Positions 1 to 64,000 of a DNA stretch of 64,000 nt are shown here, one piece after another. The number at the start of each line of letters is the position of its first letter. Positions within the stretch are counted from its first letter, which is position 1. This DNA comes from a bacterium (lineage in GTDB: Bacteria > Patescibacteriota > Minisyncoccia > Minisyncoccales > CG1-02-41-26), in assembly GCA_030603395.1 (NCBI GenBank), contig JAUVXX010000005.1, positions 885 to 64,884 on the forward strand. Direction: 5' to 3'. The notes under the pieces are model-generated. The model was given only the letters and a program-made list of their open reading frames with translations. It was not told where the DNA came from and made no database searches. The translations under genes were made by a program, and so were the position numbers.

Positions 1-65
1 TTAATTTTCTCCTTTTTTTCATCGGTAATCCCTATATCTCTTTTAAGTTTTTCAAAAAATGACAT
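1..65 (-). CDS. 5-prime end of an ORF running off the window (MSFFEKLKRDIGITDEKKEKI...), product unknown
   Basis: ATG at 65-63 on minus strand, open to position 1; only 21 codons visible, no motif recognised. Confidence 0.25.
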   Translation of the reverse strand, partial: MSFFEKLKRDIGITDEKKEKI

Positions 66-75
66 AGTGGTACTA

Positions 76-756
76 CTATATTTTGCAAACACTTGGCAAC
101 TTTTTCAATTTTTTAAACCAATAAGAAACCAATAAGCCGAGAGTGATTAAAATGAGAAGAGGTAGCAAGAATTTTTCCAGACCTCCTATTTTCATTATAG
201 ACCAGTTGTAAAGTCCATGCAAGATAGTTGCCATTGCCAAACCAACCACGAAAAGTTTTTTCCTTTGATGAGTATGGAAGAAAGATAGAGCTAAAAAATA
301 TCCCAAGGTACCCGAACATAAAGCATGCAGGAAGGTTGCTGAAACAAACCGCCAGCCCATTACTTCTAAGGCCTTTGTTGCAGTCAAAATAGGATGGTAA
401 TTACTCAAAACTAAGATGTTCTCCAGAGCAGCAAATCCCAGGGCAGAGATAATCATATAAAGCAAAAGGTCGGGGGGTTCGTCAAGTTCAGAGCTGTGGA
501 AAACTCCCGCTCTGACTACCAGATATTTCAGATATTCTTCAATAAAAGCTCCTCCCAGAAAGATGATCAAAAGGGAACTTGAGATTATCCTTTGAAAACC
601 TTTTTCTAAAAAAATGGCAAAAAAAGCAGCCAACATTCCCAGAAAGAAGATTTTCAAAATCATCCGGTTTGACTCGGGGTGGGCGTCTTTGCGGAGATAA
701 AAAAATAGCCAGATAATGCTTGGCAAAAAACCGAAAAGATAAAGAAAATAAATCAT
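76..756 (-). CDS. PrsW-family intramembrane protease (multi-pass membrane protein)
   Basis: 226-aa ORF; hydrophobic throughout; FIEEYLKY (EExxK) and ILHGLYN (HxxxN) motifs typical of PrsW family. Confidence 0.7.
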   Translation of the reverse strand: MIYFLYLFGFLPSIIWLFFYLRKDAHPESNRMILKIFFLGMLAAFFAIFLEKGFQRIISSSLLIIFLGGAFIEEYLKYLVVRAGVFHSSELDEPPDLLLYMIISALGFAALENILVLSNYHPILTATKALEVMGWRFVSATFLHALCSGTLGYFLALSFFHTHQRKKLFVVGLAMATILHGLYNWSIMKIGGLEKFLLPLLILITLGLLVSYWFKKLKKLPSVCKI

Positions 757-774
757 AATATTTCTACTTCACAG

Positions 775-2907
775 TTAATTAGGCCAGGTTTCAATCATCA
801 GGCATTTTTTCTTATTTTTCAGAGGCAATTTTTGATAGATTTCCTCGGTCACAAACGGCATAAAGGGATGCAAAAGTTTAAGGGAGGTTAGGAGAACGTA
901 GTATAAAATTTTCTGGGTATTCTCTTTAGTTTTGACATTTGACATTTGGCTTTTGGATTTCTCTATGTACTTGTCGCAAAAATCATGCCAGAAAAAATGA
1001 TATAAAGTTTGGGCTGCCTGACCAAACCTGAAATTTTCCAAATCTTTGTTAACCGATTTAATTGTCTTCTCAAGAACTTTCAATATCTTCTTATCAGCTC
1101 CAGTTAAATTTTTATCAGTTCCAATCAGCTTTTTATCAGTGTTAATCAGCGGCGGTTTATTCATTAGAATAAACCTCGTGGCATTCCAAATCTTATTAGA
1201 AAACTTTCTCTGACCGATTATTTTTTCTTCTGAGATTATAGTATCTTTACCAGAGCCAGTGCCAAAAACCAAAGCCATACGTAAAGCATCTGTTCCGTAA
1301 AGAGTAATTACGCCTAATGGGTCAATGACATTACCTTTTGATTTTGACATTTTTTGTCGGTCTTTATCTCTGACTAAGCCATGCAGATAAACATAACGAA
1401 AAGGTGCTTTTCCGGTACAGTAGATTCCCAACATAATCATCCTGGCCACCCAGAAGAATAGAATATCCCAGCCGGTCTCCATCACACTAGTGGGATAAAA
1501 ATATTGAAAATCTTTAGTTTGTCTGGGCCAGCCAAAAACAGTGAAGGGCCATTGACCAGAAGAGAACCAGGTGTCAAGAGTGTCAGGATCTTGTTTTAAT
1601 TTTTTACCTTTGCATTTTGGACAGGATTTTGGTTTTTCAATATCTACTGTTATTTCTCCACATTCACAATACCAAACAGGTATTCTGTGGCCCCACCAGA
1701 TTTGTCTTGAGATACACCAATCTCTAATGTTTTTCATCCAGTGATAATACAGTTTCTTGTAATGGGTGGGGATAAATTCTATTTTTTTGTCTTCCACTGC
1801 TTTTATGGCAGGAGCTGCTAATTTTTTAGCCCTGATAAACCATTGTTCAGAAATTAATGGTTCAATAATAGTTTTGCATCGTTCACAAATCGCTATACGA
1901 TGTTTGTAATTAAAATCAATTTTTTCCATTAAGCCCATTTTTTCCAAGTCTTTAGCAATTATCTTTCTTGCTTCCCTTACCTTCATTCCAGCATATTTGC
2001 CGGCTTTTTTATTGAGTTTACCGTCAAAGCCAATAACCTGGCGAATTTCTAAGTTGTGCCTTTGTCCAATCTCAAAATCATTAGGGTCATGAGCTGGCGT
2101 TACTTTTACTACTCCTGTTCCGAATTCAGGGTCAACTGCTTTATCAGCAACAACTTTGACTTCAGCTTTGCCTAAAACTGTTTGGATCTCAATTTCTTTT
2201 CCAACATATTTTTTATACCTTTTGTCAGCTGGGTGAACAGCTACTGCTGTGTCGCCAAATTTTGTTTCTGGTCTGACGGTAGCTAAAGTTAAAGGCCCAT
2301 ACTTTATATAATAAAGAGGGTCTTTTTTTTCTTGGTAAATCACCTCTAAATTGGAAAGGGCTGTTTGGCATCTGGGACACCAGCTTATAATTCGTTTGCC
2401 TCGATAAATAAGACCATCTTTATACATTTTTTTAAAGGTGTAAAAGACAGCTTTACTGATTTTTGGATCCAGGGTAAATTTTGAACGACTCCAGTCACAG
2501 CTAGCCCCCAACTTGCGCAACTGGGTTTCCATTACTTTTTTGTTCTCCATTGAAAATTTATAAGTTTGTTTATAAAATTCCTCTCTACCCAACTTCAATC
2601 TTGATTTACCTTGTTTAGCTAACTTTTTTTCGTAAGTCACTTGAGTCATAATGCCGGCATGGTCAGCTCCAGGCAGCCACAAAACTTCTTTCCCTTTCAT
2701 TCTTTGATAACGAGTCATAATATCTTCCAAGGTAACAAAAACAGCATGGCCAATATGTAAAATTCCATTGGCATTTGGCGGGGGCATAATAATGCAAAAA
2801 GGCTGTTTTTTGCTTTTTGGACTTGCTTTTAGAAATCCTGATTTTTCCCAGAGCTGGTAAATTTTATCTTCTACCTGTTTTGGATTGTAAGTTTTAGAAA
2901 TTTTCAT
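775..2907 (-). CDS. valS: valyl-tRNA synthetase, short form lacking the C-terminal coiled-coil
   Basis: 710-aa ORF; PPPNANGILHIGHA (HIGH) and KMSKSKGN (KMSKS) class I motifs; CP1 editing segment TPAHDPNDFEIG; ends ...ETWPN. Confidence 0.9.
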   Translation of the reverse strand: MKISKTYNPKQVEDKIYQLWEKSGFLKASPKSKKQPFCIIMPPPNANGILHIGHAVFVTLEDIMTRYQRMKGKEVLWLPGADHAGIMTQVTYEKKLAKQGKSRLKLGREEFYKQTYKFSMENKKVMETQLRKLGASCDWSRSKFTLDPKISKAVFYTFKKMYKDGLIYRGKRIISWCPRCQTALSNLEVIYQEKKDPLYYIKYGPLTLATVRPETKFGDTAVAVHPADKRYKKYVGKEIEIQTVLGKAEVKVVADKAVDPEFGTGVVKVTPAHDPNDFEIGQRHNLEIRQVIGFDGKLNKKAGKYAGMKVREARKIIAKDLEKMGLMEKIDFNYKHRIAICERCKTIIEPLISEQWFIRAKKLAAPAIKAVEDKKIEFIPTHYKKLYYHWMKNIRDWCISRQIWWGHRIPVWYCECGEITVDIEKPKSCPKCKGKKLKQDPDTLDTWFSSGQWPFTVFGWPRQTKDFQYFYPTSVMETGWDILFFWVARMIMLGIYCTGKAPFRYVYLHGLVRDKDRQKMSKSKGNVIDPLGVITLYGTDALRMALVFGTGSGKDTIISEEKIIGQRKFSNKIWNATRFILMNKPPLINTDKKLIGTDKNLTGADKKILKVLEKTIKSVNKDLENFRFGQAAQTLYHFFWHDFCDKYIEKSKSQMSNVKTKENTQKILYYVLLTSLKLLHPFMPFVTEEIYQKLPLKNKKKCLMIETWPN
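931..947. repeat. tttgacatttgacattt, short relative of the tsaD 31-nt repeat, inside valS
   Basis: direct reading; encodes SQMSNVK on coding strand. Confidence 0.8.
1088..1150. repeat. 3 x 21-nt tandem repeat inside valS (LINTDKK/LIGTDKN/LTGADKK)
   Basis: units 1088-1108, 1109-1129, 1130-1150; units 2 and 3 differ at 3 of 21 nt. Confidence 0.8.
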
Positions 2908-4007
2908 GATATTCTTAAATTAGCCTCAGCTTTGATTTTTTGCCAATTTTTTGAAGCTTCTTTTCTGCGGAAATAAGCTGTTATGCCAATCATGACTGCG
3001 TTGTCGGTGCAGAATTGGATATTAGGTGTTAGATATTGGATATTGGGAATTTCTTTTTTAATTTTTTCTTTGAGTTGTTTTCGCAGTTCATTGTTGGCGG
3101 TCACCCCTCCACCAAGCACTATACTTTTTGCCTTGCAATCCTTGGCTGCTTTGATAGTTTTTTTGATTAAAACATCAATAATCGCCTGCTGGATTTTCTT
3201 GGCCATCTCTCTAACATATTCTTTTGAAGCTCTCACTTTTTTTGACCTCTTTTTAAACTCGTATAGAACAGCAGTTTTGAGTCCAGAAAAAGAGAAATCG
3301 TAATCTTTACTATTTATCATCGGCCGTGGCAACTTTGTTCGATATTTCGCTGTCGCTTCAGGCGACTCCCCGTAGGGTCCTATTTCGACATTTCGACATT
3401 TCGCTGCTGCAGCCGCTATGGCGGGTCCTCCCGGATAGGGGAGGCCCAAAACTCTGGCTGTTTTGTCAAAACATTCTCCGGCTGCGTCATCCCTGGTTTC
3501 ACCAATAATTTTGTATTTACCAATATCATTCATCAAAATCAATTGAGTATGCCCACCACTCACCACCAAGCACACAGCCGGAAAGATTTGACATTTGAGC
3601 TTTGACATTTGACATTTGCCAACAAAGTTGGCAAAGATGTGTGCTTCCATGTGATTAACAGGAATAATCGGCAGGTTCCTTTGTTGAGCTAAATCTTTGG
3701 CAAAATTTATCCCGGTCCATAAACACGGTTCAAGCCCCGGTCCAATCGTTACTGCCACAGCGTCAATTTTCGGTTTCTTAGCTTTATTTAAAGCTTTTTT
3801 AAGCACCACTGGCAGATTCTTTTGGTGTTCTCTTTTAGCCAAACTTGGATAGACCCCTCCGTATTTTTGGTGAATTTTCACTTGCGAGGAAACAACGTTT
3901 GAGAGGATTTCAAATTTAGCATTTTTGACATTTGAGCTTTGACATTTGACATTTAGTATACTTATGCAGGTATCGTCACACGAAGTGTCAATGGCTAAGA
4001 TAATCAT
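2904..4007 (-). CDS. tsaD: tRNA N6-adenosine threonylcarbamoyltransferase TsaD (Kae1/Gcp family) with three in-frame inserts
   Basis: 367-aa ORF; ILAIDTSCDDT, VSGGHTQL, GLPYPGGP, DFSFSGLKTAV family motifs; 4-nt overlap with valS. Confidence 0.9.
   Translation of the reverse strand: MIILAIDTSCDDTCISILNVKCQSSNVKNAKFEILSNVVSSQVKIHQKYGGVYPSLAKREHQKNLPVVLKKALNKAKKPKIDAVAVTIGPGLEPCLWTGINFAKDLAQQRNLPIIPVNHMEAHIFANFVGKCQMSKLKCQIFPAVCLVVSGGHTQLILMNDIGKYKIIGETRDDAAGECFDKTARVLGLPYPGGPAIAAAAAKCRNVEIGPYGESPEATAKYRTKLPRPMINSKDYDFSFSGLKTAVLYEFKKRSKKVRASKEYVREMAKKIQQAIIDVLIKKTIKAAKDCKAKSIVLGGGVTANNELRKQLKEKIKKEIPNIQYLTPNIQFCTDNAVMIGITAYFRRKEASKNWQKIKAEANLRIS
3344..3406. repeat. 9-nt direct repeats (atttcgctg) 54 nt apart, bounding a GC-rich core inside tsaD
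   Basis: atttcgctg at 3344-3352 and 3398-3406. Confidence 0.85.
3587..3617. repeat. 31-nt repeat tttgacatttgagctttgacatttgacattt, copy A (in tsaD)
   Basis: identical to 3924-3954. Confidence 0.95.
3924..3954. repeat. 31-nt repeat tttgacatttgagctttgacatttgacattt, copy B (in tsaD, different frame)
   Basis: identical to 3587-3617. Confidence 0.95.
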
Positions 4008-4013
4008 GTCTTT

Positions 4014-4042
4014 ATTTTACGGGAAATCTTGCCCTTCAGCAA
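4014..4042 (-). promoter_or_regulatory. putative sigma70-type promoter of tsaD-valS, leaderless geometry
   Basis: minus strand TTGCTG (4042-4037), 17 nt, TAAAAT (4019-4014), 6 nt, ATG 4007. Confidence 0.45.
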
Positions 4043-4072
4043 GTTCAGGGCAATACTGAGTCCGTCGAAGTA

Positions 4073-4101
4073 TTGTAATTTTTCAATTTTTGAGTTAGAA
4101 T
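4073..4101 (+). promoter_or_regulatory. putative promoter of tRNA-Glu (and downstream GT2)
   Basis: TTGTAA (4073-4078), 17 nt, TAGAAT (4096-4101), 9 nt before tRNA 5-prime end. Confidence 0.45.
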
Positions 4102-4110
4102 TTATTGAGC

Positions 4111-4183
4111 GGCCCTGTCGTCTAGTGGTTTAGGACGTCGCGCTTTCAATGCGAAAACACGGGTTCGATTCCCGTCAGGGCCA
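4111..4183 (+). tRNA. tRNA-Glu (anticodon UUC)
   Basis: hand-folded cloverleaf: acceptor GGCCCTG/CAGGGCC, anticodon loop CTTTCAA, T arm ACGGG-TTCGATT-CCCGT; no encoded CCA. Confidence 0.9.
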
Positions 4184-4192
4184 CTTTTAAAT

Positions 4193-5743
4193 ATGGAGAA
4201 TTATCTCGAGATTAGTCGGGCTTCCGACCTCCCCAAACTAAGGGAGAGGTGGCTCTATCGTTTTTTTGAAATTTTGCCGGGAGCTCTAAGCTTAACTACC
4301 CTAAGTTTTGCCCTGCTTTTTTCCTGGTTAAAGCCGGTCTGGGTGGCTTTTTTTATTATCCCCCTGTGTCTTTATTGGGCCTTAAAAGTTATCTATCTTT
4401 CTCTGTATCAAGTTACCTGTTTTAGGCGAATGAAAAAAAATCTTAAGGTTGACTGGCAAAAAAAGCTTGAAGATGTTCGCCATTGGCAGAATATTTACCA
4501 ATTAGTTATCCTGCCCATGTACCAGGAGGATTGGGGGGTGGTTAAAGAAACCTTAGAGTCCCTCAAAGATTCAATTTATCCCAAAGACAGAATGATAATA
4601 GTTTTAGCTCAAGAAGAAAGAGCAGGGGAGAAAGTAAGAGAGATTGCCGAAGTTGCTGGCAAAGAATATGGAGATTGTTTTTACCGATTTTTAACCACTT
4701 GCCATCCTAAAGACATTGAAGGGGAAGCCATCGGTAAAGGGTCAAATGTGGCGTTTGCTGGCAAAGAAGCAAAGAAACTAATTGATGAGCTCAAAATCCC
4801 TTATCAAAACGTTATCATTTCAAACTTTGACATTGACACCAAGGTTTCCCCCCAATATTTTCTTTGTTTAACTTATCACTACTTAACCTCAGAAAATCGG
4901 TTAAGGAGCAGCTTCCAGCCCATTCCGGTCTACCACAACAATATCTGGCAAGCCCCGGCTTTCAGCAGGGTTGTGGCTACCAGCAATACTTTCTGGCAAA
5001 TGATGCAGCAGGAAAGACCCGAGCAGGCGGTCACTTACTCTTCCCATTCCATGCCCTTTAAAACTTTTCTGGAGGTGGGTTATCCGCACAATTTAGTGCC
5101 TGACGACTCCCGAATATTCTGGAAATCCTTTTTTAAATATGATGGGGATTACCGAGTTGTCCCCCTATACTATCCGTTGTCTATGGACGTGGTAGACGCT
5201 TCAAGCTTTTTTAAAACTTTTGTCAATCAGTACAAACAACAGAGAAGATGGGCTTGGGGCTGCACCGAAATCCCTTATTTGCTTTTTGGTTTTTTGAAAA
5301 ACAAAAAAATCCCTTTGAGAAAAAGGATTTTCCACTCTTTTATTGCCCTTGAGGGATTTTGGTCTTGGGCTTGTGCCTCTATTTTAATTTTGTTTCTGGG
5401 TTGGCTGCCTTTACTTTTAGGCGGGGAAGAATTTAACGTCACCATACTTGCCTACAACCTTCCCAGATTAACCGGCAGAATTATGACCTTTGCCATGTTT
5501 GGTATGGTTTGCGCCATCATCCTCAACATACTTCATTTACCCCCTCGGCCCAAGGGAATTTCTCCCCTGAAAAACCTTTCCATGATTTTTCAATGGCTGT
5601 TTCTACCCCCGGTTTTAATAATCTTTGGCTCCCTGCCAGCATTAGACGCCCAGGTTCGCTTAATGTTCGGCAAATACATGGAATTTTGGAATACCCCCAA
5701 AGTCCGGAAAAACCTCAAAGAAACAGAGGACAGTCCTCTGTAA
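4193..5743 (+). CDS. membrane-embedded family 2 glycosyltransferase (processive, cellulose/chitin-synthase-like)
   Basis: 516-aa ORF; N- and C-terminal TM segments; central GT-A region; QQRRWAWG (QxxRW) motif. Confidence 0.75.
   Translation: MENYLEISRASDLPKLRERWLYRFFEILPGALSLTTLSFALLFSWLKPVWVAFFIIPLCLYWALKVIYLSLYQVTCFRRMKKNLKVDWQKKLEDVRHWQNIYQLVILPMYQEDWGVVKETLESLKDSIYPKDRMIIVLAQEERAGEKVREIAEVAGKEYGDCFYRFLTTCHPKDIEGEAIGKGSNVAFAGKEAKKLIDELKIPYQNVIISNFDIDTKVSPQYFLCLTYHYLTSENRLRSSFQPIPVYHNNIWQAPAFSRVVATSNTFWQMMQQERPEQAVTYSSHSMPFKTFLEVGYPHNLVPDDSRIFWKSFFKYDGDYRVVPLYYPLSMDVVDASSFFKTFVNQYKQQRRWAWGCTEIPYLLFGFLKNKKIPLRKRIFHSFIALEGFWSWACASILILFLGWLPLLLGGEEFNVTILAYNLPRLTGRIMTFAMFGMVCAIILNILHLPPRPKGISPLKNLSMIFQWLFLPPVLIIFGSLPALDAQVRLMFGKYMEFWNTPKVRKNLKETEDSPL
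5723..5741. terminator. palindromic hairpin between convergent GT2 and recG
   Basis: acagaggac-a-gtcctctgt; overlaps last GT2 codons; same palindrome as 9878-9898 in opposite orientation. Confidence 0.5.
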
Positions 5744-5745
5744 AT

Positions 5746-7902
5746 TTATTCCAGATGGATTCTTTTTTTGAACTTTTTTAATCTCTCTTTCAAAGGGGAG
5801 TATTTTTTTAGGTCGGGGTCCTCGGCTAAAAGTTCTTGGGCTGCCTGTCGGGTTTTTTCAACCAAGGGGAGGTTTTTTAAATTCTCCATAGCCAAATCAG
5901 GAATTCCCCACTGTTTCACTCCCGACAAACTTCCCGGACCCCGGATTTCCAAATCTTTTTGAGCTAATTCAAAGCCATTCTCTGTTTTGACAATTGCCTC
6001 CAATCTTTGGCGAGTTTTTCTGGCAGGAGAGTCGGTGAACAAAAAGCAATAAGATTGCACGTTTGCTCGGCCAACTCTTCCCCGAAATTGATATAGTTGA
6101 GCCAGGCCAAATCTTTCAGCCCCTTCAATCATCATCACGGTGGCTCCCTGAATATCAATACCAACTTCAACCACCGAGGTTGAAACCAAGATGTCAATCT
6201 TTTTATTTTTAAAATCTTTCATTATCTTTTCTTTTTCTTTTGTTTTCATTCTGCCGTGCAGCATTCCTACTTTCAGCTCAGGAAAAATCTCTTTCCGCAA
6301 TTTTTCGTATTCCTCTTTAACCGCTTTTGCTTCAGCCCACCCCAAAATATCTTTCTCTCCTTTTTTGTCTTTCTCAGCTTGATTGTTTCCAGCTTCAATC
6401 CGGGGGCAAATGACAAATACCTGATTGCCAAGTTTTACCTGCTCTTTTATAAAATCGTAAGCTTTATTTCTGTCTTCGGGAGGGATGACCTTGGTAATTA
6501 TTTTTTTCCTTCCCTTGGGCATTTCATCTAAAATTGATAAATCCAAATCCCCATAAACCGTTAAAGCCAAAGTTCGGGGGATAGGAGTGGCGGTCATTGA
6601 TAGCAAATGAGGAATAAGTTTTTCTTCTCCGGCGCGACTCGTGCTAAGTTTAGCTCGCTGCTCCACCCCAAAGCGGTGTTGCTCATCAATAATACAAAGG
6701 GCTAAATTTTTAAACTTCACTTTATCCTGAATTAAAGCATGGGTACCGATCAAGATGTCAATTTCTCCCTTCCTTGCTTTATCCAAAAGTTTTTGTCGAG
6801 AAATTTCCAAAATCTCATTTTCCAGTTTTTGAGCAACAATTTTATCTTCCTTACCGGTCAAGAAAGCAATTTTTACCTTAAAAGGTTTTAACAGTTTTAT
6901 TACCTCTTGAAAGTGCTGTTTGGCTAAAATCTCGGTTGGCGCCATAAAAGCTGTCTGGAAACCTGCCTTAACCACATTTAAGGCAGCTATTACTCCCACC
7001 ACGGTCTTGCCCGAACCAACATCACCTTCCAAGAGGCGCGACATTGGTCTTGGTTTTTCCAGGTCCTTTAAAATCTGCCAGGTGCATTTTTTTTGAGCGT
7101 CCGTCAGTTTAAAAGGTAAAAAGCTGACAAATTCTTTAGTTAACTCAACATTTAAGGGGATGGCCGGAGCTTTTTCTTTATTCAATCTCAATCTTTCTTT
7201 TAAAACCGAAAGCTCAATTAAAAAAAGTTCCTCAAAAGAAAAACGAGCCCTGGCTTTTTCTGCTTGAGCGACTGAATCGGGGAAGTGAACTTGCCAAATC
7301 GCCTGTTTAATTGGTAAGAAGTTTTCAGCTTTAATTATTTTTTCTGGCAGAATCTCCGGGATTTTGTTTTTAAATTCTAAAAGTAGGGGTTTTAAGATAT
7401 AGCGGAGCCAGCGAGAGGACAAACCTTCTGTTTCAGGGTAAACCGGGACAAGCCGTCCAGTATGAGTTAAACTCGATATTTCGATATTTCGAAATGTCGA
7501 TATTTTTTCATAAGCCGGGTTAGACAAGAAAATTCCCTTGTCTCCAAAACTAACTTTGCCAGCCAGACAGACCACATCACCTTGCTTTAAGGTTTTTATC
7601 AGATAGGGTTGATTGAACCAAACAACCTTAATGGCTGATGAGTTGTCTTGAACAATGGCTTGGGTCAAAATCATTCTTCTTTTCCAGGTTCTTGAGCTTT
7701 TAATCTCTAAAATTTTTCCCAAAACACAGCAGGTCTCATTTAATTTAACCTTGGCAATGGGAATGATATCTGAAAAATCCTCATAACGATAAGGAAAATG
7801 CCTGAGTAAGTTCTCCACCGTCTTTATGCCCATTTTTCCAAGTTTCCTCAAAAAACTCGGTCCAACCCTGGAAATTTCTTTAATTGAAGTATCTAAGTCC
7901 AT
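5746..7902 (-). CDS. recG: ATP-dependent DNA helicase RecG
   Basis: 718-aa ORF; GDVGSGKT (Walker A), DEQHRFG (DEQH box), QLRGRVGR-like QFRGRVGR motif VI. Confidence 0.92.
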   Translation of the reverse strand: MDLDTSIKEISRVGPSFLRKLGKMGIKTVENLLRHFPYRYEDFSDIIPIAKVKLNETCCVLGKILEIKSSRTWKRRMILTQAIVQDNSSAIKVVWFNQPYLIKTLKQGDVVCLAGKVSFGDKGIFLSNPAYEKISTFRNIEISSLTHTGRLVPVYPETEGLSSRWLRYILKPLLLEFKNKIPEILPEKIIKAENFLPIKQAIWQVHFPDSVAQAEKARARFSFEELFLIELSVLKERLRLNKEKAPAIPLNVELTKEFVSFLPFKLTDAQKKCTWQILKDLEKPRPMSRLLEGDVGSGKTVVGVIAALNVVKAGFQTAFMAPTEILAKQHFQEVIKLLKPFKVKIAFLTGKEDKIVAQKLENEILEISRQKLLDKARKGEIDILIGTHALIQDKVKFKNLALCIIDEQHRFGVEQRAKLSTSRAGEEKLIPHLLSMTATPIPRTLALTVYGDLDLSILDEMPKGRKKIITKVIPPEDRNKAYDFIKEQVKLGNQVFVICPRIEAGNNQAEKDKKGEKDILGWAEAKAVKEEYEKLRKEIFPELKVGMLHGRMKTKEKEKIMKDFKNKKIDILVSTSVVEVGIDIQGATVMMIEGAERFGLAQLYQFRGRVGRANVQSYCFLFTDSPARKTRQRLEAIVKTENGFELAQKDLEIRGPGSLSGVKQWGIPDLAMENLKNLPLVEKTRQAAQELLAEDPDLKKYSPLKERLKKFKKRIHLE
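7473..7504. repeat. 4 x 8-nt tandem repeat (tcgatatt tcgatatt tcgaaatg tcgatatt) inside recG
   Basis: direct reading; encodes STFRNIEISS. Confidence 0.85.
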
Positions 7903-7973
7903 GAAAAAATTGAATATTAATCCAATTCAGCTTACAATTTAATTATACGTTAAACAAGTTCTAATCCAAAAAT

Positions 7974-8279
7974 ATGAAATACAACAAACTTGTTCGGGAT
8001 AAAATTCCTGAGATTATTAAGCAGAAAGGGAAAGTCCCAATTACCCATATTGCTGATGATGAAGAATATTGGCAAAAATTGAAAGAAAAACTTAAGGAAG
8101 AAGTTGATGAATTTTTAAAAGATAACAAGGAAGAGGAACTTGCTGATATTTTAGAGATAATTTATGCTATTTGTGATTTTAAGAAAATTGACAAACAAGA
8201 ATTGGAAATTCGCCGCAAAAAGAAAGCCGAAAAAAGAGGCAGTTTCAAAAACAAAATAATCCTCGACGAAACAAAATAA
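7974..8279 (+). CDS. MazG-like all-alpha nucleoside triphosphate pyrophosphohydrolase (small house-cleaning type)
   Basis: 101-aa ORF; MKYNKLVRDKIPEII...EELADILEIIYA pattern typical of this family. Confidence 0.65.
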   Translation: MKYNKLVRDKIPEIIKQKGKVPITHIADDEEYWQKLKEKLKEEVDEFLKDNKEEELADILEIIYAICDFKKIDKQELEIRRKKKAEKRGSFKNKIILDETK

Positions 8280-8283
8280 TAGT

Positions 8284-9165
8284 ATGAAAACATCGTTTCA
8301 TAGAATTTATACCGAGGACAAACTGGAATTACATGGACTTCTTTATGAGCCTGATAAAAAAACAACAACAGTTTTAGCTCAAGTTCATGGAATGGGAGGA
8401 AATTTTTATCAGGATAGTTTTTTCGATGCCTTAGCGAAAATTCTTCCAGAAAATGATATTGCCTTTTGCCCATTTAATAATCGGGGAGCTGGGCTTATAA
8501 CTACTTTTAGGAGACCAAAGAGTAATGGAGAGGTTGAATATGTTAGATTTGGCACATCTAAAGAAAAATTTGAATATTGTGTTTTAGACATTAAGGCCCA
8601 TTTAGATTTTTTAGAAAAGCAAGGTTTTACTAATATTCATCTTTGTGGTCACAGTCTGGGGACCTGTAAAGTAGTTTATTATTTAGCAAAGACCCAAGAC
8701 CAAAGAGTAAGATCTTTAATTTTACTTTCTCCGATTGATATGCTGGGATTGGTAAGGATGGACAAAAAGAGGTTTGAAGAAGAAATTAGTACTGCAGAGA
8801 AAATGGTAAGTGAAGAAAGGGGTGATAAGTTAATGCCTAGAGATGTTTGGGACGAATATCCTATTACCGCCAACAGTTATCTCGATCTTTTCGGAGATAG
8901 TTCTGAGACAGCCATCTTCAATTTTTTTAACCCCAAGGATAAATTTGAAAAGCTTTCCAGAATCTCTTACCCGATTTTTAGTGTGATGGGCAAAAAAGAT
9001 GATTCTTTCGTCGTGCCAATAGAGGATACTATGAGGATTATTAAGGAAAAAGCAAAATCGTCTCCGAGGTGCGAGTATAAAATTTTAGGCGATGCTAATC
9101 ACAACTATATAGGATACGAGCAACAACTTGCTGATACTATATTAAAATGGATAAGCAGTTTTTGA
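8284..9165 (+). CDS. alpha/beta-fold hydrolase
   Basis: 293-aa ORF; nucleophile elbow GHSLG; late His (GDANHNY). Confidence 0.65.
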   Translation: MKTSFHRIYTEDKLELHGLLYEPDKKTTTVLAQVHGMGGNFYQDSFFDALAKILPENDIAFCPFNNRGAGLITTFRRPKSNGEVEYVRFGTSKEKFEYCVLDIKAHLDFLEKQGFTNIHLCGHSLGTCKVVYYLAKTQDQRVRSLILLSPIDMLGLVRMDKKRFEEEISTAEKMVSEERGDKLMPRDVWDEYPITANSYLDLFGDSSETAIFNFFNPKDKFEKLSRISYPIFSVMGKKDDSFVVPIEDTMRIIKEKAKSSPRCEYKILGDANHNYIGYEQQLADTILKWISSF

Positions 9166-9244
9166 GCAATTTTGATAAACTCTCCGGCTTTCAAAAAAGA
9201 AAACGAAATTAGTAGATTATAACTTTATTCAAAATATTTTTAAC

Positions 9245-9859
9245 ATGCCGGTTTTGATAAATTTTAAAATTTGCGATAACTCTGAAGATTGTAACGGGAT
9301 AGAGGTTTGCCCAACTGGTGCCTTTTATTGGGATAAAAAGAAAAAAACCATTGCCATTGATAATTCCAAATGTACAAGTTGCGGAGTATGTGAGGAAGCT
9401 TGTCCGGTTGGCGCAATCAGGGTAGCCAAAGATGAGAAAGAATACCAGAGAATAAAAAAAGAAATCGAAAAAGACACGAGGAAACTTTCTGACTTATTTA
9501 TTGACAGATACGGAGCCACTCCAATCCACCCGGCTTTTTTAATTCCCCAAAGCAAGTTTGACGTCCAGATTTTAAGGTCAACTAGACCGGCTGTCGTGGA
9601 GCTATTTAACAACGAATCAATAGAGTGTTTGCTTTACTCTATTCCTATAAAAGAATTATTTAAGAATGTTGATATGAAATACAAAAAAATGGAAATAAAA
9701 GAAAAATCTTTACTTAAGAAATATAAAGTAAAGAAACTTCCTTCTTTATTATTTTTCAAAGATGGAAAATTGGTGGCTAAAATAGATGGCTATTACGATA
9801 ATAAACAGAAAAAAGAAATAAAAGAGAAGGTAAACAAAATTCTTTCTAAAATTAAGTAA
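9245..9859 (+). CDS. 4Fe-4S ferredoxin domain fused to a thioredoxin-like fold lacking CxxC
   Basis: 204-aa ORF; CTSCGVCEEACP cluster motif plus upstream Cys; C-terminal KKLPSLLFFKDGKLV Trx-like strand pattern. Confidence 0.6.
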   Translation: MPVLINFKICDNSEDCNGIEVCPTGAFYWDKKKKTIAIDNSKCTSCGVCEEACPVGAIRVAKDEKEYQRIKKEIEKDTRKLSDLFIDRYGATPIHPAFLIPQSKFDVQILRSTRPAVVELFNNESIECLLYSIPIKELFKNVDMKYKKMEIKEKSLLKKYKVKKLPSLLFFKDGKLVAKIDGYYDNKQKKEIKEKVNKILSKIK

Positions 9860-9877
9860 TATCTCATAAAACAAAAA

Positions 9878-9905
9878 TACAGAGGACTGTCCTCTGTATT
9901 TTTTG
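9878..9905 (+). terminator. rho-independent terminator
   Basis: tacagaggac-t-gtcctctgta followed by T-run 9899-9905. Confidence 0.75.
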
Positions 9906-9977
9906 TGCCCTCGAGAGGAGTCGAACCTCTATCACAAACTCCGCAAGTTCGCATTCTGTCCATTGAACTACGAGGGC
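9906..9977 (-). tRNA. tRNA-Arg (anticodon GCG)
   Basis: hand fold of reverse complement: acceptor GCCCTCG/CGAGGGC, anticodon stem CGAAC/GTTTG, loop TTGCGGA, T arm AGAGG-TTCGACT-CCTCT. Confidence 0.8.
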
Positions 9978-10056
9978 ATTCCTCTTTGACGATATCATAA
10001 AAATTATTATTTTTCCAGTTGATTTATTAAAATTTTGATGGTAAGGTAGAAATACA

Positions 10057-10143
10057 GGAGGAGTCGGATAACGGTATTCCAGTGGCTTGCTAAGCCATCG
10101 CCGTGTAAAAAGCGGCTTGTGAGTTCGAATCTCACCTCCTCCG
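10057..10143 (+). tRNA. tRNA-Ser (anticodon GCU), long variable arm
   Basis: acceptor GGAGGAG/CTCCTCC, anticodon loop TTGCTAA, variable arm CGCCGTGTAAAAAGCGGCT, T loop TTCGAAT. Confidence 0.88.
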
Positions 10144-10151
10144 CTTTTTTA

Positions 10152-10233
10152 GGAGGGGTCGGATAATGGTATTCCACTAGTTTTGAAAACTAGCACCCGA
10201 AAGGGTATGCGAGTTCGAATCTCGCCCCCTCCG
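10152..10233 (+). tRNA. tRNA-Ser (anticodon UGA), long variable arm
   Basis: acceptor GGAGGGG/CCCCTCC, anticodon stem CTAGT/ACTAG, loop TTTGAAA, T loop TTCGAAT. Confidence 0.88.
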
Positions 10234-10238
10234 CATAA

Positions 10239-10267
10239 CAAAAAACCGACACCAGCCGGTTTTTTTG
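10239..10267. terminator. possible bidirectional terminator (A-run, short GC core, T-run)
   Basis: aaaaaaccg-acaccagc-cggtttttt between tRNA-Ser and convergent comF. Confidence 0.4.
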
Positions 10268-10984
10268 TTACTCTCTTGCGACAACAATGCCCCAGACTTC
10301 TTTGGCCCCTGCTTTCCTAAGAATTCTGGCGCACTCTTCCATGGTACTTCCGGTGGTGAAAACGTCATCAACTAAAAATACTCTCTTTCCCTGAATTTCC
10401 TGGGGATTCTTAACCGTAAAGACCCCTCTAATATTTTTCTCTCTTTTTTCTTTCTTAAGCTCAACTTGTGGTTGAGTTTGTTTAGTTTTTATGAGATTAT
10501 TATTTAACAAGGGGATTTTGTAGAATTTGGAAAGTACTTGAGCGATTAAAGCTGCTTGATTGAAGCCTCGCCATCTTTCCCTGAATTTGGCAAGGGGAAT
10601 GGGTAAAAAAACCGAGTTTTCCTTGTTTTGGGAAATTAGCTTGTTCTCTGACAGAAGAAAATGTGCTATGATTAAAGAAGTTAGGGGAGAAGTTAGATTT
10701 TTTAAAAAAGGTTCATATTTGAATTTGCTGATTAATTTTTTAACCAGAGGATTTTGATAGGAGGTGGCAGAAAATATTCCAGAGAGCTTCATTTTTCGAT
10801 GGCTGAGACAGGTCCCCTCTGTAAAAACTCTTTTAGGAGTTTGACAGAAAGGGCAGTAGTTAAATTCTGAAAGGTCAATTGAGCTTAAACAATCTTCACA
10901 GACAAGGGCTCCTTCCCTTTTACAGTTAAGGCAGAATTGTGGAAAGAGAATGTGGACTAAAAATTTTTTCAGCATAGTAATCAT
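10268..10984 (-). CDS. comF: ComF-family phosphoribosyltransferase-domain protein (competence)
   Basis: N-terminal double CxxC Zn ribbon (CLNC...CEDC, CPFC), C-terminal PRT motif VFLVDDVFTTGST; ORF opens at GTG 10996, first ATG at 10984. Confidence 0.8.
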   Translation of the reverse strand: MITMLKKFLVHILFPQFCLNCKREGALVCEDCLSSIDLSEFNYCPFCQTPKRVFTEGTCLSHRKMKLSGIFSATSYQNPLVKKLISKFKYEPFLKNLTSPLTSLIIAHFLLSENKLISQNKENSVFLPIPLAKFRERWRGFNQAALIAQVLSKFYKIPLLNNNLIKTKQTQPQVELKKEKREKNIRGVFTVKNPQEIQGKRVFLVDDVFTTGSTMEECARILRKAGAKEVWGIVVARE

Positions 10985-11004
10985 TAATATTACCACAATA
11001 TTTG

Positions 11005-11013
11005 TGCTAAAAT
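11005..11013 (+). promoter_or_regulatory. extended -10 element of the pilus operon, leaderless geometry
   Basis: TGcTAAAAT, then 7 nt (aaaaaaa), then ATG 11021. Confidence 0.45.
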
Positions 11014-11020
11014 AAAAAAA

Positions 11021-12076
11021 ATGGGGATTTTTTCAAAAAGATGTTTGGGAATAGATATCGGAGCTTCTTCCATAAAGGTAGTTGAGATTTCTGGTGGTGG
11101 CAGGAGAAAGAAATTGGAAAATTATGCTGAGTTCCAGCTTCCCTTACAAGAGCCGCCTTTAAGTTTGTTTCATAAAAAGGAGCTGATTCTTTTGAGTGAA
11201 GAAACTTCAGAGATTTTGGAATGTTTATTCAAAAAAGCCAAGATTAAAAAAAAGAAAGTTGCTCTCTCTCTTCCTGATTTCTCTACTTTCTTTACCACTT
11301 TTAATTTGCCCCCGATGACGGAAGCCGAAGTCCCTCAAGCGGTAGAATTTGAAGCGCGCCATCATGTCCCCCTGCCTTTATCTGAAGTTACCTTTGACTG
11401 GCAGGTAATTGAAAGAGAGAAGATTCTTCCCGGAATTAAATTAAAGATATTGTTGGTGGCTATTCCCAATCGGGTTTTGGCAAGTTATCAAAAATTAGCC
11501 ACTTTATCCCAACTTGAGGTTGAAGGAATGGAAGCTGAAGTTTTTGGGCTGATGCGCTCTTCCATCCCTAAGGAACTCAATAAAAAGCCCGTTTGTTTGG
11601 TGGACATCGGCTGGGAGAGCACCACCGTCAGTATTGCCCAGGGAGGAACCCTGAGGTTGAGTCACAGCTTTGATATTTCGGGCAAGGAGTTTACCAGAGC
11701 TCTTTGTGAAAAGTTGAATATTGACTGGGAAAAAGCTGAAAATCTCAAGAAAGAGCACGGCTTAGATCCCGAAAAAAAAGAAATTTTTGATGCTTTAGTT
11801 CCCAAGGCAAATGAAATTGCCAGAGAAATAAATGGGGTTTGTCAAAGTTTTCAGCAAACCGAAGGGAAAAAAGCAGAGGATGTTATTCTGGCCGGGGGAA
11901 TGGTTTCCCTTTTTGGTCTAAGGGAATACCTGAATGTCCAGCTTAAAAAAAATATCCAGATTACCGATCCTTTTGCCAAGGTTTCTTTTCCTTCCATCTT
12001 AAAACCCCGGCTCCAGAAATTAGGACCTTCTTTTGGGGTCGCTCTGGGGGTAGCTTTAAGGGGTATCACCACTTAA
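11021..12076 (+). CDS. pilM: type IV pilus assembly protein PilM (actin-like ATPase fold)
   Basis: 351-aa ORF; GIDIGASSIKVVE phosphate-1 motif; head of pilus operon. Confidence 0.85.
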   Translation: MGIFSKRCLGIDIGASSIKVVEISGGGRRKKLENYAEFQLPLQEPPLSLFHKKELILLSEETSEILECLFKKAKIKKKKVALSLPDFSTFFTTFNLPPMTEAEVPQAVEFEARHHVPLPLSEVTFDWQVIEREKILPGIKLKILLVAIPNRVLASYQKLATLSQLEVEGMEAEVFGLMRSSIPKELNKKPVCLVDIGWESTTVSIAQGGTLRLSHSFDISGKEFTRALCEKLNIDWEKAENLKKEHGLDPEKKEIFDALVPKANEIAREINGVCQSFQQTEGKKAEDVILAGGMVSLFGLREYLNVQLKKNIQITDPFAKVSFPSILKPRLQKLGPSFGVALGVALRGITT

Positions 12077-12080
12077 TTAT

Positions 12081-12623
12081 ATGCCAAAAGAACCATTTGC
12101 CAGAATTATTCCCAAACCCAGACCGAAAACACCATTTTCTGTTAGCTTTCTTTTTTACTTTGCCATCTTGCTGGTAATTATTTCAATTGGAGGGTTTTTC
12201 TTTTTGGAAAGCCAGATTTCTTCCCAGAGAGAAAGGAAAGAAGAACTGGAGAGACAAATCGTAGAATTGGAAGGAGAGGAAGAGAAAAAATTAGAAGAAG
12301 AAATTTTATCCTTTGGAGAAAAAATTAAAATTTTCAAGGAGATTTTTGCCAACCATAAAATTAGCTCAAATTTCCTTTCCCTGCTTGAAAGTTCCTGCCA
12401 CCAAAAAGTTCAATTGACCAGCTTAAATTTAGCTACTGAAAATGGTCGGGTTAATTTGCAGGGAAAAACTGAAAGCTTCCAAACCCTGGGGGAACAATTT
12501 CTCATTTTTTCTGAAAATGAGAAATTGGAAAACCTTATTTTATCTAACATCTCTTTGGATAGGGAGGGGAAGATTAACTTTAGCTTAATTTTCTCCCTTC
12601 TCTTGGAGGTTTTAAAGAAATGA
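12081..12623 (+). CDS. PilN-like bitopic pilus alignment protein
   Basis: 180-aa ORF; single N-terminal TM then coiled coil; position after pilM. Confidence 0.55.
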   Translation: MPKEPFARIIPKPRPKTPFSVSFLFYFAILLVIISIGGFFFLESQISSQRERKEELERQIVELEGEEEKKLEEEILSFGEKIKIFKEIFANHKISSNFLSLLESSCHQKVQLTSLNLATENGRVNLQGKTESFQTLGEQFLIFSENEKLENLILSNISLDREGKINFSLIFSLLLEVLKK

Positions 12624-13147
12624 AAAAAAGTTTTAGCATCCCTATTTTATTATTCGTAGTTTTACTTTTGGCGATTTTCCTTGTCTGGCCGCAATACCAG
12701 GAATTTAAAGATTTGAAGGAACAAGTTGACGAAAAACAAGCCGAACTTTCTGAAACTGAAGAATATCTTTCAGAGCTTAGTCAAATTTCAGAAAAGCTAA
12801 ATGATTATCAAGATTCTTTAAAGAAAATTGAGTCGGCTTTGCCTCAGGACTCTTCCTTGCCTTCTCTATTGAATTTCTTTCAGAAAGAAAGTTCAGAAAA
12901 TGGGCTTTTGTTAAAAAATATCAACCAGACAGAAGGAAAAAGAAAAGAAGAGCCAAAAGGAATTTTAGCCAAAGTTAAAGAAACCTACATTAATCTCAGT
13001 CTTACAGGGACCTATCCATCCTTGAAGGGGTTTCTGGAAAGCCTGGAGAAATCCTCAAGATTAATTGAAGTTGAAAATATTTCTATTGATACTGCCGGAG
13101 AAGAATTTCCAGAGTACAACATTTTAATTAAAGTTCATCACATGTAA
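12620..13147 (+). CDS. PilO-like bitopic pilus alignment protein
   Basis: 175-aa ORF; N-terminal TM, coiled coil, C-terminal ferredoxin-like region; operon position. Confidence 0.55.
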   Translation: MKKSFSIPILLFVVLLLAIFLVWPQYQEFKDLKEQVDEKQAELSETEEYLSELSQISEKLNDYQDSLKKIESALPQDSSLPSLLNFFQKESSENGLLLKNINQTEGKRKEEPKGILAKVKETYINLSLTGTYPSLKGFLESLEKSSRLIEVENISIDTAGEEFPEYNILIKVHHM

Positions 13148-13148
13148 C

Positions 13149-13406
13149 ATGCCAGGAATTGCGGAACAAAATAAAACTCTTAAATATTTAATTTGGGGTG
13201 TGGTCTTGGCAGGAATTATTATTCTAATTTACTCCTGGTGGTGGCGTCCCAAGCCTCTTTCTCTTCCTCCTGTTCCCAAACCTTTCCCATCCGTTAAGAT
13301 TGACTTTGAATTTCTGGAGAGCCAGGAAGTCAAAGATATTTTACCCTTTGAGGAGATTTCCCTCCCAGAAGAAGTTGGTCGAGAAAACCCCTTTGAACCC
13401 TACTAA
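13149..13406 (+). CDS. small single-pass, Pro-rich membrane protein, pilus-operon accessory
   Basis: 85-aa ORF; TM LIWGVVLAGIIILIY; operon position only. Confidence 0.4.
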   Translation: MPGIAEQNKTLKYLIWGVVLAGIIILIYSWWWRPKPLSLPPVPKPFPSVKIDFEFLESQEVKDILPFEEISLPEEVGRENPFEPY

Positions 13407-13428
13407 AAATTTATACTCTCCAGTACCT

Positions 13429-15156
13429 ATGGACCTTATTTCTCAATTAGTTAAACAAAGAAAATTAAAGAAAAGAGAGGGAGCTCAGTTGAAGATGGAA
13501 GCCAAGGAAAAAGAAAAGACCCAAGAGGAGTTAATTTTAGAGAAGAAAATTTTATCGGAGAATGCCCTATTTCAACTCAAAAGCAAACTGACCGGAACTC
13601 CTCTGCGAGAAACTCTGCCAGAGAAAATTCCCCCCGAGATTTTAAATATTATCCCCAGAGAGTCAGTGGAATATTATAAAATAGTCCCCCTGCTTTTAAG
13701 AAAAAAAGAAGAGGTTTTGGAGGTAGGCATGGTTTACCCTGATGACCCTAAAGCAGTGGAGGCCTTAAAATTTTTAACCAGGCAGCAAAAGTTACATCCC
13801 AAAATTTTTCTAATCACTTTCTCTAATTTCAGAAAATATCTTGAGCAATTCCGAGCTCCCAAAAAGGAAGTAGAGAAAGCTTTGGAAAGATTGGAAGAAG
13901 AAATCAGACCGGAAGGGGGAAAAGCCATAAAGAAAGCCGAATTTGAGAAATTGGTTGAGGAAGCTCCGGTTATCAAAATGGTAGGGGTTATTTTGCGCCA
14001 AGCTATTGAAGGCAAGGCTTCTGATATTCACATTGAGCCGACCAGGGAGAACGTCAGAGTCAGATACCGCTTAGATGGAATTTTGCACTCCTCCCTTATT
14101 TTGCCCTTAAAGGTTTTGCCAGCCATCGTGGCTCGCATTAAGATTCTAAGCCGGCTTAGAATTGACGAAACCAGAATTCCCCAGGACGGTAGGTTCTCTG
14201 CCAAGATTGGAGAGAAAACCATTGACTTTCGAGTTTCCACTTTTCCCACCACCTTGGGGGAGAAGGTAGCTATTAGAGTTCTTGATCCCACCGAGGGTCT
14301 AAAATCTTTAATTGATTTGGGTTTGAGTGAGAGAAATTTTAAGGTGGTCAAAGAAGCCGTCAAAAAGTCCTACGGCATGATTTTAGCTACCGGTCCCACT
14401 GGCTCCGGAAAAACCACCACCTTGTATTCACTTTTCCAGCTTTTAAACAAAGAAGGAGTGAACATTGTTACTTTGGAAGACCCGGTAGAGTATTTTATTG
14501 ACGGGGTTAACCAATCCCAGATTAGACCAGAAATTGAATATACCTTTGCCAAGGGTTTGCGGCAGATTGTCAGACAAGACCCTGATATTATTATGGTAGG
14601 GGAGGTTCGAGACGAAGAGACGGCCGCCTTAGCCATTCATGCTGCTTTAACCGGCCATTTGCTTTTGTCAACTTTGCACACCACCAATGTCCTTGGGGTT
14701 ATTTCTCGGTTAATTGATATGGGAGTGAAGCCATTTCTTATTCCTCCCACCTTGAGTTTAGCCATAAGCCAGAGATTGGTCCGTGCCCTTTGCCCTTTCT
14801 GTAAAAAGAGAGTGAGGGCTCAGGGAGAAGCAAAAGATTATATCTTAAGCAAACTTAAAAATTTACCAGCCAGTGTAGCTGAGAAAGTCAGGGTTGGCAA
14901 GACCATCTTTATCTATCAACCCCAGGGTTGCAAAAAATGTAATTCCAAGGGATATTCGGGAAGAACCGGAGTTTATGAAGTTATCAAAATGACCGATGCC
15001 TTGGCTGAAATAACCATTCAAAATCCAACTGAAAGTCAGATTCTAAAAGAGGCAAGAGCCCAGGGCATGGTTACCATGGAAGAAGAAGGGGTGTTAAAGG
15101 TTTTAAAAGGCATTACTTCCCTGGAGGAAGTGATGAGGGTTGCGGAAGAAAAGTAA
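13429..15156 (+). CDS. pilB: type IV pilus extension ATPase PilB (GspE family)
   Basis: T2SSE N-domain, Walker A GPTGSGKTTT, Asp/His boxes, tetracysteine CPFC...CKKC; ORF track opens at 13300 but ATG 13429 avoids overlap with upstream ORF. Confidence 0.9.
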   Translation: MDLISQLVKQRKLKKREGAQLKMEAKEKEKTQEELILEKKILSENALFQLKSKLTGTPLRETLPEKIPPEILNIIPRESVEYYKIVPLLLRKKEEVLEVGMVYPDDPKAVEALKFLTRQQKLHPKIFLITFSNFRKYLEQFRAPKKEVEKALERLEEEIRPEGGKAIKKAEFEKLVEEAPVIKMVGVILRQAIEGKASDIHIEPTRENVRVRYRLDGILHSSLILPLKVLPAIVARIKILSRLRIDETRIPQDGRFSAKIGEKTIDFRVSTFPTTLGEKVAIRVLDPTEGLKSLIDLGLSERNFKVVKEAVKKSYGMILATGPTGSGKTTTLYSLFQLLNKEGVNIVTLEDPVEYFIDGVNQSQIRPEIEYTFAKGLRQIVRQDPDIIMVGEVRDEETAALAIHAALTGHLLLSTLHTTNVLGVISRLIDMGVKPFLIPPTLSLAISQRLVRALCPFCKKRVRAQGEAKDYILSKLKNLPASVAEKVRVGKTIFIYQPQGCKKCNSKGYSGRTGVYEVIKMTDALAEITIQNPTESQILKEARAQGMVTMEEEGVLKVLKGITSLEEVMRVAEEK

Positions 15157-15532
15157 TTTTGTGAAACAAATTCTCTTAATTGAAGATGACCCGTTTTTGA
15201 TAGATATTTATAGCCAAAAATTGACCAAAGCCGGATTCAAAGTTGAGGTAGCCAAAAATGGAAAAAGCGCTCTGCAATCTCTCCGAGAGAGAAAGCCCCA
15301 GCTGGTAATCTTAGATATTGTTTTACCGGGGATTGAAGGCTGGGAGATTCTAAGAAAAATCAAAAAAGACCGTAGCTTAACTGGTTTAAAAGTAGTGGTG
15401 CTGAGTAATTTGGGACAGAAAGAGGAGGTGGAGAAAGGATTGAAATTGGGGGCAGTCAAATATTTAATTAAGGCTCACTATACCCCGGGCGAGGTCGTCA
15501 GGGAAATAGAAAAAGTCATAACTAATTCTTAA
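15140..15532 (+). CDS. stand-alone response-regulator receiver domain (CheY-like)
   Basis: 130-aa ORF; IEDD acidic pocket, LDIVLPG phospho-acceptor Asp context, VLSN, KYLIK. Confidence 0.85.
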   Translation: MRKKSNFVKQILLIEDDPFLIDIYSQKLTKAGFKVEVAKNGKSALQSLRERKPQLVILDIVLPGIEGWEILRKIKKDRSLTGLKVVVLSNLGQKEEVEKGLKLGAVKYLIKAHYTPGEVVREIEKVITNS

Positions 15533-15536
15533 ATCA

Positions 15537-16607
15537 ATGAACTATCCAACTCAACTCAAAAGACTTTTGGGGCTGGCTATCAAGAAAGAGGCCTCTGACC
15601 TCCACCTTTCGGTCGGTCACCCGCCAGTTTTGAGAATAATTGGCAACTTGTCTAATGTTGAGGGGGAAGGGGTGATCACTCCCAAAGATTCTCAAGGACT
15701 CGCTCTCAGCTTAATGGTACCTTCGCAGCAAGAAAAATTTTTAAAAGAAAAAGAAATAGATTTTGCTTATGAATTTGAAAAGAAAATCAGGTTCAGGGTA
15801 AATGCCTTTTTTCAGAGGGGATATGTCAGTATTGCTTTAAGGCTTATTCCTTCAAAAATCAAAACTATTGAGGAATTAAAGCTCCCGCCTATTTTACATA
15901 AATTTACCGAAGCTCCCCAGGGATTTGTTTTAATCACCGGAGCTTCCTCTCAGGGAAAATCTACCACTTTGGCTGCCTTAATTGATGAAATAAACCATCA
16001 GCGGAGGGAACATATCATTACTATTGAAGACCCCATTGAGTATGTCTTTCAGGGCGACAAATGTTTAATTGACCAAAGGGAGGTTGGGGTAGATACGCCA
16101 AGTTTTGCCAAAGCCCTGAGGTCCACCTTGCGGGAGGATCCGGATGTCATTATGGTTGGAGAGATGAGGGACCTTGAAACCATCTCAACCGCCATCACCG
16201 CAGCCGAAACCGGTCACCTTGTTTTTGCCACCTTGCATACCAATTCTGCCTCACAAACCATCCATCGAGCCATTGATGTTTTTTCTCCCCACCAACAAAA
16301 TCAGATAAGAGCTCAATTGTCGGGCTCTCTGTTGGGAGTGGTCTCTCAAAGATTGCTGCCTTCAATTAAGAAAGAGTTTGTGCCGGCTTGTGAGATTATG
16401 TTGTCTAATCATGCCGTGGCTAATTTAATTCGGGAGAACAAAATCCATGAGATTCCTTCCGTCATTGAAACTTCAGGGGAGATGGGAATGATTCCCTTCA
16501 ATAAGTCCTTAACCGAATTGGTCAGGAAAAAAGAAATTTCAAGAGAGACCGCCCTGCAATATTCCTTCAGCCCCAAGGATTTAGAAGCCCGACTCGAAAA
16601 AGCATGA
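15537..16607 (+). CDS. pilT: type IV pilus retraction ATPase PilT
   Basis: 356-aa ORF; Walker A GASSQGKSTT, TIEDPIEY, GEMRD, HLVFATLHT motifs. Confidence 0.9.
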   Translation: MNYPTQLKRLLGLAIKKEASDLHLSVGHPPVLRIIGNLSNVEGEGVITPKDSQGLALSLMVPSQQEKFLKEKEIDFAYEFEKKIRFRVNAFFQRGYVSIALRLIPSKIKTIEELKLPPILHKFTEAPQGFVLITGASSQGKSTTLAALIDEINHQRREHIITIEDPIEYVFQGDKCLIDQREVGVDTPSFAKALRSTLREDPDVIMVGEMRDLETISTAITAAETGHLVFATLHTNSASQTIHRAIDVFSPHQQNQIRAQLSGSLLGVVSQRLLPSIKKEFVPACEIMLSNHAVANLIRENKIHEIPSVIETSGEMGMIPFNKSLTELVRKKEISRETALQYSFSPKDLEARLEKA

Positions 16608-17824
16608 AATTTGCCTACAAAGCCAGAACCAAAGAGGGAAGAATTCAGAGAGGAACCATTGAGGCCTCTTCTCGTAAAGTTTGCCTTAGTATCCTGGAAA
16701 AATATGGATTTTACGTAACTTCCTTGCGGGAGGCAGGAAAGGGAGGATTTTTGATGGGAAAGATTTCTCTGCGAAAAACATCCGCCAAAGATATTGTCAG
16801 CTTCAGCCGTCAATTCTCAGTGATGCTAAAATCCGCCATTCCTCCGGTTGAGGCCTTGCGGGCTCAGGTGGCTCAGACGGAAAACCCGGTTTTTCGAGAG
16901 AAAATTTTAAAAATGGCAGAGACAGTGGAGACCGGAAGCACGCTTTCGCAGGCCTTTTCTCTCCATCCAAATATCTTTGACCCTTTTTTTATAAACATAG
17001 TCAAATCTGGAGAGGCGACCGGTAAGGTGGCCGACTCCCTGGATTATTTAGCCAACCATTTAGAATCAGAATACAATCTTTCGCAGAAAATAAGGGGAGC
17101 CATGATTTATCCTGCTTTTGTGATTGTGATTTTTATTGCCGCCTTCTTTTTGGTAACTTTTTTCATTGTTCCCCGATTGACTGAAGTTTTAGAGTCCTTT
17201 GGAGGAAAACTTCCCCTAAGCACAAGGTTGCTAATCCTTCTATCCGACTTTGTCAGGAAAGGCGGTTGGGTTGTTATCCTTGTCGTTTTTGGCTCATTAT
17301 TTTTTATTCCCCAGTATCTCAAGGGGTCTCCGAAGAGTAAAAATTTTTATGATAGAATTTCTCTGAAAATACCAATCCTGGGAGATTTTTATAAGAAAAT
17401 TTATCTTGTTCGCTTTTGTGAAAACCTTTCGGTGTTAATTAGAGCCGGCTTGCCCATAACTCAAGCTCTGAAAATAACCGAAGGAATCATAGGCAGCGAA
17501 GTTTACAAAAAAATTATCATTGAGGCGCAGGAAAGAGTAGCTCGGGGGGAGAAGATAAGTTCTGTCTTCTCGCAATATCCACAATACGTCACCACCTTCA
17601 CCACTCAAATGATTTCAACCGGAGAAGAAACCGGGAAGTTAGAACAAACCCTGATGAACGTGGTTAGTTTTTATCGAGCAGAAATAGAAAGGGCTGCTGA
17701 CAACCTGACCAGTATTTTAGAGCCACTTTTAATTGTGATTTTGGGAATTGGCATAGCCGTAATGGCAGTTTCAATTTTTATCCCTTTATTTCAAATGGGA
17801 ATGGGAGGCTTTGGAGCAATGTGA
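16604..17824 (+). CDS. pilC: type IV pilus platform protein PilC (GspF family)
   Basis: 406-aa ORF; two GspF repeats, three TM segments. Confidence 0.88.
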   Translation: MKFAYKARTKEGRIQRGTIEASSRKVCLSILEKYGFYVTSLREAGKGGFLMGKISLRKTSAKDIVSFSRQFSVMLKSAIPPVEALRAQVAQTENPVFREKILKMAETVETGSTLSQAFSLHPNIFDPFFINIVKSGEATGKVADSLDYLANHLESEYNLSQKIRGAMIYPAFVIVIFIAAFFLVTFFIVPRLTEVLESFGGKLPLSTRLLILLSDFVRKGGWVVILVVFGSLFFIPQYLKGSPKSKNFYDRISLKIPILGDFYKKIYLVRFCENLSVLIRAGLPITQALKITEGIIGSEVYKKIIIEAQERVARGEKISSVFSQYPQYVTTFTTQMISTGEETGKLEQTLMNVVSFYRAEIERAADNLTSILEPLLIVILGIGIAVMAVSIFIPLFQMGMGGFGAM

Positions 17825-17827
17825 AGC

Positions 17828-17908
17828 GTTTTGTCCAAGAGCGCAAGTCGCACGTAGCGCGATTGGCAACAAAACCTTTACCCCGCACATAAAGCGTTAT
17901 GTGCGGGG
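17828..17908 (+). other. GC-rich structured element (two stable hairpins) between pilC and the first pilin gene
   Basis: imperfect hairpin 17828-17875 (7+4+4 bp); perfect 11-bp stem ccccgcacata/tatgtgcgggg at 17881-17908. Confidence 0.5.
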
Positions 17909-17953
17909 TGTAAGAACTTGTAACGCTCCTTCGTCGCTAACAATTTCTAACAC

Positions 17954-18415
17954 ATGAAAAACAAAGGGTTCACTTTAATTGAATTATTGGTGGTTCTGGT
18001 TATTATTGGAATTTTAGCTTCAATTGTTTTGGTTCAATTTCCCGAGGCCATCAGGAGAGCCAGAGATGGTCGGGTTATTTCTGATATGGGTCAATTTAGA
18101 ACCCAAACCATAATTTTGTATAGCACCCAAGAAAGTTATGCTCAAGTTAATTGTACTGTTATAGGAACCCTATGCGATTGCTTGGATTCTACCATTGAGT
18201 ATCTCTGTAATGATATTGAACAAAATATTGCCCAGGGAGATGATTTGGTAACTTATGTTCAAAGTGATGGTCAGGGGTTTTGTGCGGCAGTTCATTTAGG
18301 GGGTTCTGGCAGATATTTTTGTGTAGATGGAGAATTACACGCCAAAGAATACGAAACTTTTCCTAACTTTTGCTTTCCTTCTTGTGAAATAATGAATAAT
18401 TGCAGTTGTGAATAA
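17954..18415 (+). CDS. type IV pilin, Cys-rich (10 Cys)
   Basis: class III signal MKNKG|FTLIELLVV with Glu+5. Confidence 0.88.
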   Translation: MKNKGFTLIELLVVLVIIGILASIVLVQFPEAIRRARDGRVISDMGQFRTQTIILYSTQESYAQVNCTVIGTLCDCLDSTIEYLCNDIEQNIAQGDDLVTYVQSDGQGFCAAVHLGGSGRYFCVDGELHAKEYETFPNFCFPSCEIMNNCSCE

Positions 18416-18520
18416 CTTGACTTGACTGTATTTTTAAAAAGATAAAAAATAGTATATAATAAAGTATAAAGTAAAAACAAAAAAGGTCGCTTTTTCTCAA
18501 AAAATAATCAAACCAAGAAA

Positions 18521-19000
18521 ATGAAGTTACAAAAATCGAAAGGTTTCACCTTAATTGAATTATTGGTAGTTATTGCCATTATTGGAATTTTAGCTTCAAT
18601 CGTTTTGGTGAGTTTCCCGGGAGCTACCAAGAAAGCAAGGGACTCAAGAATTATTAGCGCTATTGGCCAAGCCCGAGTCGTCATGACTTATATTAATGCT
18701 AACGATGGAGACTACGATGCTTTTGATTGTGATCATACCGAGATGGATTCATTGTGTAAAGAGATTGACAACAATTACGGTACAGATACTAAGGACGACA
18801 AGATCCCGGAGCCGGTTATTGCAACGAATGCGGCAAGTGGTGCTACGGCAGCTTGCATATACTCTCCATTAAATGTGAAAGGCACTTATTGGTACTGCGG
18901 TGACAGCACTGGAATAGCCGGTTTCACGACCACCGATCCGGGCGGCACAGGCTATTGTGTAGATGGCACAACTGCTGTTTGCCCATCTGTTACTAGCTAA
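18521..19000 (+). CDS. type IV pilin (6 Cys)
   Basis: MKLQKSKG|FTLIELLVV prepilin signal. Confidence 0.88.
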   Translation: MKLQKSKGFTLIELLVVIAIIGILASIVLVSFPGATKKARDSRIISAIGQARVVMTYINANDGDYDAFDCDHTEMDSLCKEIDNNYGTDTKDDKIPEPVIATNAASGATAACIYSPLNVKGTYWYCGDSTGIAGFTTTDPGGTGYCVDGTTAVCPSVTS

Positions 19001-19030
19001 TAGTATCACCGAATAAGATTCCAACTTAAA

Positions 19031-19062
19031 ATTGCCCGGGATTTCTCTCCCGGGCAATTTTT
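19031..19062 (+). terminator. strong rho-independent terminator after pilin genes
   Basis: attgcccggga-tttctc-tcccgggcaat (11 bp) followed by ttttt. Confidence 0.85.
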
Positions 19063-19082
19063 GTTAGAATGAAAATACGAAT

Positions 19083-19892
19083 ATGTTTTATTTCATCATT
19101 TTTGTTTTCGGGGCCTGCATAGGTAGTTTTTTAAATTGTGTAATTTACCGATTAAAAGAAAAACAAAGTTTTCTCTCCGGCACGTCTTTTTGTCCCAAAT
19201 GCCTTCATCAATTAGGTTTCTTTGATTTAATTCCAGTGTTAAGTTTTATCTTCTTGAAGGGAAAATGTAGATATTGCGGCCAGAATATCTCTACTCAGTA
19301 CCCACTTGTCGAAATAGCAACAGGTGGGCTATTTCTCCTAATTTTCAATTTTCAACAGTTCAGCCCTGAGTTCACTGCCGAAGGGTTTTCAATTTTCAAT
19401 GAATTTTCAATTTTCAATTTTAAAAATTTTATTACCACTCTTTATTTATTAATAATCAGTTGTCTTTTAATCATCATTTTCGTCTATGATTTAAAACATT
19501 ATATTATTCCGGATAAAATAGTTTATCCGGCCATTGCCACTGCATTAATTTTCAATTTTCAAAAAACGACTTTTGGCTCCTCGCTCTTAGCAGGGGGAGG
19601 GGCAGCTTTATTCTTTTTCTTGTTGTGGCTGGTATCTCGCGGCAAGTGGATGGGTTTGGGTGACGCCAAATTGGCATTTCTGATGGGGCTTTTTCTGGGC
19701 TCACCAAATATTTTAACAGCCGTGTTCTCAGCTTTTTTAATCGGTGCTATAATGGGAATAGTATTGGTAATGTTTGGTAAGAAAACCCTAAAGAGCCAGG
19801 TTCCTTTCGGACCTTTTCTGGTGGTGGGAACGTTTATTGCTCTTTTTTGGGGACGAGAAATAATTAAGTGGTACTTAGGTCTTGTAACCTAA
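19083..19892 (+). CDS. pilD: prepilin peptidase PilD (A24 aspartic peptidase)
   Basis: N-terminal CPKC...CRYC Zn motif; catalytic contexts DLKHYIIPD and GLGDAKL. Confidence 0.9.
   Translation: MFYFIIFVFGACIGSFLNCVIYRLKEKQSFLSGTSFCPKCLHQLGFFDLIPVLSFIFLKGKCRYCGQNISTQYPLVEIATGGLFLLIFNFQQFSPEFTAEGFSIFNEFSIFNFKNFITTLYLLIISCLLIIIFVYDLKHYIIPDKIVYPAIATALIFNFQKTTFGSSLLAGGGAALFFFLLWLVSRGKWMGLGDAKLAFLMGLFLGSPNILTAVFSAFLIGAIMGIVLVMFGKKTLKSQVPFGPFLVVGTFIALFWGREIIKWYLGLVT
19341..19421. repeat. attttcaattttcaa copies flanking a GC-rich core inside pilD
   Basis: copies at 19341-19355, 19386-19399, 19402-19421 (a fourth at 19547-19562); core cagttcagccctgagttcactgccgaaggg at 19356-19385. Confidence 0.85.
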
Positions 19893-19898
19893 AATTTT

Positions 19899-20414
19899 AT
19901 GCACAAAGGATTCACCCTAATTGAACTTTTGGTTACCATGACAATTATAGGGATACTCTCCTCAGTTTTATTTTTAGGGAGAGGAGCAGAGGAGAAAAGG
20001 TTGGCGCTGGGTAGATCAATTTTTCAATTGTCTCAGGACCTAAGGGAGGTTCAGGGATTGGCCATGGGTTTTCAGGAGGAATCCTGTCCGGATGGAGCAG
20101 CCACTGGCTTTGGCATTTATTTTCATCAAGTTTCTTTTCCAGAATCTTATCTTTTATTTGCTGACTGTAATAATAATCAGTATAAAGACAGTTCTGACGT
20201 AATCTTGAGAGAAGTCAAATTAGAGAAGGACGTCCAGATTCAAAGCTTATCTTCCTCTCCCTTGAATATTGTTTTTGTTCCTCCGGAGCCCGCCACTTTT
20301 ATAGGCGGGGTTGAGTCGGGAGTAGAGGGAGTGATAACCATTTCTTTAAAATCAGATTCCTCAAAACAAAAGGTCTTAAGAGTTAATACAGCTGGTAGAA
20401 TCGAAATAGAATAA
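19899..20414 (+). CDS. minor pilin / pseudopilin (GspH/FimT-like)
   Basis: MHKG|FTLIELLV prepilin signal. Confidence 0.75.
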   Translation: MHKGFTLIELLVTMTIIGILSSVLFLGRGAEEKRLALGRSIFQLSQDLREVQGLAMGFQEESCPDGAATGFGIYFHQVSFPESYLLFADCNNNQYKDSSDVILREVKLEKDVQIQSLSSSPLNIVFVPPEPATFIGGVESGVEGVITISLKSDSSKQKVLRVNTAGRIEIE

Positions 20415-20417
20415 ATT

Positions 20418-20894
20418 ATGAAAAAAGGGTTTACTCTTCTTGAAGTAATAGTGGCTATCTCCATTTTTTTAATTGGCATTGTCGGAGTTTATGCGGTGGT
20501 CCCAAGAATAATTGCCATAGGTCAGGTTAACGTTGACAGATTTATTGCCTGCCAGCTCGGCAGAGAGGGCATTGAAATAGTCAGAAATATTAGAGATTCA
20601 AATTATTTGGAAGGAGCAGTTAGTTGGAATGATGGTTTGACTGATTGTTCTGGGGGTTGTGAAATTGATTATAATGATTCGGGATTCACTGCTTATGGTG
20701 ATGGTCGCTATTTACGCATTAATGCTGATGGATTCTATAATTATGATCCGGTCTCTGGAATAAATCCCGAGACAAAATTTAAAAGAAAAATTATAATTAC
20801 TCAGCCAGAAGGTTATATTTTAGATGTCCAGGTGCAAGTTTTTTGGTCTCAGGCATCTTCAACTGTTCAAGAGATTTTATATGACTGGAGATAA
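20418..20894 (+). CDS. minor pilin (PilV-like)
   Basis: MKKG|FTLLEVIV prepilin signal. Confidence 0.75.
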   Translation: MKKGFTLLEVIVAISIFLIGIVGVYAVVPRIIAIGQVNVDRFIACQLGREGIEIVRNIRDSNYLEGAVSWNDGLTDCSGGCEIDYNDSGFTAYGDGRYLRINADGFYNYDPVSGINPETKFKRKIIITQPEGYILDVQVQVFWSQASSTVQEILYDWR

Positions 20895-21441
20895 TTCAAT
20901 AAAAAATGGTTTTACCCTTATTGAACTTTTGGTAGCCGTAACCATTTTTTCGGTGGTGATTACTTCATTTTTTGGTCTTTTCAGTTCCGCCTTCCAGGAG
21001 CAAAGAAAGAATTTGAACTTACAATATCTCTTGCAAAATACCTCTTATAGCACAGAATATATCAGTCGGGCTTTGCGAATGGCTCGAAAAGACCTTTTTG
21101 GTGATTGTATTAGTGCCGGACATAATTTTGCTGTCATCGCAAATGGTATAAGATTCTTAAATTATGATAGAAAATGTCAGGAATTCTTTTTGGAGGGAGA
21201 GACGTTAAAAGTTAGAAAATCAACTGATGAAAGTTCCTCAAATTTCGGTAGTCCCGAACCGGTTACTCCCCAGAATATCGGGATAGACAATCTTCGGTTT
21301 GAAATTTCAGGGGAGAGTCAATTAGATACTCTCCAACCAAAAGTAACCTTCATGCTGGACATAAGAAATAAAACTCCAGAACCCCAAACCTTGAGCATTC
21401 AAACTAGCATCTCTCAAAGAGAATTAGATGTCCAAAAATAA
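20881..21441 (+). CDS. minor pilin (PilW-like)
   Basis: MTGDNSIKNG|FTLIELLV; ATG 20881 preferred over ORF-track 20824. Confidence 0.7.
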   Translation: MTGDNSIKNGFTLIELLVAVTIFSVVITSFFGLFSSAFQEQRKNLNLQYLLQNTSYSTEYISRALRMARKDLFGDCISAGHNFAVIANGIRFLNYDRKCQEFFLEGETLKVRKSTDESSSNFGSPEPVTPQNIGIDNLRFEISGESQLDTLQPKVTFMLDIRNKTPEPQTLSIQTSISQRELDVQK

Positions 21442-21799
21442 CCATAAAAATCAAAAAGGCGTTTCTCTCTATCTAACTATGGTGATTCTTTCGGTTCTCA
21501 TGGCTGTCATCTTAACCATGATAAATGTTGCTATTAGCCAGATAAAAGTCATTCACACTTTGAGTGGTTCCATAGTTGCTTTTTATGCAGCAGATACCGG
21601 AATAGAAAGGGTGCTCTACGCCATTTTCCAGGAAGGATATATGCCAAGCAAAGGGGAGTGTCCTCTCCCTTACAGCGGCACCTTAGAAAATGAGGCAACT
21701 TATGGGGTTTGTATTTCTGATGAGTCAGATTCAATCATTTTCTCCACCGGAAGTTATAAAAAAATCAAGAGAAGAATTGAAATAACCTTTGAGGAATAA
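21428..21799 (+). CDS. PilX-like minor pilin (no Glu+5)
   Basis: 123-aa ORF; N-terminal hydrophobic helix GVSLYLTMVILSVLMAVIL; operon position. Confidence 0.5.
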   Translation: MSKNNHKNQKGVSLYLTMVILSVLMAVILTMINVAISQIKVIHTLSGSIVAFYAADTGIERVLYAIFQEGYMPSKGECPLPYSGTLENEATYGVCISDESDSIIFSTGSYKKIKRRIEITFEE

Positions 21800-24915
<3,116 letters not shown>

Positions 24916-25049
24916 CAAACTCTTGAAAAAAGATAAAATAGGGAATATTCTCGGTATATTTTTTAAAAATTGTCTTGTTCTATTTTTAAGACTAATCTCT
25001 AAAAATTAACTATTAAGAACCCTTTTTCAGACAGGGGGTTTTTCTTGTT

Positions 25050-28000
25050 ATGAAGACAAAAAGTTTCTCCAGGTCTAAAATAACTTTTCACCTCCCGCCT
25101 CTTTTGATTTATCAAAGGGAGAGCTACCAGCGCTTTTGGCAGGAGGGACTGAAAGAGGTGTTTGAGGAAACTTTTCCTATCCAGGACTATACTCAAAAGC
25201 AGTTTGAGCTTGATTTTATTAATTACAAATTGGGCGAAACCAGATACAAAACTGGAGAGGAAGCCAGAGAAAATGATGATTCTTTTGAAGCGCCCTTAAG
25301 AGTTAAAGTTCGGCTTAAGAATTTAAGAACCGGCGAGATTAAACAGCAGGAAGTTTTTCTTGGTAATTTTCCCTTAATGACAGATAAGGGAACTTTTGTT
25401 ATTAATGGGGTGGAAAGGGTGGTCATTTCACAGCTTATTCGCTCTCCGGGAGCCTTCTTTACTTCAAGAACATTGCGGGGAAGAAGATTTTTTGGAGCAA
25501 AGATTATTCCTTCCAGGGGCGCCTGGCTTGAGTTTGAAACCGATAGCTCCGGCTTTATTGGGGTTAAAATAAATCGTCAAAGAAAGGTAGCAGCCACCTG
25601 CTTGCTCAAGGCCTTCACCGGCTGGTCACCTCAGGAGATAAAGAAGAGATTTCAGGACATAGAGGCAGGAAAAATTAACTATCTTCAAAAAACTTTAGAT
25701 AGAGACGCTACCGCTTCGCAAGCCGACGCCCTGCTTGAAATCTACCGGAAACTCAGGCCGGGTGATTTGACCACCCCCGACGCTGCCAAGGAGCTGATTT
25801 GGAACATGTTTTTTAATTTCCAAAGATATGACTTAAGCAAGGTAGGAAGATGGAAAATGTTGGAGAGATTGCCGGAACTAAAATCCCTGCTTGGTGACAA
25901 ACAGGCAAAATCCAAAGAAAAAGAAATCTCAGAGAAGGACAGGGTTTTGAAGGCAGAAGATATTTTATACGTTTTGAGGGAGATAATTAGATTAAACAAC
26001 GAGCCGGGAGCTCAACCAGATGAGATTGACCATTTGGGGAATCGCAGAGTCAGAAGTTTGTCTGAACTTTGCCAAGCCAGGGTCAGAGTGGGCTTGATGA
26101 GATTGAAAAGAATCATTCAGGACAGAATGTCAACACTTGACCCGGCCACCTTAGCTCCTTCCCAGCTGATTAACCCAAGGCCAGTTATGGCTGTGGTTCA
26201 GGAATTTTTTGCCTCCTCACAGTTCTCTCAGTTTATGGATTCAGAAAATCCCTTGTCCTCGGTGGAACACAAAAGAAGATTGACCGCCACCGGTCCTGGC
26301 GGGTTAACCAGAGAGAGAGCTGGCTTTGAGGTGAGGGACGTCCAACCTTCCCACTACGGCAGGATTTGTCCCATCCAGACGCCGGAAGGGCAAAATGTCG
26401 GGTTGGTTAACCACCTGGCCTGCTTTGCCAGAGTTAATCCCTTTGGTTTTTTGGAAGCCCCATATTTTAGAGTAAAAAACGGCAGGGTGACCTCGGAGCT
26501 CTGTTATCTTTCAGCCACCGAAGAAGAAAGACATAATATTACTCACGCTGGTTTGAGGATTGGGGAAGGAGGGAGAATTTTAGATGAGGAAGTTGAAGCC
26601 AGAAAGGGTGGGGAGCCGGTTCTGGTTGCGAGGCGAGACATTGGATTTATTGATGTCTCTTCCAAACAACCCATCAGCATAGCTACCGCTCTCATTCCCT
26701 TTTTGCAAAATGATGATGCCAACCGGGCTTTAATGGGCTCCAATATGCAGCGTCAGTCCGTTCCTCTGGTCAAGCCAGAGCCTCCTTTGGTGGGGACGGG
26801 GGTTGAGAGAAACGTCGGTTATGATTCGGGAGAAGAACTGATTGCTAAAGAGGACGGTCAGGTTTTAGAAGTTGATGCCAATCACGTTAAACTCAGGGCT
26901 AAAAACGGAAAATCTGTTAATTACAAGCTCCAGGGTTTTTCCCGGAGCAATCAATACACCGTTTACTATCAAAAACCCAGAGTCAACAAGGGGCAAAAAG
27001 TAAAGAAGGGAGATATTTTGGCTGATGGATCGGGTGTTGTTGATGGAAGATTGAGTTTGGGTACCAATGTGCTGGTGGCTTTCATGCCCTGGCGGGGGAG
27101 GAACTTTGAAGATGCCATTGTCATTTCTGACAGATTGGTCAGAGATGACGTTTTTACCTCCTTACATATTGAAGATTTTATCTGCAACGTCCGAGAAACC
27201 AAATTAGGGCCGGAGCTTACCACCTGCGACATTCCCAATGTTTCGGAAGAGAGGTTGAAAGATTTGGATGAAGAAGGGATTATCAGGGTTGGGGCTTCTG
27301 TTGGGCCAAATGATATCTTAGTTGGTAAAATTTCTCCCAAGGGAGAGAAGACCTTAACCGCTGAAGAAAGATTATTGCGAGCTATCTTTGGTGAAAAAGC
27401 CAAGGAGGTGAAAGATAGTTCTCTGACCATTGAGCACGGCAAAAAGGGCAGGGTGATAAAAGTACGAATTTTCTCCCGGGAAGCTGGAGATAAATTGGAA
27501 CCAGGCATCATTAAGAGGATTCGGGTGGAGGTAGCTCAAATCAGAAAAACCAGAGATGGGGATAAGTTAGCAGGAAGGCACGGCAACAAGGGAGTTGTCT
27601 CTAAAATTTTACCCCAGGAAGAGATGCCTTTTTTGGAAGATGGCACCACGATTGATATGGTTTTAAATCCTATAGGAGTTTCTTCCAGAATGAATATTGG
27701 TCAGATATTAGAGACCCACCTTGGCTGGGCTGCCAAGAAATTGGGATATTTGGCTATCTCTCCAGCCCTGCTTGGGGCAACCGAAAAAGACATTAAAGAG
27801 GAACTAAGAAAAGCTGGACTTCCCGAAGATGGCCAGATTACTTTATATGACGGCCGAACCGGAGAACCTTTTTCAAGAAAGATAACTGTCGGTTACATTT
27901 ACATGATGAAATTGGTTCATATGGTTGAGGATAAGATTCATATGAGAAGCATTGGCCCTTATTCTTTAATTACCCAGCAGCCCCTGGGAGGCAAGGCTCA

Positions 28001-28265
28001 GTTTGGGGGGCAAAGGTTTGGTGAGATGGAGGTTTGGGCTTTGGAGGGATATGGAGCAGCTCATATCTTGCAGGAAATGTTAACCATTAAATCTGACGAT
28101 GTGCAAGGAAGAGCCGCTGCCTACGAAGCCATTTTGAGGGGGGAACCCATCAGGAAGCCGAACATCCCTGCTTCCTTTGATTTATTGGTGAGTGAACTTA
28201 AGTCATTGGGGCTAAGCGTTGAGGTAAAGGGCTTGGTCCAGCAAGACGAAACAAAGAAATCATGA
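25050..28265 (+). CDS. rpoB: DNA-directed RNA polymerase beta subunit
   Basis: 1071-aa ORF; [36 protein letters not shown] motifs. Confidence 0.97.
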
Positions 28266-31200
28266 AAGTAGCAGATATACAATCAATTAGAATTAAATTG
28301 GCCTCGCCCGAGGAGATTTTGACCTGGTCTAAGGGAGAAGTGCTCAGGCCCGAAACCATCAATTACCGCACCCAAAGGCCAGAAAAGGACGGCTTGTTCT
28401 GCGAAAAAATCTTTGGACCAACCAAAGATTATGAATGTTATTGCAGTAAATACAAGGGGATCAGGTATAAGGGGGTGGTTTGTGATAGATGTGGAGTTGA
28501 GGTAACCAAAAGCCATGTTCGCAGGGAAAGAATGGGTCACATTACTCTGGCTGCTCCCGTTTCACACATTTGGTTTTTGAGGGGAGTTCCCTCAAAGATG
28601 GGACTTCTTTTGAATACCCCCCAGCAGAAATTAGAGAGAGTGATTTACTTTGCGAGCTACATCGTGGAGAAGGTGGATAGGGAAGCACAAAAAAGATTAT
28701 TAAAAGAAATTGAAGAGGAAGGTAAAGAAAAACTCAGCGCTCTCAGCAGAGAGAAAGCAGGTACTTTAGAGAAGAAGAAAAAAAGAGAGGAATTGAAGCA
28801 AAAGTTAGCCCAAACTCAAGAAGAGGTCTCCCATTTGAAACCTCTGCAAATTTTGTCGGAAGACGAGTTCCGAGAATTTTCTTTGAGATACGGGGAGATT
28901 TTTGAGGCAGGCACCGGGGCTGAAGCCCTACGTAAAATATTTGAAAAAATTAATCTCAAAAAAGAGATTGATAAATTAGAAAAAGAGCTCAAAGGTTCCT
29001 CGGCTGCTTCAGCCAAAAAAGATTTACGTAGATTAAAATTGTTCCAGGGCTTAAGTAAAGCTAAGATTAGACCAGAATGGATGTTTCTGACCCGTCTGCC
29101 GGTGTTGGCTCCCGATCTCCGACCAATGGTTCAATTGGACGGAGGAAGATATGCCTCCTCTGACCTAAACGACCTTTATCGGAGAGTCATCAACCGAAAT
29201 AATCGGCTCAAATATTTGCTTGAGATAGCGGCTCCCGAAGTTATTATCCGTAATGAAAAGAGAATGTTACAGGAGGCCGTGGACAGTTTGTTGGATAACG
29301 GCATGAGAAAAGGCCAGATGACCATCGCCACCACCGGAGGAAAGCGTCTCTTAAAATCTTTGGCTGATATTTTAGGGGGCAAAGAGGGGAGATTCCGAAG
29401 AAATCTTCTGGGTAAGAGAGTGGATTACTCAGGCAGGTCCGTTATTACGCCAGGACCCGAACTCCAACTTTCTCAGTGCGGCATTCCCAAGATTATGGCT
29501 CTTGAACTTGTTCGTCCCTTTGTCATCAAGAAACTTTTAGACCAGGAACTTGCCTTCAATATTCGAGGAGCTTCCAGGGTAATTGACGAAGGGGGACCGG
29601 AGGTCTTCGCCATTTTGGAAGAGATAATCAAAGATAAATTAGTTTTGGTTAACCGAGCTCCCACCTTGCATAGATTGGGCATCCAGGCTTTTAAGCCAGT
29701 TTTGATTGAGGGAGAAGCCCTGAGGATTCACCCTTTGGTCTGTGAGGCGTTCAATGCTGATTTTGACGGAGACCAGATGGCTATTCATCTTCCACTTTCT
29801 GCAGAAGCCCAAAAAGAAGCTCAAGACCTGATGCTGTCAACCAAGAACCTCCTTAAACCGGGAACCGGCAGGCCCGTTGTTACCCCCACCCAAGATATTA
29901 TTTTAGGTTGTTATTATTTAACCGGAGAGCTTCCCGGAGCTCAGGGTGAAGGAAAAGCCTTCGGTAGTTCTGAAGAAGTTATCTTGGCTTACCAGTTGGG
30001 TAAGTTAGACCTTCGAGCCAAAATTAAGGTTCATTTAGAAGGAAAAGAACTCCGGGAAACAACCTGCGGCAGAATTATTTTTAACCAAAGTTTACCTAAA
30101 GGATTCCCTTCAATAAACGAACAGATTAATTCAAAAAAACTCTCCAGGATACTGGCTCGCATCATTGTTAAGTTTTCCCCAGAGGAGGTGCAGAGGGTTT
30201 TAGACAGTATTAAGGAGGTTGGTTTTGAATACGCCACTTTATCTGGAATGAGCTGGGGAATGGATGACTTAATTGTTCCTCCCCAGAAACAAGAGTTACT
30301 CAGAGAAGCTGAGAAAGAGGTTGATTTGATAGACAACCATTACAAGAAAGGACTTTTATCTCGAAAAGAAAAAGCAGCCAAGGTAATTGAAATCTGGCAT
30401 GGAGTAAAAGAAAAGGTGGAAAAATTGGTGTCTGAAATCTTGCCCAAGGACGGACCTGTTTTTTCCATAGTTGACTCTGGAGCCAGAGGCTCCTGGGCGC
30501 AGCCGGTTCAGATGGCTGGTATGAAGGGTCTGGTGACTTCCCCAACCGGGAGAATTATTGAACTGCCCATTAAAAATTCGTTCAAAGAGGGGTTTGATGT
30601 TTTGGAATACTTTATTTCAACTCATGGAGCAAGAAAAGGAACAGCCGACACTGCTTTGAGAACTTCAAAATCCGGTTATCTAACCAGAAGATTGGTTGAG
30701 GTGGCGCACGAGGTGATTGTAACTTCAGAAGATTGCGGAGATAGGGAGGGGAAGGAGGTTTTCCGAGAGGATGCCATTGAAATTGACCAAAACTTTATTT
30801 TTAAGATTACCGGAAGGATAGTCCTGGGGAATGTCAGGGCTGGAAAAGGAGAGAAAATTATAGTCAAGAAGGGAGAAATGATAGATTGGGAGAAAGCCAG
30901 AGAGATTGATAAAGCTGAAATTGAAAAAGTAAGAGTTCGCTCTCCCTTAAGTTGCCGGTCTTCAAGGGGGATTTGTCAGAAGTGTTATGGCTGGGGGATG
31001 GGGAAAAATGAGCTCGTTTCAATCGGAGAGGCGGTTGGCGTTATTGCTGCTCAGTCCATTGGGGAGCCGGGAACTCAGTTAACCATGAGAACCTTTCATC
31101 TGGGAGGGGTTGCGGGAGGAGGAGATATCACCCGGGGGTTGCCGAGGGTTGAGGAGGTTTTTGAATTGCGGGAGCCCAAAGGAGAAGCTTCCATGTCTGA

Positions 31201-31822
31201 CATGGAGGGTCAAGTTGGTAAAGTTGACTCCGAGAAAAGAGAGGTTTTCCTGAAGGGCAAAGAAAAGGGAAGGGAAGTTGTTAAATATAGCATTCCTCTT
31301 GACTCGGAATTTTACGTTAAAAAGGGTGACAAGGTAAGAGTAGGGCAGCCCCTTTGTTCAGGAAATTTAAATTTGAGGAAACTTTTTAAACTTTCAGGGG
31401 TTGCCGAAACCCAACGCTACATCATCAAGGAAATTCAGAGAATTTATGCCGGGGAGGGAATAGATATTCACGATAAACACGTTGAGATTATAGTCAGACA
31501 GATGTTTTCTCGGGCAAGAATTACTGATGGTGGGGGGAGCCCTTGGGTTCGGGGACAGACGGTTACATCGGCTGAGGTAAAAGAGATGAATGCTCTTCTC
31601 AAAAAAGAAGGGAAGACTCCAGCCAAGTCCCAACCAATTTTACTTGGTATTTCCCGGGTGGCTTTGACCTCAGATAGTTTTTTGTCGGCTGCCTCTTTCC
31701 AGGAGACGTCACGGGTTTTAATTGAGGCCGCTCTTGAAGGCAGGGAAGATAAATTGCGAGGACTCAAAGAAAATGTTATAATAGGTAGGTTGATACCCGC
31801 AGGAACAGGATTTAGAAAATAG
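28262..31822 (+). CDS. rpoC: DNA-directed RNA polymerase beta-prime subunit
   Basis: 1186-aa ORF; Zn ribbon CxC...CxxC, NADFDGDQM catalytic motif. Confidence 0.97.
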   Translation: MKVADIQSIRIKLASPEEILTWSKGEVLRPETINYRTQRPEKDGLFCEKIFGPTKDYECYCSKYKGIRYKGVVCDRCGVEVTKSHVRRERMGHITLAAPVSHIWFLRGVPSKMGLLLNTPQQKLERVIYFASYIVEKVDREAQKRLLKEIEEEGKEKLSALSREKAGTLEKKKKREELKQKLAQTQEEVSHLKPLQILSEDEFREFSLRYGEIFEAGTGAEALRKIFEKINLKKEIDKLEKELKGSSAASAKKDLRRLKLFQGLSKAKIRPEWMFLTRLPVLAPDLRPMVQLDGGRYASSDLNDLYRRVINRNNRLKYLLEIAAPEVIIRNEKRMLQEAVDSLLDNGMRKGQMTIATTGGKRLLKSLADILGGKEGRFRRNLLGKRVDYSGRSVITPGPELQLSQCGIPKIMALELVRPFVIKKLLDQELAFNIRGASRVIDEGGPEVFAILEEIIKDKLVLVNRAPTLHRLGIQAFKPVLIEGEALRIHPLVCEAFNADFDGDQMAIHLPLSAEAQKEAQDLMLSTKNLLKPGTGRPVVTPTQDIILGCYYLTGELPGAQGEGKAFGSSEEVILAYQLGKLDLRAKIKVHLEGKELRETTCGRIIFNQSLPKGFPSINEQINSKKLSRILARIIVKFSPEEVQRVLDSIKEVGFEYATLSGMSWGMDDLIVPPQKQELLREAEKEVDLIDNHYKKGLLSRKEKAAKVIEIWHGVKEKVEKLVSEILPKDGPVFSIVDSGARGSWAQPVQMAGMKGLVTSPTGRIIELPIKNSFKEGFDVLEYFISTHGARKGTADTALRTSKSGYLTRRLVEVAHEVIVTSEDCGDREGKEVFREDAIEIDQNFIFKITGRIVLGNVRAGKGEKIIVKKGEMIDWEKAREIDKAEIEKVRVRSPLSCRSSRGICQKCYGWGMGKNELVSIGEAVGVIAAQSIGEPGTQLTMRTFHLGGVAGGGDITRGLPRVEEVFELREPKGEASMSDMEGQVGKVDSEKREVFLKGKEKGREVVKYSIPLDSEFYVKKGDKVRVGQPLCSGNLNLRKLFKLSGVAETQRYIIKEIQRIYAGEGIDIHDKHVEIIVRQMFSRARITDGGGSPWVRGQTVTSAEVKEMNALLKKEGKTPAKSQPILLGISRVALTSDSFLSAASFQETSRVLIEAALEGREDKLRGLKENVIIGRLIPAGTGFRK

Positions 31823-31827
31823 TTAAT

Positions 31828-31902
31828 CGCTCGCTAATCCAAACATTTTTTCAGCGCCCCCACCCTCCCACGCGCCATGCTGAAAAAATGTTGGCGAGAG
31901 CG
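31828..31902 (+). other. long hairpin with C-rich 23-nt loop between rpoC and ftsK
   Basis: 14-bp stem aacattttttcagc (31842-31855) / gctgaaaaaatgtt (31879-31892); loop gcccccaccctcccacgcgccat; partial outer pairing. Confidence 0.5.
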
Positions 31903-31916
31903 CGCTTAAAAGCCTA

Positions 31917-34112
31917 ATGCCTAAACTCAAGAAAAGAAAAAAGAACAAGAGGCCTCAAAATAGAGCAATCAAGTCAAAAGAGAAATTCAAGTATCCTGTT
32001 TTGACTTTGAGATTGAAGAGGTGGATAGGGGCGATTATGATGTTTGTTCTGGGCTCGGTCGTAGCCTTTTCTTTTTTTGAGAAAGCAGGAAAAGCGGGAC
32101 AGGTAATTTTTAGAGGATTAAATTTTCTCATCGGTAAAACAATATTTTTTATTCCTCTTCTGTTAATTCTGGGGGGATGGATAATTTTGAGGCCCCAGAA
32201 GAAGAGAATTTTCTCACCGATTTTTTACGGGATTTTAGTTTTAACTGTTGGCATTTCTGGAATTTTAGGAACTCAAAATTTAGCCGAAAACGCAGGCGGC
32301 TGGCTTGGTTATTTGTTATCCTGGCCCTTTTTAAATTATTTTGGTTTCTGGATAAGTATTATTGTTTTTTCAGCCTTAGTTTTGATTGGCGGGCTGATTT
32401 TTTGGGAATTTATGCCCAAGAAGAAAATTTCACCTGAGAAGGTTGTTGAAGAAAAAAAGAAGGAAGAAGAAAAAGAAAAAGCCGCGAGCGACAAACCCTT
32501 GATGGGCAAGCCAAAATTTGAAATTAAACCAATTGAAATTCCTCAAAAGAAAAAAGAGCTTGTTCCAGAGGAACAAAAAGAGGCGCTCGGACAAGTAAGA
32601 ATTCCGCCCCCCGAATTTCCCAGGGAGGCGAGAAACTATAAATTTCCTCCGATTGACCTCCTGGATTTAAGAGAAGAGACGCCATCAAGCGGTGATATTG
32701 AAACGAGCTCTCTGATTATTAAGAAAACATTGCAGAATTTTGGCATTGAGGTTGAAATGTCTGAAGTAAACGTTGGCCCGACCGTTACTCAATATACCTT
32801 GAAGCCGTCTGAAGGAGTGAAGCTTTCCAAAATTATTGGTTTGAGCAATGACCTGGCCTTGGCTTTAGCCAGCCACCCCATCAGAATTGAAGCTCCCATT
32901 CCCGGCAGGGCTTTGGTGGGGATTGAAGTTCCCAATAAAATCAGGGCAAAAGTGAAAGCAGGCAGTTTAATTGCCTCTTCGCAGTTTCAAAAATCTTCTT
33001 TCCCTCTTACTTTTTGTTTGGGAAAAGACGTCAAGGGCAGCTTCTTTTATCAGGACTTAGACAAGATGCCCCATCTTTTGATAGCCGGCTCCACCGGTTC
33101 GGGAAAGACAATTTGCCTGAACTCGCTAATTTTAAGTTTAATTTACCGCAATTCTCCCAAAATTTTAAGATTAATTTTAATTGACCCCAAAAGAGTAGAA
33201 TTCCCGGTTTATAATGCTTTGCCCCACCTTTTAACCCCGGTTATTCTCAATGCTCAAAAAGCGATTAATGCCATTAATTGGTTAATCGGGGAAATGGAAA
33301 GGAGGTTTGAAGTGTTACAGGAGAGTCGGACGCGAGATATTTCAAGTTACAACAAACTCCTGAAAGAAAAACCGGAGATGACAAAACAAGGATTTGTTGT
33401 TATGCCCTATATTGTTTTGATTATTGATGAATTGGCTGACCTGATGGCTTCCCGGGGCAGGGAGGTGGAGGCCGGCATTGTCAGATTGAGCCAGCTTGCC
33501 AGAGCCGTGGGGATTCATTTGGTAGTAGCCACCCAACGGCCGTCGGTTGAGATAATTACCGGTTTAATTAAAGCCAACATTTCCTCCCGTGTCGCTTTCC
33601 AGGTTGCTTCTCAAATTGATTCAAGAACCATCTTAGATATGGCAGGGGCGGAGAAGCTTTTAGGTTGGGGAGACATGCTTTTCATCTCTGCCGAACTTTC
33701 CCGGCCAAAAAGAATCCAGGGGAGTTTTGTTAGCTCTTCGGAGATTAAAAAGGTAGTCAATTTTATCAAAAAAGAGAACGTGGAGGAAGAAAAACAGGAG
33801 ATGGAGGAGAGTTTAGAGAGAGAGTTAACCGGGGAGGAGAGAGGAAAATTACCGGGCGTATCTTTTGAAGAGGACCCTCTCTACGAGGAAGCCAAAAGCG
33901 TGGTTGTGGAGTACCGTAAAGCTTCGGCTTCTCTCTTGCAAAGGAGATTAAAAATTGGCTACGCCAGGGCAGCCCGGCTTCTGGATATACTGGAAGAGAG
34001 AGGAGTGGTGGGACCGGGGGAGGGAGCTAAACCACGGAAGGTGTACTTGAAAGAGAATCCTCAAGACCCAAATTCCGGTGACCAAAAAGATTCTGATTGG
34101 GAAAAACTGTAA
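31917..34112 (+). CDS. ftsK: DNA translocase FtsK/SpoIIIE
   Basis: 731-aa ORF; N-terminal TM domain, Lys/Glu-rich linker, Walker A GSTGSGKT, C-terminal winged-helix gamma domain. Confidence 0.9.
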   Translation: MPKLKKRKKNKRPQNRAIKSKEKFKYPVLTLRLKRWIGAIMMFVLGSVVAFSFFEKAGKAGQVIFRGLNFLIGKTIFFIPLLLILGGWIILRPQKKRIFSPIFYGILVLTVGISGILGTQNLAENAGGWLGYLLSWPFLNYFGFWISIIVFSALVLIGGLIFWEFMPKKKISPEKVVEEKKKEEEKEKAASDKPLMGKPKFEIKPIEIPQKKKELVPEEQKEALGQVRIPPPEFPREARNYKFPPIDLLDLREETPSSGDIETSSLIIKKTLQNFGIEVEMSEVNVGPTVTQYTLKPSEGVKLSKIIGLSNDLALALASHPIRIEAPIPGRALVGIEVPNKIRAKVKAGSLIASSQFQKSSFPLTFCLGKDVKGSFFYQDLDKMPHLLIAGSTGSGKTICLNSLILSLIYRNSPKILRLILIDPKRVEFPVYNALPHLLTPVILNAQKAINAINWLIGEMERRFEVLQESRTRDISSYNKLLKEKPEMTKQGFVVMPYIVLIIDELADLMASRGREVEAGIVRLSQLARAVGIHLVVATQRPSVEIITGLIKANISSRVAFQVASQIDSRTILDMAGAEKLLGWGDMLFISAELSRPKRIQGSFVSSSEIKKVVNFIKKENVEEEKQEMEESLERELTGEERGKLPGVSFEEDPLYEEAKSVVVEYRKASASLLQRRLKIGYARAARLLDILEERGVVGPGEGAKPRKVYLKENPQDPNSGDQKDSDWEKL

Positions 34113-34118
34113 AAAAAA

Positions 34119-34127
34119 TGTTATAAT
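34119..34127 (+). promoter_or_regulatory. extended -10 element of recA, leaderless geometry
   Basis: TGtTATAAT, 6 nt, ATG 34134; no SD. Confidence 0.5.
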
Positions 34128-34133
34128 AATTTT

Positions 34134-35132
34134 ATGACAAAGAAGAAAGACGAAAAGAAGAAAGGATTAGATGAGGCCATAGAAGAGATTAGGCAGAGGT
34201 TTGGCGAAGGAGCCATTATGAAATTGGCCGGGGTAAGGCCGGTTGATGTTGATGTCATTCCAACCGGAACTATTTCTCTGGACTTGGCTCTGGGAGTTGG
34301 AGGAGTGCCGAGAGGCAGAGTAATTGAGATTTTTGGCCCTGAAAGTTCGGGAAAAACTAGTTTGGCGCTCCATATTTTAGCTGAAGCCCAAAGAAAAGGA
34401 GGGGTGGGAGCTTTTGTTGATGCTGAACACGCTCTGGACCCTGACTATGCCAAAAAAATCGGAGTTAACACTGATGACCTTTTGATTTCTCAGCCCGACT
34501 CTGGGGAACAAGCCCTGCAGATTGTGGAAACTCTGATTCGCTCCAAAGCCATTGACATTATTGTCATTGACTCGGTGGCTGCCTTAACTCCCAAAGCAGA
34601 GATTGAAGGTGAGATTGGAGACCAGCACATAGGTCGTCAGGCCCGTCTTATGTCGCAAGCGTTGAGAATGTTGTCTGGAGTTGTTGCTAAAACTAAAACC
34701 TCGGTCATTTTCCTGAACCAAACCAGAATGAAAATCGGAATTCTCTGGGGTAATCCTGAAACGACGCCGGGCGGCATGGCTTTGAAATTTTATTCTTCGG
34801 TTCGCATAAAATTGAACAGAATTGCTCAGATTAAACAAAGAGATGAAATTGTTGGTTCAAGAATTAAAGCCAAGATTGTTAAAAACAAAGTGGCTGCTCC
34901 CTTCAAGACGGCTGAATTTGATATTTATTGGAATGAAGGAATTTCCAAGTCAGCTGACCTCATCAATACTGGTCTGAATTATGGTGTTATCAAAAAAGCC
35001 GGCAGTTGGTACCAGTATGGAGCAAAAAAAATCGGCCAGGGTGTATCTGGCGTTAGAGAATTTCTAAAAGAGAACCCAAAAGCTGAGGAAGAAATAAAGA
35101 AAGCAATAATGGAGAAAATTCAGGAGAAGTAA
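34134..35132 (+). CDS. recA: recombinase RecA
   Basis: 332-aa ORF; GPESSGKT Walker A, L1/L2 loop regions, canonical RecA pattern throughout. Confidence 0.97.
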
Positions 35133-35133
35133 T

Positions 35134-35331
35134 TTACTCTTTGGTGTAGGGTAAGAGAGCCATAAATCTGGCTCTTTTAGTTGCTTGGGCTAACCTTCTT
35201 TGATGATAGGCGCAAAGCCCAGTTTTTTTTCTGGGCCTGATTTTTCCCAGAGCCGACATGAATTTTTCCAGAGCCCTGGTATCTCGGAAATTAATCTCTT
35301 TGACGTTTCTTTGACAAAAATAACAATGCAT
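35134..35331 (-). CDS. rpsR: 30S ribosomal protein S18
   Basis: MHCYFCQ...GKIRPRKKTGLCAYHQRRLAQATKRARFMALLPY; ATG 35331 preferred over ORF-track 35367. Confidence 0.88.
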   Translation of the reverse strand: MHCYFCQRNVKEINFRDTRALEKFMSALGKIRPRKKTGLCAYHQRRLAQATKRARFMALLPYTKE

Positions 35332-35364
35332 AGTGGTACTAGAGAGCAAGCTCGCGGCACGCGC

Positions 35365-35454
35365 CACTCGCTTTGAGCGAGTGCGCTAACACCGCTCTTT
35401 AAAAACCCTCGGTTTTTAATATTTTCCTACACGGGAGAACCGTAGGGTTCTCCC
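35365..35454 (-). other. GC-rich structured spacer between ssb and rpsR (three hairpins)
   Basis: 8-bp stem 35365-35383; aaaaacc-ctc-ggttttt 35401-35417; 9-bp stem gggagaacc/ggttctccc 35433-35454. Confidence 0.5.
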
Positions 35455-35479
35455 GACCCCTCTCCGATATGGGTTTACT

Positions 35480-36408
<929 letters not shown>

Positions 36409-36415
36409 ATGTTTG

Positions 36416-36443
36416 ATTTTATCAGTCTCTTTTCAAAAGTCAA
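36416..36443 (-). promoter_or_regulatory. putative promoter of rpsF-ssb-rpsR, leaderless geometry
   Basis: minus strand TTGACT (36443-36438), 16 nt, TAAAAT (36421-36416), 7 nt, ATG 36408. Confidence 0.55.
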
Positions 36444-36576
36444 ATGATTTTGCTATAATTACAAGCGAAGAAGAAATTAAAGAATTTATTCTTGAATTTC
36501 GACTGAGCGAAGTAATTTCAAGGTTCTGCCTGTAGGCAGGTTCTTATAATTAAACTACCTTGAGATTTATAAATAT

Positions 36577-37944
36577 ATGTCAAAAATTAATTCAAATATT
36601 TTTAGGGCCTACGATATCCGGGGAGTTTATCCGAAAGAAATCAACCCAGAGAACACCGAAATGATAGGTAGAGCTTTTGTTAAGTTCTTAAGAAGACGTT
36701 TAAAAATTAAAAGCTTAAAGATTGTTGTTGGGAGAGATAATCGTCTTTCTTCACCAGTTCTTTGCCAAGCTTTAAAGAAGGGGATTTTAAATGAAGGGGG
36801 GGATGTAGTTGATATTGGTTTAAGTTCTACCCCCATGTTCTATTTTGCTGTCTGGAAATACAGGTTTGATGGCGGAATCCAGGTGACTGGTTCTCACAAT
36901 CCTCCTAAGTACAATGGTTTTAAGGTTGTGGGGAAGGATGCGGAAATGATTGGAGAGAGCAATGGTTTGACAGAGATTAAAGAAATAGCCCTTCGAGAGA
37001 AAGAGGCAGGGAAGGAACTAAAGAAAGGTAGAGCCAGAGAGAGAAACATTTTAAGCGATTATATAAGATTTAATCTTAAGGGGGTTAAACTTGAAAAGTT
37101 AAGACCTCATAAAATAGCCATTGATACCGGTAATGCCGTATCTGGAATTTTAGTCCGGGAGCTCAAAAAATATTTACCTTGTAAAATTTATCATCTTTTT
37201 CCCAAACTAGACGGTACTTTTCCTAATCACGGTCTTGATCCAGCCGAAGAGAAGAATTTAAGACCTCTCCAAAAAGTTGTTAAAGAGAAAAAACTTAACC
37301 TTGGCATAGCTTTTGATGGTGATGGGGATAGAATTTTCTTTGTTGATGAGAAAGGTAAAGCAATTCCCTCAAGTTTTATCGTTGCTCTCATTGCTAAGAT
37401 AATCTTAAGAGAAAGAGCAGGTGAGAAAATTTTCTATGATATTTGTATGAGCAACATAATCAAAGAGGTGGTAAAAGAAGCGGGAGGAGTTCCCATAGTA
37501 ACTAAGGTTGGTCATACTTTTATCAAAGAGAAAATGCTAAAAGAAAGACCTGCTTTTGCTGGCGAATACTCAGGTCACTATTATCTAAGGGAACATAATT
37601 TTTGCGAAGCTCCTCTTTTTGTAATTTTCAAAATCATTGAAGAAATGTCAGTTAGAGGAGAGGGTATTTCTAATCTGACTAAACCTTTTCAAAAGTATTT
37701 TCATTCGGGAAGAATAAACCTTGAAATCAAAGATAAAAAAAGAGTCCTTGAGTTGCTCGAGAAGAAATACCAAGGAGGTAAAATTTCTCGTCTGGACGGT
37801 TTGAGAATTGATTTCAAAGATTGGTGGTTTAACGCCCGTCCTTCAAACACCGAAGACCTTTTAAGAGTGGTGGTTGAAGCAAAAACAAAATCTCTGATGA
37901 AAGAGAAGTTAAAAGAGATAATAGAAATTTTAAAAGGGAAATAA
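36577..37944 (+). CDS. phosphomannomutase/phosphoglucomutase (alpha-D-phosphohexomutase family)
   Basis: 455-aa ORF; active-site TGSHNPPKYNGFK, metal loop FDGDGDR, GEYSGH sugar loop. Confidence 0.88.
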   Translation: MSKINSNIFRAYDIRGVYPKEINPENTEMIGRAFVKFLRRRLKIKSLKIVVGRDNRLSSPVLCQALKKGILNEGGDVVDIGLSSTPMFYFAVWKYRFDGGIQVTGSHNPPKYNGFKVVGKDAEMIGESNGLTEIKEIALREKEAGKELKKGRARERNILSDYIRFNLKGVKLEKLRPHKIAIDTGNAVSGILVRELKKYLPCKIYHLFPKLDGTFPNHGLDPAEEKNLRPLQKVVKEKKLNLGIAFDGDGDRIFFVDEKGKAIPSSFIVALIAKIILRERAGEKIFYDICMSNIIKEVVKEAGGVPIVTKVGHTFIKEKMLKERPAFAGEYSGHYYLREHNFCEAPLFVIFKIIEEMSVRGEGISNLTKPFQKYFHSGRINLEIKDKKRVLELLEKKYQGGKISRLDGLRIDFKDWWFNARPSNTEDLLRVVVEAKTKSLMKEKLKEIIEILKGK

Positions 37945-38283
37945 TCATTTAAAATCTATTCTGAACTCAAAGCCACGTTTTTTAAAGCCCAATTTTTCAT
38001 AAAAATTATGAACTTCTGGTCGAGTAAAACGACTGGTACAAATTAACTTATAACAATTTGCTTTCTTTGCTTCTTCAATTAAAACTTTCATAATCTTTGT
38101 GCCATAACCCTTGCCTTGCTTCTCTTCCCTAACAAAAACGTCTTCAATCAAGCCAAAAGGTTCTTTGTGTAAATCGTTGTTTAAAATATAGAGTCGGGCC
38201 CTGGCCACTTCCTGGTTGTTTTCCAAAATTAAAAACTTTAAGCCTTTTCCAGAAATTTTTTTAATTTTTATCTCTTCTCTCAT
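37945..38283 (-). CDS. GNAT-family N-acetyltransferase
   Basis: 112-aa ORF; acetyl-CoA motif QGKGYGTKIM. Confidence 0.75.
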   Translation of the reverse strand: MREEIKIKKISGKGLKFLILENNQEVARARLYILNNDLHKEPFGLIEDVFVREEKQGKGYGTKIMKVLIEEAKKANCYKLICTSRFTRPEVHNFYEKLGFKKRGFEFRIDFK

Positions 38284-38286
38284 AAT

Positions 38287-40086
38287 TTATTCTACGGTAA
38301 CAGATTTTGCCAAATTGCGGGGTCTATCCGGATCAATATTTTTTAAGTCAGCAATGTAGTAAGCTAAAAGTTGCAAAGGAACAACATTCAAGATTGGAGA
38401 TAACAATTCATTCGTTTCCGGAATTTTAATAATAAAATCGCTAAGCTCTTCAATTTTGGAATCTTCTTTTGAAATAACAGTAATTATCCTTCCTTTTCTT
38501 GCTTTAACTTCCTCAATATTGCTTAAAATTTTGTTGTAAGTTTGATCTCTGGTAGCTACAAAAACAACTGGCATATCTTTATCAATCAAAGCGATAGGAC
38601 CGTGTTTCATTTCGGCTGCCGGATAACCCTCAGCGTGAATATAAGAGATTTCTTTAAGTTTTAAAGCACCTTCTAAAGCTACTGGGAAATTAATTCCTCT
38701 TCCAAGATAAAGAAAATTTTTGTTTTCGGTAAATCCCTCCGCCACCGCCTTTATTTTATCAGCTTCTTTTAAAATCAATTGAATTTTCTTGGAAATATTT
38801 TTGAGCTCTTCTAAAATTTCTTTGTCGGGACTGATTCCCTTTTCCTGCTGAAAATACAAAGCCAATAAAGTTAAGGCGGTGAGCTGGCAGGTGAACGCCT
38901 TAGTTGAAGCCACTCCTATTTCGGGTCCGGCGTGTAAAAATATTCCAGAATCCACTTCTCTTGAAACGGTTGAACCAACAACGTTTACAATTCCCAAAGT
39001 TTTAGCTCTCTTTAACTCAGCTTCTTTTAAAGCCCCTAAAGTGTCAGCTGTTTCTCCTGATTGGGAAATTGTAATTAGTAAATCTTGAGAGGCAACGAGA
39101 GGGTTTCTGTATCTAAACTCTGAAGCATAATCCACTTCTACCGGAATTTTGGTTAGTTTTTCAATTATATACTTGCCAACTAAACAAGCATGCCAGCTTG
39201 TACCGCAAGCGATTAAGACAATTCTTTTAATTGAGTTTGGGTCAAGGTTAAGAGATAATTTTATTTTCTTTTCTTTAATCCTTCCCCTTAAAGTATTTTC
39301 TAGGGCTTGCGGCTGTTCAAATATCTCTTTAAGCATAAAGTGCTTATATCCTTTCTTTTCTATCTGGCCGGCTGTCCATTTTATCTCCTCAATTTCTTTC
39401 TCAATTTCTTTGCCGTCTAAATTTTTAACAGAAAAGCTATTGGCGGTAACCGTTGCCAACTCGTTATCCTGGAGATAGACTACTTTTCTCGTTTGGTCCA
39501 AGAGGGCTGCGGCATCAGAAGCAACAAACATTTCATTACTGCCTTTGCCAATTATTAAAGGCGAGCCTTTTCTGACAACCACTATTTTGGGCTCCTTAGC
39601 ATGAATTATCGCTAAGCCAAAAGCTCCCTCTAAAAGTTTTAAAGCCCGCATAACTGCCCTTTCTAAATCGCCTTGGTAAAATTTTTCTATCAAGTGGGCA
39701 ATAATTTCGGAGTCAGTTGCTGAAACTATTTTATGACCCTCTTTTTCTAAAATATCTTTTAATGCTTGGTAATTTTCAATTATGCCATTGTGAACTATAG
39801 CTATCTCTCCCTTGCAATCCAGATGAGGATGAGCATTTATTTTCGAGGGAGCGCCGTGGGTTGCCCAGCGGGTTTGCGCTATGCCAATATTTCCCTCGAG
39901 GTTTTTAAATTCCAGATTTTTCTTAAGTCCAGAAATCCTGCCCTTTACTTTCAGATTTTTCAGCCGCTGATTCTGAATGGTGCAAATACCAGCTGAGTCA
40001 TAGCCGCGATACTCAAGCCGCTCCAGTCCTTTTATTAAAGTAGGAATGCTATTTTTATTGCCGATGTAGCCGATTATTCCGCACAT
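38287..40086 (-). CDS. glmS: glutamine--fructose-6-phosphate aminotransferase
   Basis: 599-aa ORF; MCGIIGY N-terminal nucleophile, two SIS domains, C-terminal ...KSVTVE. Confidence 0.95.
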   Translation of the reverse strand: MCGIIGYIGNKNSIPTLIKGLERLEYRGYDSAGICTIQNQRLKNLKVKGRISGLKKNLEFKNLEGNIGIAQTRWATHGAPSKINAHPHLDCKGEIAIVHNGIIENYQALKDILEKEGHKIVSATDSEIIAHLIEKFYQGDLERAVMRALKLLEGAFGLAIIHAKEPKIVVVRKGSPLIIGKGSNEMFVASDAAALLDQTRKVVYLQDNELATVTANSFSVKNLDGKEIEKEIEEIKWTAGQIEKKGYKHFMLKEIFEQPQALENTLRGRIKEKKIKLSLNLDPNSIKRIVLIACGTSWHACLVGKYIIEKLTKIPVEVDYASEFRYRNPLVASQDLLITISQSGETADTLGALKEAELKRAKTLGIVNVVGSTVSREVDSGIFLHAGPEIGVASTKAFTCQLTALTLLALYFQQEKGISPDKEILEELKNISKKIQLILKEADKIKAVAEGFTENKNFLYLGRGINFPVALEGALKLKEISYIHAEGYPAAEMKHGPIALIDKDMPVVFVATRDQTYNKILSNIEEVKARKGRIITVISKEDSKIEELSDFIIKIPETNELLSPILNVVPLQLLAYYIADLKNIDPDRPRNLAKSVTVE

Positions 40087-40120
40087 AATTTTTTAGACGA
40101 CCTGCAATCATTAGTGATTT

Positions 40121-40150
40121 AAAATGGGTTTACTTTAGTAAACCCATTTT
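40121..40150 (-). terminator. 13-bp perfect hairpin overlapping the trpS stop codon (possible attenuating terminator before glmS)
   Basis: aaaatgggtttac-ttta-gtaaacccatttt. Confidence 0.35.
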
Positions 40151-41110
40151 CTTTCGCACTTTTTTCATTGTTTCCTGGGCGATGATTTGGGCTCTTTTTC
40201 TGCCCTCCTCCAGGATTTTTTCCAAAAGAGTTTGACGAAGTTCCAGCTCTTTTTTCTTTCTCCGGAAGGGCTCAAGTTTTTCAATTAATAATTGAGACAA
40301 TTTTTCTTTGAAGGTTTGATAACCCTTACCTTCAAATTCTTTTTCAATATCAGTGGTTGAAATACCAGAGAACAAACTATAAATGGTCAAAAGGTTTGAG
40401 ATACCTGGCTTTTGAGAGACGTCATATTTAATTTCTTTTCCCGGGTCGGTTACCGCTGTCATTATTTTCTTTCTGATAGCATCAGGTTTGTCAAGCAACT
40501 CAATACATCCTTGGGGGTTATCAGTTTTTGACATTTTTTTCTCTGGGTTTTGGAGGGACATAATTTTCGCTCCTGTTTTTGGGAGCAAAACCTCAGGTTC
40601 CTTGAAGGTCTTGCCAAATTTTTTATTGAAACGTCGAGCGATTTCTCTGGCTAATTCAACATGTTGTTTTTGGTCTTTTCCTACCGGAACAAGGTCTGTC
40701 CCGTAGAGTAAAATATCAGCCGCCATTAAAATTGGGTAGTTCAAAAGCCCGGCATTGACATCTCTTTTGTGCTTTACTGACTTTTCTTTAAACTGGGTCA
40801 TTCTTTGGAGGTCGCCAATCGGGGTAACGGTTGACAGAAGCCAAGACAGTTCGGTATGTTCTTTTATTTGAGATTGGACAAAGAAAATACATTTTTCAGG
40901 ATTCAAGCCAGCGGCTAAATAAACCTTAGTGACCTCCATTATATTTTTTTGTAATTCTTGCGGCAGGTAGGGAGTGGTCATAGCATGGAGGTCGACAATG
41001 CTAAAAACACACTCATTTTTTTCCTGGAGCGCAATCCAATTTTTTATAGCTCCCAGATAATTGCCTATATGAATTTCACCGGTTGGTCGAATACCACTAA
41101 ATATTCGCAT
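40130..41110 (-). CDS. trpS: tryptophanyl-tRNA synthetase
   Basis: 326-aa ORF; GIRPTGEIHIGNYLG (HIGH region) and KMSKT. Confidence 0.93.
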   Translation of the reverse strand: MRIFSGIRPTGEIHIGNYLGAIKNWIALQEKNECVFSIVDLHAMTTPYLPQELQKNIMEVTKVYLAAGLNPEKCIFFVQSQIKEHTELSWLLSTVTPIGDLQRMTQFKEKSVKHKRDVNAGLLNYPILMAADILLYGTDLVPVGKDQKQHVELAREIARRFNKKFGKTFKEPEVLLPKTGAKIMSLQNPEKKMSKTDNPQGCIELLDKPDAIRKKIMTAVTDPGKEIKYDVSQKPGISNLLTIYSLFSGISTTDIEKEFEGKGYQTFKEKLSQLLIEKLEPFRRKKKELELRQTLLEKILEEGRKRAQIIAQETMKKVRKKMGLLK

Positions 41111-41115
41111 AGTTT

Positions 41116-42795
41116 TTAAACTTCTATAACGACGGGGAGAATCATCGGCCTTCTTTTTGTTTTGGAGAAAAGAAATTGGCCAATCTTATTTCTGAGCTCG
41201 TCTTTAACGTAAGACCAGTTAAGGGCTCCCCCTGAGCCAGCGGCTCTGTTAACTATTGCTATCACTCGTTTTCTGGTTTCTTTTAAAAGTTCCTTTGATT
41301 CTCTTAAATAGACGAACCCTCTTGATATTATATCAGGAGAACCTCTTACTTTTCCAGTTTGTCTGTCAACCAGAGCGACAATGACAAACATACCATCCTG
41401 GGATAAAACCTGGCGGTCCCGCAAGACCACCTCTCCGACATCCCCAATACCCAAACCATCAACCATCACATAATTTGAAGGCACTTTTTCCTTTTCCAGG
41501 GAAATTCTTTGGGGGGTTAACTTTACCACCTGGCCATTTCCAGCAACTAAAATATTTTCTTGTCTTATTCCTTCCTCTTCGGCTAACTCGGCATGCTTGA
41601 CCAGCATTGAATAGTATCCATAAATAGGCAGAAAGAATTTTGGTTTCATAATTTGTATCATCCGAGACAGTTCTTCTTGTTTGGCGTGGCCCGAAGCATG
41701 GATATCCATCATCCGGTAGTGAAAAACTTTGGCTCCCTGGCGGTGGAATTCGTCTTTGAGAATCTGAACCGTTCTTTCGTTGCCAGGAACCACCGAAGAG
41801 GAAAAGATAACAGTATCCTCTTTTTTAAGATGGATAAATTTATGCTCGCGATTGGCAATTCTCATAAAAACAGCACGTCCCTCTCCCTGAGCCCCGGTAC
41901 AAATAACGGTTATTTTTGAATCAGGAAACTTAGAAATATCTTTAGTTTTTATAAAAGTTCCTTTTTGGACTTTAATTTTTTTTAGGTTTTGAGCAATCTC
42001 AACGTTAGTTTTCATGCTGTAACCTTCAATGGCTACCTTTCTGTTATATTTTTCTGAAAGGATAATCAACTGTTGGATTCGGTTAATCATAGAGGAAAAA
42101 GAGGCAGCAATAATTCTACCTTTTACTTTCTTGAAGATTTCATCCAGGTTTTGGAAAATTGTTTTTTCAGAAAGCGAATGACCTTCTTCTTCAGCGCCGG
42201 TGGACTCAGACATCAAAAGCAAAATACCTCTTTGGCCGAGCTTCCTTAATTTTTCAAAATCGGTAGGTAATTCGTTAACTGGTGATTGGTCAAATTTAAA
42301 ATCGGAGGTGTGTAAAACATTACCAACCGGGGTTTGGATAAACAAACCAAGATTGTCCGGAATATTATGATTTTGTCTGAAAAATTCAATTTGAAATGGT
42401 CCTAGTTTAATACGAGAGCCATCTTTTACTTCTTCTATGTCAAGTTTGGGTTGATTGGCAAAATCTTCCTGTCTTTTCAAAATAATCCCTTTGGTTAATA
42501 GAGAAGCATACATGGGTACAGAACCAATTCTGGGAATGATGTAGGGGATAGCTCCAATATGGTCGTAATGACCGTGGGTCAGCACTACTCCCAGGATATT
42601 TTTTTCCTTGCCTTTGAGATAGGAAATATTGGGGATGATGCAATCAATGCCGGGCATATTTTCTCCGGGAAAACCAAGGCCCATATCAATAATTAAAATC
42701 TTCCTTTCGTATTCAAGGAGTTTCATGTTGAGTCCTACTTCTCCCTGGCCGCCCAGGGGAATTATGCGAAGATTTGGTTGTTGAGTTTTTTTCAT
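41116..42795 (-). CDS. rnj: ribonuclease J
   Basis: 559-aa ORF; metallo-beta-lactamase THGHYDHIG, beta-CASP and C-terminal domains. Confidence 0.92.
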   Translation of the reverse strand: MKKTQQPNLRIIPLGGQGEVGLNMKLLEYERKILIIDMGLGFPGENMPGIDCIIPNISYLKGKEKNILGVVLTHGHYDHIGAIPYIIPRIGSVPMYASLLTKGIILKRQEDFANQPKLDIEEVKDGSRIKLGPFQIEFFRQNHNIPDNLGLFIQTPVGNVLHTSDFKFDQSPVNELPTDFEKLRKLGQRGILLLMSESTGAEEEGHSLSEKTIFQNLDEIFKKVKGRIIAASFSSMINRIQQLIILSEKYNRKVAIEGYSMKTNVEIAQNLKKIKVQKGTFIKTKDISKFPDSKITVICTGAQGEGRAVFMRIANREHKFIHLKKEDTVIFSSSVVPGNERTVQILKDEFHRQGAKVFHYRMMDIHASGHAKQEELSRMIQIMKPKFFLPIYGYYSMLVKHAELAEEEGIRQENILVAGNGQVVKLTPQRISLEKEKVPSNYVMVDGLGIGDVGEVVLRDRQVLSQDGMFVIVALVDRQTGKVRGSPDIISRGFVYLRESKELLKETRKRVIAIVNRAAGSGGALNWSYVKDELRNKIGQFLFSKTKRRPMILPVVIEV

Positions 42796-42880
42796 GGTGC
42801 GGGCAGGAGGATTTGCACCCCCACAGGATTTCTCCCACTAGCTCCTGAAGCTAGCGCGTCTGCTGTTTCGCCATGCCCGC
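42795..42880 (-). tRNA. tRNA-Leu (anticodon CAG) with encoded CCA; atypical D and T loops
   Basis: acceptor GCGGGCA/TGCCCGC, anticodon stem CTAGC/GCTAG, loop TTCAGGA, long variable arm; D loop lacks GG and T loop is TGCAAAT; 3-prime ACCA ends at 42795. Confidence 0.78.
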
Positions 42881-42886
42881 CTTTTT

Positions 42887-43474
42887 TTACTCGCCCTTCA
42901 AAAAATCTAAATTTTTTGGTATTTTCTTTAAAGGTTTTTCAAATCTCAACTTCGGTACGTTTTTATAATTTCCATTCTTCAACCAGCCGGATTTGGTGAA
43001 ATAATAACAAGCTCCCCCCAATTTTTCAAATAAATCATAGCGAGATTGGCATTTTTCAGCCACCCAATTTGCCAGCTTTAAAGTTTTCTTTGAGGGATTT
43101 ATGGTCAGATGACCACAGTACGGAGGAATTACTGCTACCTCTCCCTTACTTGCTCTTATCGCATAAACATCTTTTATCTTGTTTCCTTCTCTCCTTTGCA
43201 TTAAAAAGATTGCCGTTCCCTCCAAAACAATATAAATTTCCCCGAACTTTCCCAAATGCTCGTGTCCCTTTGTTTTAACGAATTCTTTTCCCAGCATTTG
43301 AGAGGGAATGATGGTAACGTCGTATCTTAAACCATCTTTCTTCTTTAACCCACGATACATGTAATAGAGTTCAAGATTGGGAGCTTTTTTTGCCCATTTT
43401 CTGTCGTAAAGAACTTCTCTCATGTCATCCAAATAGCGGACATCGGGTTTTTTACTCTTCAAATTTATTTCCAT
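42887..43474 (-). CDS. cupin-type (archaeal-type) glucose-6-phosphate isomerase
   Basis: TKGHEH...GEIYIVLEG...PPYCGH metal-ligand pattern and overall resemblance to Pyrococcus-type cPGI; ATG 43474 preferred over 43498. Confidence 0.75.
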   Translation of the reverse strand: MEINLKSKKPDVRYLDDMREVLYDRKWAKKAPNLELYYMYRGLKKKDGLRYDVTIIPSQMLGKEFVKTKGHEHLGKFGEIYIVLEGTAIFLMQRREGNKIKDVYAIRASKGEVAVIPPYCGHLTINPSKKTLKLANWVAEKCQSRYDLFEKLGGACYYFTKSGWLKNGNYKNVPKLRFEKPLKKIPKNLDFLKGE

Positions 43475-45480
43475 ACCCTCTTTGTTTTTATGTACCATTC
43501 CTCAATGCCGGTGAATCTTTTGGCTGGTTCAGTTATTTTTTCTACACTGTAGCCCTTTATTTTCGGTGAAAGAAAATAGAGATAATCAGTTCTCACTAAA
43601 AAGATGGCAGGCAAATCTTCGAGCAAGATATTTTGGAATTCTTCTAAATTTTCTTTACGTTCTCTGGCATCAGAAGTTTGGCGGGCTGCCTCCAAAAGTT
43701 TATCAGTTTCCTTGGACTCGTACGAAGCAATGTTTAACCCAGGATGTCCTTTTTGGCTTGAATGCCAAAAGGGGAAAGGGTCTGGCACGGAGCTCAAGGC
43801 CTCTCCAAAAAGCAACAGCTCAAAGTTTCTCTTAGCCAGAACATCAGTTTGAAACTCTGCCAGAGAAACTTTTTTAATCTCCACTTCAGCCCCCAGAGCT
43901 TCCCAGTTCCTCTTCAAAACTTCAGCTATTTGAACTAAAGGAAATTTATCGCTGGTGCTTAAGGTGAATTTTAAAGGGATAACTTCTTCGGCTTGCTCAT
44001 CAACACAGATTTGGTTAAGTTTTTTTCTGGTCATTGCCTTGACGTCTCCGGTGCCCTTGCTTAATCCTATGGGAGTTAAAATTTCAGAGGCATATTTTTC
44101 TTGAAAGCGAATGACCGCCGCCCTGGTTTTTTTACCAAAATAACCGGTAATTTCTCCTTCGGGATAAACTTCTTTGTCTCTGGCTAAGCATTCTTGAAGT
44201 TCTCTAACGTCTTCACCTTCACTGCCTGGAACCAAATTTCTTTTGAAAAGAAGAGAGATTTCCCTGATAACAATTTTTTCCCTCTGGCCGGTCTCTGGGT
44301 TAATTTTAAATCCCTGTTCCTCTAAAATCTCTTTGGCTTCCTCAACGTCAAATTGGTAAATTTTACTGGGAGCAGCAAAACCAAAAAATTCTGGCAAAAT
44401 AGGGGAGGTAACTACTTCTCCTTTACTCAAGAAAACGTCTCGCAAAATTTCATCTTTATTTAAAGCCAATCTCAAGGCCTCTCTTAGAGATTTTTCTTTA
44501 AAAAGGCCCTCTTGTTTGAGATTGAAAAAAACAGCAAAATATCTTGGCAGAGAAAGAAAGTACCCTTCAAAGTTCTTTTCGGTGCTTAAGTCAAAATTTT
44601 TGGGGTCAGTGATGGAAAATCCCTGAATTTCCCCGACCTGGGCTTGAGAGATGACTTCTTCTGCATCTTGAAAAAACAGAAAAGAAATTTCCTCTAAATA
44701 GGGTTTTTTGCCCCAGAACTTTTCGTTTCTCTCTAAAGTCAATTCCCTGACGTAGCCCGATTTGTCCTGAGTTATTTTTTTAAATTTAAAGGGTCCAGAG
44801 CCAATTAAATATTTTTCTGAGACCAACTCCCAGGGTAAGTTTTGGGGAGCCAGGTCTTCAAAAATATGCTTGGGAACTATTTTCAGGGAAAGGTTTTCCA
44901 AAAAACCGGCATATTTTTCGGGTAAACGGAAACGAATCCCTTTTTCTGAAATTTTTTCCACCCTCACTCCGAACCACTTAATTCTTAAAGGGCTTTGATA
45001 TTGGGGATCCTGAATTAAATCAATGGTAAAAATAACATCGCCCGACGTTAAAGGTTCCCCATCGTGCCAGAAAATATTATCTCGGAGAAGAACCTCAAAA
45101 ACCTTTCCCTCTTCTTTAATCTCGAAACTGGCTGCTAAATCTTCTATGAGCTCTCCCTTCTCATTATATCTCATTAACCCGGAGAACAATACTTCAACTA
45201 AATCCCTGTCCACGTCTTGAGTGGAGAGGTAAATGGGGTTGATAAATCTTGGCTGGCCGACCAATCCCTCTCGGTAAACGCCACCGAAGGCGGGAGCCAC
45301 TTCGGTGTTTTTGAAATAAAAGTTCAGATTAAGAAAGATTCCTGAGATGATAACCAAAAAGAAGAGAAGAAAAAAGATTGTTTTTTCTTTTCTGCTGAGT
45401 ACCTTAAAAAACCGTTCCCATTGCCGGAGGGAAGGGAAAAATCGTTTCAATCCTTTGAAAAATTTTAGGAGATATTTCAA
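43465..45480 (-). CDS. family-5 (oligopeptide-type) solute-binding protein, N-terminally membrane-anchored, with inserted peptidoglycan-binding domain
   Basis: 671-aa ORF; N-terminal TM; SBP_bac_5-like pattern; internal PG_binding_1-like segment GEDVRELQECL...GYFGKKTRAAVIRFQ. Confidence 0.75.
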   Translation of the reverse strand: MKYLLKFFKGLKRFFPSLRQWERFFKVLSRKEKTIFFLLFFLVIISGIFLNLNFYFKNTEVAPAFGGVYREGLVGQPRFINPIYLSTQDVDRDLVEVLFSGLMRYNEKGELIEDLAASFEIKEEGKVFEVLLRDNIFWHDGEPLTSGDVIFTIDLIQDPQYQSPLRIKWFGVRVEKISEKGIRFRLPEKYAGFLENLSLKIVPKHIFEDLAPQNLPWELVSEKYLIGSGPFKFKKITQDKSGYVRELTLERNEKFWGKKPYLEEISFLFFQDAEEVISQAQVGEIQGFSITDPKNFDLSTEKNFEGYFLSLPRYFAVFFNLKQEGLFKEKSLREALRLALNKDEILRDVFLSKGEVVTSPILPEFFGFAAPSKIYQFDVEEAKEILEEQGFKINPETGQREKIVIREISLLFKRNLVPGSEGEDVRELQECLARDKEVYPEGEITGYFGKKTRAAVIRFQEKYASEILTPIGLSKGTGDVKAMTRKKLNQICVDEQAEEVIPLKFTLSTSDKFPLVQIAEVLKRNWEALGAEVEIKKVSLAEFQTDVLAKRNFELLLFGEALSSVPDPFPFWHSSQKGHPGLNIASYESKETDKLLEAARQTSDARERKENLEEFQNILLEDLPAIFLVRTDYLYFLSPKIKGYSVEKITEPAKRFTGIEEWYIKTKRVWK

Positions 45481-45484
45481 AAAT

Positions 45485-45700
45485 TTAGATAATGAGATTG
45501 AATAAAGAGATAACTAAAAACGAAACAGCCAAAGCAACGGTACTCCAGAAGATTTTCTTCTCAAGTCCTCTTCTTTTAAGATAAAAACCACCCTCACCTC
45601 CAAAGACCGAGCCCAGAGCCGTTCCTCTTTGTTGAAGGAGAATTAACACAATCAAAAGAACGGGTATAATAATTTGAGCGAAAAATAAGATTTGTTTCAT
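45485..45700 (-). CDS. secG: preprotein translocase subunit SecG
   Basis: 71-aa ORF; two TMs with LLQQRGTALGSVFGG signature. Confidence 0.8.
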   Translation of the reverse strand: MKQILFFAQIIIPVLLIVLILLQQRGTALGSVFGGEGGFYLKRRGLEKKIFWSTVALAVSFLVISLFNLII

Positions 45701-45702
45701 AG

Positions 45703-46074
45703 CTATTGAATTTCCTTTAGCTTGGGTCGTCTTCTTCTAACAAGTAAGCTCAGGAGCCAAACAATAAGTCCTGCCCAGAAAAGCGCTCCCAAACCTTCGA
45801 TGGTTAACTTAGGAAAAAAGATATCCACCAGCCAAACCATACCCATATTCACCACTAAACCAAAAAGTCCGAAGGTGAGCAATCTTAAGGGAAAGGTAAT
45901 GAGGTTGACAATTGGTTTAATAAAAAAATTGACCAGCCCCAAAAAAACTCCAGCAAAAAATAAGATTTTAATTTGTTCTCCAAAACTTCCCTGGGCTTCC
46001 ACCCCGGGAACAAGCAAGGTCGCCAGATAAAGAGCCAAAAAGCCAACAATGATGTGGCCGAGAAATCGTTTCAT
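45703..46074 (-). CDS. DUF360 / phage-holin-4-2 family membrane protein
   Basis: 123-aa ORF; four TM pattern with PLRLLTFGLFGLVVN segment. Confidence 0.6.
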   Translation of the reverse strand: MKRFLGHIIVGFLALYLATLLVPGVEAQGSFGEQIKILFFAGVFLGLVNFFIKPIVNLITFPLRLLTFGLFGLVVNMGMVWLVDIFFPKLTIEGLGALFWAGLIVWLLSLLVRRRRPKLKEIQ

Positions 46075-46086
46075 TTGTTTATCTTA

Positions 46087-47415
46087 CTAAGATTTATCTC
46101 TTAAGTCAATAAGTTGTAGTTTTCGATGATATTTTATGGCGAAGCGGTGAGCTTCATCTCTGATGTGTAAAAGCAAGTTGGAAATTTCCTGAGGAAGATT
46201 TTTTAACAAAATTGGTCTTTTCCGACCTTCAATATAAAGTTCATTTTTTCTTTTGGCTAAAGCTAAGACGCTGATAGACGCTGATAGACGCTGATAATGC
46301 TGATTTAGAATATTTATAGCTGCGTTCAACTGAGCTTTTCCTCCATCAATAAGCATTACCTGGGGAAATTTCCATTCCGGGTGATTGAAGCGGCGGGAAA
46401 TTATCTCTTTTAACATGGCGATATCATTCGGCTCTTTTAAAATTTTTATCTTGAATTTCCGATATTCCTTTTTGTCAGGTTCTCCCTTTTCAAAAACTAT
46501 CATTGCCCCGGTGGCCTTTTTTCCTTGAATATTGGAAACATCATAACCCTCAATTCTTAAGATTTTCTTTTTTACGCCCAAAATCTTTTTAAGGAGTTTC
46601 TCAATTTCTGGCCAGTTTTTCGGTGCTGGCTCAACCAAACCTTGAAAAACTCGAGCCTGCTCAAAAACATTGTTCAGGGCCTCAATTTGGTCTCGCAATC
46701 TGGCTGCTCTTTCAAACTCCTGTTTTTGAGAAGATTTTTTCATTTCTCTTTTTAAATCAATCAGGACTTGAGTTTTCTTTCCCTGAAGGACTTTTATTAA
46801 ATTCTTTGTATTTCTTTGCGACTCTCTTTTAATTTTTCCCTTCAATCCCGGGAGTTGCTTGGCTAAGCTAAGCAACAGGGTGCACGGTCCCGGGCAACGA
46901 TTGAGCTGGTACCAGAGGCAAGCTCTCTTAGGAATTCTTTTGCAAGAGCGATAGGGGAAAGCTCGGCGTAGAATTTTTAGGGTCGCTTTCAATGCTTTAC
47001 CGTCAACAAACGGCCCCAGGTAGTTAGTTTTTAGTTTATAGTGAGTAGTTGATAGTTTTGTCTGGTGGGTGATAAATATCCTCGGGAAATCTTCCTTGGT
47101 TATTCCCACAAAAAAATAATTCTTGTCATCTCGCCACAAAATATTGAATTTGGGCTGCTTTTCTTTGATTAAATTTGCTTCCAAAATTAAGGCCTCAATC
47201 TCTGAGTCGGTTTTAAGATAGCCGATTTTTTTAACGTCTCCGATAAAAAGCTTGTCTCGGAAGCCATTCTTGCGAAAATGATTTTTCACCCTTTCTCTAA
47301 TGTTGCCAGCTTTACCAATATACAGAATTTCTCGCCCTCTTTTAAAAAGATAAACCCCCGGTGCTTTGGGCAGAGAAGAAACTTTCTTTTTATCCAAGTA
47401 CCTAAACCTTGCCAT
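46087..47415 (-). CDS. uvrC: excinuclease ABC subunit C, short form without C-terminal (HhH)2
   Basis: 442-aa ORF; GIY-YIG (GVYLFKRGREILYIGKA), UVR domain, endonuclease region IDGGKAQL...RDEAHRFAI. Confidence 0.88.
   Translation of the reverse strand: MARFRYLDKKKVSSLPKAPGVYLFKRGREILYIGKAGNIRERVKNHFRKNGFRDKLFIGDVKKIGYLKTDSEIEALILEANLIKEKQPKFNILWRDDKNYFFVGITKEDFPRIFITHQTKLSTTHYKLKTNYLGPFVDGKALKATLKILRRAFPYRSCKRIPKRACLWYQLNRCPGPCTLLLSLAKQLPGLKGKIKRESQRNTKNLIKVLQGKKTQVLIDLKREMKKSSQKQEFERAARLRDQIEALNNVFEQARVFQGLVEPAPKNWPEIEKLLKKILGVKKKILRIEGYDVSNIQGKKATGAMIVFEKGEPDKKEYRKFKIKILKEPNDIAMLKEIISRRFNHPEWKFPQVMLIDGGKAQLNAAINILNQHYQRLSASISVLALAKRKNELYIEGRKRPILLKNLPQEISNLLLHIRDEAHRFAIKYHRKLQLIDLRDKS
46267..46305. 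repeat. 3 x 10-nt tandem repeat gacgctgata plus a degenerate fourth unit, inside uvrC
   Basis: units at 46267, 46277, 46287; encodes QRLSASISV. Confidence 0.9.
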
Positions 47416-47437
47416 AACTCCTTTATTTTACTATAAT
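47409..47437 (+). promoter_or_regulatory. putative uvrA promoter, leaderless geometry
   Basis: TTGCCA (47409-47414), 17 nt, TATAAT (47432-47437), 8 nt, ATG 47446. Confidence 0.55.
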
Positions 47438-47445
47438 AGATATTT

Positions 47446-50250
47446 ATGGCAAAGGACTACATAAAAATTCGACGGGCCAGGGTTCACAACTTGAAGAATA
47501 TTAATCTGGATATTCCCAAGAATAAACTGGTGGTTATTACCGGCGTTTCGGGTTCGGGTAAATCATCTCTGGCTTTTGATACTTTGTATGCTGAGGGCCA
47601 AAGAAGATATGTTGAGAGCTTATCAGCCTATGCCAGGCAATTTTTGGGAGTAATGCAAAAACCAGACGTTGATAAAATTGAAGGAATCTCACCAGCCATT
47701 TCCATTGACCAAAGAAAAGCCAGCCACAATCCCCGTTCCACTGTTGGCACCATGACCGAGATTTACGATTACTTAAGGGTGCTTTTTGCCAGAATCGGCA
47801 TTCCCCATTGTCCAAAATGCAGCAGAAAGGTTTCTCGCCAGACGGTTGACCAAATAGTTGAGCAGATTTTAGACATGCGAAAGGATAAGCACGAAGTGCT
47901 CATTTTGGGTCCGGTGGTTCGGGGCAGAAAAGGGGAGCATCGGGCCATCTTGGAAGAAATTGAAAGAGCGGGTTTTGTCAGGGTGAGAATTGATGGTCAC
48001 GTTCAGAGGATTGAAGAGGCGCTGACCGGGACTCTTAGCAGAAATAAAAAACACCATATTGAAGTGGTGGTTGACAGGTTAATCATAGAAGAGGGCTTAG
48101 AAAAATCCCGCTTGGTTGATTCAGTGGAAACCGCCTTGAAGTTAGGTAAGGGATTGATGATGGTAGATGGTTTGCTCTTCAGTGAGCATTTTGCTTGTGA
48201 ATATTGTGGAATTTCTTTGCCGGAACTTGAGCCTCGTCTCTTCTCCTTTAACTCGCCCTACGGAGCTTGTTCTGGCTGTCAGGGCTTGGGTAAAAAATTG
48301 GAAGTTGACCCCAAGTTAGTCATTCCCAACGAGAACTTATCAATTAGTGAGGGAGCAATTTTCCCCTGGGCTCACGCTTCGCATAAGGTTGGCCGTCAGA
48401 GCTATTTCTGGTGGCAGCTTCAGGACTTGGCTGCCGAGCATAACTTTTCTTTAGACACCCCGGTTAAAAATTTACCCCAAAAGGTTTTAGACCTTATTTT
48501 CAATGGCGATGATAATTTTGAAGGGGTAATTCCCAATCTTGAGAGAAAATATTGGGAAACGGAGTCGGACGCCACCAGAGAGGAGATTAAAAAATATATG
48601 AGAGAGAGGAAATGCGAGAAGTGTCAGGGGAAAAGATTGAAACTGGAGGCCTTGGCAGTGAAGGTGGCCGGGAAATCAATTGATAAAATAGTCGAGATGG
48701 AGATAGTCAAGGCCAAGGAATTTTTTGAAAAATTGGACAGACAAATACTTGGTGAATCAAAATTTAAAATTGCTCAAGACCTTTTAAAAGAGATTATTTC
48801 AAGATTACAATTCTTGAATGATGTTGGCTTGGATTATTTAACTTTATCAAGAGAAGCGGAAACCCTGGCTGGGGGAGAGGAGCAGAGAACTCGCTTAGCC
48901 ACCCAGATTGGTTCAAAATTGACCGGAGTTTTATATATTTTAGATGAACCCTCGGTTGGCTTACATGCCAGAGACCAAGCCAGATTGATTGAAACCTTGA
49001 AAAAGCTAAGAGATTTAGGAAATACAGTGGTCTTGACTGAGCATGATTATCAAACTATTCGCGAAACTGACTTTGTAATTGATATTGGTCCTGGGGCTGG
49101 CAAGCATGGCGGTAAGATTATTTTTGAGGGAACACCAAAGCAGCTTCTTCATTCGCATACCTTAACTGGAGATTATCTGGCAGGGAGAAGAAAGGTGACG
49201 GTCGAAGACCGTCATCCTGAGGAGCGAGGCGACGAAGGATCTAATAAAACCCAAAAAAACTATTTGGTTATCAAAAAAGCGACTGAGCACAATTTAAAAA
49301 ATATTGACGTTAGAATTCCTTTGGGTAAATTTGTTGGGGTGACCGGGGTTTCAGGTTCTGGTAAAAGCAGTTTGGTCCGAGACATCATTGCTCGAGCCTT
49401 GTATCAAAAATTCTATCACTCAAAGGAGGAACCCGGTAAACACCAAAAGATTTTGGGGACTGAATTTTTGGACAAAGTAGCCCTGGTGGACCAATCGCCT
49501 ATTGGCAGAACTCCCAGAAGCAATCCGGCAACTTATACCGGTAATTTCAGTTATATCAGAGACCTTTTTGCCAGAACCAAAGAAGCAAGAATTAAGGGTT
49601 ATCTTCCCGGAAGATTCAGCTTTAATGTTAAAGGTGGAAGGTGTGAGGCCTGTGAAGGTCAGGGACTCCGCAAGATTGAAATGTATTTTTTGCCCGACGT
49701 TTATGTCCAATGCCAGGAATGTAAAGGTAAGAGATACAACAAAGAGACCTTAGAAATTGAGTACAAGGGGAAAAATATTGCTGAGGTTTTGGAAATGACG
49801 GTTGAGGAAGCCCTGAAATTTTTTGAAAACATCCCCGGACTGCGCTACAAATTAAAAACTTTATCTGAGGTAGGGCTCGGCTATATTGAACTCGGGCAGC
49901 CCGCTCCCTCTTTGTCGGGCGGGGAAGCTCAAAGAGTAAAATTAGCTACCGAACTTTCCAGAAAATCAACCGGTAAAACCTTATATATTTTAGACGAGCC
50001 AACCACTGGTTTGCATCCCCATGACATCAAAAAATTAATTTTTGTTTTAAAAAGTTTAGTTGATAAAGGAAACACGGTTCTTTCCACGGAACACAATCTC
50101 GATTTTATTAGGAACACGAACTGGATTTTAGATCTCGGTCCCGAGGGAGGGGCTCAAGGCGGCTATATCGTTGCTGAGGGCACTCCTGAAAAAATAGCTA
50201 AAAACAAAAAAAGCTACACCGGTCAATATCTAAAGAAATATCTTGCTTGA
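47446..50250 (+). CDS. uvrA: excinuclease ABC subunit A
   Basis: 934-aa ORF; two ABC ATPase modules ([10 protein letters not shown] twice), Zn modules. Confidence 0.96.
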
Positions 50251-50274
50251 CAAAAATTTTCTTGTGATTAAGAT
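50247..50274 (+). promoter_or_regulatory. putative groES-groEL promoter, leaderless geometry
   Basis: TTGACA (50247-50252, overlaps uvrA stop), 16 nt, TAAGAT (50269-50274), 8 nt, ATG 50283. Confidence 0.55.
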
Positions 50275-50282
50275 AGATTTAT

Positions 50283-52192
<1,910 letters not shown>

Positions 52193-52217
52193 ATTTTAAA
52201 TTTCTCTCTACTAAAAA

Positions 52218-52248
52218 CTCTCCCGAGATGATCGGGAGAGTTTTTTTT
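52218..52248 (+). terminator. rho-independent terminator of groESL
   Basis: ctctcccga-gatga-tcgggagag followed by T8. Confidence 0.88.
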
Positions 52249-52265
52249 GGTTAATTTATCCGCTC

Positions 52266-52541
52266 TTATCCTTTAACCCTTTGAACTTTTACTTCTACCT
52301 CTTGAAGGCCTATCTCTCCCTTAACACCTAAATGACTGAAATCCAATCTTTTGCGACATCGGGGGCAATAAAGCTCGAGAGAATCCTCCTTGTCCGCCAA
52401 TTTTGCTGAGATGATTTTATCGAGATGGTCTTTTACAACTCCATTCAGCGAAGCACCACAGGATTCACAACTATACCAGGAGTGCCCCAATTCTCTTTCA
52501 ATCTTGACACGTGTTGTTTCTTCTTTTATTTTTCTTCTCAT
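52266..52541 (-). CDS. small Zn-ribbon protein, function unknown
   Basis: 91-aa ORF; CESC...CPRC; canonical SD AAGGAG 8 nt upstream. Confidence 0.55.
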   Translation of the reverse strand: MRRKIKEETTRVKIERELGHSWYSCESCGASLNGVVKDHLDKIISAKLADKEDSLELYCPRCRKRLDFSHLGVKGEIGLQEVEVKVQRVKG

Positions 52542-52699
52542 CTTTTATTCTCCTTTCAAAGAACTTTTAGTAGTAAATTAACAGATATCTCTGTTTTTGT
52601 CAAAGAAAGCATAAGGTTAGAATAAAAAAATGCCCAGCGACGGGCTTTTTCTAAAAGGGAACAGGCGACTCTACTTAAGAGTAGGGCCGCCTATTGAAT

Positions 52700-53314
52700 T
52701 CATATTCTTTCTCTCACCTTTTTGGCAGCATCTATAAAGGGGATGGAGAGAAAGTATGCCATTGCTATCGGCAAAACCGCCATCCAGAGCATGACAAACA
52801 AAACCTCCCCCTTAACATTTCCATACTCTCTCTTCAGTTTTTCCAATCCTGAGGCCTTTTCCCTCCCTTCATTGATGAGTAAAATCTTCAGGAATTCTAT
52901 TATAACTATGTAGAAAACAAATCCAGAAATGACATCCTTTGCCCAATTCGGTATAAGAGTGCCGGGAAGCATCCTAATTCCTATCATCCCTATCAGACCA
53001 AGTGTGAGACCAACAGATTGAAGGAAGAATTTTTTTCCTTTCACAAATGCCCTAAGTGTTTCTTTTACCCCCTCCTTTACAAAGAGATAACCTATTTCTG
53101 CAGCGGCTACGATTAATATGGCTGGCAGAAAAAGCTGGGAAGATATTATATCCAGAGATACCAGCAACATAATTACTATCAGAGCCACACTAATGAGCAG
53201 AAAGTATAAAAAACTTCCTCTTTTCCCCTTTGGTCTTGAACGAATTTCTTTTCCTCCACAGTAAACAGAAGCAACCAAAGCTAATCCAAGGAAAATCGCA
53301 AACGGAATATTCAT
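52700..53314 (-). CDS. polytopic membrane protein, function unknown
   Basis: 204-aa ORF; about 6 hydrophobic segments; SD AAGGAGG (53322-53328) 7 nt upstream. Confidence 0.6.
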   Translation of the reverse strand: MNIPFAIFLGLALVASVYCGGKEIRSRPKGKRGSFLYFLLISVALIVIMLLVSLDIISSQLFLPAILIVAAAEIGYLFVKEGVKETLRAFVKGKKFFLQSVGLTLGLIGMIGIRMLPGTLIPNWAKDVISGFVFYIVIIEFLKILLINEGREKASGLEKLKREYGNVKGEVLFVMLWMAVLPIAMAYFLSIPFIDAAKKVRERI

Positions 53315-53396
53315 TTGTTAACCTCCTTTTTTGAGTTCTACTTTATCCTATAAAATCCCAAAAGAAAAAGCAAGCCCAAGATGAACTTGAAAAATC

Positions 53397-53963
53397 TCAA
53401 CTTCTTTTAGCGAGGCGTTTAATAAAGCTCTTTCTTCCAAATATAATCAAAAGAATAAAAAGGGCCACTAAAAATGCGACTGCATAGTAAATTCCTTTCT
53501 GAAAAGATATTCCACCAAAATAGTAGATTAAAAACATAATCGGAGCATTACCCAGCAATGACGAGAAGAAAAATTTTGAAGGACTGATTTTAGTTAGTCC
53601 TGCCGCATAACTTACATAATCAAATATTGGGCTGGTTGGTAACCTAATAGCAACCAGTGTCCAGAATTTCTTTTTTTCAGAGACAGTGCTTTCCCATTCT
53701 TGGACTTTTTGTAAAAAGGTAATCCGCTTTACTATCGGTTCTCTGAAGGTTCTGGCAATCCAAAAAGCAACCATGGCTCCTAACATAACACCAATTTCCG
53801 CATAGATAAATCCAAGGATTTTTCCAAAAGCGATAATGCCAATTACGTCAAAAACTATTCCGGGAATCGGTGGAATAATTGTAGATGTTGACCTGACAAT
53901 TATAAAAATAAAAGGTGCAACTATTTTATAATCTGAGAGTAATTGGACTAAAAATTCTTGCAT
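53397..53963 (-). CDS. DedA/TVP38 (VTT-domain) membrane protein
   Basis: 188-aa ORF; IIPPIPGIVFDVIGIIAFG VTT-like motif. Confidence 0.65.
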   Translation of the reverse strand: MQEFLVQLLSDYKIVAPFIFIIVRSTSTIIPPIPGIVFDVIGIIAFGKILGFIYAEIGVMLGAMVAFWIARTFREPIVKRITFLQKVQEWESTVSEKKKFWTLVAIRLPTSPIFDYVSYAAGLTKISPSKFFFSSLLGNAPIMFLIYYFGGISFQKGIYYAVAFLVALFILLIIFGRKSFIKRLAKRS

Positions 53964-53996
53964 ATTTTTCGATTATTTATGAATTCTTTATTCTAC

Positions 53997-54019
53997 CAAA
54001 AAATCGCCTCCTTGGCGAT
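53997..54019 (-). terminator. putative terminator downstream of 54106-54393
   Basis: minus strand atcgcc-aagga-ggcgat followed by tttttt. Confidence 0.5.
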
Positions 54020-54105
54020 AAATAAAAAATCCCTCTAAAATATTAAGGGTCAAAATAACGCGGGAGACAGAGAATCCATTAAATCTCTCTGTCCCCCCTT
54101 GCGTT

Positions 54106-54393
54106 TTACGATCCCTTTGATTTCCCCTTTTCTCTTTTGGGAACTTCCTTGGCCTCTTTTTCCTGTTCTTTAAGGGCTTGGATAGCTATACCTGCTATAG
54201 CTTGCTCTCCTGTTTTCTCTCCCGCTTTCTGAATAGCCTCAATCATTCCTGGGACAGCCTCTTTTGGGATTATTCCACCATGAATGTATATTCTTGCCAG
54301 GGTAACAAATCCATAAGCACCCAGGTTTGTAGAGAGTATCTCTTTAATCATTTCGTGAACAGGTTTTCTTTTCTTTTTTTGCTCCTCAGACAT
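54106..54393 (-). CDS. hypothetical protein, Lys/Glu-rich termini
   Basis: 95-aa ORF; SD AGGAGG (54401-54406) 7 nt upstream; no recognised motif. Confidence 0.5.
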   Translation of the reverse strand: MSEEQKKKRKPVHEMIKEILSTNLGAYGFVTLARIYIHGGIIPKEAVPGMIEAIQKAGEKTGEQAIAGIAIQALKEQEKEAKEVPKREKGKSKGS

Positions 54394-54555
54394 TTTCTCC
54401 CCTCCTTCTTAATTTAATCATTTCTTTCTAGAAGTTCTTGTGAAATTATTAAGATTTTCTATCTTGCCATACTTCAATAAAAAGGTCAAGCCCGTGTAAT
54501 GAGCTTTAATAGTGTTCAAGGTTTGATTATCTATCATCATTGTGATATTATAAAA

Positions 54556-55089
54556 ATGATGAATTGTCCAAGTTGTAAAATAGAACTAAAGAAGGCGGTT
54601 TTCTATGGGGTAGAGATTGACTATTGTCCCAAGTGCTTGGGGCTTTGGTTTGAACAGAACGAGTTGAGCGGAGCCAAAGACGAAAAAGACAAAGATTTAA
54701 ACTGGCTGGATATTCCACTCTGGCAAGACAAGGCAAAATTTCAGATTTCAAAAGGAAAAAAACTCTGTCCCTCTTGCTCCGTGCCGCTTTACCAGGTTAA
54801 TTACGGCGATTCTCAAATTGAGATTGACCTCTGCAATGTCTGTCAAGGAATCTGGTTGGACAGGGGAGAGTTCAAAAAAGTCATTGATTACCTGAAAGAG
54901 AAAGGTAAAAAAGAGGTTTTAGAAAATTATTTCAAAAATTTAATTGCCGAGGGAGTGGAAGTATTTACCGGACCCGAAAGCTTTCGCTCAGAGCTTTCAG
55001 ATTTTTTAACCATTTTAAAACTTCTTAATTACAAATTCGCCACCCAGCATCCCATCATCACTGAAATAATCTTAAACTTACCAAGGTAA
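54556..55089 (+). CDS. protein with two TFIIB-type Zn-ribbon (zf-TFIIB, PF13453-like) modules
   Basis: CPSC...CPKCLGLWFEQNEL and CPSC...CNVCQGIWLDRGEF; ATG 54556 preferred over 54499. Confidence 0.65.
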   Translation: MMNCPSCKIELKKAVFYGVEIDYCPKCLGLWFEQNELSGAKDEKDKDLNWLDIPLWQDKAKFQISKGKKLCPSCSVPLYQVNYGDSQIEIDLCNVCQGIWLDRGEFKKVIDYLKEKGKKEVLENYFKNLIAEGVEVFTGPESFRSELSDFLTILKLLNYKFATQHPIITEIILNLPR

Positions 55090-55119
55090 TTAAAGGTCAA
55101 AAATTAAAAAATAAAATCC

Positions 55120-55671
55120 ATGACTCTATATATAGTTTTATTCGTCATTCTCGTTTTTGTTCTCTGGTTTGCAGGGACTTTTAATAGTTTGGTCAAAAAG
55201 AAAAACCGGGGCAAAGAGGCCTGGGCAGACATTGATGTTCAATTGAAAAGGAGATATAATTTGATACCCAATTTGGTGCAAACAGTTAAAGGATACGCTA
55301 CTCACGAAAGAGAACTTTTCCAAAAGGTTACCGAAGCAAGAGCCAAGGCCATGGGAGCTCAAGAGATGAAAGAAAAAGCACAAGCTGAGAACATGTTGAC
55401 TAATACTCTGAAATCGCTGTTTGCAGTTGCTGAAAACTACCCGGACCTCAAAGCATCGCAAAACTTTCTTGAATTACAAAAGGAACTGCGCGATACCGAA
55501 GATAAAATTCAAGCTGCCAGAAGATTTTACAACAGTAACGTTAGGGACTTGAACATTAAGATTGAAAGTGTTCCCTCAAACGTTGTGGCTAAAATCTTTA
55601 ATTTTAAGAAAATGGAACTGTTTGAGATTGAGGAAGCCGCCGCCAGAGAAACCCCCAAGGTAAAGTTCTAA
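55120..55671 (+). CDS. lemA: LemA family protein
   Basis: 183-aa ORF; N-terminal TM; DVQLKRRYNLIPNLV and AENYPDLKA LemA signatures. Confidence 0.85.
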   Translation: MTLYIVLFVILVFVLWFAGTFNSLVKKKNRGKEAWADIDVQLKRRYNLIPNLVQTVKGYATHERELFQKVTEARAKAMGAQEMKEKAQAENMLTNTLKSLFAVAENYPDLKASQNFLELQKELRDTEDKIQAARRFYNSNVRDLNIKIESVPSNVVAKIFNFKKMELFEIEEAAARETPKVKF

Positions 55672-55681
55672 CAATTTAACA

Positions 55682-56587
55682 ATGGCCACACTTTATTCTC
55701 AAGCTGAATCCAATATCCGTAAAACTTGGCTCCTGATAGCTGTCTTTCTGGTGTTTATCATTGCTTTGGGCTGGCTTTTCAGTGAGCTTTTAGGAAGCTC
55801 TTTAATTTTAATCATCGCCATAATTTTCAGTGTTTCCATGAGCTTTTTTAGCTATTGGTATTCAGACAAGATTGTTCTCAGGATGACTAAAGCCCGTCCC
55901 ATAGAGAAGAAAGACAACCCCGAACTTTATCGGATTGTTGAAAATCTTTGCATTACTGCTGGCATCCCCATGCCCAAAATTTATATCTTACCAGAATCAC
56001 AACCCAATGCTTTTGCCACCGGCAGAAACGAAAAACGCGCCGTGGTTGCGGTAACGAAAGGGCTTCTGGATAAATTGGAGAGAGTGGAATTGGAGGGTGT
56101 CATAGCTCACGAACTAAGCCATATTAGAAACAAAGATATTCTTTTGGGAACGGTAGTTGTCATTTTAGCTGGCATCATTGCTCTGGTCTCTTACTGGTTT
56201 TTGAGAATCAGTTTTTGGGGAGGAATGGGCGGCAGAAGAAGTTCGCGAGATTCTAGCGGAGTAATTCTTTTAATCTTGGGATTGGTTGCTGCCATCTTAG
56301 CTCCTCTGGCCGCCACCCTGATTCGTTTAGCCATTTCCCGCAAAAGAGAATTTTTATCAGACGCTTCAGGAGCTCTTTTAACCAGATATCCAGAAGGGTT
56401 GGCTCGAGCTTTGGAAAAAATTTCAGCTGATGCTACTTTGATGAAAGTAGCCAACAGTGCTACTTCCCACCTCTTTATTTCTTCCCCCTTCAAGGGAAAA
56501 CAATCTAAAAGCTGGTTCACCAAACTTTTTAGGACTCATCCTCCGGTTGAAGAACGCACCAAAGCTCTCCGGGGCATGAAAATATAA
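55682..56587 (+). CDS. htpX: M48 zinc metalloprotease HtpX
   Basis: 301-aa ORF; HELSHI zinc motif, four TMs, C-terminal HPPVEER. Confidence 0.88.
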   Translation: MATLYSQAESNIRKTWLLIAVFLVFIIALGWLFSELLGSSLILIIAIIFSVSMSFFSYWYSDKIVLRMTKARPIEKKDNPELYRIVENLCITAGIPMPKIYILPESQPNAFATGRNEKRAVVAVTKGLLDKLERVELEGVIAHELSHIRNKDILLGTVVVILAGIIALVSYWFLRISFWGGMGGRRSSRDSSGVILLILGLVAAILAPLAATLIRLAISRKREFLSDASGALLTRYPEGLARALEKISADATLMKVANSATSHLFISSPFKGKQSKSWFTKLFRTHPPVEERTKALRGMKI

Positions 56588-56628
56588 CCTCCAAAATGAA
56601 AAACATTTTGGAGACCACAATTAAATAA

Positions 56629-56713
56629 GGTGGGGTACCAAAGTGGTTTAATGGAACGGCTTGGAAAGCCGTGACGTTTCGGCGTCTCGTGGGTTCGAAT
56701 CCCACCCCCACCG
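56629..56713 (+). tRNA. tRNA-Ser (anticodon GGA)
   Basis: acceptor GGTGGGG/CCCCACC, anticodon stem ACGGC/GCCGT, loop TTGGAAA, long variable arm, T arm GTGGG-TTCGAAT-CCCAC. Confidence 0.88.
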
Positions 56714-56742
56714 CATTTACAAATTAAAGGAGCGAAGCGACG

Positions 56743-56760
56743 GAATCCCACCCCCACCGC
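56743..56760 (+). repeat. 18-nt duplicate of the tRNA-Ser 3-prime end (gaatcccacccccaccgc)
   Basis: identical to 56697-56714. Confidence 0.9.
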
Positions 56761-56778
56761 CAGAATACTCTAAATATT

Positions 56779-57456
56779 ATGGACAAATTAGTTTTATTTG
56801 ATATTGACGGGACGCTTATTGGTGGAAAACATGGACACCCAAAATCTTTTGGTGATGCTATCAAAGCAATCCATAATATTGATTTTGAAGTTGACTGGAG
56901 AGACGTCCAAGGAATGACAGATCAGCAAATTCTAACAGAAGGTCTTCTTAAAAAAGGTATTTCTAAAGAAATTATTCAAGAAAATATGGATAAATACATG
57001 ATTGAAATGAAAAAATCTTTTAATAAAAGTATTGTAAATAGCACCATACATCTATTTGAAGGGGTTAAAGACTTAATTATTAAATTAAAATCCGGGGATG
57101 TGCTTCTTGGATTAGTTACGGGAAATTTAGTTTCAATTGCTCAAGCGAAATTAGAAAAATTGAGTTTGTGGAAATATTTTGATGTTGGTGGCTTTGGCAG
57201 TGACGATATAAGCAGAACTGTTTTGGTGAAATTAGCAATTAAGAGAGCCGAAGAGAATTTCGGCTTCAAATTTGATAACAATGTTTTTCTTTTCGGAGAT
57301 GCTCCTCAAGATATGAAAGCAGGAAAAGAAGCCGGAGTGAAAACTATTGGTGTGACAACCGGAATTTATTCAAAAGAGCAATTAGAAAATGCTGGTGCCG
57401 ATTTCCTGTTAGAAGATTTAAAAAATACAGAAAAAGTTCTAAAGATAATTTTGTAA
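56779..57456 (+). CDS. HAD-superfamily hydrolase (phosphatase)
   Basis: 225-aa ORF; DIDGTL motif I, VTGN motif II, GDAPQD motif IV. Confidence 0.8.
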   Translation: MDKLVLFDIDGTLIGGKHGHPKSFGDAIKAIHNIDFEVDWRDVQGMTDQQILTEGLLKKGISKEIIQENMDKYMIEMKKSFNKSIVNSTIHLFEGVKDLIIKLKSGDVLLGLVTGNLVSIAQAKLEKLSLWKYFDVGGFGSDDISRTVLVKLAIKRAEENFGFKFDNNVFLFGDAPQDMKAGKEAGVKTIGVTTGIYSKEQLENAGADFLLEDLKNTEKVLKIIL

Positions 57457-57457
57457 A

Positions 57458-58096
57458 ATGGAAAAAATTGAGGTGTCGACCATTACAAACATTGATAAAC
57501 TAAGGAGTGAAGAATTTGCAGATTTGATTCCTGAACTTTATGAACTAAAAGAGATTATTGAGAATGATGGTTATTACCACAACAATGATTCCATCTTTAA
57601 TCACACCCTAAGGGTTTTAGAAAAATTAGAAGAGTCATTAAAAAATGTTAAAGATAAAGTTTCTGATTATCTGGACCAGAAAATTACAAACCATACCCGA
57701 AAAGAACTTCTATTTTTAGCAACCTTACTTCATGATATTGGCAAAAAAGAAACTTTGGTAAAAGATGATAAGGGGCTAACTTCTTGTCTAGGCCACGCAG
57801 AACAAAGTTTAGTGAAAGCGGAAGAAATTTTACCACGTTTCGATTTATCTGAAGATGAAAGAGATTTGATCGGCCGGATGATTGAATCTCACATGCTTCT
57901 TTATTTGATTATCAAGCCCGATAACAATAAGCTTAATGACCAATTCCTTGAAGTGAGAAGAGAGCATCCGAATATATTTCTGGAGCTAGTCTTATTGGCT
58001 ATGACTGATATCTTGGGAACTCAGTTAAAGGAAAATAAACCAAAGGAATTTGATTTCGTCATAAACTTTTATAAAAAATTTTTAAATGAATACTAA
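57458..58096 (+). CDS. HD-domain phosphohydrolase
   Basis: 212-aa ORF; H...LLHDIGK HD motif. Confidence 0.7.
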   Translation: MEKIEVSTITNIDKLRSEEFADLIPELYELKEIIENDGYYHNNDSIFNHTLRVLEKLEESLKNVKDKVSDYLDQKITNHTRKELLFLATLLHDIGKKETLVKDDKGLTSCLGHAEQSLVKAEEILPRFDLSEDERDLIGRMIESHMLLYLIIKPDNNKLNDQFLEVRREHPNIFLELVLLAMTDILGTQLKENKPKEFDFVINFYKKFLNEY

Positions 58097-58160
58097 TTAC
58101 GAGCTTTTATAAACTTGAATATATTACATTTAGTATTAAAATAGAAATAATCAGAGACTT

Positions 58161-58718
58161 ATGATTGTTACAGATTTTCTTACAAAATTAATATCCTGGT
58201 TTTTTGCTCACGGCATAAAGATTGTCGGGATTTTATTCGTTGCTTATGTGGCAACGCGTTTGCTGAAAATTTTTCTTTCAAAATTTTTAAGAAATCTTGT
58301 TCAAAAAGGTTTCAGAACAGGGAAAGTCAAGAGTGTTCAGTTAGAGGAGAAAAGATTGGAAACCTTGGAGAAAGTCTCTTTCTCAATCTTGAAGGGTGTC
58401 ATCTGGATAGTTGCCATTTTAACCATCCTGCCGGAACTCGGAGTTAATATTGGGCCGCTTTTGGCTGGAATTGGAGTTGTCGGTTTGGCTTTGGGCTTGG
58501 GGGCAAGGAGTTTAATCCAGGATTATTTATCCGGACTTTTTATTCTTTTGGAAGACCAGTATCGAGTGGGGGAGGAGGTTGAAATTGGCGGGAAAAAGGG
58601 AATAATTGCCGATTTCAATTTAAGAAGGACGGTCATCAAAGATACCGAGGGAATTTTGCACTACCTTCCCAACAGCCAGGTAAAAATCGCCTCAAATCTT
58701 TCCCGGGGAAAAAAGTGA
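58161..58718 (+). CDS. MscS-family mechanosensitive channel, C-terminally short
   Basis: 185-aa ORF; TM helices and pore/beta segment LIQDYLSGLFILLEDQYRVGEEVEI...LPNSQV, then stop. Confidence 0.65.
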   Translation: MIVTDFLTKLISWFFAHGIKIVGILFVAYVATRLLKIFLSKFLRNLVQKGFRTGKVKSVQLEEKRLETLEKVSFSILKGVIWIVAILTILPELGVNIGPLLAGIGVVGLALGLGARSLIQDYLSGLFILLEDQYRVGEEVEIGGKKGIIADFNLRRTVIKDTEGILHYLPNSQVKIASNLSRGKK

Positions 58719-58802
58719 ATGAAAATAGAATAAAAAAAGAGCTCTTTTTTGAGCGCTTGTTTTCTCTCCAGGGCTTCCACTCCGGAGTTTTATTTTGGAT
58801 TT

Positions 58803-59858
58803 CTATTTGATTTTCTGCTTGGCTAAAATTTTCTGATAAACTTTTTCGTAATTGTCTACCATTTTTTCTACGCTAAAATTCTCCTCCACCCATTTTCTAC
58901 ATTCTCTTCGGTCTATCTGATCTATTTTTTTAATTGCTCGGACAGCTTCATTAATACTTTTGACGATAAATCCAGTTTTACCATCTTTAATTACTTCAGG
59001 AACAGAACCTCGGTTAAAAGCTATTACCGGAGTTCCGCAAGCCATTGATTCTGTCATTACTAGACCAAAAGGTTCTTTCCATCTAATAGGGTATAAGCAA
59101 CCTTTAGCTGAACCATAAAAGTCAGAGAGTTCTTTTTGGGATAATTCTCCTACATATTGAATCTGAGAATTTAGCTCTGGTTTTATTTCTTTTCTAAAAT
59201 ATTCTCTATGGTGAGGCTGAATCTGACCGGCTAACAATAATTTTACTTTTGCCTTTTTAGCAATTTGTATTGCTTCTTTTGTTCCTTTTTCCTCACAAAT
59301 TCTGGCTATCCAAACGAAATGCTCTTTTGATTTAGGATTAAATTTAAACCTAGAAATATCCATGCCGTTATAGACAATCCAACTATTTTTAATTTTTACC
59401 GGAGCATTTTTTCTCTCGGATTTAGAGATAAAAACGAGATTTAAATCGTTCTTGTAATGATTAAAAATTTTCCATCTCGGATCAATAGCGTTAGGGGTAT
59501 TGTGCATTGTCTGCAAAACAGGAGTTTTGACAATTTTTTGGAAAAATCCTCCAATTATTCCCCAGTGGCAGTGGATAATATCAAATTGGTTGGCTTTCTC
59601 AAAAGCTACTGAGTGATTGAAAAGATTAAACCAGTAATCTTGCCAAGCAACTTCTAAATGAATTAGACCCTTCTTTGTCAAAGGAATTAATTTAGCCTCC
59701 GTTTTAGAATTTCCGGAGGCGAATAAGGTTACTTCATGCCCTCTCTTAACCAACTCCTCGGTTAAAAAAGAAATAATTCTTTCTATACCTCCATATTTTT
59801 CGGGAGGAATTGGAAACCAGAGGGGGGCTATCTGAGCAATTCTAAGTTTTTTCCTCAT
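58803..59858 (-). CDS. family 4 glycosyltransferase (GT-B, glycosyl transferase group 1)
   Basis: 351-aa ORF; N-terminal PPEKYGGIER, C-terminal EPFGLVMTESMACGTPVIA (EX7E region). Confidence 0.85.
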   Translation of the reverse strand: MRKKLRIAQIAPLWFPIPPEKYGGIERIISFLTEELVKRGHEVTLFASGNSKTEAKLIPLTKKGLIHLEVAWQDYWFNLFNHSVAFEKANQFDIIHCHWGIIGGFFQKIVKTPVLQTMHNTPNAIDPRWKIFNHYKNDLNLVFISKSERKNAPVKIKNSWIVYNGMDISRFKFNPKSKEHFVWIARICEEKGTKEAIQIAKKAKVKLLLAGQIQPHHREYFRKEIKPELNSQIQYVGELSQKELSDFYGSAKGCLYPIRWKEPFGLVMTESMACGTPVIAFNRGSVPEVIKDGKTGFIVKSINEAVRAIKKIDQIDRRECRKWVEENFSVEKMVDNYEKVYQKILAKQKIK

Positions 59859-60904
59859 AGCAATTTTTTAATTAATTTTTCGTATTCATCTACCATTTTT
59901 TCTACGGTGAAGTTCTCCTGAACATGCTTTCTACACTCCCTTCTGTCTATCTGGCTGATATTTTTCATTGCTTCTGCCATCTCATTTTTATTTCGTACAA
60001 TAAATCCTGTTTTTTTGTCTTTAATTACTTCGGGAATAGCACCATTTGGGTAGGCAATAACCGGAGTACCTGAAGCCATCGCTTCTATCATTACTAAACC
60101 AAAGGGTTCTGGCCACTGGATTGGAAATAAAAAAGCTTTGGCATTCTTGTAGAGTTCTATTGCTTTTGAAAAACTAACTTCGCCTAAATAAACGACATTT
60201 TTATTAAGCAAGGGTTTTATTTTTGTTTCAAAATACTCTTGATTCTTAATTCTTCCAATAATGATTATTTTTTTTTGAGCAATCTTCGCTGCTCTAATTG
60301 CGTCTAAAGGGTTTTTAGCTGGGATAATTTTTCCAGAGAAAATGAAATAATCTTTAGGTTTTTTAGAAAGTGGAAATTTTTTTAAATCAATTCCATTATA
60401 GATTGTAGTTTGATAATTAAGATTTGGAAAAACGTTTCTTTGTCTATTTGAAATAGCAATTAAACGAGCATTAGACTCCCGGAAAACTTTAGCTAATTCC
60501 TTGAAAAGGGGTAAATGTAAAATATGAAAAACAGGGATATTAAGCAATTTTTCTAGAGAGCTAAACATTCCACCGCTGACAGTATGATTAAATATTATTC
60601 CGATTTCCTTCTTTTTTTTGACGACCTCCATCAACATGTTGGTTAGCATGCTTAATTCAATTCGCAATTTTCTTGCCATTTCATATTCCGGAAGAATTTT
60701 ATATTCAACTAGGGGTTTGGGTCCTACCGGAACCAGATCTGCTGAGGTGCGAGTGGATCTGGGTGCGAATAGTAAAACCTGATAGCCTTTTTTGATAAGA
60801 CCTTCTGTTAAATAATCAACCATCCACTCAATTCCACCCTGTTTTTTAGGAGGAATTTCATTACCTATTGGTCCCAAGATGGCGATTTTTTTTCTTCTTT
60901 TCAT
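59855..60904 (-). CDS. family 4 glycosyltransferase, paralog
   Basis: 349-aa ORF; EPFGLVMIEAMASGTPVIA; C-terminus near-identical in pattern to neighbours. Confidence 0.85.
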   Translation of the reverse strand: MKRRKKIAILGPIGNEIPPKKQGGIEWMVDYLTEGLIKKGYQVLLFAPRSTRTSADLVPVGPKPLVEYKILPEYEMARKLRIELSMLTNMLMEVVKKKKEIGIIFNHTVSGGMFSSLEKLLNIPVFHILHLPLFKELAKVFRESNARLIAISNRQRNVFPNLNYQTTIYNGIDLKKFPLSKKPKDYFIFSGKIIPAKNPLDAIRAAKIAQKKIIIIGRIKNQEYFETKIKPLLNKNVVYLGEVSFSKAIELYKNAKAFLFPIQWPEPFGLVMIEAMASGTPVIAYPNGAIPEVIKDKKTGFIVRNKNEMAEAMKNISQIDRRECRKHVQENFTVEKMVDEYEKLIKKLL

Positions 60905-61995
60905 TTTTTCTTTATGATTTCTTTGTATGTTTTTTCATAATTTTCAACCATCTTTTCTAAGCTGAAATTTTTTAAAACATGCTCTCGACAATCTCTCGGC
61001 TTTATTTTATCTATTTTTTTCAGAGCCATTTTCAATCCTCTAATTCCTGTTTCAGGCTTAACAACAAAACCAGTTTTTCCATTATGAACAAGTTCTGAAA
61101 CCGAACCGCTATCAAAGCCGATTACCGGCGTTCCACAGGACTGAGCTTCTGCCATCACCAAGCCAAAGGGTTCTTGCCAATTAACCGTCATCAAAAATGC
61201 TTTTGCCCTTTGCATAAGTTTGCTGACCTCTTCTTTCGTCAATGGTTGTTCAGCCGATATTGGTCCTATCCATTTTATTTTTTTCGATAAATAGGGCTTA
61301 ACGTCTCTTTCAAAAAATTCTCGGTCTTCAGTATTTCCTGATAACAAAAGCTTTGAATTGGTCTCTCTTGCTAATCGAATTGCCCATCTTACTCCTTTTG
61401 GATCTAAAAAATTTCCCGATTTATCTTTCGTTCTGCTTAATCTGCCAATCCATAAAAGATAATCTTCTTTTTTAAGGTAGAACTTGTATAAATTTGTATT
61501 TACTCCGTTATAGATTACTTTGTAAATTTTTGTTTTTTCGGCTAATTTTTTTGCTGCCTTAGAGATACAAACAAAATAGCTTTTTTTAAAAAGGGAAAGA
61601 GTTTCATCAAGTTCTTTGGTCATTTGGGCATGAATAGTGGTGAGAATCGGGGTTTTAATGTTTTTTTCAACCAGAAGAGGAATAAATTCTGGAAAGCAGT
61701 GATTGTGGATAATCTCAAATTCATTTCCTACTTTTTCAAGTATCTTCGCTGTCTTTGCCAAGAAAGAAGTATGAGCATAAAAAGGATTCTCAAAGGGACC
61801 CATTTCAACAAAAGCTCTCGGGATTACCGGAATAATTTTTGCTCTCGGCACAAAACTATTTTCGGTTCCCAAGATTGAAACTCTATGTTCTCTTTTAACT
61901 AAGCCAGAAACCAAATCAAAAATCATTCTCGGTCTGGCAGCAGTAATTTTTGGAGCAATTTCTCTTTTTAAGGGAGCTACAATAAGAATTTTCAT
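60901..61995 (-). CDS. family 4 glycosyltransferase, paralog
   Basis: EPFGLVMAEAQSCGTPVIG; start at MKILIVAPL (61995) preferred over 62016. Confidence 0.82.
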   Translation of the reverse strand: MKILIVAPLKREIAPKITAARPRMIFDLVSGLVKREHRVSILGTENSFVPRAKIIPVIPRAFVEMGPFENPFYAHTSFLAKTAKILEKVGNEFEIIHNHCFPEFIPLLVEKNIKTPILTTIHAQMTKELDETLSLFKKSYFVCISKAAKKLAEKTKIYKVIYNGVNTNLYKFYLKKEDYLLWIGRLSRTKDKSGNFLDPKGVRWAIRLARETNSKLLLSGNTEDREFFERDVKPYLSKKIKWIGPISAEQPLTKEEVSKLMQRAKAFLMTVNWQEPFGLVMAEAQSCGTPVIGFDSGSVSELVHNGKTGFVVKPETGIRGLKMALKKIDKIKPRDCREHVLKNFSLEKMVENYEKTYKEIIKKK

Positions 61996-62044
61996 AAGTC
62001 TATTGATGCAATGCAATTATTTTATCTTATCATAATTTCCTAAA

Positions 62045-62077
62045 ACAAAAAAGGGTCTTGTAATGAGACCCTTTTTC
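62045..62077. terminator. bidirectional rho-independent terminator
   Basis: A-run, agggtct-tgtaatg-agaccct, T-run. Confidence 0.75.
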
Positions 62078-62135
62078 GTTGGTTGCTTATTATTTTCGAA
62101 TAATTTTTTCTTTTTGCCAAGATTTCTGGAGTTCT

Positions 62136-63413
62136 TTACTTCTTGCCGTTGCTGTGATTCTTACCGTTCTTACCGTTCTTACCGTTCTTGCCATTCTTGC
62201 CATTTTTGCCATTCTGGTGGTTGGTGTAGGCTTTTTTATAAACCCTTATGTATTTTTGGGCAATTTTTTTCCAGGTAAATTTTCTTTCAACAGTTTGCCT
62301 GGCAGCTTCCCCCATTTTTTTTCTCAATTCATCATTTGCCAACAATTTATTTACCGCTTCGGCTATTTGTTGACTGCTTCTTGGTCTGACCAGGAATCCA
62401 TTTACCCCATTTTTCACTGCCAAAGGAATTCCCCCTTTTCTGGTTGCCACCACCGGGGTTTTACAACTCATAGCTTCCAAAATTACCAGGCCTAACGGCT
62501 CGTCCCAAACAGAAGGAGTAACAAGAACATCAGCTCGGTAATAAAATTCTTTAAATTCCTCTTTCTTGTCATCTCCCATATAGCCGAGAAAATGAACATT
62601 TCCTGCGTTGAGTTTATAGCTTAAGTCCTCCAGGTTTTTCATTTCTGGGCCGTCTCCAATAATATAAATGTGTCCCTTGATGTCTTTAGCCGCTTTTAGG
62701 AGATATTGAACCCCCTTTTGGGGAGTGAGTTTTCCGGAAAAAAGAATGACTTTTTTGTTTTTTAATTTGTATTTTTTATTGATAATCTTTATTTTTTTCT
62801 CCGGAGGAAATCTTTCAATATCAATACCGCCCGGAATAATCCCCATCTTATGAGAAAATTCTTTGCCAAAAGTTTCTAACAACCACCGCTTGGTGTCTCC
62901 GCTTACCGCCAATATTTTTTTTGCTCTTCCTAGAGCATCTTGAGATGAGGGAACAAAAACTTTATTCTGGGAAGCGGCTAAAATGCCTGTTCCGTGGGAG
63001 GTGACGATAAAGTTTATACCGTATAATGTTTTTATAAAATTTGTCACCCAGCTAAGCAAAGAAATATGCTGGACATGAATCAGGTCTGGCTTAAAATCAT
63101 CTACTGCCCGAACCACGCTTCTTAAAAAGAAATTAAAAACCTGAGATACCTCTTTCGGGGTGAGGTCTTGATAAAGCTTACAGACCGGCCATTCCGGGTG
63201 GCCGGTGAAAGCAACGGGAAAAGGTAGTTCCAAGGGATAAATTTTCAATCCGGCAATTTTTTCTTTACTTTCCGGGCAAACAATGGCTGTTTTTATCTTT
63301 TTGGCTTTGTTAATTTCAGCGGCTAATTCTCTGGTATAAGCTCCAGAACCACATCCCCACAAAGGAAAACATTGCAGAAACAGAACTTTATTTATTTTCG
63401 GCTTTTTAGCCAT
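62136..63413 (-). CDS. family 4 glycosyltransferase with C-terminal (NGK)6 repeat tail
   Basis: 425-aa ORF; EPLGLVILEAMSCKTPVVA; tail HQNGKNGKNGKNGKNGKNGKNHSNGKK. Confidence 0.85.
   Translation of the reverse strand: MAKKPKINKVLFLQCFPLWGCGSGAYTRELAAEINKAKKIKTAIVCPESKEKIAGLKIYPLELPFPVAFTGHPEWPVCKLYQDLTPKEVSQVFNFFLRSVVRAVDDFKPDLIHVQHISLLSWVTNFIKTLYGINFIVTSHGTGILAASQNKVFVPSSQDALGRAKKILAVSGDTKRWLLETFGKEFSHKMGIIPGGIDIERFPPEKKIKIINKKYKLKNKKVILFSGKLTPQKGVQYLLKAAKDIKGHIYIIGDGPEMKNLEDLSYKLNAGNVHFLGYMGDDKKEEFKEFYYRADVLVTPSVWDEPLGLVILEAMSCKTPVVATRKGGIPLAVKNGVNGFLVRPRSSQQIAEAVNKLLANDELRKKMGEAARQTVERKFTWKKIAQKYIRVYKKAYTNHQNGKNGKNGKNGKNGKNGKNHSNGKK
62160..62213. repeat. 6 x 9-nt tandem repeat encoding (NGK)6
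   Basis: cttaccgtt x3, cttgccatt x2, tttgccatt. Confidence 0.92.
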
Positions 63414-63459
63414 AATAAAACTATTTTAAAACCCGTTTATTCAACGGGCGAATATTCCT

Positions 63460-63487
63460 ATTGTACTCCTAGGAGAGGCAATGTCAA
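63460..63487 (-). promoter_or_regulatory. putative promoter of the 62136-63413 GT4 gene
   Basis: minus strand TTGACA (63487-63482), 16 nt, TACAAT (63465-63460); second TTGACATT at 63509-63502. Confidence 0.5.
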
Positions 63488-63515
63488 GAGTGAAGAGGTA
63501 ATGTCAATGGTTAAG

Positions 63516-63543
63516 TTGCACTCTGCGAAAAAAGTGTTAAAAT
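63516..63543 (+). promoter_or_regulatory. putative dnaG promoter
   Basis: TTGCAC (63516-63521), 16 nt including TGt, TAAAAT (63538-63543); 17-nt leader. Confidence 0.45.
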
Positions 63544-63560
63544 ACAAGCATCTTGATACT

Positions 63561-64000
63561 ATGGCGGACTCTCCAGTTCAACAAATAAAAGACAGGTTGG
63601 ACATTGTTGAGGTTATCCAGGGTTACCTCAAGCTTCAAAAGACCGGAGCAAATTACCGGGCTTTATGTCCTTTTCACTCGGAAAAAAAGCCGTCTTTTTT
63701 TGTTTCACCGGTCCGCCAGATATTCAAATGTTTCGGTTGTGGAAAAGTTGGGGATATCTTTAGGTTTATCATGGAAATTGAAGGGGTTGAGTTCGGAGAT
63801 GCCTTGAGAATTTTGGCTCGCCGAGCTGGAGTTGAACTAAAAACTTACCGGCCGGAACTTAAAACCCAGAGACAGCGCCTTTATGAAATCTGTGAATTGT
63901 CCTGTTGTTTTTTTGAAAAACAACTGGCAGGGAGCTCAACCGGAAAGAGAGTAAAAGAATATCTTTTGGAAAGGGGACTAACCGAAAAATCCCTTAAAAA
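63561..64000 (+). CDS. dnaG: DNA primase DnaG, N-terminal part (runs off window)
   Basis: own translation: MADSPVQQIKDRLDIVEVIQGYLKLQKTGANYRALCPFHSEKKPSFFVSPVRQIFKCFGCGKVGDIFRFIME..., the CHC2 zinc-finger signature; open to 64000. Confidence 0.9.
   Translation, partial: MADSPVQQIKDRLDIVEVIQGYLKLQKTGANYRALCPFHSEKKPSFFVSPVRQIFKCFGCGKVGDIFRFIMEIEGVEFGDALRILARRAGVELKTYRPELKTQRQRLYEICELSCCFFEKQLAGSSTGKRVKEYLLERGLTEKSLK

Follow-up and report, generated by a model that had tools for sequence, protein, structure and literature searches.

Within the 64-kb window (the whole stretch of DNA analyzed), the 31-nt sequence TTTGACATTTGAGCTTTGACATTTGACATTT occurs twice inside one gene on the minus strand. 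We identified this ORF as tsaD from a match to T. maritima TsaD (6NAK) at E 1e-70 and from PF00814 in its NCBI twin, P0001. The NCBI gene model of the window TsaD is shortened to 312 aa. The ORF itself is open and retains all TsaD motifs. The features of the gene are as follows.

2904–4007, minus strand: tsaD ORF, 367 aa, hosting both 31-mer copies and three further short-period arrays
3587–3617, minus strand: copy A of the 31-mer, in TsaD loop 2, decoded KCQMSKLKCQ(I), directly before VSGGHT
3924–3954, minus strand: copy B of the 31-mer, in TsaD loop 1, decoded (L)NVKCQSSNVK(N), in the β-hairpin turn after DTSCDDT
3382–3403, minus strand: octamer array (CGAAATGT) ×2.8 in TsaD loop 3, peptide KCRNVEI
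3350–3380, minus strand: small GC-rich hairpin element in TsaD loop 3, sense GGACCCTACGGGGAGTCGCCTGAAGCGAC, peptide GPYGESPEA, nested between octamer units
3014–3046, minus strand: degenerate heptamer array (sense AATATCC-type) near the TsaD C-terminus, encoding PNIQYLTPNIQ

Exact search and ORF placement bore out the preliminary description of an identical 31-mer present twice in minus-strand tsaD. The plus strand of the window contains exactly these two occurrences, 100 dinucleotide shuffles of the window contain none, and no further copy with three or fewer mismatches is found in the window. The two copies are indeed decoded in frames offset by one, as first reported: on the coding strand, the first base of copy A falls at codon position 1 (GKCQMSKLKCQIF) and that of copy B at codon position 3 (LNVKCQSSNVKNAKF), with a spacing of 337 (3n+1).

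The sense strand of the 31-mer comprises 4.4 heptamer units, reading AAATGTC twice, then AAAGCTC, AAATGTC, and a final AAA. Tandem Repeats Finder (TRF) returns period 7 at both tsaD sites, with 4.4–4.7 copies and 83–84% matches, consistent with heptamers arranged head to tail. The octamer unit originally proposed, TGACATTT, was mistaken; TRF gives the heptamer TTTGACA, self-comparison likewise yields period 7, and period 8 is limited to the CGACATTT and CGATATTT arrays. All three sense frames of an AAATGTC array encode the same cyclic heptapeptide, KCQMSNV, and the antisense strand of the 31-mer carries a TGA in each unit. The use of two frames is thus real but less striking than had been argued, because every frame of such an array encodes KCQMSNV and none contains a stop. 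Arrays survive within ORFs because the sense strand is stop-free in all frames and three heptamer units equal seven codons.

Alignment to 21 orthologues and to the solved TsaD upheld the earlier placement of the two copies in variable connectors after DTSCDDT and before VSGGHT. Both sites vary across the 21 sequences, and the arrays are missing from the closest, P0002. Relative to T. maritima TsaD 6NAK, the solved-structure alignment gives the two sites 10 and 6 additional residues. In the AF2 model, both loops fall in lower-confidence segments (10-residue-block pLDDT of 63 and 56, compared with a mean of 78). Both 31-mer copies occupy variable surface loops of TsaD, and TsaD itself most likely carries these inserts as neutral passengers. 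Rfam 15 covariance models at the gathering threshold match only tRNAs in the window.

The orthologues show how these loops differ. Compared to P0002, the window has 21 additional nucleotides in loop 1, which correspond to three heptamers, and 18 in loop 2; a description of both inserts as three heptamers was rejected, as it holds for loop 1 only. The 18-nt difference is not a multiple of 7, and the insertion edges relative to the empty site of P0002 are not clean, both of which count against an insertion-type reading. Other TsaD orthologues differ in length by 12–15 nt, and all tsaD alleles observed are in frame. For loop 1, the L094 orthologue matches the 31-mer at 31 of 31 positions, P0003 carries the same array split by a 30-nt GC-rich insert, and P0004 carries a pure (AAATGTC)4.4 array. 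For loop 2, P0009 matches 30 of 31 positions at the same site, P0002 retains a single proto-unit, TTCCAAA, and P0004 has an array of the same length and register with other NN dinucleotides (mostly TC, versus TG/TG/GC/TG in the window). This combination of equal length and register with differing NN resembles concerted evolution in place more than repeated insertion. With loop 1 common to L094, P0003, and P0004, and loop 2 to P0009 and P0004, the two 31-mers are not a fresh intragenic duplication.

The arrays are far better conserved than the gene around them. The window tsaD shares 74% nucleotide identity and 54% third-position identity overall with either of the distant orthologues, L094 and P0009. 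The arrays, flanks included, are identical at 31/31 (L094) and 30/31 (P0009) positions, against nearly saturated synonymous sites elsewhere in tsaD; ten third positions would be identical by chance with a probability of ∼0.002. P0003 and P0032 similarly have a common AATTTTC tract in loop 2, with array and flanks identical. These comparisons also bear on whether an assembly or sequencing artefact made the duplicated 31-mer. The window derives from a MAG and assemblers can be misled by short repeats, but the ORF is open with its motifs intact, and each copy is found again in independent assemblies of other organisms (L094, L182/P0009, L001, and L002), which leaves an artefact with a negligible probability.

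Related short-period arrays are found elsewhere in the window.

931–948, minus strand: (AAATGTC)2.6 array in valS, peptide SQMSNVK
7473–7505, minus strand: octamer array (AAATATCG-type) in recG, peptide FRNIEISS, partly palindromic
19340–19562, plus strand: four AATTTTC heptamer arrays (19340–19355, 19386–19400, 19402–19421, and 19547–19562), peptides IFNFQ and FSIFNEFSIFNF
23585–23613, plus strand: (AAGTTTC)4.1 array in ORF 21800–23827, read as ligA, from the TRF/array search

The 17-nt relative previously noted in valS is present, at 17–18 nt and encoding SQMSNVK. The orthologue in L002 is equal in length, and SQMSNVK as a length insertion was rejected; the valS array is old or converted. 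The variants previously noted in tsaD and recG are likewise present, as the period-8 arrays at 3382–3403 and 7473–7505. The AATTTTC arrays sit in ORF 19083–19892, which reads by eye as prepilin-peptidase-like. In P0003 and P0032, arrays of this kind take up TsaD loop 2. Two other inserts are related to the GC-rich element at 3350–3380: the one in loop 1 of P0003 and one within the loop of L006's intergenic hairpin. Separately, the nested GC-rich insert resembles the 3′ end of a tRNA-Glu (16/17 with the L001 tRNA).

In the window and its relatives, exact period-7 arrays exceed expectation by about ten-fold. The window contains 12, compared with 1.1–1.2 expected and a maximum of 4 in 100 order-3 Markov simulations, and the excess is at least ∼7-fold in L001, L002, L180, L181, and L182. 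The units AAATGTC, AATTTTC, AAGTTTC, AAATCTC, and AAAGCTC are all stop-free in the sense direction and contain stops in antisense. They form a related family, because a TCAA core is common to the array units and just 13% of stop-free AT-rich heptamers carry it. The genome of the window is 92% coding, and its arrays lie largely in coding loops. The unit is enriched as arrays only: TTGACA and TGTCAA together occur at 50 sites on both strands of the 64 kb, versus roughly 40 expected. A motif of the DUS/USS type was rejected on this lack of a strong single-unit excess. A phase-variable contingency locus was also rejected, with housekeeping hosts (tsaD and the ORFs read as valS, recG, and ligA) and observed alleles in frame.

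Outside the window, the exact 31-mer is found in L094 and L055 and in 56 metagenome contigs with ∼44 distinct flanking contexts. Most of the metagenome copies, which come from many uncultivated bacteria, form the 5′ arm of an intergenic hairpin of 115–135 nt (MFE −33 to −52 kcal/mol). Its 5′ arm consists of NNTCAAA units, its loop is short, and TTTGGAT/TTTGACA units make up the 3′ arm. Hairpins are present in multiple copies per contig in L157, L133, L134, L128, and L179, with three in 14.8 kb of L157, and they lie, in either orientation, in spacers whose flanking genes are co-directional or convergent, a REP-like placement. A covariance model places the family in loci labeled Patescibacteria, Thermodesulfobacteriota, Syntrophaceae, a delta-proteobacterium (751-kb contig), and Omnitrophota, where the taxon labels of MAG contigs are as given in the sequence records. 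The many dispersed imperfect palindromes of a REP/MITE-like family are therefore seen for the family as a whole and not inside the window, where pattern, inverted-repeat, and covariance-model searches found no full hairpin copy. Full copies are also absent from the relatives L001, L002, and L180–L182, the 64-kb window has no more than its two exact 31-mers, and long metagenome contigs usually contain one each; these observations count against a dispersed element. No target-site duplication is visible in the listed flanks of the metagenome copies, and a search with AAATGTCAAATGTCAAAGYTCAAATG for phage carriage gave no match in viral contigs. Rfam 15 assigns the hairpins to no family, returning only sub-threshold miRNA-hairpin look-alikes. 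A hammerhead-like sequence, CTGATGAG, beside one group of copies (L127, L146, L149, and L171) was set aside with no Rfam support.

Further copies of the 31-mer lie in frame within Beta-lactamase2 and HypF Kae1-like domains, a UDPG-dehydrogenase tail, and a QueH-IVP linker, with all three frames used overall. These copies weigh on whether K/Q/S/N/C-rich loop peptides have been selected for TsaD function or partner contact. Such protein-level adaptation would account for the in-frame inserts and for their repeated presence in these two loops across several orthologues, but the same DNA yields three peptide registers in unrelated proteins and also lies in noncoding DNA. In addition, loop content is radically different among close orthologues and missing in the closest, synonymous positions are conserved, and model confidence in the loops is low. 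We therefore regard peptide selection as very improbable: the arrays are repeats at the level of DNA and do not reflect selection on peptides. The earlier inference of a DNA-level dispersed or recombining repeat is supported by the occurrence of the same 31 nt in unrelated genes, intergenic sites, taxa, and all three frames, as well as by synonymous-site conservation in the arrays far above that in the rest of tsaD.

A selected nucleic-acid signal, whether a protein site read at 7-nt spacing, an antisense promoter cluster, or an RNA hairpin arm, is another candidate explanation, under which the sequence conservation would reflect function. The arrays are more conserved at the nucleotide level than the host gene, the intergenic hairpin is conserved in both arms even at noncomplementary positions, pairing employs G·U pairs, and the position in intergenic spacers fits a terminator or processing site. 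The plus strand of the 31-mer also presents three TTGACA −35-like hexamers, and a role as binding sites of regulators has been put forward for TAACTGA heptamer repeats elsewhere (PMC4679880). Against these points, the tsaD copies alone are no more structured than shuffles (z of 0.04 and 0.51), the intergenic elements lie in both orientations relative to flanking genes, and TTGACA is not enriched in the window. By eye, there is no consistent covariation at the sole variable paired position of alignment A6, and the closest relative, P0002, lacks both arrays. A selected signal appears improbable on balance.

The arrays might instead be purely local microsatellites that arose by in-place slippage from a proto-unit and changed by concerted slippage, with the identity of the copies due to chance or intragenic gene conversion and no dispersal. 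The lone TTCCAAA in P0002 loop 2, the equal-length, same-register arrays with different NN in the window and P0004, the general enrichment of heptamer arrays, and the single-base difference between loop 2 and P0009 all agree with this explanation. So does a 17-mer scan, in which the NN positions are free to vary after the 17-mer in many genomes and GCTCAAA is one among several common unit variants after AAATGTCAAATGTCAAA; its recurrence there could partly reflect convergence. Slippage alone, however, predicts neither the dispersal of the exact 31-mer, its unit variants in unchanged order, across ∼44 unrelated contexts and several phyla as labeled, nor array tracts identical between orthologues near synonymous saturation. 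The sequence of the partner 3′ arm of the hairpin is conserved too. We consider slippage without dispersal unlikely, if less so than a selected signal.

Overall, the 31-mer is probably tolerated repeat DNA of an NNTCAAA heptamer-array family that is spread or kept at the DNA level by copying, recombination, and slippage. Arm-only copies occupy two surface loops of TsaD, an essential protein, and related arrays lie in loops of other housekeeping genes. New copies may be templated on existing ones, which would also keep the family close to a shared master sequence; the route could be a transposition-like insertion, or else recombination over short tracts or gene conversion, perhaps between lineages. 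Replication slippage could later alter and homogenize units inside an array. For the two window copies to be identical, it would then suffice that both are near-consensus, and one T-to-C change or one conversion event would separate loop 2 from the P0009 version. A bolder and more doubtful possibility is that the 31-mer marks an undescribed, horizontally spreading heptamer-array element of Patescibacteria, Desulfobacterota-like bacteria, and Omnitrophota (as labeled), mobilized by a dedicated enzyme or by templated repeat addition or conversion. Such an element would form REP-like intergenic hairpins, and its stop-free arm would be repeatedly written into surface loops of essential proteins.

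The preferred reading, tolerated repeat DNA of a heptamer-array family, has partial precedents. Ogata et al. reportedly described, in 2000, Rickettsia palindromic elements (RPEs) that lie in frame within protein genes, essential ones included. Like RPEs, the arrays are a dispersed family with in-frame gene copies at the protein surface, presence or absence among orthologues, and intergenic members. As expected of RPE-like DNA, the TsaD inserts lie in surface loops dispensable among orthologues, and the same repeat is in frame within unrelated conserved domains (TsaD twice, Beta-lactamase2, and HypF Kae1-like). RPEs are whole palindromes of 100–150 bp, whereas the intragenic copies here are a 31-nt single arm of tandem heptamers, and their hosts are Rickettsia rather than Patescibacteria and other phyla; the likeness is an analogy in behavior only. 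Cyanobacterial STRR tandem heptamers are said to be dispersed through the genome (Mazel, 1990), and SDR elements of 21–27 nt were reportedly found inside heptamer arrays by Elhai et al. in 2008. The resemblance lies in scattered heptamer arrays that host tiny nested elements, such as the GC-rich hairpin (window 3350–3380, P0003 loop 1, and L006). Unit sequences and taxa differ, and STRRs are mostly intergenic, in contrast to the coding loops, and long hairpins elsewhere, observed here.

TAACTGA heptamer direct repeats were described by MacGregor in 2015 in Beggiatoaceae, Cyanobacteria, and Bacteroidetes, and their patchy cross-phylum range suggests horizontal spread (PMC4679880). As in the present arrays, one orientation has stops in all frames and the other is sometimes found in ORFs as a cyclic heptapeptide (PMC4679880). 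The stops are in the "forward" orientation, and the repeats lie mainly just upstream of start codons, with ORF copies mostly at protein termini (PMC4679880); unlike them, NNTCAAA arrays form inverted-repeat hairpins and lie within essential genes, in conserved domains. REP/BIME/REPIN and MITE-like elements are similarly short, multicopy imperfect palindromes in co-directional or convergent spacers, in both orientations, but REPs are usually species-specific and linked to RAYT transposases (PMC3116915), whereas the hairpins here have heptamer-array arms and span phyla as labeled. The heptameric G-rich SSRs of Xanthomonas and Nostoc reported by Rehm et al. in 2015 share a genome-wide over-representation of heptamer SSRs with a preference for about four copies; they are GC-rich, form G-quadruplexes, and show under-representation within coding sequence (PMC4692102). 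In the literature searched, no paper contains the repeat strings and none ties simple sequence repeats to CPR. The preliminary statement that no described element behaves in this way thus needs qualification: RPE, STRR/SDR, and TAACTGA repeats are precedents, although the family seen here seems not to have been described.

Stop-free heptamer arrays provide one concrete DNA-level source of the odd insertions for which CPR/Patescibacteria proteins are known. Array cassettes are nearly identical between lineages whose genes otherwise reach synonymous saturation. The arrays also disturb gene calling, as in the NCBI model of the window TsaD, as well as alignments and phylogenies, and they fuse neighboring ORFs, as at QueH-IVP. 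The periodic 115–135-nt hairpin, found neither in Rfam nor in the literature searched, may represent a new family of small elements, mobile or regulatory. Should a mobilizing mechanism exist, it would add a new case of very small mobile DNA, and a horizontally spreading element, if real, would serve reduced genomes as a loop-cassette generator.

An exact search of the window (39.6% G+C, about 92% coding) found TTTGACATTTGAGCTTTGACATTTGACATTT twice, as copy A at 3587-3617 and copy B at 3924-3954, with no match in shuffled sequence and no further near-copies in the window at ≤3 mismatches. As the preliminary description had stated, both copies lie within minus-strand tsaD.

2904-4007, minus strand: tsaD ORF of 367 aa, hosting both 31-mer copies
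3382-3403 within 3338-3406: octamer array AAATGTCG in tsaD loop 3, interrupted by a GC-rich hairpin
3350-3380: GC-rich 30-nt hairpin, sense strand GGACCCTACGGGGAGTCGCCTGAAGCGAC, encoding GPYGESPEA

Sequence similarity identifies this ORF as TsaD: Patescibacteria TsaD proteins with PF00814 head its database matches, and alignment to T. maritima TsaD (6NAK) gives E 1e-70. The NCBI protein for the same interval, P0001, is 312 aa and begins after the first 55 residues, so that DTSCDDT and copy B are missing from it; its start looks mis-called. For copy A the first coding-strand base occupies codon position 1 (GKCQMSKLKCQIF); for copy B it occupies codon position 3 (LNVKCQSSNVKNAKF), which confirms that the two are decoded in different frames.

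The sense strand of the 31-mer reads AAATGTC AAATGTC AAAGCTC AAATGTC AAA. TRF assigns it a period of 7 with 4.4-4.7 copies, which rules out the octamer unit that had been proposed in favor of a heptamer array. Three AAATGTC units make 21 nt, or seven codons, with the peptide KCQMSNV; the frames therefore differ only in the register at which they enter one cyclic heptapeptide, and frame-shifted registers of KCQMSNV are exactly what copies A and B show. Because the AAATGTC array is stop-free in all sense frames and its complement contains TGA, an array of at least three units survives in an ORF only in the sense orientation. AATTTTC, AAGTTTC, AAATCTC, and AAAGCTC are likewise stop-free in sense and not in complement. 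A TCAA core, present in only 13% of stop-free AT-rich heptamers, is common to every unit observed, so the units constitute a related family and not a mere leftover of stop avoidance.

Period-7 arrays that are exact and exceed two copies are abundant in the window, with 12 observed versus 1.1-1.2 expected from 100 order-3 Markov simulations (maximum 4); period-5 and period-6 arrays are near expectation. The period-7 excess is at least about seven-fold in relatives L001, L002, L180, L181, and L182.

931-948: valS array related to the 31-mer
19340-19562: four AATTTTC arrays in a prepilin-peptidase-like ORF
23585-23613: (AAGTTTC)4 array in ligA

The genic arrays in tsaD, valS, the prepilin-peptidase-like ORF, and ligA are all in sense orientation at apparent linker or loop positions. 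The valS array has the same length as in its L002 orthologue and is not a length insertion. The related arrays noted earlier were recovered in valS (931-948), tsaD (3382-3403), and recG (7473-7505); the last has period 8 and is partly palindromic (TCGATATTTCGAAATGTCGA), a small inverted repeat within coding sequence. A further coding-region repeat with a unit length not divisible by 3 is a period-10 tandem array, AGACGCTGAT x4, at 46266-46304 in the minus-strand ORF 46087-47415. The period-9 arrays at 35596-35649 (CTTGTGGGG x6) and 62157-62215 (ATTCTTACC x6.6) are presumably in-frame tripeptide repeats.

Alignment of 22 TsaD proteins places both 31-mer sites in hypervariable loops, 10 and 6 residues longer than in the solved 6NAK structure and in lower-confidence surface segments of an AlphaFold model (mean pLDDT 78). 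The closest relative, P0002 (87% amino acid identity), lacks both arrays, the window having 21 additional nt at loop 1 (copy B) and 18 at loop 2 (copy A); both arrays occur in orthologues more distant than P0002. Loop 1 is identical at 31/31 positions in L094, is a pure (AAATGTC)4.4 array in P0004, and in P0003 is broken precisely at its odd GCT unit, where a GC-rich hairpin of 30 nt intervenes. Loop 2 is identical at 30/31 positions in P0009 (GTTC replaces GCTC), keeps its length and register in P0004 with mostly TC dinucleotides, and is replaced by a near-identical AATTTTC tract in P0003 and P0032. The contig of P0032, L180, also encodes a 1309-aa GyrA (14218-18147) carrying an intein (PF14890).

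Window tsaD is 74% identical in nucleotides to L094 or P0009 overall and only 54% at third positions, versus about 95-100% across the array tracts and their flanks; the chance of ten identical third positions is about 0.002. Since the arrays are shared with distant lineages at this identity, the window copies are not a fresh duplication, and each is a near-consensus form common to a different lineage. We consider purely local slippage, which would generate each array in place, unlikely. The surroundings are also heterogeneous: ValRS is 96% identical to that of L001 and the adjacent TsaD only 77-82% (775-4192), the C-terminal third of TsaD resembles P0002 rather than L001, and the neighboring tRNA-Glu genes of the window and L001 differ strongly in sequence. 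These comparisons suggest recombination mosaicism around tsaD.

The GC-rich insert of loop 3 recurs as well. A close relative is the hairpin that splits the P0003 array, another lies in the loop of an intergenic hairpin in L006, and L056, L148, and L170 contain nested GC-rich hairpins of other kinds. The reverse complement of the L001 tRNA-Glu, taken at its 3' end (acceptor plus T-stem), agrees at 16/17 positions with a 17-base part of the loop-3 insert. This tRNA gene adjoins L001 tsaD; the window's own tRNA-Glu (4111-4184) is not matched by those bases. Small dispersed repeats reportedly interrupt heptamer arrays in Nostoc, which these nested hairpins recall.

In a scan of species-representative genomes, the 17-mer AAATGTCAAATGTCAAA occurred at no fewer than 119 loci in many phyla. 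Among the matches listed, the array is often sense-oriented within long ORFs at Patescibacteria-labelled loci and mostly intergenic at others, and the unit after the 17-mer varies in its first two bases (GC, GT, AT, GG, CG, others) with TCAAA constant. A second conserved flavor, ...TCTCAAAACTCAAATGTCAAATGTCAAAACTACAACTCAA/TTAA, is seen among these matches in L064, L067, L086, L093, L111, and L114, which differ in phylum label; it too forms hairpins in L093 and L086. The exact 31-mer was found in L094 tsaD, in the rnc-rpsP spacer of L055, and in 56 metagenome contigs, where it is flanked in about 44 different ways. An artefact, as the source of the duplicated 31-mer in the window, is scarcely credible. 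No phage contig carried the array, and the repeat strings had no match in the literature searched.

Most 31-mer copies are non-coding. In coding sequence, the exact 31-mer lies within a protein with a Beta-lactamase2 domain (frame NVKCQSSNVK), one with a HypF Kae1-like domain (KCQMSKLKCQ), and one resembling UDP-glucose dehydrogenase (at the C-terminal tail). It also lies in a stop-free linker (MSNVKAQMSN) that joins QueH to a 23S-rRNA-intervening-sequence (four-helix-bundle) protein as one 318-aa ORF (L137/L145/L152; about 5121-6074 in L137). Stop-free heptamer arrays can create apparent gene fusions. These in-frame copies indicate that all three frames are used in nature. Selection at the protein level, which would hold the encoded peptide, is very improbable beside such frame usage.

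In most of the 56 contigs, the 31-mer forms the 5' arm of an imperfect hairpin 115-135 nt long. This arm reads AAATGTC AAATGTC AAAGCTC AAATGTC AAAT(C/G)A AATCC AAAGCYC AAATGTC AAA and is followed by a short loop and a conserved 3' arm, ...ATTTGNNATTTGGATTTTGNNATTTGGATTT. Minimum free energies are about -33 to -52 kcal/mol (z-score -5.7 for L055), and pairing occurs in 5-bp blocks, UCAAA with UUUGG or UUUGA, G.U pairs included, separated by 2x2 internal loops at the two variable (NN) positions. The hairpins occupy spacers between co-directional or convergent genes in both orientations and are rare between divergent genes. A covariance model built from 20 elements found more copies that do not contain the exact 31-mer, with several to a contig: three in 14.8 kb of L157 and two or more in L133, L134, L128, and L179. 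The loci that hold members bear the labels Komeili-, Uhr-, Falkow-, Davies-, and Parcubacteria in some cases and Thermodesulfobacteriota, Syntrophaceae, delta-proteobacterium (a 751-kb contig), and Omnitrophota in others; hosts have 37-57% G+C and the element about 25%. The model detected no full hairpin in the window or near relatives, and no Rfam family matched the hairpins or window arrays. We consider a selected nucleic-acid signal quite unlikely.

In L127, L146, L149, and L171, the 31-mer is followed by TGGCTGATGAGTAATGRCAAAGG and CACGAAC-like heptamer runs with no hairpin arm, and an Rfam search found no ribozyme downstream. A SECIS element is present in L149, along with a glycine-riboswitch match that scores below threshold (67 bits versus a gathering score of 110), a hint of non-CPR hosts for this contig group.

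Among the closest parallels in behavior are Rickettsia RPEs, which are in-frame selfish palindromes in genes, and cyanobacterial STRR and SDR elements. The others are TAACTGA heptamer repeats, which are patchily distributed across phyla, have stops in one orientation, and occasionally occur in ORFs (PMC4679880), REP/REPIN elements (PMC3116915), and G-rich heptamer SSRs (PMC4692102). The 31-mer family does not appear to belong by sequence to any of these systems, and the likeness to RPEs is one of behavior alone. Three differences set it apart: inside genes it is present as a lone heptamer-array arm, the genic sites are within conserved domains of essential genes, and by record labels the family spans several phyla.

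The sequence is held near one common form across lineages and contexts and is used in all three frames; these results establish the arrays as DNA-level repeats, as the preliminary description had argued. They survive in ORFs because their sense frames are free of stops and they are placed in loops. Several observations speak against a classical transposon: we saw no TSD or TIR, the boundaries are unclean, loop 2 is longer by 18 nt, and the window holds no full element. We consider it probable that other copies serve as the source from which a copy is introduced or refreshed, through transposition-like insertion or short-tract recombination/gene conversion, possibly after DNA uptake, and that slippage then homogenizes units within arrays. 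This sequence of events would yield same-register arrays differing only in their NN dinucleotides. Less probable is a more novel reading, in which a new and tiny element would spread horizontally and write cassettes into the loops of essential proteins.

What the first reader, a model, noticed from the sequence alone, without database searches (positions are those of the whole stretch)
3344..3406. 54-nt GC-rich insert in tsaD bounded by a perfect 9-nt direct repeat
atttcgctg occurs at 3344-3352 and again at 3398-3406, exactly 54 nt (18 codons) apart. Between the copies lies tcgcttcaggcgactccccgtagggtcctatttcgacatttcgac. It is visibly more GC-rich than the gene and contains a gtcgc/gcgac hairpin and two cgacattt units. 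The coding strand reads AAK[CRNVEIGPYGESPEATAK]YRTKLPRPM. Removing one repeat plus the core leaves ...AAAAAKYRTKLPRPM, a connector of ordinary length between the GGP and PRPM motifs of the family. A direct-repeat-bounded insertion of 3n length looks like a target-site duplication or a microhomology-mediated insertion fixed in frame.
Basis: partly seen in the sequence, partly recalled or inferred. Interest (0 to 1): 0.7.

Follow-up and report, generated by a model that had tools for sequence, protein, structure and literature searches.

The report
In-frame mini repeat element in tsaD
The GC-rich patch in this Patescibacteria tsaD gene is one copy of a small repeated DNA element that sits inside short 7/8-base tandem repeats in the surface loops of many essential genes of these tiny-genome bacteria, and is simply translated as a floppy loop.

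Summary
In detail: ATTTCGCTG occurs at 3344 and 3398, 54 nt apart, around a 66%-GC core in tsaD (2904-4007, minus strand). The interpretation needs changing. The core is not a one-off insertion. CWCCCCGTAGGGTYCTWTTT, with a conserved TTTTTGCTG motif and flanking 7-nt arrays, recurs in at least 8 Patescibacteria/CPR genomes. Hosts are TsaD (three different loops), GyrA, UvrB, MurB, Dcd, PheT, L24, RNase HII and an ftsE-ftsX spacer. It always has the same orientation to transcription and is read in all three frames, so it is a DNA-level repeat, not a protein motif. The 9-nt direct repeat is not a target-site duplication. Six bases come from an interrupted octamer array (AAATGTCG); three (CAG) come from the core's conserved end matching host Ala codons. 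A filled/empty comparison at another tsaD loop shows no duplication. AlphaFold puts the insert in a low-confidence coil. The closest analogues are Rickettsia palindromic elements and yeast mitochondrial GC clusters. I found no prior description. The way it spreads is unresolved.

The parts
2904..4007 (-). tsaD (tRNA t6A37 threonylcarbamoyltransferase), 367 aa, host gene
   Evidence: ORF; 1.2e-70 to T. maritima TsaD 6nak_B; Patescibacteria TsaD homologues
3338..3406 (-). Whole composite insert: an octamer array interrupted by the GC-rich core; encodes K-CRNVEIGPYGESPEATAKYR within TsaD residues about 203-224
   Evidence: matched by the family profile at 3338-3388, E = 7e-9; low-confidence coil in the AlphaFold model
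3352..3381 (-). GC-rich core, 30 nt. Coding strand: AGGACCCTACGGGGAGTCGCCTGAAGCGAC. It contains the family signature CTCCCCGTAGGGTCC (+ strand) and a GTCGC-TTCAG-GCGAC hairpin. Boundaries are uncertain by about 2 nt.
   Evidence: family alignment; genome scan; fold
3382..3403 (-). Octamer array ATTTCGAC x2.8 (coding strand AAATGTCG), on the upstream side of the core in the coding direction
   Evidence: TRF; the only period-8 case among 70 tsaD loops
3338..3351 (-). Remaining array unit(s) on the other side of the core (TTCGATATTTCGCT), including the family-conserved TTT(C)GCTG junction motif
3344..3352 (.). Left copy of the 9-nt direct repeat = array unit + core-terminal CTG (coding strand CAG)
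3398..3406 (.). Right copy of the 9-nt direct repeat = array unit + host Ala codons (coding strand GCA GCG)
   Evidence: relatives have GCATCGAAA or GCCGCAAAA at this position
3587..3617 (-). Core-less heptamer array in tsaD loop 2 (KCQMSKLKCQ); a perfect 31-nt copy of the array at 3924-3954, read in a different frame
   Evidence: D2
3924..3954 (-). Core-less heptamer array (AAATGTC) in tsaD loop 1 (NVKCQSSNVKN). In relative L001 the same array carries a core of this family in its third unit.
7472..7503 (-). Same octamer family, CGA(T/C)ATTT, inside the 718-aa helicase ORF 5746-7902 (recG-like by motif, not checked against Pfam)
   Evidence: 7 matches in the window against 0.7 expected
931..955 (-). 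Heptamer array TTTGACA x2.6-3.7 inside valS
   Evidence: the orthologous ORF in L001 carries tRNA-synt_1 and Anticodon_1

Best explanation
The insert is one copy of a small dispersed repeat family of Patescibacteria (CPR). A GC-rich core of 25-31 nt has these features on the non-coding strand: it starts with CTG, carries a short variable hairpin segment, and ends with GAC(T/A)CCCCGTAGGGTCC followed by a T-run. The core lies nested inside a short tandem array of A/T-rich 7-nt units, here 8-nt units. In the window, a 4-unit octamer array (AAATGTCG) filling the variable TsaD connector between YPGGP and PRPM is interrupted in its third unit by a 30-nt core. SHOWN: the family exists, is dispersed over unrelated housekeeping genes, keeps one orientation to transcription, and is read in three frames. 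SHOWN: it preserves the frame in every copy. SHOWN: the bracketing direct repeat is array sequence. SHOWN: the insert lies in a low-confidence coil of the model. INFERRED: the element has no function for TsaD. It is translated as a disordered surface loop and persists because it is harmless there. Only in-frame, stop-free copies survive. The opposite orientation would place TGA or TAA from the T-rich repeats into the frame. INFERRED, about 45%: new copies arise by copy-paste between arrays that share the same unit, through short-homology recombination, gene conversion or template switching. RecA is present, and a perfect 31-nt array segment has been copied between two tsaD loops. INFERRED, about 30%: alternatively a trans-acting enzyme that leaves no target duplication (HUH/Y1 type, as for IS200/IS605 or REP elements) moves the core into TTTG-containing arrays. 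The arrays themselves grow and shrink by polymerase slippage.
For: (1) A scan of 185,579 species genomes with CWCCCCGTAGGGTYCTWTTT gave 11 hits, 9 of them in CPR MAGs. My own estimate is about 9 chance hits overall and about 0.1 in CPR, which I take to be roughly 1% of the bases. All 9 also share motifs that were not in the pattern, namely TTTTTGCTG and flanking 7-nt arrays. Three more copies are in tsaD of the window, L001 and L044, at three different loops. A 13th, diverged copy is in L086. (2) The hosts are confirmed by Pfam: UvrB, GyrA C-terminal domain (orthologous in two genomes), Dcd, MurB, PheT, L24 and RNase HII, plus the ftsE-ftsX spacer. (3) Three frames are used: KGPYGES, KKDPTGCP and KRTLRGG. 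(4) All 12 copies have the A-rich strand as the transcribed sense strand. (5) Copies within one genome share core subtype and array unit. (6) The filled/empty pair at tsaD site 1 shows the core replacing 3 nt of one unit (net +27 nt), with 5 units in L001, the window and P0004 alike, so there is no TSD. (7) Direct repeats of 8-14 nt bracket the core in 9 of 12 copies, mostly with spacing that is not 3n. (8) Removing the 30-nt core leaves 21 aa, which is the median of 70 relatives. (9) AlphaFold2 gives pLDDT of about 50-66 and coil at residues 203-221, and also at the two other repeat patches. (10) Period-7 arrays are 19-fold enriched in 775 kb of CPR DNA, against 3-6-fold for periods 6 and 9. 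131 arrays against 34 have the A-rich strand as the coding strand. (11) RecA is encoded at 34134-35132.
Against: Only one copy of the core lies in the 64-kb window, so proliferation in this particular genome is not shown. No insert-minus allele of this tsaD is on record; the nearest protein is 83% identical. Copy numbers seen per genome are low (1-3 with a strict 20-nt pattern). The mechanism of spread is not demonstrated: no transposase was found among 30 small ORFs of the window, and none could be looked for genome-wide. The octamer flank is unique to the window's copy. The 17-nt identity of the core to the 3' end of tRNA-Glu of relatives is not explained by this model. Conservation of the orthologous GyrA insertion in two genomes shows that copies can be old and inherited vertically, so 'mobile' may overstate current activity.
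Confidence: 0.72

Rival explanations
1. One-off insertion with a 9-nt target-site duplication, or a microhomology-mediated insertion, fixed in frame. The 45-nt core plus one repeat is the inserted unit.
For: There is a perfect 9-nt repeat, 15 nt with one mismatch, exactly 54 nt apart. The core is unique in the window.
Against: The left repeat copy overlaps a motif conserved in all family members. The repeat is made of octamer array units that also occur in the ORF at 5746-7902. Other copies have longer bracketing repeats at spacings that are not 3n. A filled/empty pair at tsaD site 1 shows no duplication. Excising 54 nt gives a 13-aa loop, shorter than all 70 relatives. No relative has the predicted empty site.
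Confidence: 0.07
2. A fragment of the neighbouring tRNA-Glu gene (T-loop, T-stem and acceptor 3' strand, plus trailer) was copied into tsaD by a local templated event. The family as a whole derives from a tRNA-Glu 3' end.
For: The window + strand CGACTCCCCGTAGGGTC is identical over 17 nt to the 3' end of tRNA-Glu(UUC) of relative L034, and over 15 nt to that of L001 and L047. The orientation is the same as the tRNA gene, which lies about 750 nt away and divergent from tsaD in most relatives. A T-run follows in both. My estimate of a chance 16-17-mer match within the 0.72 Mb examined is about 1e-3.
Against: The window's own tRNA-Glu (4111-4184) reads CGATTCCCGTCAGGGCC and cannot be the template. 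CR_Bin_021 has the element in gyrA (L093), but its tRNA-Glu (L003) lacks the motif. Copies lie in unlinked genes. The rest of the element shows no tRNA similarity, and no T-arm can form.
Confidence: 0.12
3. The insert is a functional nucleic-acid signal, for example a hairpin plus T-run that terminates antisense transcription through tsaD, or an mRNA hairpin that modulates translation or decay. It would be kept by selection rather than being selfish.
For: On the non-coding strand most copies read as a GC hairpin followed by TTTTT. One copy sits between ftsE and ftsX. At the same tsaD loop, relatives maintain a perfect palindrome through compensatory changes.
Against: The terminator scan finds nothing in 2800-4300. 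Fold energies of the window, L001 and L044 inserts are not better than shuffles, with z from -0.4 to -1.1. The minimal cores give z of -0.55, -2.2, +0.4, -1.3 and -0.2, and no common structure. The window's T-run is interrupted (TATTTCG). The host genes share no functional theme.
Confidence: 0.08
4. A protein-level adaptation: the GPYGES-containing loop is a selected peptide module, such as an interaction or regulatory motif of TsaD.
For: The same GPYG peptide appears in L001 TsaD (another loop) and in MurB of L086.
Against: The same DNA is read as KKDPTGCP or KRTLRGG in other genes. The position differs between TsaD orthologues. The region has low pLDDT and is coil. The closest relatives lack it.
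Confidence: 0.03

Closest known systems
Rickettsia palindromic elements (RPEs; Ogata et al. 2000, as summarised in PMC10969869)
   Same: Repeated selfish-looking DNA inserted in frame into many unrelated housekeeping genes of a reduced genome. The insertion is tolerated because it lands at positions compatible with the protein fold.
   Different: RPEs are about 150 bp and palindromic, and each family encodes one conserved peptide, so one frame is used. The present element is about 25-31 nt of core (45-70 nt with arrays), is not a long palindrome, is read in all three frames, is nested in 7/8-nt tandem arrays, and occurs in Patescibacteria. There is no sequence similarity.
Mobile GC clusters of yeast mitochondrial DNA (M1-M4, G and V classes; PMC4464245)
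   Same: GC-rich elements of 30-80 bp dispersed in an AT-rich compact genome. They fall into sequence classes, show lineage-specific expansions, occasionally sit in frame inside a protein gene (rps3/VAR1), and are associated with recombination.
   Different: They are organellar and eukaryotic, mostly intergenic and palindromic. They are not embedded in heptamer arrays. The present family is found almost only inside coding genes.
Over-represented heptameric simple sequence repeats of bacteria (cyanobacterial and Xanthomonas heptamers; PMC4692102)
   Same: Tandem 7-nt units are strongly over-represented relative to other periods. They vary in length between close relatives and are attributed to polymerase slippage.
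   Different: Those repeats are G-rich and mainly intergenic. Here they are A-rich on the coding strand, lie inside essential genes (131 against 34 strand bias), and serve as the bed for a GC-rich core.
REP/REPIN and IS200/IS605-derived palindrome-associated elements moved by HUH (Y1) transposases (from my own knowledge)
   Same: Very short, hairpin-containing and strand-specific, with no target-site duplication. A GTAG tetranucleotide is present in the core.
   Different: Those elements are extragenic and usually present in tens to hundreds of copies next to a RAYT or TnpA gene. No such gene was seen in the window, and location inside genes is the rule here.
Borg tandem repeats that create disordered regions in proteins (bioRxiv 10.1101/2022.05.18.492195)
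   Same: A-rich tandem repeats arise rapidly inside ORFs and add disordered segments.
   Different: In Borgs all intragenic repeat units are divisible by three. Here the units are 7 or 8 nt, and only the total length keeps the frame.

Membership tests
CPR array-nested GC-core element (family defined here) | Core signature C(T/A)CCCCGTAGGGT(C/T)C followed by a T-rich tail on the non-coding strand | tested here: met
   Window 3364-3385 matches; 12 copies align; profile hit E = 7e-9
CPR array-nested GC-core element (family defined here) | Conserved TTT(T/C)GCTG junction 6-17 nt upstream of the signature | tested here: met
   Window ATTTCGCTG at 3344-3352; TTTTTGCTG in L086, L091, L092 and L094; ATTTGCTG in L001
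CPR array-nested GC-core element (family defined here) | The same short tandem unit on both sides of the core | tested here: met
   The window has the octamer CGA(C/T)ATTT on both sides; the other copies have heptamers. The 8-nt unit is a variant.
CPR array-nested GC-core element (family defined here) | Inside an ORF, frame preserved, A-rich strand = sense strand | tested here: met
Rickettsia palindromic elements | About 100-150 bp palindromic element encoding a conserved peptide in one frame | tested here: not met
   Core 30 nt; no long palindrome; three frames used
Rickettsia palindromic elements | In-frame insertion into unrelated housekeeping genes | tested here: met
MITE | Terminal inverted repeats | tested here: not met
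   The flanks are direct repeats, not inverted. The repeat finder reports no inverted pair bracketing 3338-3406. The family alignment shows the ends CTG... and ...GGGTCC.
MITE | Target-site duplication on insertion | tested here: not met
   Filled (L001) and empty (window, P0004) alleles of tsaD site 1 have equal unit numbers. This rests on one pair only.
MITE | A related autonomous IS in the genome | not testable with these tools
   Only 64 kb of the genome is available; none was found among 30 small ORFs
REP/REPIN (RAYT-mobilised) | Extragenic location | tested here: not met
   11 of 12 copies lie inside ORFs
REP/REPIN (RAYT-mobilised) | Imperfect palindrome preceded by GTAG; RAYT gene present | tested here: inconclusive
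   GTAG is present in the core, but the hairpins are weak. No Y1 transposase was found in the window, and the rest of the genome is unseen.
Phase-variable contingency locus (SSR-mediated) | Non-3n repeat unit in a gene whose on/off switching is tolerated, typically surface or restriction genes | tested here: not met
   The unit is 7 or 8 nt, but the hosts are essential single-copy genes: tsaD, valS, gyrA, L24
Translational bypass elements derived from GC clusters ('byps') | Indifference to frame and stop codons, because the ribosome skips the insert | tested here: not met
   Every copy keeps the frame and is free of stops, with Pfam domains on both sides
tRNA-derived fragment | Sequence identity to a tRNA of the same genome | tested here: not met
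   17 of 17 nt match tRNA-Glu of relative L034, but the window's own tRNA-Glu differs. Other tRNA genes of this genome are unseen.

The most novel reading that the evidence does not exclude
Patescibacteria harbour a previously undescribed kind of mobile mini-element. It is a 25-31-nt GC core, perhaps descended from the 3' end of tRNA-Glu, that specifically colonises heptamer microsatellite arrays inside essential genes without duplicating its target. Together with the arrays and the self-maintaining perfect palindromes found in the same loops, it would form a lineage-wide DNA-level system. That system would continuously remodel the surface loops of housekeeping proteins in these reduced genomes.
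Probability: 0.3. Interest if true: 0.75.

Novelty: new variant of a known kind. Interest (0 to 1): 0.6.

Why it matters
It shows that much of the 'extra' sequence in Patescibacteria housekeeping proteins is written by DNA-level processes (7-nt slippage arrays, perfect palindromes and a dispersed GC core), not by selection on the protein. This has several consequences:
- **Annotation and alignment.** Loops such as KCQMSKLKCQ, NFQFSIFNFQ, KKDPTGCP or xRGQxSx are repeat translations. They should be masked in CPR alignments and phylogenies and treated with care in structure prediction. The NCBI protein for this very gene is only 312 of 367 aa.
- **Essential genes tolerate risky repeats.** These genes carry non-3n microsatellites that could frameshift them.
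- **Markers.** The elements offer fast-evolving presence/absence markers for strain tracking in metagenomes.
- **A second bacterial example.** After Rickettsia, this is another system of selfish DNA living inside protein-coding genes. It is far smaller and is read in all frames, which makes its mechanism of spread an open and testable question.

Tried and rejected
- **16S rRNA idea.** The core's CCCTACGGGG resembles the 16S '340F' region from memory. I dropped this: the window has no rRNA, and the family and tRNA-Glu matches explain the motif better.
- **Second copy in the window.** Exact and 2-3-mismatch searches and an nhmmer profile found none.
- **RNA/DNA structure.** Fold z-scores are insignificant, and subfamilies share no common structure.
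- **Antisense terminator.** The terminator scan was negative.
- **Breadth of the family by protein search.** A synthetic three-frame peptide returned only ribosomal protein L24.
- **Viral contigs.** No copy.
- **Transposase in the window.** Pfam on 30 ORFs of about 100-330 aa found no Y1, DDE or serine/tyrosine recombinase. It found a type IV pilus cluster, RecA, SSB and others.
- **Literature.** Five searches combining Patescibacteria/CPR terms with tandem, heptamer, in-frame or palindromic terms found no description of this phenomenon.
- **54-nt tandem duplication.** Rejected, because the two halves share only the 9-15-nt ends.
- **Assembly artefact.** Rejected, because independent assemblies from different studies carry the family and all ORFs stay intact.
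Full report
**1. The observation**

The sequence is as described. ATTTCGCTG occurs at 3344-3352 and 3398-3406. The 45 nt between the copies are exactly as quoted and are unique in the window. The repeat extends to 15 nt with one mismatch (D6). ATTTCGAC is tandemly repeated 2.8 times at 3382-3403. The region lies in a 367-aa minus-strand ORF (2904-4007). That ORF is TsaD: E = 1e-70 to T. maritima TsaD, which shows a gap exactly here. Its closest homologues are Patescibacteria TsaDs. By itself the 9-mer repeat is only weakly beyond chance: 3 copies against 0.6 expected, and a repeat of at least 9 nt in this geometry occurs at 4% of random positions.

**2. The gene has three such patches, and relatives differ at all of them**

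A perfect 31-nt repeat, TTTGACATTTGAGCTTTGACATTTGACATTT, lies at 3587-3617 and 3924-3954. It is read in two different frames (KCQMSKLKCQ and NVKCQSSNVKN), and both copies align to gaps in T. maritima TsaD.

I aligned tsaD DNA of three close relatives whose flanks are about 85% identical: L001/P0003, L002/P0002 and L003/P0004.
- At loops 1 and 2 they carry no repeat (P0002) or arrays of other heptamers (AATTTTC, AAATCTC, AAATGTC).
- At the finding's loop they carry perfect palindromes, AACAGAGGAC-A-GTCCTCTGTT in P0003 and GACAGAGGAC-A-GTCCTCTGTC in P0002, or AAAAATG-type heptamers in P0004.
- None has an empty site with a single ATTTCGCTG.

**3. Census of the loop**

I extracted the connector between YPGGx and PRPM from 82 loci, giving 70 distinct sequences.
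- It is 15-45 aa long, with a median of 21. The window's is 31.
- 24% contain a period-7 array of at least 15 nt, against 2.5% of background windows from the same loci.
- 17% contain a perfect palindrome with a stem of at least 10 bp (up to 21 bp), against 0.8% of background.
- The window's loop is the only period-8 case.

Across 775 kb of these CPR loci, period-7 tandem runs are 19-fold over a Markov expectation (193 against 10). The 'in-frame' periods 6 and 9 are only 3- and 6-fold over. The arrays lie mostly in long ORFs, with the A-rich strand as the coding strand in 131 cases against 34. The loci are not de-replicated and all surround tsaD, so these ratios are indicative only.

**4. The core is a dispersed element**

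The motif GGACCCTACGGGG recurs at tsaD loop 1 of L001, where it interrupts the AAATGTC array. A one-mismatch version recurs at a third tsaD loop of L044, between AATTCAA repeats.

I scanned one genome per species (185,579 species) with CWCCCCGTAGGGTYCTWTTT. The pattern covers what the three copies share and excludes genuine tRNA ends. It gave 11 hits.
- Nine are in Patescibacteria/CPR MAGs, and three of those MAGs have two copies on different contigs.
- The two non-CPR hits lack every other family feature and are what chance predicts.

The nine CPR hits share features that were not in the search pattern. These are a TTTTTGCTG junction, a variable segment of 6-17 nt that often forms a small hairpin, and the same heptamer repeated on both sides. 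A profile built from the 12 copies finds a 13th, diverged copy in L086 and no second copy in the window.

The hosts are UvrB, GyrA C-terminal domain (an orthologous insertion in two genomes), Dcd, MurB (two copies), PheT, ribosomal protein L24 and the C-terminus of RNase HII (L24 also). One further copy lies in the 57-nt ftsE-ftsX spacer.

The coding strand always reads AAAAAGGACCCTACGGGG. It is translated in all three frames as KGPYGES, KKDPTGCP/S or KRTLRGG/V. This rules out a protein-level module and shows a DNA-level repeat.

Copies within one genome share both core subtype and flanking unit:

| Genome | Core subtype | Flanking unit |
|---|---|---|
| binchicken_co247_5 | GCTGTCRWAGACTCCCC | TTTTGAT |
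| CR_Bin_039 | GCTGGAGCCTTT(T)G(G)CTCCTCCCC | TTTTGAT |
| CSMAG_2716 and CR_Bin_021 | CTGCCCYRCTGGACACCCC | TTTTAAT |

This is the pattern expected from intragenomic copying or concerted evolution.

**5. What the direct repeat is**

Direct repeats of 8-14 nt bracket the core in 9 of 12 copies. They consist of array units, for example CTTTTTGATTTTTG in L094. Their spacings are 38, 41, 44, 45, 48 and 58 nt, mostly not multiples of 3.

The best filled/empty comparison is tsaD loop 1:
- P0004 reads (AAATGTC)x4.
- The window reads AAATGTC AAATGTC AAAGCTC AAATGTC.
- L001 reads AAATGTC AAATGTC AAA[30 nt core]C AAATGTC.

The unit number is the same in all three, and the core replaces 3 nt within one unit (net +27). 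So there is no target-site duplication.

Read the same way, the window's loop is GCA GCG | AAATGTCG AAATGTCG AAAT[core]CG AAATATCG | AAC AAA G. That is a 4-unit octamer array interrupted in unit 3 by about 30 nt (3352-3381). The 54-nt period is 3 x 8 + 30. Of the 9 repeated bases, CGAAAT is the array period. CAG is the conserved end of the core on one side (…CAG|C AAA in L001, L086, L094, L085 and L089) and the host's Ala codons GCA GCG on the other. Relatives have GCATCGAAA or GCCGCAAAA at that position.

Removing the 30-nt core leaves AIAAAAAKCRNVEIAKYRTKL, 21 aa, which is the family median. The same octamer family occurs in the helicase ORF at 7472-7503, so it is a genome-specific unit type.

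**6. Consequence for the protein**

An AlphaFold2 model built on 32 homologues has mean pLDDT 84.3 and pTM 0.84. It shows confident structure everywhere except the three repeat patches (blocks 21-30, 131-140 and 201-220; residues 206-209 are below 50) and the C-terminal tail. The insert is coil following helix 193-202. It is therefore most likely translated as a disordered surface loop.

All copies keep the frame and are free of stops, with Pfam domains on both sides. This argues against ribosomal bypassing or splicing.

The uniform orientation has a simple explanation. In the opposite orientation the flanking units TTTTGAT, TTTTAAT, TTTGACA and TTTTGAA would bring TGA or TAA into frame within three units, and the core contains TAG in one frame. 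This follows directly from the sequences. The ftsE-ftsX copy has the same orientation although no frame is at stake, so a strand-specific insertion process or avoidance of a sense-strand hairpin plus U-run may also contribute.

**7. Mechanism of spread (inferred)**

Two routes fit the data.

(a) Copy-paste between arrays of the same unit, by short-homology recombination, gene conversion or template switching.
- The core always has the same array on both sides.
- Arrays are abundant.
- A 31-nt array segment including its variant unit has demonstrably been copied between two loops of this tsaD.
- Subtypes are homogeneous within genomes.
- RecA is encoded in the window.
- No duplication accompanies insertion.

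(b) Mobilisation by an enzyme that leaves no duplication, of the HUH/Y1 type.
- The element has conserved ends, small hairpins near both ends, a GTAG, and strand specificity.
- No such gene is present among 30 small ORFs of the window, though only about 64 kb of the genome is visible.

I rate (a) at about 45% and (b) at about 30%. The arrays themselves are best explained by polymerase slippage. Over-representation of heptameric repeats in bacteria and this explanation for it are in the literature, although for intergenic G-rich repeats (PMC4692102).

**8. An unexplained link to tRNA-Glu**

On the + strand the core reads CGACTCCCCGTAGGGTC. This is identical over 17 nt to the T-loop, T-stem and acceptor 3' end of tRNA-Glu(UUC) of relative L034, and over 15 nt to that of L001 and L047. 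The tRNA gene lies just upstream of tsaD, divergently transcribed, so the core and the tRNA are in the same orientation. In both, a T-run follows.

Against a direct link:
- The window's own tRNA-Glu (4111-4184) differs at this stretch.
- CR_Bin_021 has the element (L093), but its tRNA-Glu (L003) lacks the motif.
- Copies lie in unlinked genes.

At most this marks the ancestry of the family. I could not test it further.

**9. Comparison with known systems**

- **Rickettsia palindromic elements** work most like this: selfish repeats inserted in frame in housekeeping genes. They are five times longer, palindromic, and read in one frame.
- **Yeast mitochondrial GC clusters** are the closest in size and setting: 30-80 bp, GC-rich in an AT-rich genome, falling into classes with lineage-specific expansion, and occasionally in frame in VAR1. 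They are organellar and mostly intergenic.
- **Borg tandem repeats** also add disordered segments, but only with 3n units.
- **MITE, REP/REPIN, contingency-locus and bypass-element** memberships each fail at least one defining feature that was tested (see the membership table).

Five literature searches found no description of this element or of heptamer arrays in CPR genes. The library lacks most subscription-journal papers, so a prior description cannot be excluded.

**10. Verdict**

It is wrong on the nature of the direct repeat, on the size of the inserted unit, and on uniqueness.
- The feature is a new variant of a known kind: selfish or neutral repeated DNA living inside protein-coding genes. 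Its distinctive features are very small size, use of all three frames, nesting in non-3n microsatellites, and no target duplication.
- Interest is 0.6. A specialist in CPR genomics or mobile DNA would find the family, and the general 'repeat-written loops', worth following up. However, the element probably does nothing for TsaD, and its mobility is not yet shown in this genome.

Noticed in passing
window 3587-3617 and 3924-3954: A perfect 31-nt direct repeat (heptamer array with one variant unit, GAGCTTT) lies in two different loops of tsaD, 337 nt apart. It is read in two different frames (KCQMSKLKCQ and NVKCQSSNVKN). This implies recent copying of an array segment between loops.
   Followed up: partly
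L001:2415-2439, L002:620-642, L006, L017, L061, L070 (tsaD loop orthologous to window 3338-3406): Relatives keep a perfect palindrome, N..GAGGNC-A-GNCCTC..N, encoding xRGQxSx. Six of 13 pairs change on both sides, and the covariation score is 0.405 against 0.149 in shuffles (0 of 500 reach it). Either a hairpin is selected inside the coding sequence, or quasi-palindromes are corrected by templating. The sequences were chosen because they are palindromic, so the test is biased.
   Followed up: partly
L019:3168-3209, L020, L048:6683-6720, L077, L079, L082, L041 (tsaD loop): Much longer perfect palindromes (14-21-bp stems, GC-rich) fill the same loop in other Patescibacteria. They give mirror-like peptides such as EVRPPRARGGLTS.
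   Followed up: no
L054:1420-1554 and L078:4401-4508: The same tsaD loop holds a different repeat whose translation (AVIPxL..NP....DSRFRGNDISL, hairpin ATTCCCGC-TTTC-GCGGGAAT) looks, from memory, like a peptide seen in many spurious metagenomic ORFs. It is probably another dispersed hairpin family.
   Followed up: no
window 4111-4184 (+) and L034:5862-5935, L001:1630-1702: tRNA-Glu(UUC) lies divergent from tsaD in most relatives. The 3' end of the tRNA in L034, L001 and L047 is identical over 15-17 nt to the element's core, but the window's own tRNA-Glu is not.
   Followed up: partly
window 3014-3046: ATTGGAT x4.7 near the 3' end of tsaD encodes IPNIQYLTPNIQF. The same peptide is conserved in many relatives (P0002, P0008, P0016, P0023, P0032, P0042, P0059). 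So a heptamer-written segment can become a stable part of the protein.
   Followed up: no
window 931-955 and 7472-7503: Heptamer TTTGACA in valS, and octamer CGA(T/C)ATTT (partly in inverted arrangement) in the 718-aa helicase ORF 5746-7902. These are the same unit families as in tsaD, within 7 kb.
   Followed up: partly
window 19340-19562: Three patches of TTTTCAA/AATTTTC heptamers lie inside the prepilin peptidase gene (19083-19892), in the linker between its two Pfam domains. Here the T-rich strand is the coding strand.
   Followed up: no
window 23585-23613: A perfect AAGTTTC x4.1 array near the 3' end of the 675-aa ORF 21800-23827. The host gene was not identified.
   Followed up: no
window 35596-35649, 46266-46304, 62157-62215: Other tandem repeats: a 9-nt unit x6 in the C-terminal tail of SSB, a 10-nt unit x4 (AGACGCTGAT) inside ORF 46087-47415, and a 9-nt unit x6.6 inside ORF 62136-63413.
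   Followed up: no
window 2904-4007 / P0001: The protein on record for this gene (NCBI source, 69.5-kb contig) is only 312 aa, 85% of the 367-aa ORF. The deposited gene call apparently starts downstream of the first repeat patch, so repeat-written loops may be disturbing start-site calling.
   Followed up: no
window 12620-21441: A type IV pilus cluster (PilO, prepilin peptidase, at least five N_methyl pilin-like ORFs), with RecA at 34134-35132 and SSB and S6 at 35480-36408. This is ordinary CPR gene content and was noted only while looking for transposases.
   Followed up: no

What the first reader, a model, noticed from the sequence alone, without database searches (positions are those of the whole stretch)
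19341..19562. pilD carries a GC-rich core flanked by repeated attttcaattttcaa units
attttcaattttcaa-like copies lie at 19341-19355, 19386-19399 and 19402-19421, with a fourth at 19547-19562. The first two bracket the 30-nt GC-rich core cagttcagccctgagttcactgccgaaggg (19356-19385). The protein reads LIFNFQ[QFSPEFTAEGFSIFNEFSIFNFKNF]ITTLY and later ALIFNFQKTTF. The insert falls between the N-terminal Zn-binding module and the first catalytic Asp (DLKHYIIPD), in a cytoplasmic connector of A24 peptidases. The architecture (repeat, foreign-looking core, repeat) parallels the tsaD 3344-3406 insert.
Basis: partly seen in the sequence, partly recalled or inferred. Interest (0 to 1): 0.6.

Follow-up and report, generated by a model that had tools for sequence, protein, structure and literature searches.

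The report
Tiny 30-base mobile insert in pilD
The GC-rich "core" inside this prepilin-peptidase gene is a slightly decayed copy of a nearly invariant 30-base DNA module found at over a hundred unrelated places in uncultured bacteria of at least two phyla, often in frame inside essential genes, and I found no description of it in the literature I could search.

Summary
pilD (19083-19892, +) carries a 69-nt in-frame insert (19356-19424), a 30-nt GC-rich core plus 39 nt of TTTTCAA-type units. Its three closest relatives lack it.

The core is not a local oddity. It differs at 2 of 30 positions from a consensus, CAGTTCGGCCCTGAGCTCACTGCCGAAGGG. That consensus occurs in at least 120 metagenome contigs, in 111-113 distinct contexts, with contig GC from 32% to 65%. 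It is found in both orientations and in all four stop-free frames, in intergenic DNA and inside genes such as recG, polA, ligA, cysS, a Mur ligase gene and hypF.

The usual landing site is TGAG^CTCA, which is also the element's own centre, so copies nest inside each other. In AT-rich Patescibacteria the element lands at AA^TT inside 7-nt tandem arrays, as here.

The tsaD insert is a second, unrelated core family with the same habit. It shows a strain-level presence/absence polymorphism in another pilD.

A planctomycete-like HypF carries exactly the 10-codon core, while 90 of 96 relatives have the empty site.

The mobilising enzyme is unknown. Distant RAYT-like Y1 transposases occur on some contigs but are not linked to the element. 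The closest known analogues are intragenic REPs, Rickettsia RPEs and cyanobacterial SDRs, and it fails the defining tags of REPs.

The parts
19083..19892 (+). pilD, a prepilin peptidase (A24 family) of 269 aa, the host gene
   Evidence: ORF. Pfam A24_N_bact covers residues 8-88 and Peptidase_A24 covers 123-226. Homologues.
19341..19355 (+). Native ATTTTCAATTTTCAA encoding (L)IFNFQ at the end of TM2. It is the landing pad and is not part of the insert.
   Evidence: The same 15 nt is present in the empty-site relative L002. The 'NFQ' is conserved in most PilDs.
19356..19385 (+). 30-nt core CAGTTCAGCCCTGAGTTCACTGCCGAAGGG (QFSPEFTAEG). It is a copy of the dispersed 30-mer with two changes from consensus (G7A and C17T).
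   Evidence: Searches give the consensus and 111 contexts. In one search the window copy has lost the 6-bp stem (-1.4 against -5.1 kcal/mol).
19386..19424 (+). 39-nt heptamer array TTTTCAA TTTTCAA TGAA TTTTCAA TTTTCAA TTTTAAA (FSIFNE FSIFNFK), an in-frame expansion of the native unit
   Evidence: The same FSIFN(E/Q)FSIFNFQ allele occurs without any core in many PilDs.
19547..19562 (+). Second native (L)IFNFQ heptamer pair at the end of the next outward helix, unexpanded here and expanded in many relatives
3350..3380 (-). Second core family inside tsaD: GGACCCTACGGGGAGTCGCCTGAAGCGACAG (GPYGESPEATA), forming two small hairpins
   Evidence: It is 19/19 identical to the L003 pilD core and related to the L004 pilD core in the opposite orientation. 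Fold is -7.5 kcal/mol, z -2.8 to -3.3. It falls at a gap against solved TsaD 6nak_B.
3382..3403 (-). Octamer array ATTTCGAC x2.8 flanking the tsaD core. CGAAATA is repeated on both sides of the core.
3586..3618 (-). AT-rich heptamer module in tsaD, read as KCQMSKLKCQ
   Evidence: (family D6). It falls at a gap against 6nak_B.
3924..3954 (-). Identical 31-nt copy of the same module in tsaD, read in another frame as NVKCQSSNVK
   Evidence: (D6, 100% identity).

Best explanation
The pilD segment records two separate DNA-level events in a loop of the protein that tolerates extra residues.

First, the native sequence ATTTTCAATTTTCAA (LIFNFQ) expanded by replication slippage. Only increments that keep the reading frame survive (21 nt = FSIFNFQ; 18 nt = FSIFNE). 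This produced the FSIFNEFSIFNF(Q/K) allele that many Patescibacteria PilDs carry.

Second, a 30-nt non-coding module was copied into the array at an AA^TT junction. The module is a very small dispersed and evidently mobile element with consensus CAGTTCGGCCC-TGAG|CTCA-CTGCCGAAGGG. It consists of two 15-nt near-inverted halves that form a modest hairpin. It normally lands in the middle of the palindromic octamer TGAG^CTCA, which it also carries at its own centre, so copies nest inside one another. It also lands in hairpin loops and tandem arrays.

Insertions into protein loops are tolerated because the module is exactly 10 codons long and four of its six frames have no stop codon. The pilD copy has since drifted (G7A breaks the stem).

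Shown: the module's identity, abundance, site preference, nesting, in-frame occupancy of many genes, empty orthologous sites, and presence in at least two phyla.

Inferred: that a trans-acting enzyme copies it into DNA that is transiently single-stranded (hairpin tips, slipped arrays). A distant RAYT/IS200-like HUH tyrosine transposase is the most plausible candidate and is unproven.

The confidence of 0.75 applies to the identity of the core as a copy of a dispersed, mobile DNA module sitting in a slippage array. The enzyme assignment alone deserves about 0.25-0.3.
For: Insert status: P0002, P0003 and P0004 (74-78% identity) read LIFNFQ|NFITT with no insert. L002 shows the empty site at the DNA level.

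My own estimate is that only a few matches would be expected by chance. These fall in 111-113 distinct contexts. The 9 bases outside the search pattern are 92-99% conserved. Contig GC runs from 0.32 to 0.65. Both orientations and all four open frames are used, inside ORFs of up to about 1000 aa (RecG, Pol I, LigA, CysRS, a Mur ligase, HypF, IleRS-like, PpsA-like).

Site preference: the left flank ends T70 G66 A91 G90 (counts out of 111) and the right flank starts C84 T87. The junction is AG|CT in 57 of 111 contexts and AA|TT in 10. Eleven contexts are AT-rich tandem arrays, including four further pilD copies.

Nesting: the 30-mer is split exactly at TGAG|CTCA by another 27-30 nt element in L044, L047 and L120, and several contigs hold two copies.

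Empty sites elsewhere: in HypF of a Sedimentisphaerales-like contig, 90 of 96 homologues read ENCRQ|DIFAA and only the query has +PFGSELRAEL.

Unbiased conservation: PilD copies found through protein homology have cores 24-28/30 identical against flanks at 39-68%.

Second family: the tsaD-type core occurs in the window's tsaD, in the L003 and L004 pilD (both orientations) and in other Patescibacteria MAGs. P0047 and P0051 are essentially identical apart from the residues around the 33-nt indel.

Arrays: there is an excess of period 7-8 arrays, the unit is locus-specific and derived from native codons, and the arrays sit at gaps against solved TsaD.

Enzyme hint: Y1_Tnp genes whose best NCBIfam match is the REP-associated tyrosine transposase model lie on L006/L007, L030/L078 and L124.
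Against: No mobilising enzyme is tied to the 30-mer. The Y1 genes are flanked by their own, different hairpins (ACAGAGG...CCTCTGT and TACAGGGGG...CCCCCTGTA). Their NCBIfam scores (42-48 bits) are below the 80-bit cutoff, and the window has no Y1 gene.

The hairpin of the 30-mer is not statistically unusual (z -0.9).

The one strain-level filled/empty pair comes with a patch of 13 substitutions beside the indel. That points to allele exchange by homologous recombination rather than a transposition event caught in the act.

The same core sits at the same pilD site in the window, L006, L008 and L096. That could reflect one old insertion followed by losses rather than repeated insertions.

The near-invariance of the 30-mer is partly an ascertainment effect, since 21 of the 30 positions were fixed by the search pattern.

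Copy number in the source genome is unknown. There is one copy in the 64 kb held.
Confidence: 0.75

Rival explanations
1. Vertical history only. The core entered pilD once in an ancestor of many Patescibacteria. It has since been inherited, exchanged by homologous recombination, and precisely lost through recombination between the flanking heptamers. The window copy would then be an old relic rather than a lineage-specific insertion.
For: [quoted passage not shown] The window copy is decayed. The filled and empty alleles L004 and L138 differ by a recombination-like patch. Direct heptamer repeats on both sides would permit precise deletion.
Against: The core is 80-93% identical where the flanks are 39-68% identical, which is odd for an unconstrained loop inherited vertically over that distance. 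The three nearest relatives all lack both the array and the core. Different core families occupy the same pilD site in other lineages, so the site is hit repeatedly. This rival does not dispute what the element is, only when it arrived.
Confidence: 0.15
2. Purely local origin. The whole segment, core included, arose in place by slippage and point mutation of a low-complexity loop, with no foreign DNA involved.
For: The flanking units are native-derived and slippage-prone. The loop length is highly variable among PilDs.
Against: The 30-mer occurs with 28/30 identity or better in more than 110 unrelated contexts, in other genes, frames, orientations and phyla.
Confidence: 0.02
3. Selected function. 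The module is kept because it does something, for example as a protein-binding site, an RNA structure, a DNA-uptake-like signal or a useful peptide, rather than being selfish DNA.
For: Sequence conservation is far above that of the flanks and crosses phyla. The host carries a type IV pilus locus, and uptake sequences are known to accumulate in competent bacteria (general knowledge).
Against: It is translated in four different frames and also lies in intergenic DNA, so no single peptide can be the target of selection. No Rfam family matches. Uptake signals accumulate by substitution, not as clean 30-nt insertions against empty orthologous sites. The window copy has lost its stem.
Confidence: 0.07
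4. Technical artefact. The 30-mer is a synthetic or chimeric sequence introduced during library preparation or assembly.
For: Near-identical sequence in very different genomic backgrounds. No copies in plasmids of cultured bacteria or in viral contigs.
Against: It was recovered by independent projects and assemblers: an NCBI MAG, ENA, JGI and Logan. It always preserves reading frames in long genes and shows natural variants, for example ACA, ACC or GCC at positions 22-24. It sits at specific target sequences and nests at its own centre.
Confidence: 0.01

Closest known systems
Intragenic REPs (repetitive extragenic palindromes, GTAG- or CGTC-tagged) and their RAYT transposases
   Same: They are 20-40 bp imperfect palindromes in high copy that sometimes lie inside genes, notably replication and repair genes, and add 10-30 residues. 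They are thought to be non-autonomous elements moved by HUH tyrosine transposases acting on single-stranded hairpins (Di Nocera 2013, PMC3733652). Distant RAYT-like genes flanked by their own hairpins exist on related CPR contigs.
   Different: The 30-mer has no GTAG or CGTC tag. Its stem is weak. It targets TGAG^CTCA and nests at its own centre. It is nearly invariant across phyla, whereas REP families are mostly species- or genus-specific. No RAYT gene is flanked by it. The tsaD-type core has an internal CCCC-GTAG-GG that is not at an end.
Cyanobacterial small dispersed repeats (SDR; Elhai et al. 2008, Genome Res 18:1484)
   Same: They are very small mobile repeats of tens of nucleotides with no coding capacity. 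SDR5 inserts precisely into a palindromic octamer, HIP1 (stated in Elhai 2015, PMC4390886). From memory only, some SDRs sit within heptameric tandem repeats.
   Different: The host phylum and the sequences differ. The elements here are 30-35 nt and are common inside essential genes in frame. The 2008 paper could not be read, so the heptamer parallel is unverified.
Rickettsia palindromic elements (RPE)
   Same: They are selfish palindromic DNA inserted in frame into protein-coding genes, adding peptide segments in tolerant loops (cited; original description recalled from memory).
   Different: RPE-1 is about 100-150 bp, confined to Rickettsia and CGTC-tagged. The module here is 30 nt, self-nesting and found in more than one phylum.
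Coding microsatellites and slipped-strand arrays (contingency loci)
   Same: The TTTTCAA and other 7-8 nt arrays behave like slippage-prone repeats. An excess of heptameric repeats in bacteria has been noted (PMC4692102 abstract).
   Different: These arrays lie in housekeeping genes and are seen only in frame-preserving lengths, so they are not phase-variation switches. Slippage cannot create the core.

Membership tests
REP (GTAG/CGTC-tagged palindromic repeats) | [quoted passage not shown] | tested here: not met
   The 30-mer consensus and the window copy contain no GTAG, CTAC, CGTC or GACG (direct reading of the sequence; definition). The tsaD-type core has GTAG, but it is internal, 5 nt from the end.
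REP (GTAG/CGTC-tagged palindromic repeats) | Short (20-40 bp) imperfect palindrome forming a stable stem-loop | tested here: inconclusive
   The 30-nt length fits. The consensus forms a 6-bp stem at -5.1 kcal/mol with z -0.9, and the window copy gives -1.4. The tsaD-type core forms two hairpins with z about -3.
REP (GTAG/CGTC-tagged palindromic repeats) | Cognate RAYT gene flanked by copies of the same repeat (REPtron) | tested here: not met
   The RAYT-like Y1 genes on L006 and L030 are flanked by other hairpins, not by the 30-mer. There is no Y1 gene in the window. Whole genomes were not available.
MITE | Terminal inverted repeats plus a target-site duplication, typically over 50-100 bp long | tested here: not met
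   The element is 30 nt. There is no TSD in the main TGAG^CTCA contexts: direct flank repeats of 5 nt or more occur in 8% of contexts and come mostly from pre-existing arrays.
Cyanobacterial SDR | 21-27 nt dispersed repeat inserted precisely into a specific short, often palindromic, site; cyanobacterial | tested here: inconclusive
   Precise insertion at the centre of a palindromic octamer is met. Size, sequence and host differ. The defining paper was not readable.
Rickettsia palindromic element | About 100-150 bp palindromic element inserted in frame in Rickettsia genes | tested here: not met
   In-frame intragenic insertion is met. Size and taxon are not.
Simple slippage array (coding microsatellite) | Head-to-tail copies of a locally derived unit whose copy number varies among orthologues | tested here: met
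   This holds for the flanking heptamers only. The unit is present natively in the empty allele. Copy number varies among PilDs in frame-keeping steps. There is an excess of period 7-8 arrays. It does not hold for the core.
Prepilin peptidase A24 (host gene) | N-terminal Cys-rich domain plus a GxGD-type aspartyl protease domain with two catalytic Asp | tested here: met
   Pfam PF06750 (110 bits) and PF01478 (68 bits). C37, C40, C62, C65, D136 and the G-x-G-D194 motif are invariant in the alignment.

The most novel reading that the evidence does not exclude
The pilD core belongs to an undescribed superfamily of 30-nt self-targeting 'Russian-doll' elements (grammar N3-TTCGR-N3-TGAG|CTCA-N3-YCGAA-N3). 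One member is nearly invariant from Patescibacteria to Planctomycetota. That would imply a widespread, still unidentified, highly sequence-specific insertion or DNA-writing machinery. These elements, together with 7-8 nt arrays, would then be a major and ongoing source of in-frame peptide insertions in essential enzymes of CPR bacteria.
Probability: 0.4. Interest if true: 0.85.

Novelty: new variant of a known kind. Interest (0 to 1): 0.7.

Why it matters
If this holds, it would be one of the smallest mobile DNA units known (10 codons). It has a defined palindromic target, which is its own centre, and it crosses phylum boundaries almost unchanged. That poses a sharp mechanistic question about what copies it.

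It also offers a concrete, testable explanation for part of the unexplained short insertions seen in conserved proteins of Patescibacteria. It gives annotators a recognisable signature: the peptides QFGPELTAEG, SSALSSLPK, PFGSELRAEL and PSAVSSGPN. These should not be read as protein motifs.

For PilD itself the consequence is probably nil. The insert is a disordered loop between two membrane helices, at a position where relatives carry up to about 30 extra residues.

Tried and rejected
Looking up the source contig by exact protein failed twice, so the copy number in the source genome could not be measured.

The 30-mer has no match in 72,556 plasmids or in IMG/VR viral contigs, so a plasmid or phage vehicle is not supported.

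Full-text searches for the 30-mer halves, its four peptides and related peptides recalled from memory (VRPELVEG, LSLSKGE, FDKLRANG) found nothing relevant. A search combining CPR terms with REP, MITE and tandem-repeat terms found no prior description. Elhai 2008 could not be opened.

Rfam gave no match for the element in ten element-rich loci or in window 2800-20000; it found only tRNAs and one sub-threshold miRNA hit.

A Y1 transposase link was considered and not established. The Y1 genes have their own flanking hairpins.

The genome-collection scan for the tsaD-type 18-mer gave only 9 loci, no more than chance overall by my estimate for a uniform-composition 18-mer. Two of them (GC 0.68 and 0.73) are probably chance. 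The AT-rich ones share the downstream hairpin and array context and are taken as real.

The S-P-E-x-T-A resemblance between the pilD and tsaD peptides was dropped, because the DNA sequences are unrelated.

I noticed an 11-nt match of the core to a type I-F CRISPR repeat recalled from memory and did not pursue it, as probable coincidence.

The AlphaFold model of PilD was too weak (pLDDT 62.7) to use beyond secondary structure, so no fold search was run.

Full report
**Observation**

The ORF 19083-19892 (+) encodes a 269-aa prepilin peptidase. Pfam places A24_N_bact at residues 8-88 and Peptidase_A24 at residues 123-226. The core is unique in the window even with 3 mismatches allowed. Exact tandem arrays of period 7 and 8 are strongly over-represented in the window: 5 observed against 0.15 expected, and 2 against 0.02. 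They lie inside housekeeping genes: valS at 931-955; tsaD at 3014-46, 3382-3403, 3586-3618 and 3924-54; recG at 7473-7505; ligA at 23585-23613; and pilD.

**It is an insertion**

The three closest PilD proteins (74-78% identity) read LIFNFQ|NFITT. At the DNA level L002 reads ...ATTTTCAATTTTCAA|AATTTTACT.... The window therefore has a 69-nt, 23-codon insert at 19356-19424, made of the 30-nt core and 39 nt of heptamer-type units. The first heptamer pair and the following 'NF' are native.

Many more distant Patescibacteria PilDs carry FSIFN(E/Q)FSIFNFQ at this site and at the second LIFNFQ site. FSIFNFQ is (TTTTCAA)x3 translated. The array is thus a recurrent, frame-preserving expansion of the native codons. 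Dozens of PilDs carry various short foreign peptides embedded in those arrays.

**What the core is**

P0037 and P0054 carry QFGPELTT(E/G)G at the same site. Their DNA (L006/L007 and L008) is homologous to the window core.

Extraction gave 111-113 distinct contexts and the consensus CAGTTCGGCCCTGAGCTCACTGCCGAAGGG. The nine positions not specified in the search pattern are 92-99% conserved. The window copy differs at two positions.

Contigs range from 32% to 65% GC. The element occurs in both orientations and in all four stop-free frames, giving QFGPELTAEG, SSALSSLPK, PFGSELRAEL and PSAVSSGPN. It lies in intergenic DNA and inside long genes: RecG, DNA polymerase I, LigA, CysRS, a Mur ligase, HypF, an IleRS-like synthetase and a PpsA-like enzyme.

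One such gene, HypF on a 53% GC contig, has as its closest named relative a Sedimentisphaerales (Planctomycetota) protein at 75% identity. Of 96 alignable homologues, 90 have the empty site ...ENC(R/P)Q|DIFAA.... Only the query has exactly ten extra codons. The same 30-mer is therefore present in at least two phyla, with clean empty orthologous sites in both.

**Site preference and nesting**

The left flank ends T-G-A-G (A at -2 in 91 of 111 contexts, G at -1 in 90 of 111). The right flank begins C-T (84 and 87 of 111). The junction is AG|CT in 57 contexts and AA|TT in 10. The preferred target TGAG^CTCA is identical to the centre of the element itself (CAGTTCGGCCC TGAG|CTCA CTGCCGAAGGG).

Accordingly, many copies sit between look-alike half-elements, for example ...CGGTTCGGCTGAG|core|CTCACCGTCGAAGCC.... 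In L044, L047 and L120 the 30-mer is itself split exactly at TGAG|CTCA by another 27-30 nt element. Other copies sit at the tip of pre-existing hairpins, as in L053, L121, L130 and L134.

Eleven contexts are AT-rich tandem arrays of locus-specific units (TTTTCAA, ATTTTAA, TTTTTAG, TTCCCAA). They include four further pilD copies, one of them at the second LIFNFQ site (L041). There is no consistent target-site duplication.

**The tsaD parallel**

The tsaD core, read on the coding strand, is GGACCCTACGGGGAGTCGCCTGAAGCGACAG. It is unrelated in sequence to the pilD core. It matches the core in the pilD of L003 at 19 of 19 positions, and it is the same element as the L004/L005 pilD core in the opposite orientation.

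It recurs in other Patescibacteria and Minisyncoccia MAGs next to heptamer arrays. In those copies a conserved head is followed by a stem that is kept while the loop varies.

P0047 and P0051 are essentially identical PilDs apart from the residues around an 11-codon indel that is exactly this core. At the DNA level 35 nt replace 'AA' inside the TTTTCAA array. The indel is accompanied by 13 substitutions in the 35 nt just upstream, while the rest of the roughly 800-nt gene is identical. This indicates that the alleles were exchanged by recombination with a diverged copy.

Aligned to solved T. maritima TsaD (6nak_B), the window's tsaD arrays and core fall at gaps in the solved protein.

**Structure and topology**

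The consensus 30-mer folds into a 6-bp stem at -5.1 kcal/mol, which is not unusual against shuffled sequences. The window copy has lost the stem.

In a low-confidence AlphaFold model, residues 93-111 form an unstructured loop between helices 72-93 and 113-139. The Cys-rich loop before helix 72-93 is cytoplasmic and the catalytic Asp136 faces the cytoplasm (established PilD/TcpJ topology, recalled from memory).

**Mechanism**

Shown: this is a DNA-level module that is copied as a unit. It has a defined site preference, it nests, and it is tolerated in coding loops because it is 10 codons long with four open frames.

Inferred: it is inserted into DNA that is transiently single-stranded, meaning palindrome centres, hairpin tips and slipped arrays.

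The candidate enzyme is a distant RAYT/IS200-like Y1 transposase. Such genes lie on L006/L007, on L030/L078 (about 600 nt from a core) and on L124. Their best NCBIfam match is the REP-associated tyrosine transposase model, at 42-48 bits against a cutoff of 80. Each of these genes is flanked by its own, different hairpins, and the window has no Y1 gene. The link is therefore weak. I give the enzyme assignment about a 0.25-0.3 probability.

**Comparison with known systems**

Intragenic REPs, Rickettsia RPEs and cyanobacterial SDRs are the nearest kinds. The 30-mer fails the REP tag (no GTAG or CGTC) and fails the REPtron criterion. It is far smaller than RPEs and MITEs. It differs in host and sequence from SDRs.

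No paper in the searchable library mentions the sequence or its peptides. It has no Rfam match. It is absent from plasmid and viral collections.

**Caveats**

The near-invariance is partly imposed by the exact-match search. The less biased PilD comparison gives cores 80-93% identical against flanks at 39-68%.

Copy number per genome and the taxonomy of most contigs are unknown.

The same-site pilD copies may descend from one old insertion.

The literature library is incomplete, so a prior description cannot be excluded.

Noticed in passing
window 3587-3617 and 3924-3954 (also partly 931-955 in valS): An identical 31-nt AT-rich module TTTGACATTTGAGCTTTGACATTTGACATTT occurs twice in tsaD and is translated in two different frames (KCQMSKLKCQ and NVKCQSSNVK). 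It carries the same irregular unit TTTGAGC, which contains TGAG^CT. Heptamer arrays may therefore themselves be copied between sites rather than arising only by local slippage.
   Followed up: partly
window 5717-5750 and 9870-9903: Perfect hairpins ACAGAGGAC(A/T)GTCCTCTGT lie at gene ends. They resemble the hairpins (ACAGAGGnCCGTCCTCTGT) that flank the RAYT-like Y1 gene in L006, so they may be the cognate REPs of a Y1 transposase encoded elsewhere in this genome, or simply terminators.
   Followed up: partly
L006:15190-15248: The spacer between the two hairpins upstream of the Y1 gene reads ...CCTCTG TGAGCTCA GAGTTCG CAGAGG.... It contains the octamer TGAGCTCA, which is the 30-mer's target and centre, and a GAGTTCG that resembles the 30-mer's start. 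This is a weak hint of a link between the Y1 locus and the element.
   Followed up: no
L030:2583-2598: The Y1 gene of L030 contains an internal in-frame copy of its own flanking hairpin sequence (GGGGTCGCCCCCTGTA).
   Followed up: no
P0122, P0123, P0134, P0180, P0200 (HypF relatives of L039): The HypF site that carries the 30-mer in L039 carries a different 36-aa repeat-rich insert (…TDTDDERRETGDIRHTIYDIRHT) in the nearest relatives. Others have a 27-aa insert a few residues upstream. This looks like an insertion hot spot in a planctomycete-like lineage.
   Followed up: partly
L111 (PpsA-like ORF) and L086 (RecG): Single genes carry several element types at once. In L111 these are GPYGESQATA (the tsaD-type core), the 30-mer nested in other GC-rich shells, and further repeat peptides. 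L048 (IleRS-like) has PPALFHNAKRAG twice next to the 30-mer.
   Followed up: no
window 4786-4793: There is an unoccupied TGAGCTCA octamer, the preferred target of the 30-mer, inside the ORF 4193-5743.
   Followed up: no
window 35582-35649, 46266-46304, 62157-62215: Other coding tandem repeats of period 9/27 (CTTGTGGGG), 10 (AGACGCTGAT x4) and 9/18 (ATTCTTACC x6.6) were not examined.
   Followed up: no
window 58842-61107: Three diverged tandem copies (63-78% identity to the reference copy, spacing about 1034-1064 nt) of a roughly 1-kb unit, probably paralogous genes (repeat families D1 and D5).
   Followed up: no

Follow-up and report, generated by a model that had tools for sequence, protein, structure and literature searches.

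Leaderless mRNAs lack a Shine-Dalgarno (SD) sequence and are initiated through their 5'-terminal AUG, by a 70S or an IF2-dependent route. The closest described systems are the GeneMarkS-2 "group C" genomes and the TA-led genes of Zheng et al. 2011 (PMC6028130, PMC3160421, PMC3898074), typified by Mycobacterium and Streptomyces, in which, as in the DNA analyzed here, the operon-first start has a Pribnow box 6-8 (about 10) nt away and no SD in between, 25-50% of operons are affected, and internal genes are treated differently. Group C genomes have a high GC content, their box is a minimal TAnnnT, a clear -35 element is usually missing, and internal and leadered genes retain SD sequences, whereas our locus has ~40% GC, full TTGACA-17-TATAAT or TGn-TATAAT promoters, and almost no SD even internally. 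In Deinococcus-Thermus, a "-10 region adjacent to ORFs" lies directly upstream of ~30% of ORFs throughout the clade and serves as promoter of leaderless transcripts; upstream-motif analysis, as here, revealed it (PMC12340547), but that is another phylum and its case is backed by reporters and RNA-seq, whereas the evidence for ours comes from sequence and comparison. Little or no SD use is common to our locus, to Bacteroidetes "group B", and to CPR bacteria with their reduced ribosomes (PMC6028130, PMC9297842, PMC10582724); however, in group B a single non-SD motif serves all genes, on leadered mRNAs, whereas here the motif is a promoter restricted to operon-first genes, and, unlike these SD-poor systems, our locus retains a few genes with a perfect SD. 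SD-independent initiation fits CPR biology: no more than 48% of Parcubacteria have a detectable anti-SD motif, many CPR lack bS21, and most have lost Era (PMC9297842, PMC10582724). The organization we describe is thus of a kind known from Actinobacteria and Deinococcus-Thermus (group C), to which the CPR case is new: we found no published description of leaderless organization in CPR in the literature covered.

We analyzed a 64,000-nt stretch of DNA (the window) from a Parcubacteria/Paceibacteria-type CPR (Patescibacteria) bacterium with a small genome, together with 89 nonredundant related loci (0.88 Mb, 344 operon-first genes; individual loci carry L numbers) and control loci from other phyla, whose starts are crude longest-ORF calls with low SD rates and which are therefore usable for promoter position alone. 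Gene identities in the window were established by Pfam (RecA, UvrA, Cpn10, S6, TsaD, PilM, VTT/DedA, and Zn_ribbon_TFIIB; the MazG-like ORF gave no Pfam match), and start codons were fixed by homology of conserved protein N termini. Our main reading, which we hold at a probability of about three in four, is that ordinary σ70-type promoters set against the ATG give rise to predicted leaderless mRNAs throughout this clade, coexisting with a minority of leadered mRNAs.

The initial annotation had pointed to a recurrent -10 box 6-8 nt upstream of ATG at nine genes, and all nine combinations of hexamer, spacer, and ATG are in the sequence exactly as it gave them. For counting, we demanded a full motif, TAnnnT preceded by TGn or by TTGnnn at 16-18 nt, ending 5-9 nt ahead of the ATG, and drew the null from 300 dinucleotide shuffles. 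The motif is present at 7/31 operon-first genes in the window, compared with 0.4±0.6 in shuffles, and at 78/344 in the related loci, compared with 5.5±2.3, so that the proposed enrichment in box-to-ATG distance holds both in the window and beyond it; with recA and uvrA left out, the related loci still give 59/304. The seven window genes (recA, uvrA, groES, rpsF, tsaD, pilM, and a holin-like gene; Table 1) have spacers of 6-8 nt, and the spacer histogram of the clade peaks at 6 nt (28), 8 nt (24), and 9 nt (15). Across window and relatives, the motif occurs at 85/375 operon-first and 7/163 operon-internal genes (p=2e-8), and the control phyla have it at 2/225 genes. ATG-abutting promoters are a clade property of Parcubacteria/Paceibacteria-type CPR, found at roughly one quarter of operon-first genes, although the trait is not uniform, since five relatives with at least six operon-first genes have no such promoter at all.

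Table 1. Coordinates of promoter motifs and start codons in the window
Feature	Position	Strand	Elements
tsaD promoter and start	4005..4042	-	TTGCTG, 17 nt, TAAAAT 4019-4014, 6 nt, ATG 4007
MazG-like gene, weak example	7910..7976	+	TCTAAT 7960-7965 without -35 or TG; TTGAAT-17-TACAAT (7933-7938) 35 nt upstream
pilM promoter and start	11005..11023	+	TGc+TAAAAT 11008-11013, 7 nt, ATG 11021
recA promoter and start	34119..34136	+	TGt 34119-34121 (extended -10), TATAAT 34122-34127, aatttt 34128-34133, ATG 34134
rpsF (S6-SSB-S18 operon) promoter and start	36406..36443	-	TTGACT 36443-36438, 16 nt, TGa+TAAAAT 36421-36416, 7 nt, ATG 36408
Holin-like 4-TMS gene (Phage_holin_4_2)	46072..46109	-	TTGACT 46109-46104, 17 nt, TAAGAT 46086-46081, 6 nt, ATG 46074
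uvrA promoter and start	47409..47448	+	TTGCCA 47409-47414, 17 nt, TATAAT 47432-47437, 8 nt, ATG 47446
uvrC promoter candidate	47413..47452	-	TTGCCA 47452-47447, 16 nt, TAAAAT 47430-47425, 9 nt, ATG 47415
groES promoter and start	50247..50285	+	TTGACA 50247-50252, 16 nt, TAAGAT 50269-50274, 8 nt, ATG 50283
SD-led contrast set, three hypothetical genes	52266..54393	-	AAGGAG, AAGGAGGT, AAGGAGG 6-8 nt ahead of ATG
DedA/VTT upstream region, ambiguous	53963..53999	-	TTGGTA-16-AATAAT-8-ATG or TGgTAGAAT 53998-53990
Zn-ribbon gene	54541..54561	+	TGtGATATT (6 nt to 54556) or TATTAT 54546-54551 (7 nt to 54559)

The architecture of these sites is that of complete promoters. Five of the seven window genes have TTG at 16-17 nt and three have TGn, and across the clade the favored distance of TTG from the box is exactly 17 nt (24/89, with ~2 at other distances), while TGn is found in 34/89 (~3 at other offsets). 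An unbiased count of hexamers at spacers of 5-10 nt returned TATAAT as the most enriched word (25 vs. 3.3), and an independent consensus scanner placed the uvrA, uvrC, groES, and rpsF promoters, at 10-11/12 matches (11/12 for uvrA), among 14 sites of that quality between 34 and 54 kb; the holin-like gene promoter has 9/12 matches. All the window motif genes start with ATG, and their 6-8-nt spacers contain no SD (uvrC excepted). The start context has features of its own: positions -6 to -2 are A-rich, and T occupies -1 at 61% of all starts, including those of internal and box-less genes. Base-composition peaks A-11 and T-7 are modest at operon-first genes and were not used as evidence, since at internal genes the stop codons that precede 4-nt gaps confound the signal. 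Predicted leaderless and other mRNAs did not differ significantly in the folding energy of their first 33 nt (p=0.10).

Because transcription usually starts 7 bp from the -10 box (PMC12641261), a spacer of 6 nt would make the A of the ATG the +1 position, where a T at -1 supplies the preferred pyrimidine-purine start; spacers of 8-9 nt may yield leaders of 1-2 nt instead of none. The sequence of events we propose is that a -10 box with TTGnnn at 16-18 nt or with TGn would recruit RNA polymerase as a σ70-type promoter, that transcription would begin at this A or 1-2 nt ahead of it, and that the first gene of the unit would be carried on a leaderless mRNA with a 5' UTR of 0 to ~3 nt; downstream genes without SD would probably depend on termination-reinitiation coupling, and a minority of mRNAs would be leadered, a few with a strong SD. 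The core claim of the initial annotation, that these are leaderless transcription units, receives strong support from position, architecture, and comparative evidence. The sequences show directly where the motif sits, how the promoters are built, that they are restricted to operon-first genes, and that orthologues keep them; precisely where transcription starts and how translation proceeds is inferred.

Six of the nine genes first listed are strong examples (recA, uvrA, groES, rpsF, tsaD, and pilM). The recA gene follows the ftsK stop codon (34110-34112) at a distance of 21 nt, and its start is secure, since residue 11 is already within the RecA Pfam domain and no alternative start codon exists. 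Many recA orthologues have a TG-extended TATAAT, TATTAT, or TAAAAT box, most often at a spacer of 6; scored on the box alone, 17 of them have one at spacers 5-9 compared with 7.7 in shuffles, a modest though significant excess, with the best shuffle also reaching 17, and the -10 score by itself is not very specific in AT-rich DNA. For rpsF, orthologues in L053, L051, and L062 read TTGACT-16-(TAAGAT/TAGAAT/TAAAAT)-6 to 8-ATG. The TsaD N terminus (MIILAIDTSCDDT) is canonical for TsaD, and pilM is the first gene of a type IV pilus cluster. The holin-like gene is an extra case, absent from the earlier list; its -35 element lies within the 3' end of uvrC (12-nt gap), and its box is kept in L001, L007, L075, and L124, at a spacer of 6 nt. 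The uvrA, recA, rpsF, holin-like, and Zn-ribbon orthologues all keep the box while the sequence of the spacer drifts.

The promoters of uvrA and the divergent uvrC (identified by its UvrC domains) are interlocked: reverse-complemented, the ATGGCAA at the start of one gene supplies the -35 of the other, and the uvrA -35 overlaps the first codons of uvrC. TATAAT is conserved 7-14 nt ahead of the ATG in uvrA orthologues, and in L001, whose UvrA is 88% identical, both hexamers are unchanged, with substitutions confined to the spacer. The uvrC promoter is ambiguous, because its 9-nt spacer contains AAGGAG and a TATTAT lies 17 nt upstream, which could give an SD-bearing leader instead.

The other three genes first listed are weaker. 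For the Zn-ribbon gene, orthologues bear out the example but shift its box and start slightly: in five of them the first residue (M-x-C-P) corresponds to window residue 20-21, which places the true start at 54556 or, with greater likelihood, at 54559 (MNCP), and in L012 and L004 a TATAAT-6-ATG follows directly on a terminator hairpin. The AATAAT box proposed for the DedA gene is present, and would give a leaderless mRNA from a weak -10, but the assignment is ambiguous, as the TGgTAGAAT alternative, 26 nt upstream, would give a ~19-nt leader without SD; both boxes lie just past a terminator hairpin (atcgcc..ggcgat+T6). The MazG-like gene is a weak leaderless example: it has a better promoter farther upstream (Table 1), and its mRNA probably has a leader.

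SD sequences are scarce, and most genes in both window and clade have no enrichment of them 4-12 nt upstream of their starts. In the clade, 4-mer SD matches occur at 7% of genes, compared with 8% at a control position, and 6-mer matches at 10 genes, compared with 6.7 expected; in the window, the 6-mer is found at 4 genes compared with 0.75 expected (p=0.007), indicating that a minority use it. Internal operon genes, most of which overlap the preceding gene at ATGA or follow it after 0-6 nt, have SD motifs at background level in window and clade, in agreement with the initial annotation. Three SD-led hypothetical genes serve as a contrast set: 52266-52541 and 52700-53314 have a promoter ~30 nt upstream, and none was found upstream of 54106-54393. 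These genes show that the predicted leaderless mRNAs have SD-led, leadered ones beside them. In this lineage the anti-SD probably still works, because four window genes are genuinely SD-led; 16S rRNA 3' ends were found in none of the 130 loci collected. Some relatives carry a ACTTCTAACGGGG leader.

Three other explanations have to be weighed. That chance matches in AT-rich intergenic DNA, helped by the choice of start codon, account for the pattern might be argued from TANNNT alone, which is only weakly enriched in the window with a histogram too noisy to decide, and from the abundance of score-only matches in shuffled AT-rich sequence. We reject chance, as a reading with next to no probability, on the shuffles and controls: 0/300 shuffles equal the observed counts (7 vs. 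a maximum of 2 in the window, 78 vs. 13 in the clade), low-GC control phyla have the motif at 1/109 genes (Fisher p=1.4e-9), and starts are fixed by protein homology. Nor do we give much credit to the idea that the TA-rich box is no promoter but a translational signal, for instance a non-SD ribosome-binding site or A/U-rich enhancer like that of group B in Bacteroidetes. Near-background SD use, the A-rich stretch ahead of the start, and the T at -1 shared by internal and box-less genes would suit such a signal; yet it should also mark internal genes (a criterion used in PMC6028130), whereas the box is 5 times commoner at operon-first genes, comes with a TTG exactly 17 nt away or with TGn, and has TATAAT itself as its most enriched word. 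The co-occurrence of -35 or TG elements and the contrast between operon-first and internal genes led us to reject the A/U-rich enhancer, and the translational reading as a whole is very improbable.

A more serious alternative, though still an unlikely one, accepts the promoters as real but holds that the functional templates are mostly leadered, through read-through or upstream promoters, with SD-independent internal initiation and a leaderless fraction that is minor or conditional. The gaps ahead of recA (21 nt), groES (32 nt), and the holin-like gene (12 nt) are tiny and contain no terminator, and read-through from the upstream gene could there produce leadered polycistronic copies; many leadered and internal genes are clearly translated without SD, and in the window a full promoter lies 20-45 nt ahead of the start at ~8 genes. 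Against this stand the conservation of -35, -10, and spacer length beside the ATG in orthologues, the terminator hairpin right before the Zn-ribbon box in L004 and L012, which excludes read-through, and the excess in the clade of ATG-adjacent promoters (78) over those 20-45 nt upstream (50).

The initial annotation had also suggested that heat-shock and SOS genes are wired differently here, as there is no space for CIRCE or LexA-type operators upstream of groES, recA, or uvrA. The argument from space is invalid, since operators often overlap promoters or sit in flanking coding sequence; for groES, the suggestion itself stands. Cpn10 aligns from residue 2 of the groES product, the 32-nt uvrA-groES gap contains no CIRCE, and the inverted repeat (TTAGCACTC-N9-GAGTGCTAA) has 0 matches in the whole window at up to 3 mismatches. 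CIRCE-like repeats with 2-3 mismatches (for example, TTAGCACTTAGCGACCGTGACTGCTAA) do occur in the uvrA-groES region of five relatives, 38 and 102 nt upstream of the called groES in L002 and L004 and just downstream of uvrA in L007, L009, and L035, where no groES is called. Compared with HrcA-CIRCE control of groESL, to which these relatives show a likeness, the window has its groES gap filled by a leaderless-type promoter (L006 groES reads TTGACA-16-TAATAT-9-ATG), and the absence of CIRCE here together with its presence in relatives indicates that groES wiring differs in this lineage. No HrcA gene was found among the window proteins scanned, and an Rfam scan of the window returned tRNAs and nothing else. 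For SOS control, no lexA gene is present in the window, and no LexA box (CTGT-N8-ACAG or GAAC-N4-GTTC type) occurs within ~100 nt upstream of recA, uvrA, uvrC, or rpsF-ssb, with overall counts at chance; LexA boxes vary from phylum to phylum.

More tentatively, and with somewhat less than an even chance of being right in all its parts, these observations may be joined into one account. Parcubacteria/Paceibacteria-type CPR would largely have given up SD-led initiation; at least one quarter of their units, recA, uvrA, groES, rpsF, and tsaD included, would be truly leaderless, starting on the A of the AUG from full σ70 promoters; the rest would be served by the T(-1)/A-rich start context and by coupling; and at groES in this lineage a promoter of this kind would have replaced CIRCE. 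The part of an initiation signal may have passed, in sister lineages, to a leader of 12 nt (ACUUCUAACGGGG) set directly against the start codon.

Much of bacterial diversity belongs to the CPR, and we found no description, in the literature searchable here, of how mRNA is recruited to their ribosomes. Although it adds no new mechanism to biology, the promoter-at-ATG arrangement offers a concrete answer on ribosome recruitment for about one quarter of CPR transcription units. Leaderless-aware models are advisable for calling gene starts in CPR metagenome-assembled genomes, and CIRCE, riboswitches, and other operators or 5'-UTR regulators should not be assumed at genes whose promoter abuts the ATG. 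For heterologous expression of CPR genes, the native TATAAT-6-ATG cassette would be usable.

Each of the nine promoter geometries that the initial annotation had read upstream of recA, uvrA, groES, rpsF, tsaD, pilM, and the MazG-like, Zn-ribbon, and DedA genes is literally present in the sequence. Protein homology settles where the main examples start: alignments begin at residue 2 of Cpn10, residue 3 of S6, and residue 11 of RecA, for which only one start codon is possible, and TsaD, UvrA, UvrC, and PilM have canonical N termini. Because the DNA upstream of genes is AT-rich, counting TANNNT boxes alone yields a weak peak in the window, and we therefore demanded the full promoter architecture (TAnnnT with an upstream TTGnnn at 16–18 nt, or a TGn). 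Such a promoter ends 5–9 nt before the ATG in 7 of 31 operon-first genes (upstream gap ≥20 nt), compared with 0.4 ± 0.6, and a maximum of 2, in 300 dinucleotide shuffles; the spacers between box and ATG are 6 nt for tsaD and recA, 7 for pilM and rpsF, 8 for uvrA and groES, and 9 for uvrC. The holin-like gene, missing from the original list, adds an eighth case. An independent consensus scanner assigns 10–11 of 12 matches to the uvrA, uvrC, groES, and rpsF promoters, which are among 14 sites of such quality in 34–54 kb, and 9 of 12 to that of the holin-like gene. Two of the nine examples are weak or ambiguous. The MazG-like box, TCTAAT, lacks both a -35 and a TG, and 35 nt upstream of the gene stands a canonical TTGAAT-17-TACAAT; the DedA gene can be read as TTGGTA-16-AATAAT-8-ATG or, alternatively, from TGgTAGAAT 26 nt upstream, directly after a terminator. 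The uvrC case is ambiguous because AAGGAG sits in its spacer. Between uvrA and uvrC, the arrangement takes a special, compact form: the promoters stand back to back in a 30-bp intergenic region, and each -35 (TTGCCA) is the reverse complement of the initial seven bases of the gene opposite, ATGGCAA.

Features located in the window and in fetched loci (L numbers); SD, Shine-Dalgarno
Feature	Location	Strand	Details
Holin-like gene	45703-46074	-	TTGACT-17-TAAGAT-6-ATG; upstream gap 12 nt
pilO	12620-13147	+	Perfect SD, GGAGGT
Three neighboring hypothetical genes, no Pfam match	52266-52541, 52700-53314, 54106-54393	-	Perfect SDs: AAGGAG, AAGGAGGT, AAGGAGG
Zn-ribbon gene, start backed by orthologues	54559		MNCP
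rpoB start codon	25050
Hairpin and T-run before rpoB	25017-25049		G+C-clamped; ends ~5–11 nt before ATG
Gene with pilin N-methylation motif	20824-21441		Motif begins at residue 27; real start near 20893
pilB	13300-15156		TTG start called, overlapping a small ORF
ACTTCTAACGGGG palindrome, in frame inside ligA	22339-22367		CCCCGTTAGAAAT-acg-ATTTCTAACGGGG; perfect, 13-nt arms
TTCTAAC upstream of three genes	17954, 55682, 7974
(G)ACTTCTAACGGGG(T) at start codons	L008, L014, L054, L066, L080, L086, L122-L124, L127
CIRCE-like inverted repeats	L002:12965, L004:2602, L007:9974, L009:4646, L035:3642		2–3 mismatches to TTAGCACTC-N9-GAGTGCTAA

The window is ~40% GC and ~93% coding, with very short intergenic gaps, and carries a type IV pilus cluster, ligA, rpoB-rpoC, ftsK, recA, an rpsF-ssb-rpsR operon, RNase J, uvrC/uvrA, groES-groEL, glycosyltransferases, and six tRNAs. 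The nearest relatives of its UvrA in a species-level genome collection are metagenome-assembled genomes (63–88% identity) labeled Patescibacteria group, Candidatus Paceibacterota/Paceibacterales, Staskawiczbacteria, or "uncultured Saccharibacteria," which places the organism in the candidate phyla radiation (CPR), as a bacterium of the Parcubacteria/Paceibacteria type. We retrieved 19 CPR loci via UvrA and 80 via RecA (69–80% identity), giving a nonredundant set of 89 loci (0.88 Mb, window excluded), and 31 control loci from other phyla. Genes in fetched loci were called as the longest nonoverlapping ORFs, a crude procedure that can dilute a positional signal but not create one.

The comparison with shuffled sequence named in the initial annotation places ATG-adjacent promoters far above expectation in both the window and its relatives. 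Among operon-first genes of the relatives, 78 of 344 have a full promoter ending 5–9 nt before the ATG (shuffles, 5.5 ± 2.3), with spacer peaks at 6 (28), 8 (24), and 9 nt (15), and 59 of 304 do so when recA and uvrA orthologues are left out. The corresponding counts are 2/225 in control phyla and 1/109 in low-GC controls (Fisher P = 1.4e-9 versus the clade and 1e-4 versus the window), and operon-internal genes show the arrangement far less often than operon-first genes (7/163 versus 85/375; P = 2e-8). In the 89 genes with a -10 box at spacers 5–10, TTG peaks exactly 17 nt from the box (24 genes; ~2 at other spacings) and TGn occurs in 34 (~3 at other offsets). An unbiased hexamer count at the same spacers ranks TATAAT first (25 genes versus 3.3 in equal-width upstream windows), followed by TAAAAT. 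When the motif itself is the starting point, 33/135 TAnAAT cases in CPR loci have the first ATG of a long ORF 6–9 nt downstream, versus 9/126 in controls. At least one ATG-adjacent full promoter occurs in 21 of 26 loci having at least six operon-first genes; the other five (L008, L010, L011, L016, and L019, with 8–14 operon-first genes each) have none, and the trait therefore differs between lineages. L008 is also rich in a TTCTAACGGGG leader.

Conservation at individual genes varies. TATAAT lies 7–14 nt before the uvrA ATG in most relatives, and in L001 both hexamers are identical, with substitutions confined to the spacer. The ftsK-recA junction is common to many relatives, with TG-extended TATAAT, TATTAT, or TAAAAT at a modal spacer of 6; the -10 matrix alone finds 17 recA orthologues at spacers 5–9 versus 7.7 expected, a count equaled by the best of 1,000 shuffles. 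The rpsF genes of L053, L051, and L062 have TTGACT-16-box-6 to 8-ATG, and holin-like orthologues keep both promoter elements (-35 and -10) together with the 6-nt spacer. The shorter Zn-ribbon start proposed initially is backed, with a small refinement, by orthologues, 5/5 of which start at window residue 20–21; in L012 and L004, TATAAT-6-ATG stands immediately 3' of a terminator hairpin, which excludes read-through. The groES promoter is less conserved, its window architecture being found in L006 only. Where rpsF lies downstream of ychF, the box falls within the final ychF codons: in L091, L102, L103, L109, L116, L069, L072, and L081, the conserved YchF C terminus ..DGDVIEFKI* encodes TTTAAGATATAA or TTTAAAAT, -10-like boxes 5–10 nt before the rpsF ATG, and coding constraint and putative promoter function are inseparable there.

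Internal genes had been described as lacking SD tracts, and SD 4-mers and 5-mers 4–18 nt upstream of starts are indeed at background level in the window and in the clade (7% versus 8% at a control position). Six-mer SDs precede 10 clade genes (6.7 expected) and 4 window genes (0.75 expected; P = 0.007). Two of the three SD-led hypothetical genes at 52.3–54.4 kb have a promoter ~30 nt upstream, so SD-led, leadered mRNAs occur in this organism, and the anti-SD is probably retained, though most genes do not use an SD. L010 has a gene of like length (191 aa versus 204) with a near-identical "aaaaaaggaggtt" leader. At 21 of 27 same-strand junctions with a gap <20 nt, genes overlap or lie ≤6 nt apart (seven are ATGA overlaps), consistent with translational coupling. 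The base before the ATG (-1) is a T at 61% of CPR starts, with positions -6 to -2 ahead of it rich in A; control phyla reach 32%, and ATGs lying in frame inside genes 21%. The T is found in 70% of genes with a nearby -10 box and 55% without, operon-internal genes included, and looks like a general start-codon signal of the clade.

Promoters abutting start codons are thus a confirmed observation, and computation backs well the prediction that their transcripts are leaderless, to which we give a probability of about three in four. Since the usual distance from the -10 box to the transcription start is 7 bp (PMC12641261), a 6-nt spacer would make the A of the ATG position +1, where T at -1 and then A would form the preferred pyrimidine-purine start. 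At 8–9-nt spacers, the A of the ATG would be the first favorable purine for uvrA, and the groES leader would be 1–2 nt. Such transcripts would be leaderless operationally, with a 5' UTR of 0–5 nt.

It had also been argued that groES, recA, and uvrA leave no space for operators, so that heat-shock and SOS genes are wired differently. The spatial argument is unsound in general; the regulatory corollary survives in part, at groES. No CIRCE with up to three mismatches occurs anywhere in the window, and five relatives have CIRCE-like repeats in the uvrA-groES region, which indicates that the window lineage lost CIRCE at groES. The called groES follows the repeat by 102 nt in L002 and 38 nt in L004, whose groES are the nearest to that of the window (85–86% identity); L007, L009, and L035 have theirs immediately 3' of uvrA, with no groES among the gene calls, and a sixth repeat, in L012, has four mismatches. 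No LexA-box-like site was found near recA, uvrA, or uvrC, and no HrcA or LexA gene within the window.

Other features adjoin start codons. A (G)ACTTCTAACGGGG(T) motif lies 0–2 nt from those of rpsF, ssb, uvrA, recA, and others in 13 of the 130 fetched loci, often at both ends of divergent gene pairs, with a spacing that is not SD-like. It may be the entire 5' UTR, since it sometimes sits ~7 nt after a TATAAT-like box; as candidate roles, it may pair with a changed 16S tail, serve as an operator, or mark where RNA is processed. The window holds it only as the ligA palindrome and as TTCTAAC. No SD precedes rpoB, nor does a -10 lie next to its ATG, and the hairpin there, with similar ones at orthologues, looks like an rplL-rpoB attenuator. 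The longest-ORF starts of pilB and of the gene with the N-methylation motif, whose position within that ORF sets the later start, are probably too long.

The arrangement has known counterparts. GeneMarkS-2 group C is defined by a -10 box 6–8 nt from operon-first gene starts and comprises 90% of Actinobacteria and 97% of Deinococcus-Thermus, with 25–50% of operons leaderless (PMC6028130); an earlier account named such genes TA-led (PMC3160421), and experiments have demonstrated the arrangement in M. tuberculosis (PMC3898074) and Deinococcus (PMC12340547). Local features of the present case are full TTGACA/TGn promoters in AT-rich DNA, a near absence of SDs, internal genes included, and a predicted leaderless set that contains housekeeping and stress genes. 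An anti-SD motif is detected in only 48% of Parcubacteria, and bS21 is frequently absent (PMC9297842); Era is lost in most CPR (PMC10582724). Within the searchable literature, we found nothing tying CPR, Patescibacteria, Parcubacteria, or Saccharibacteria to leaderless mRNAs.
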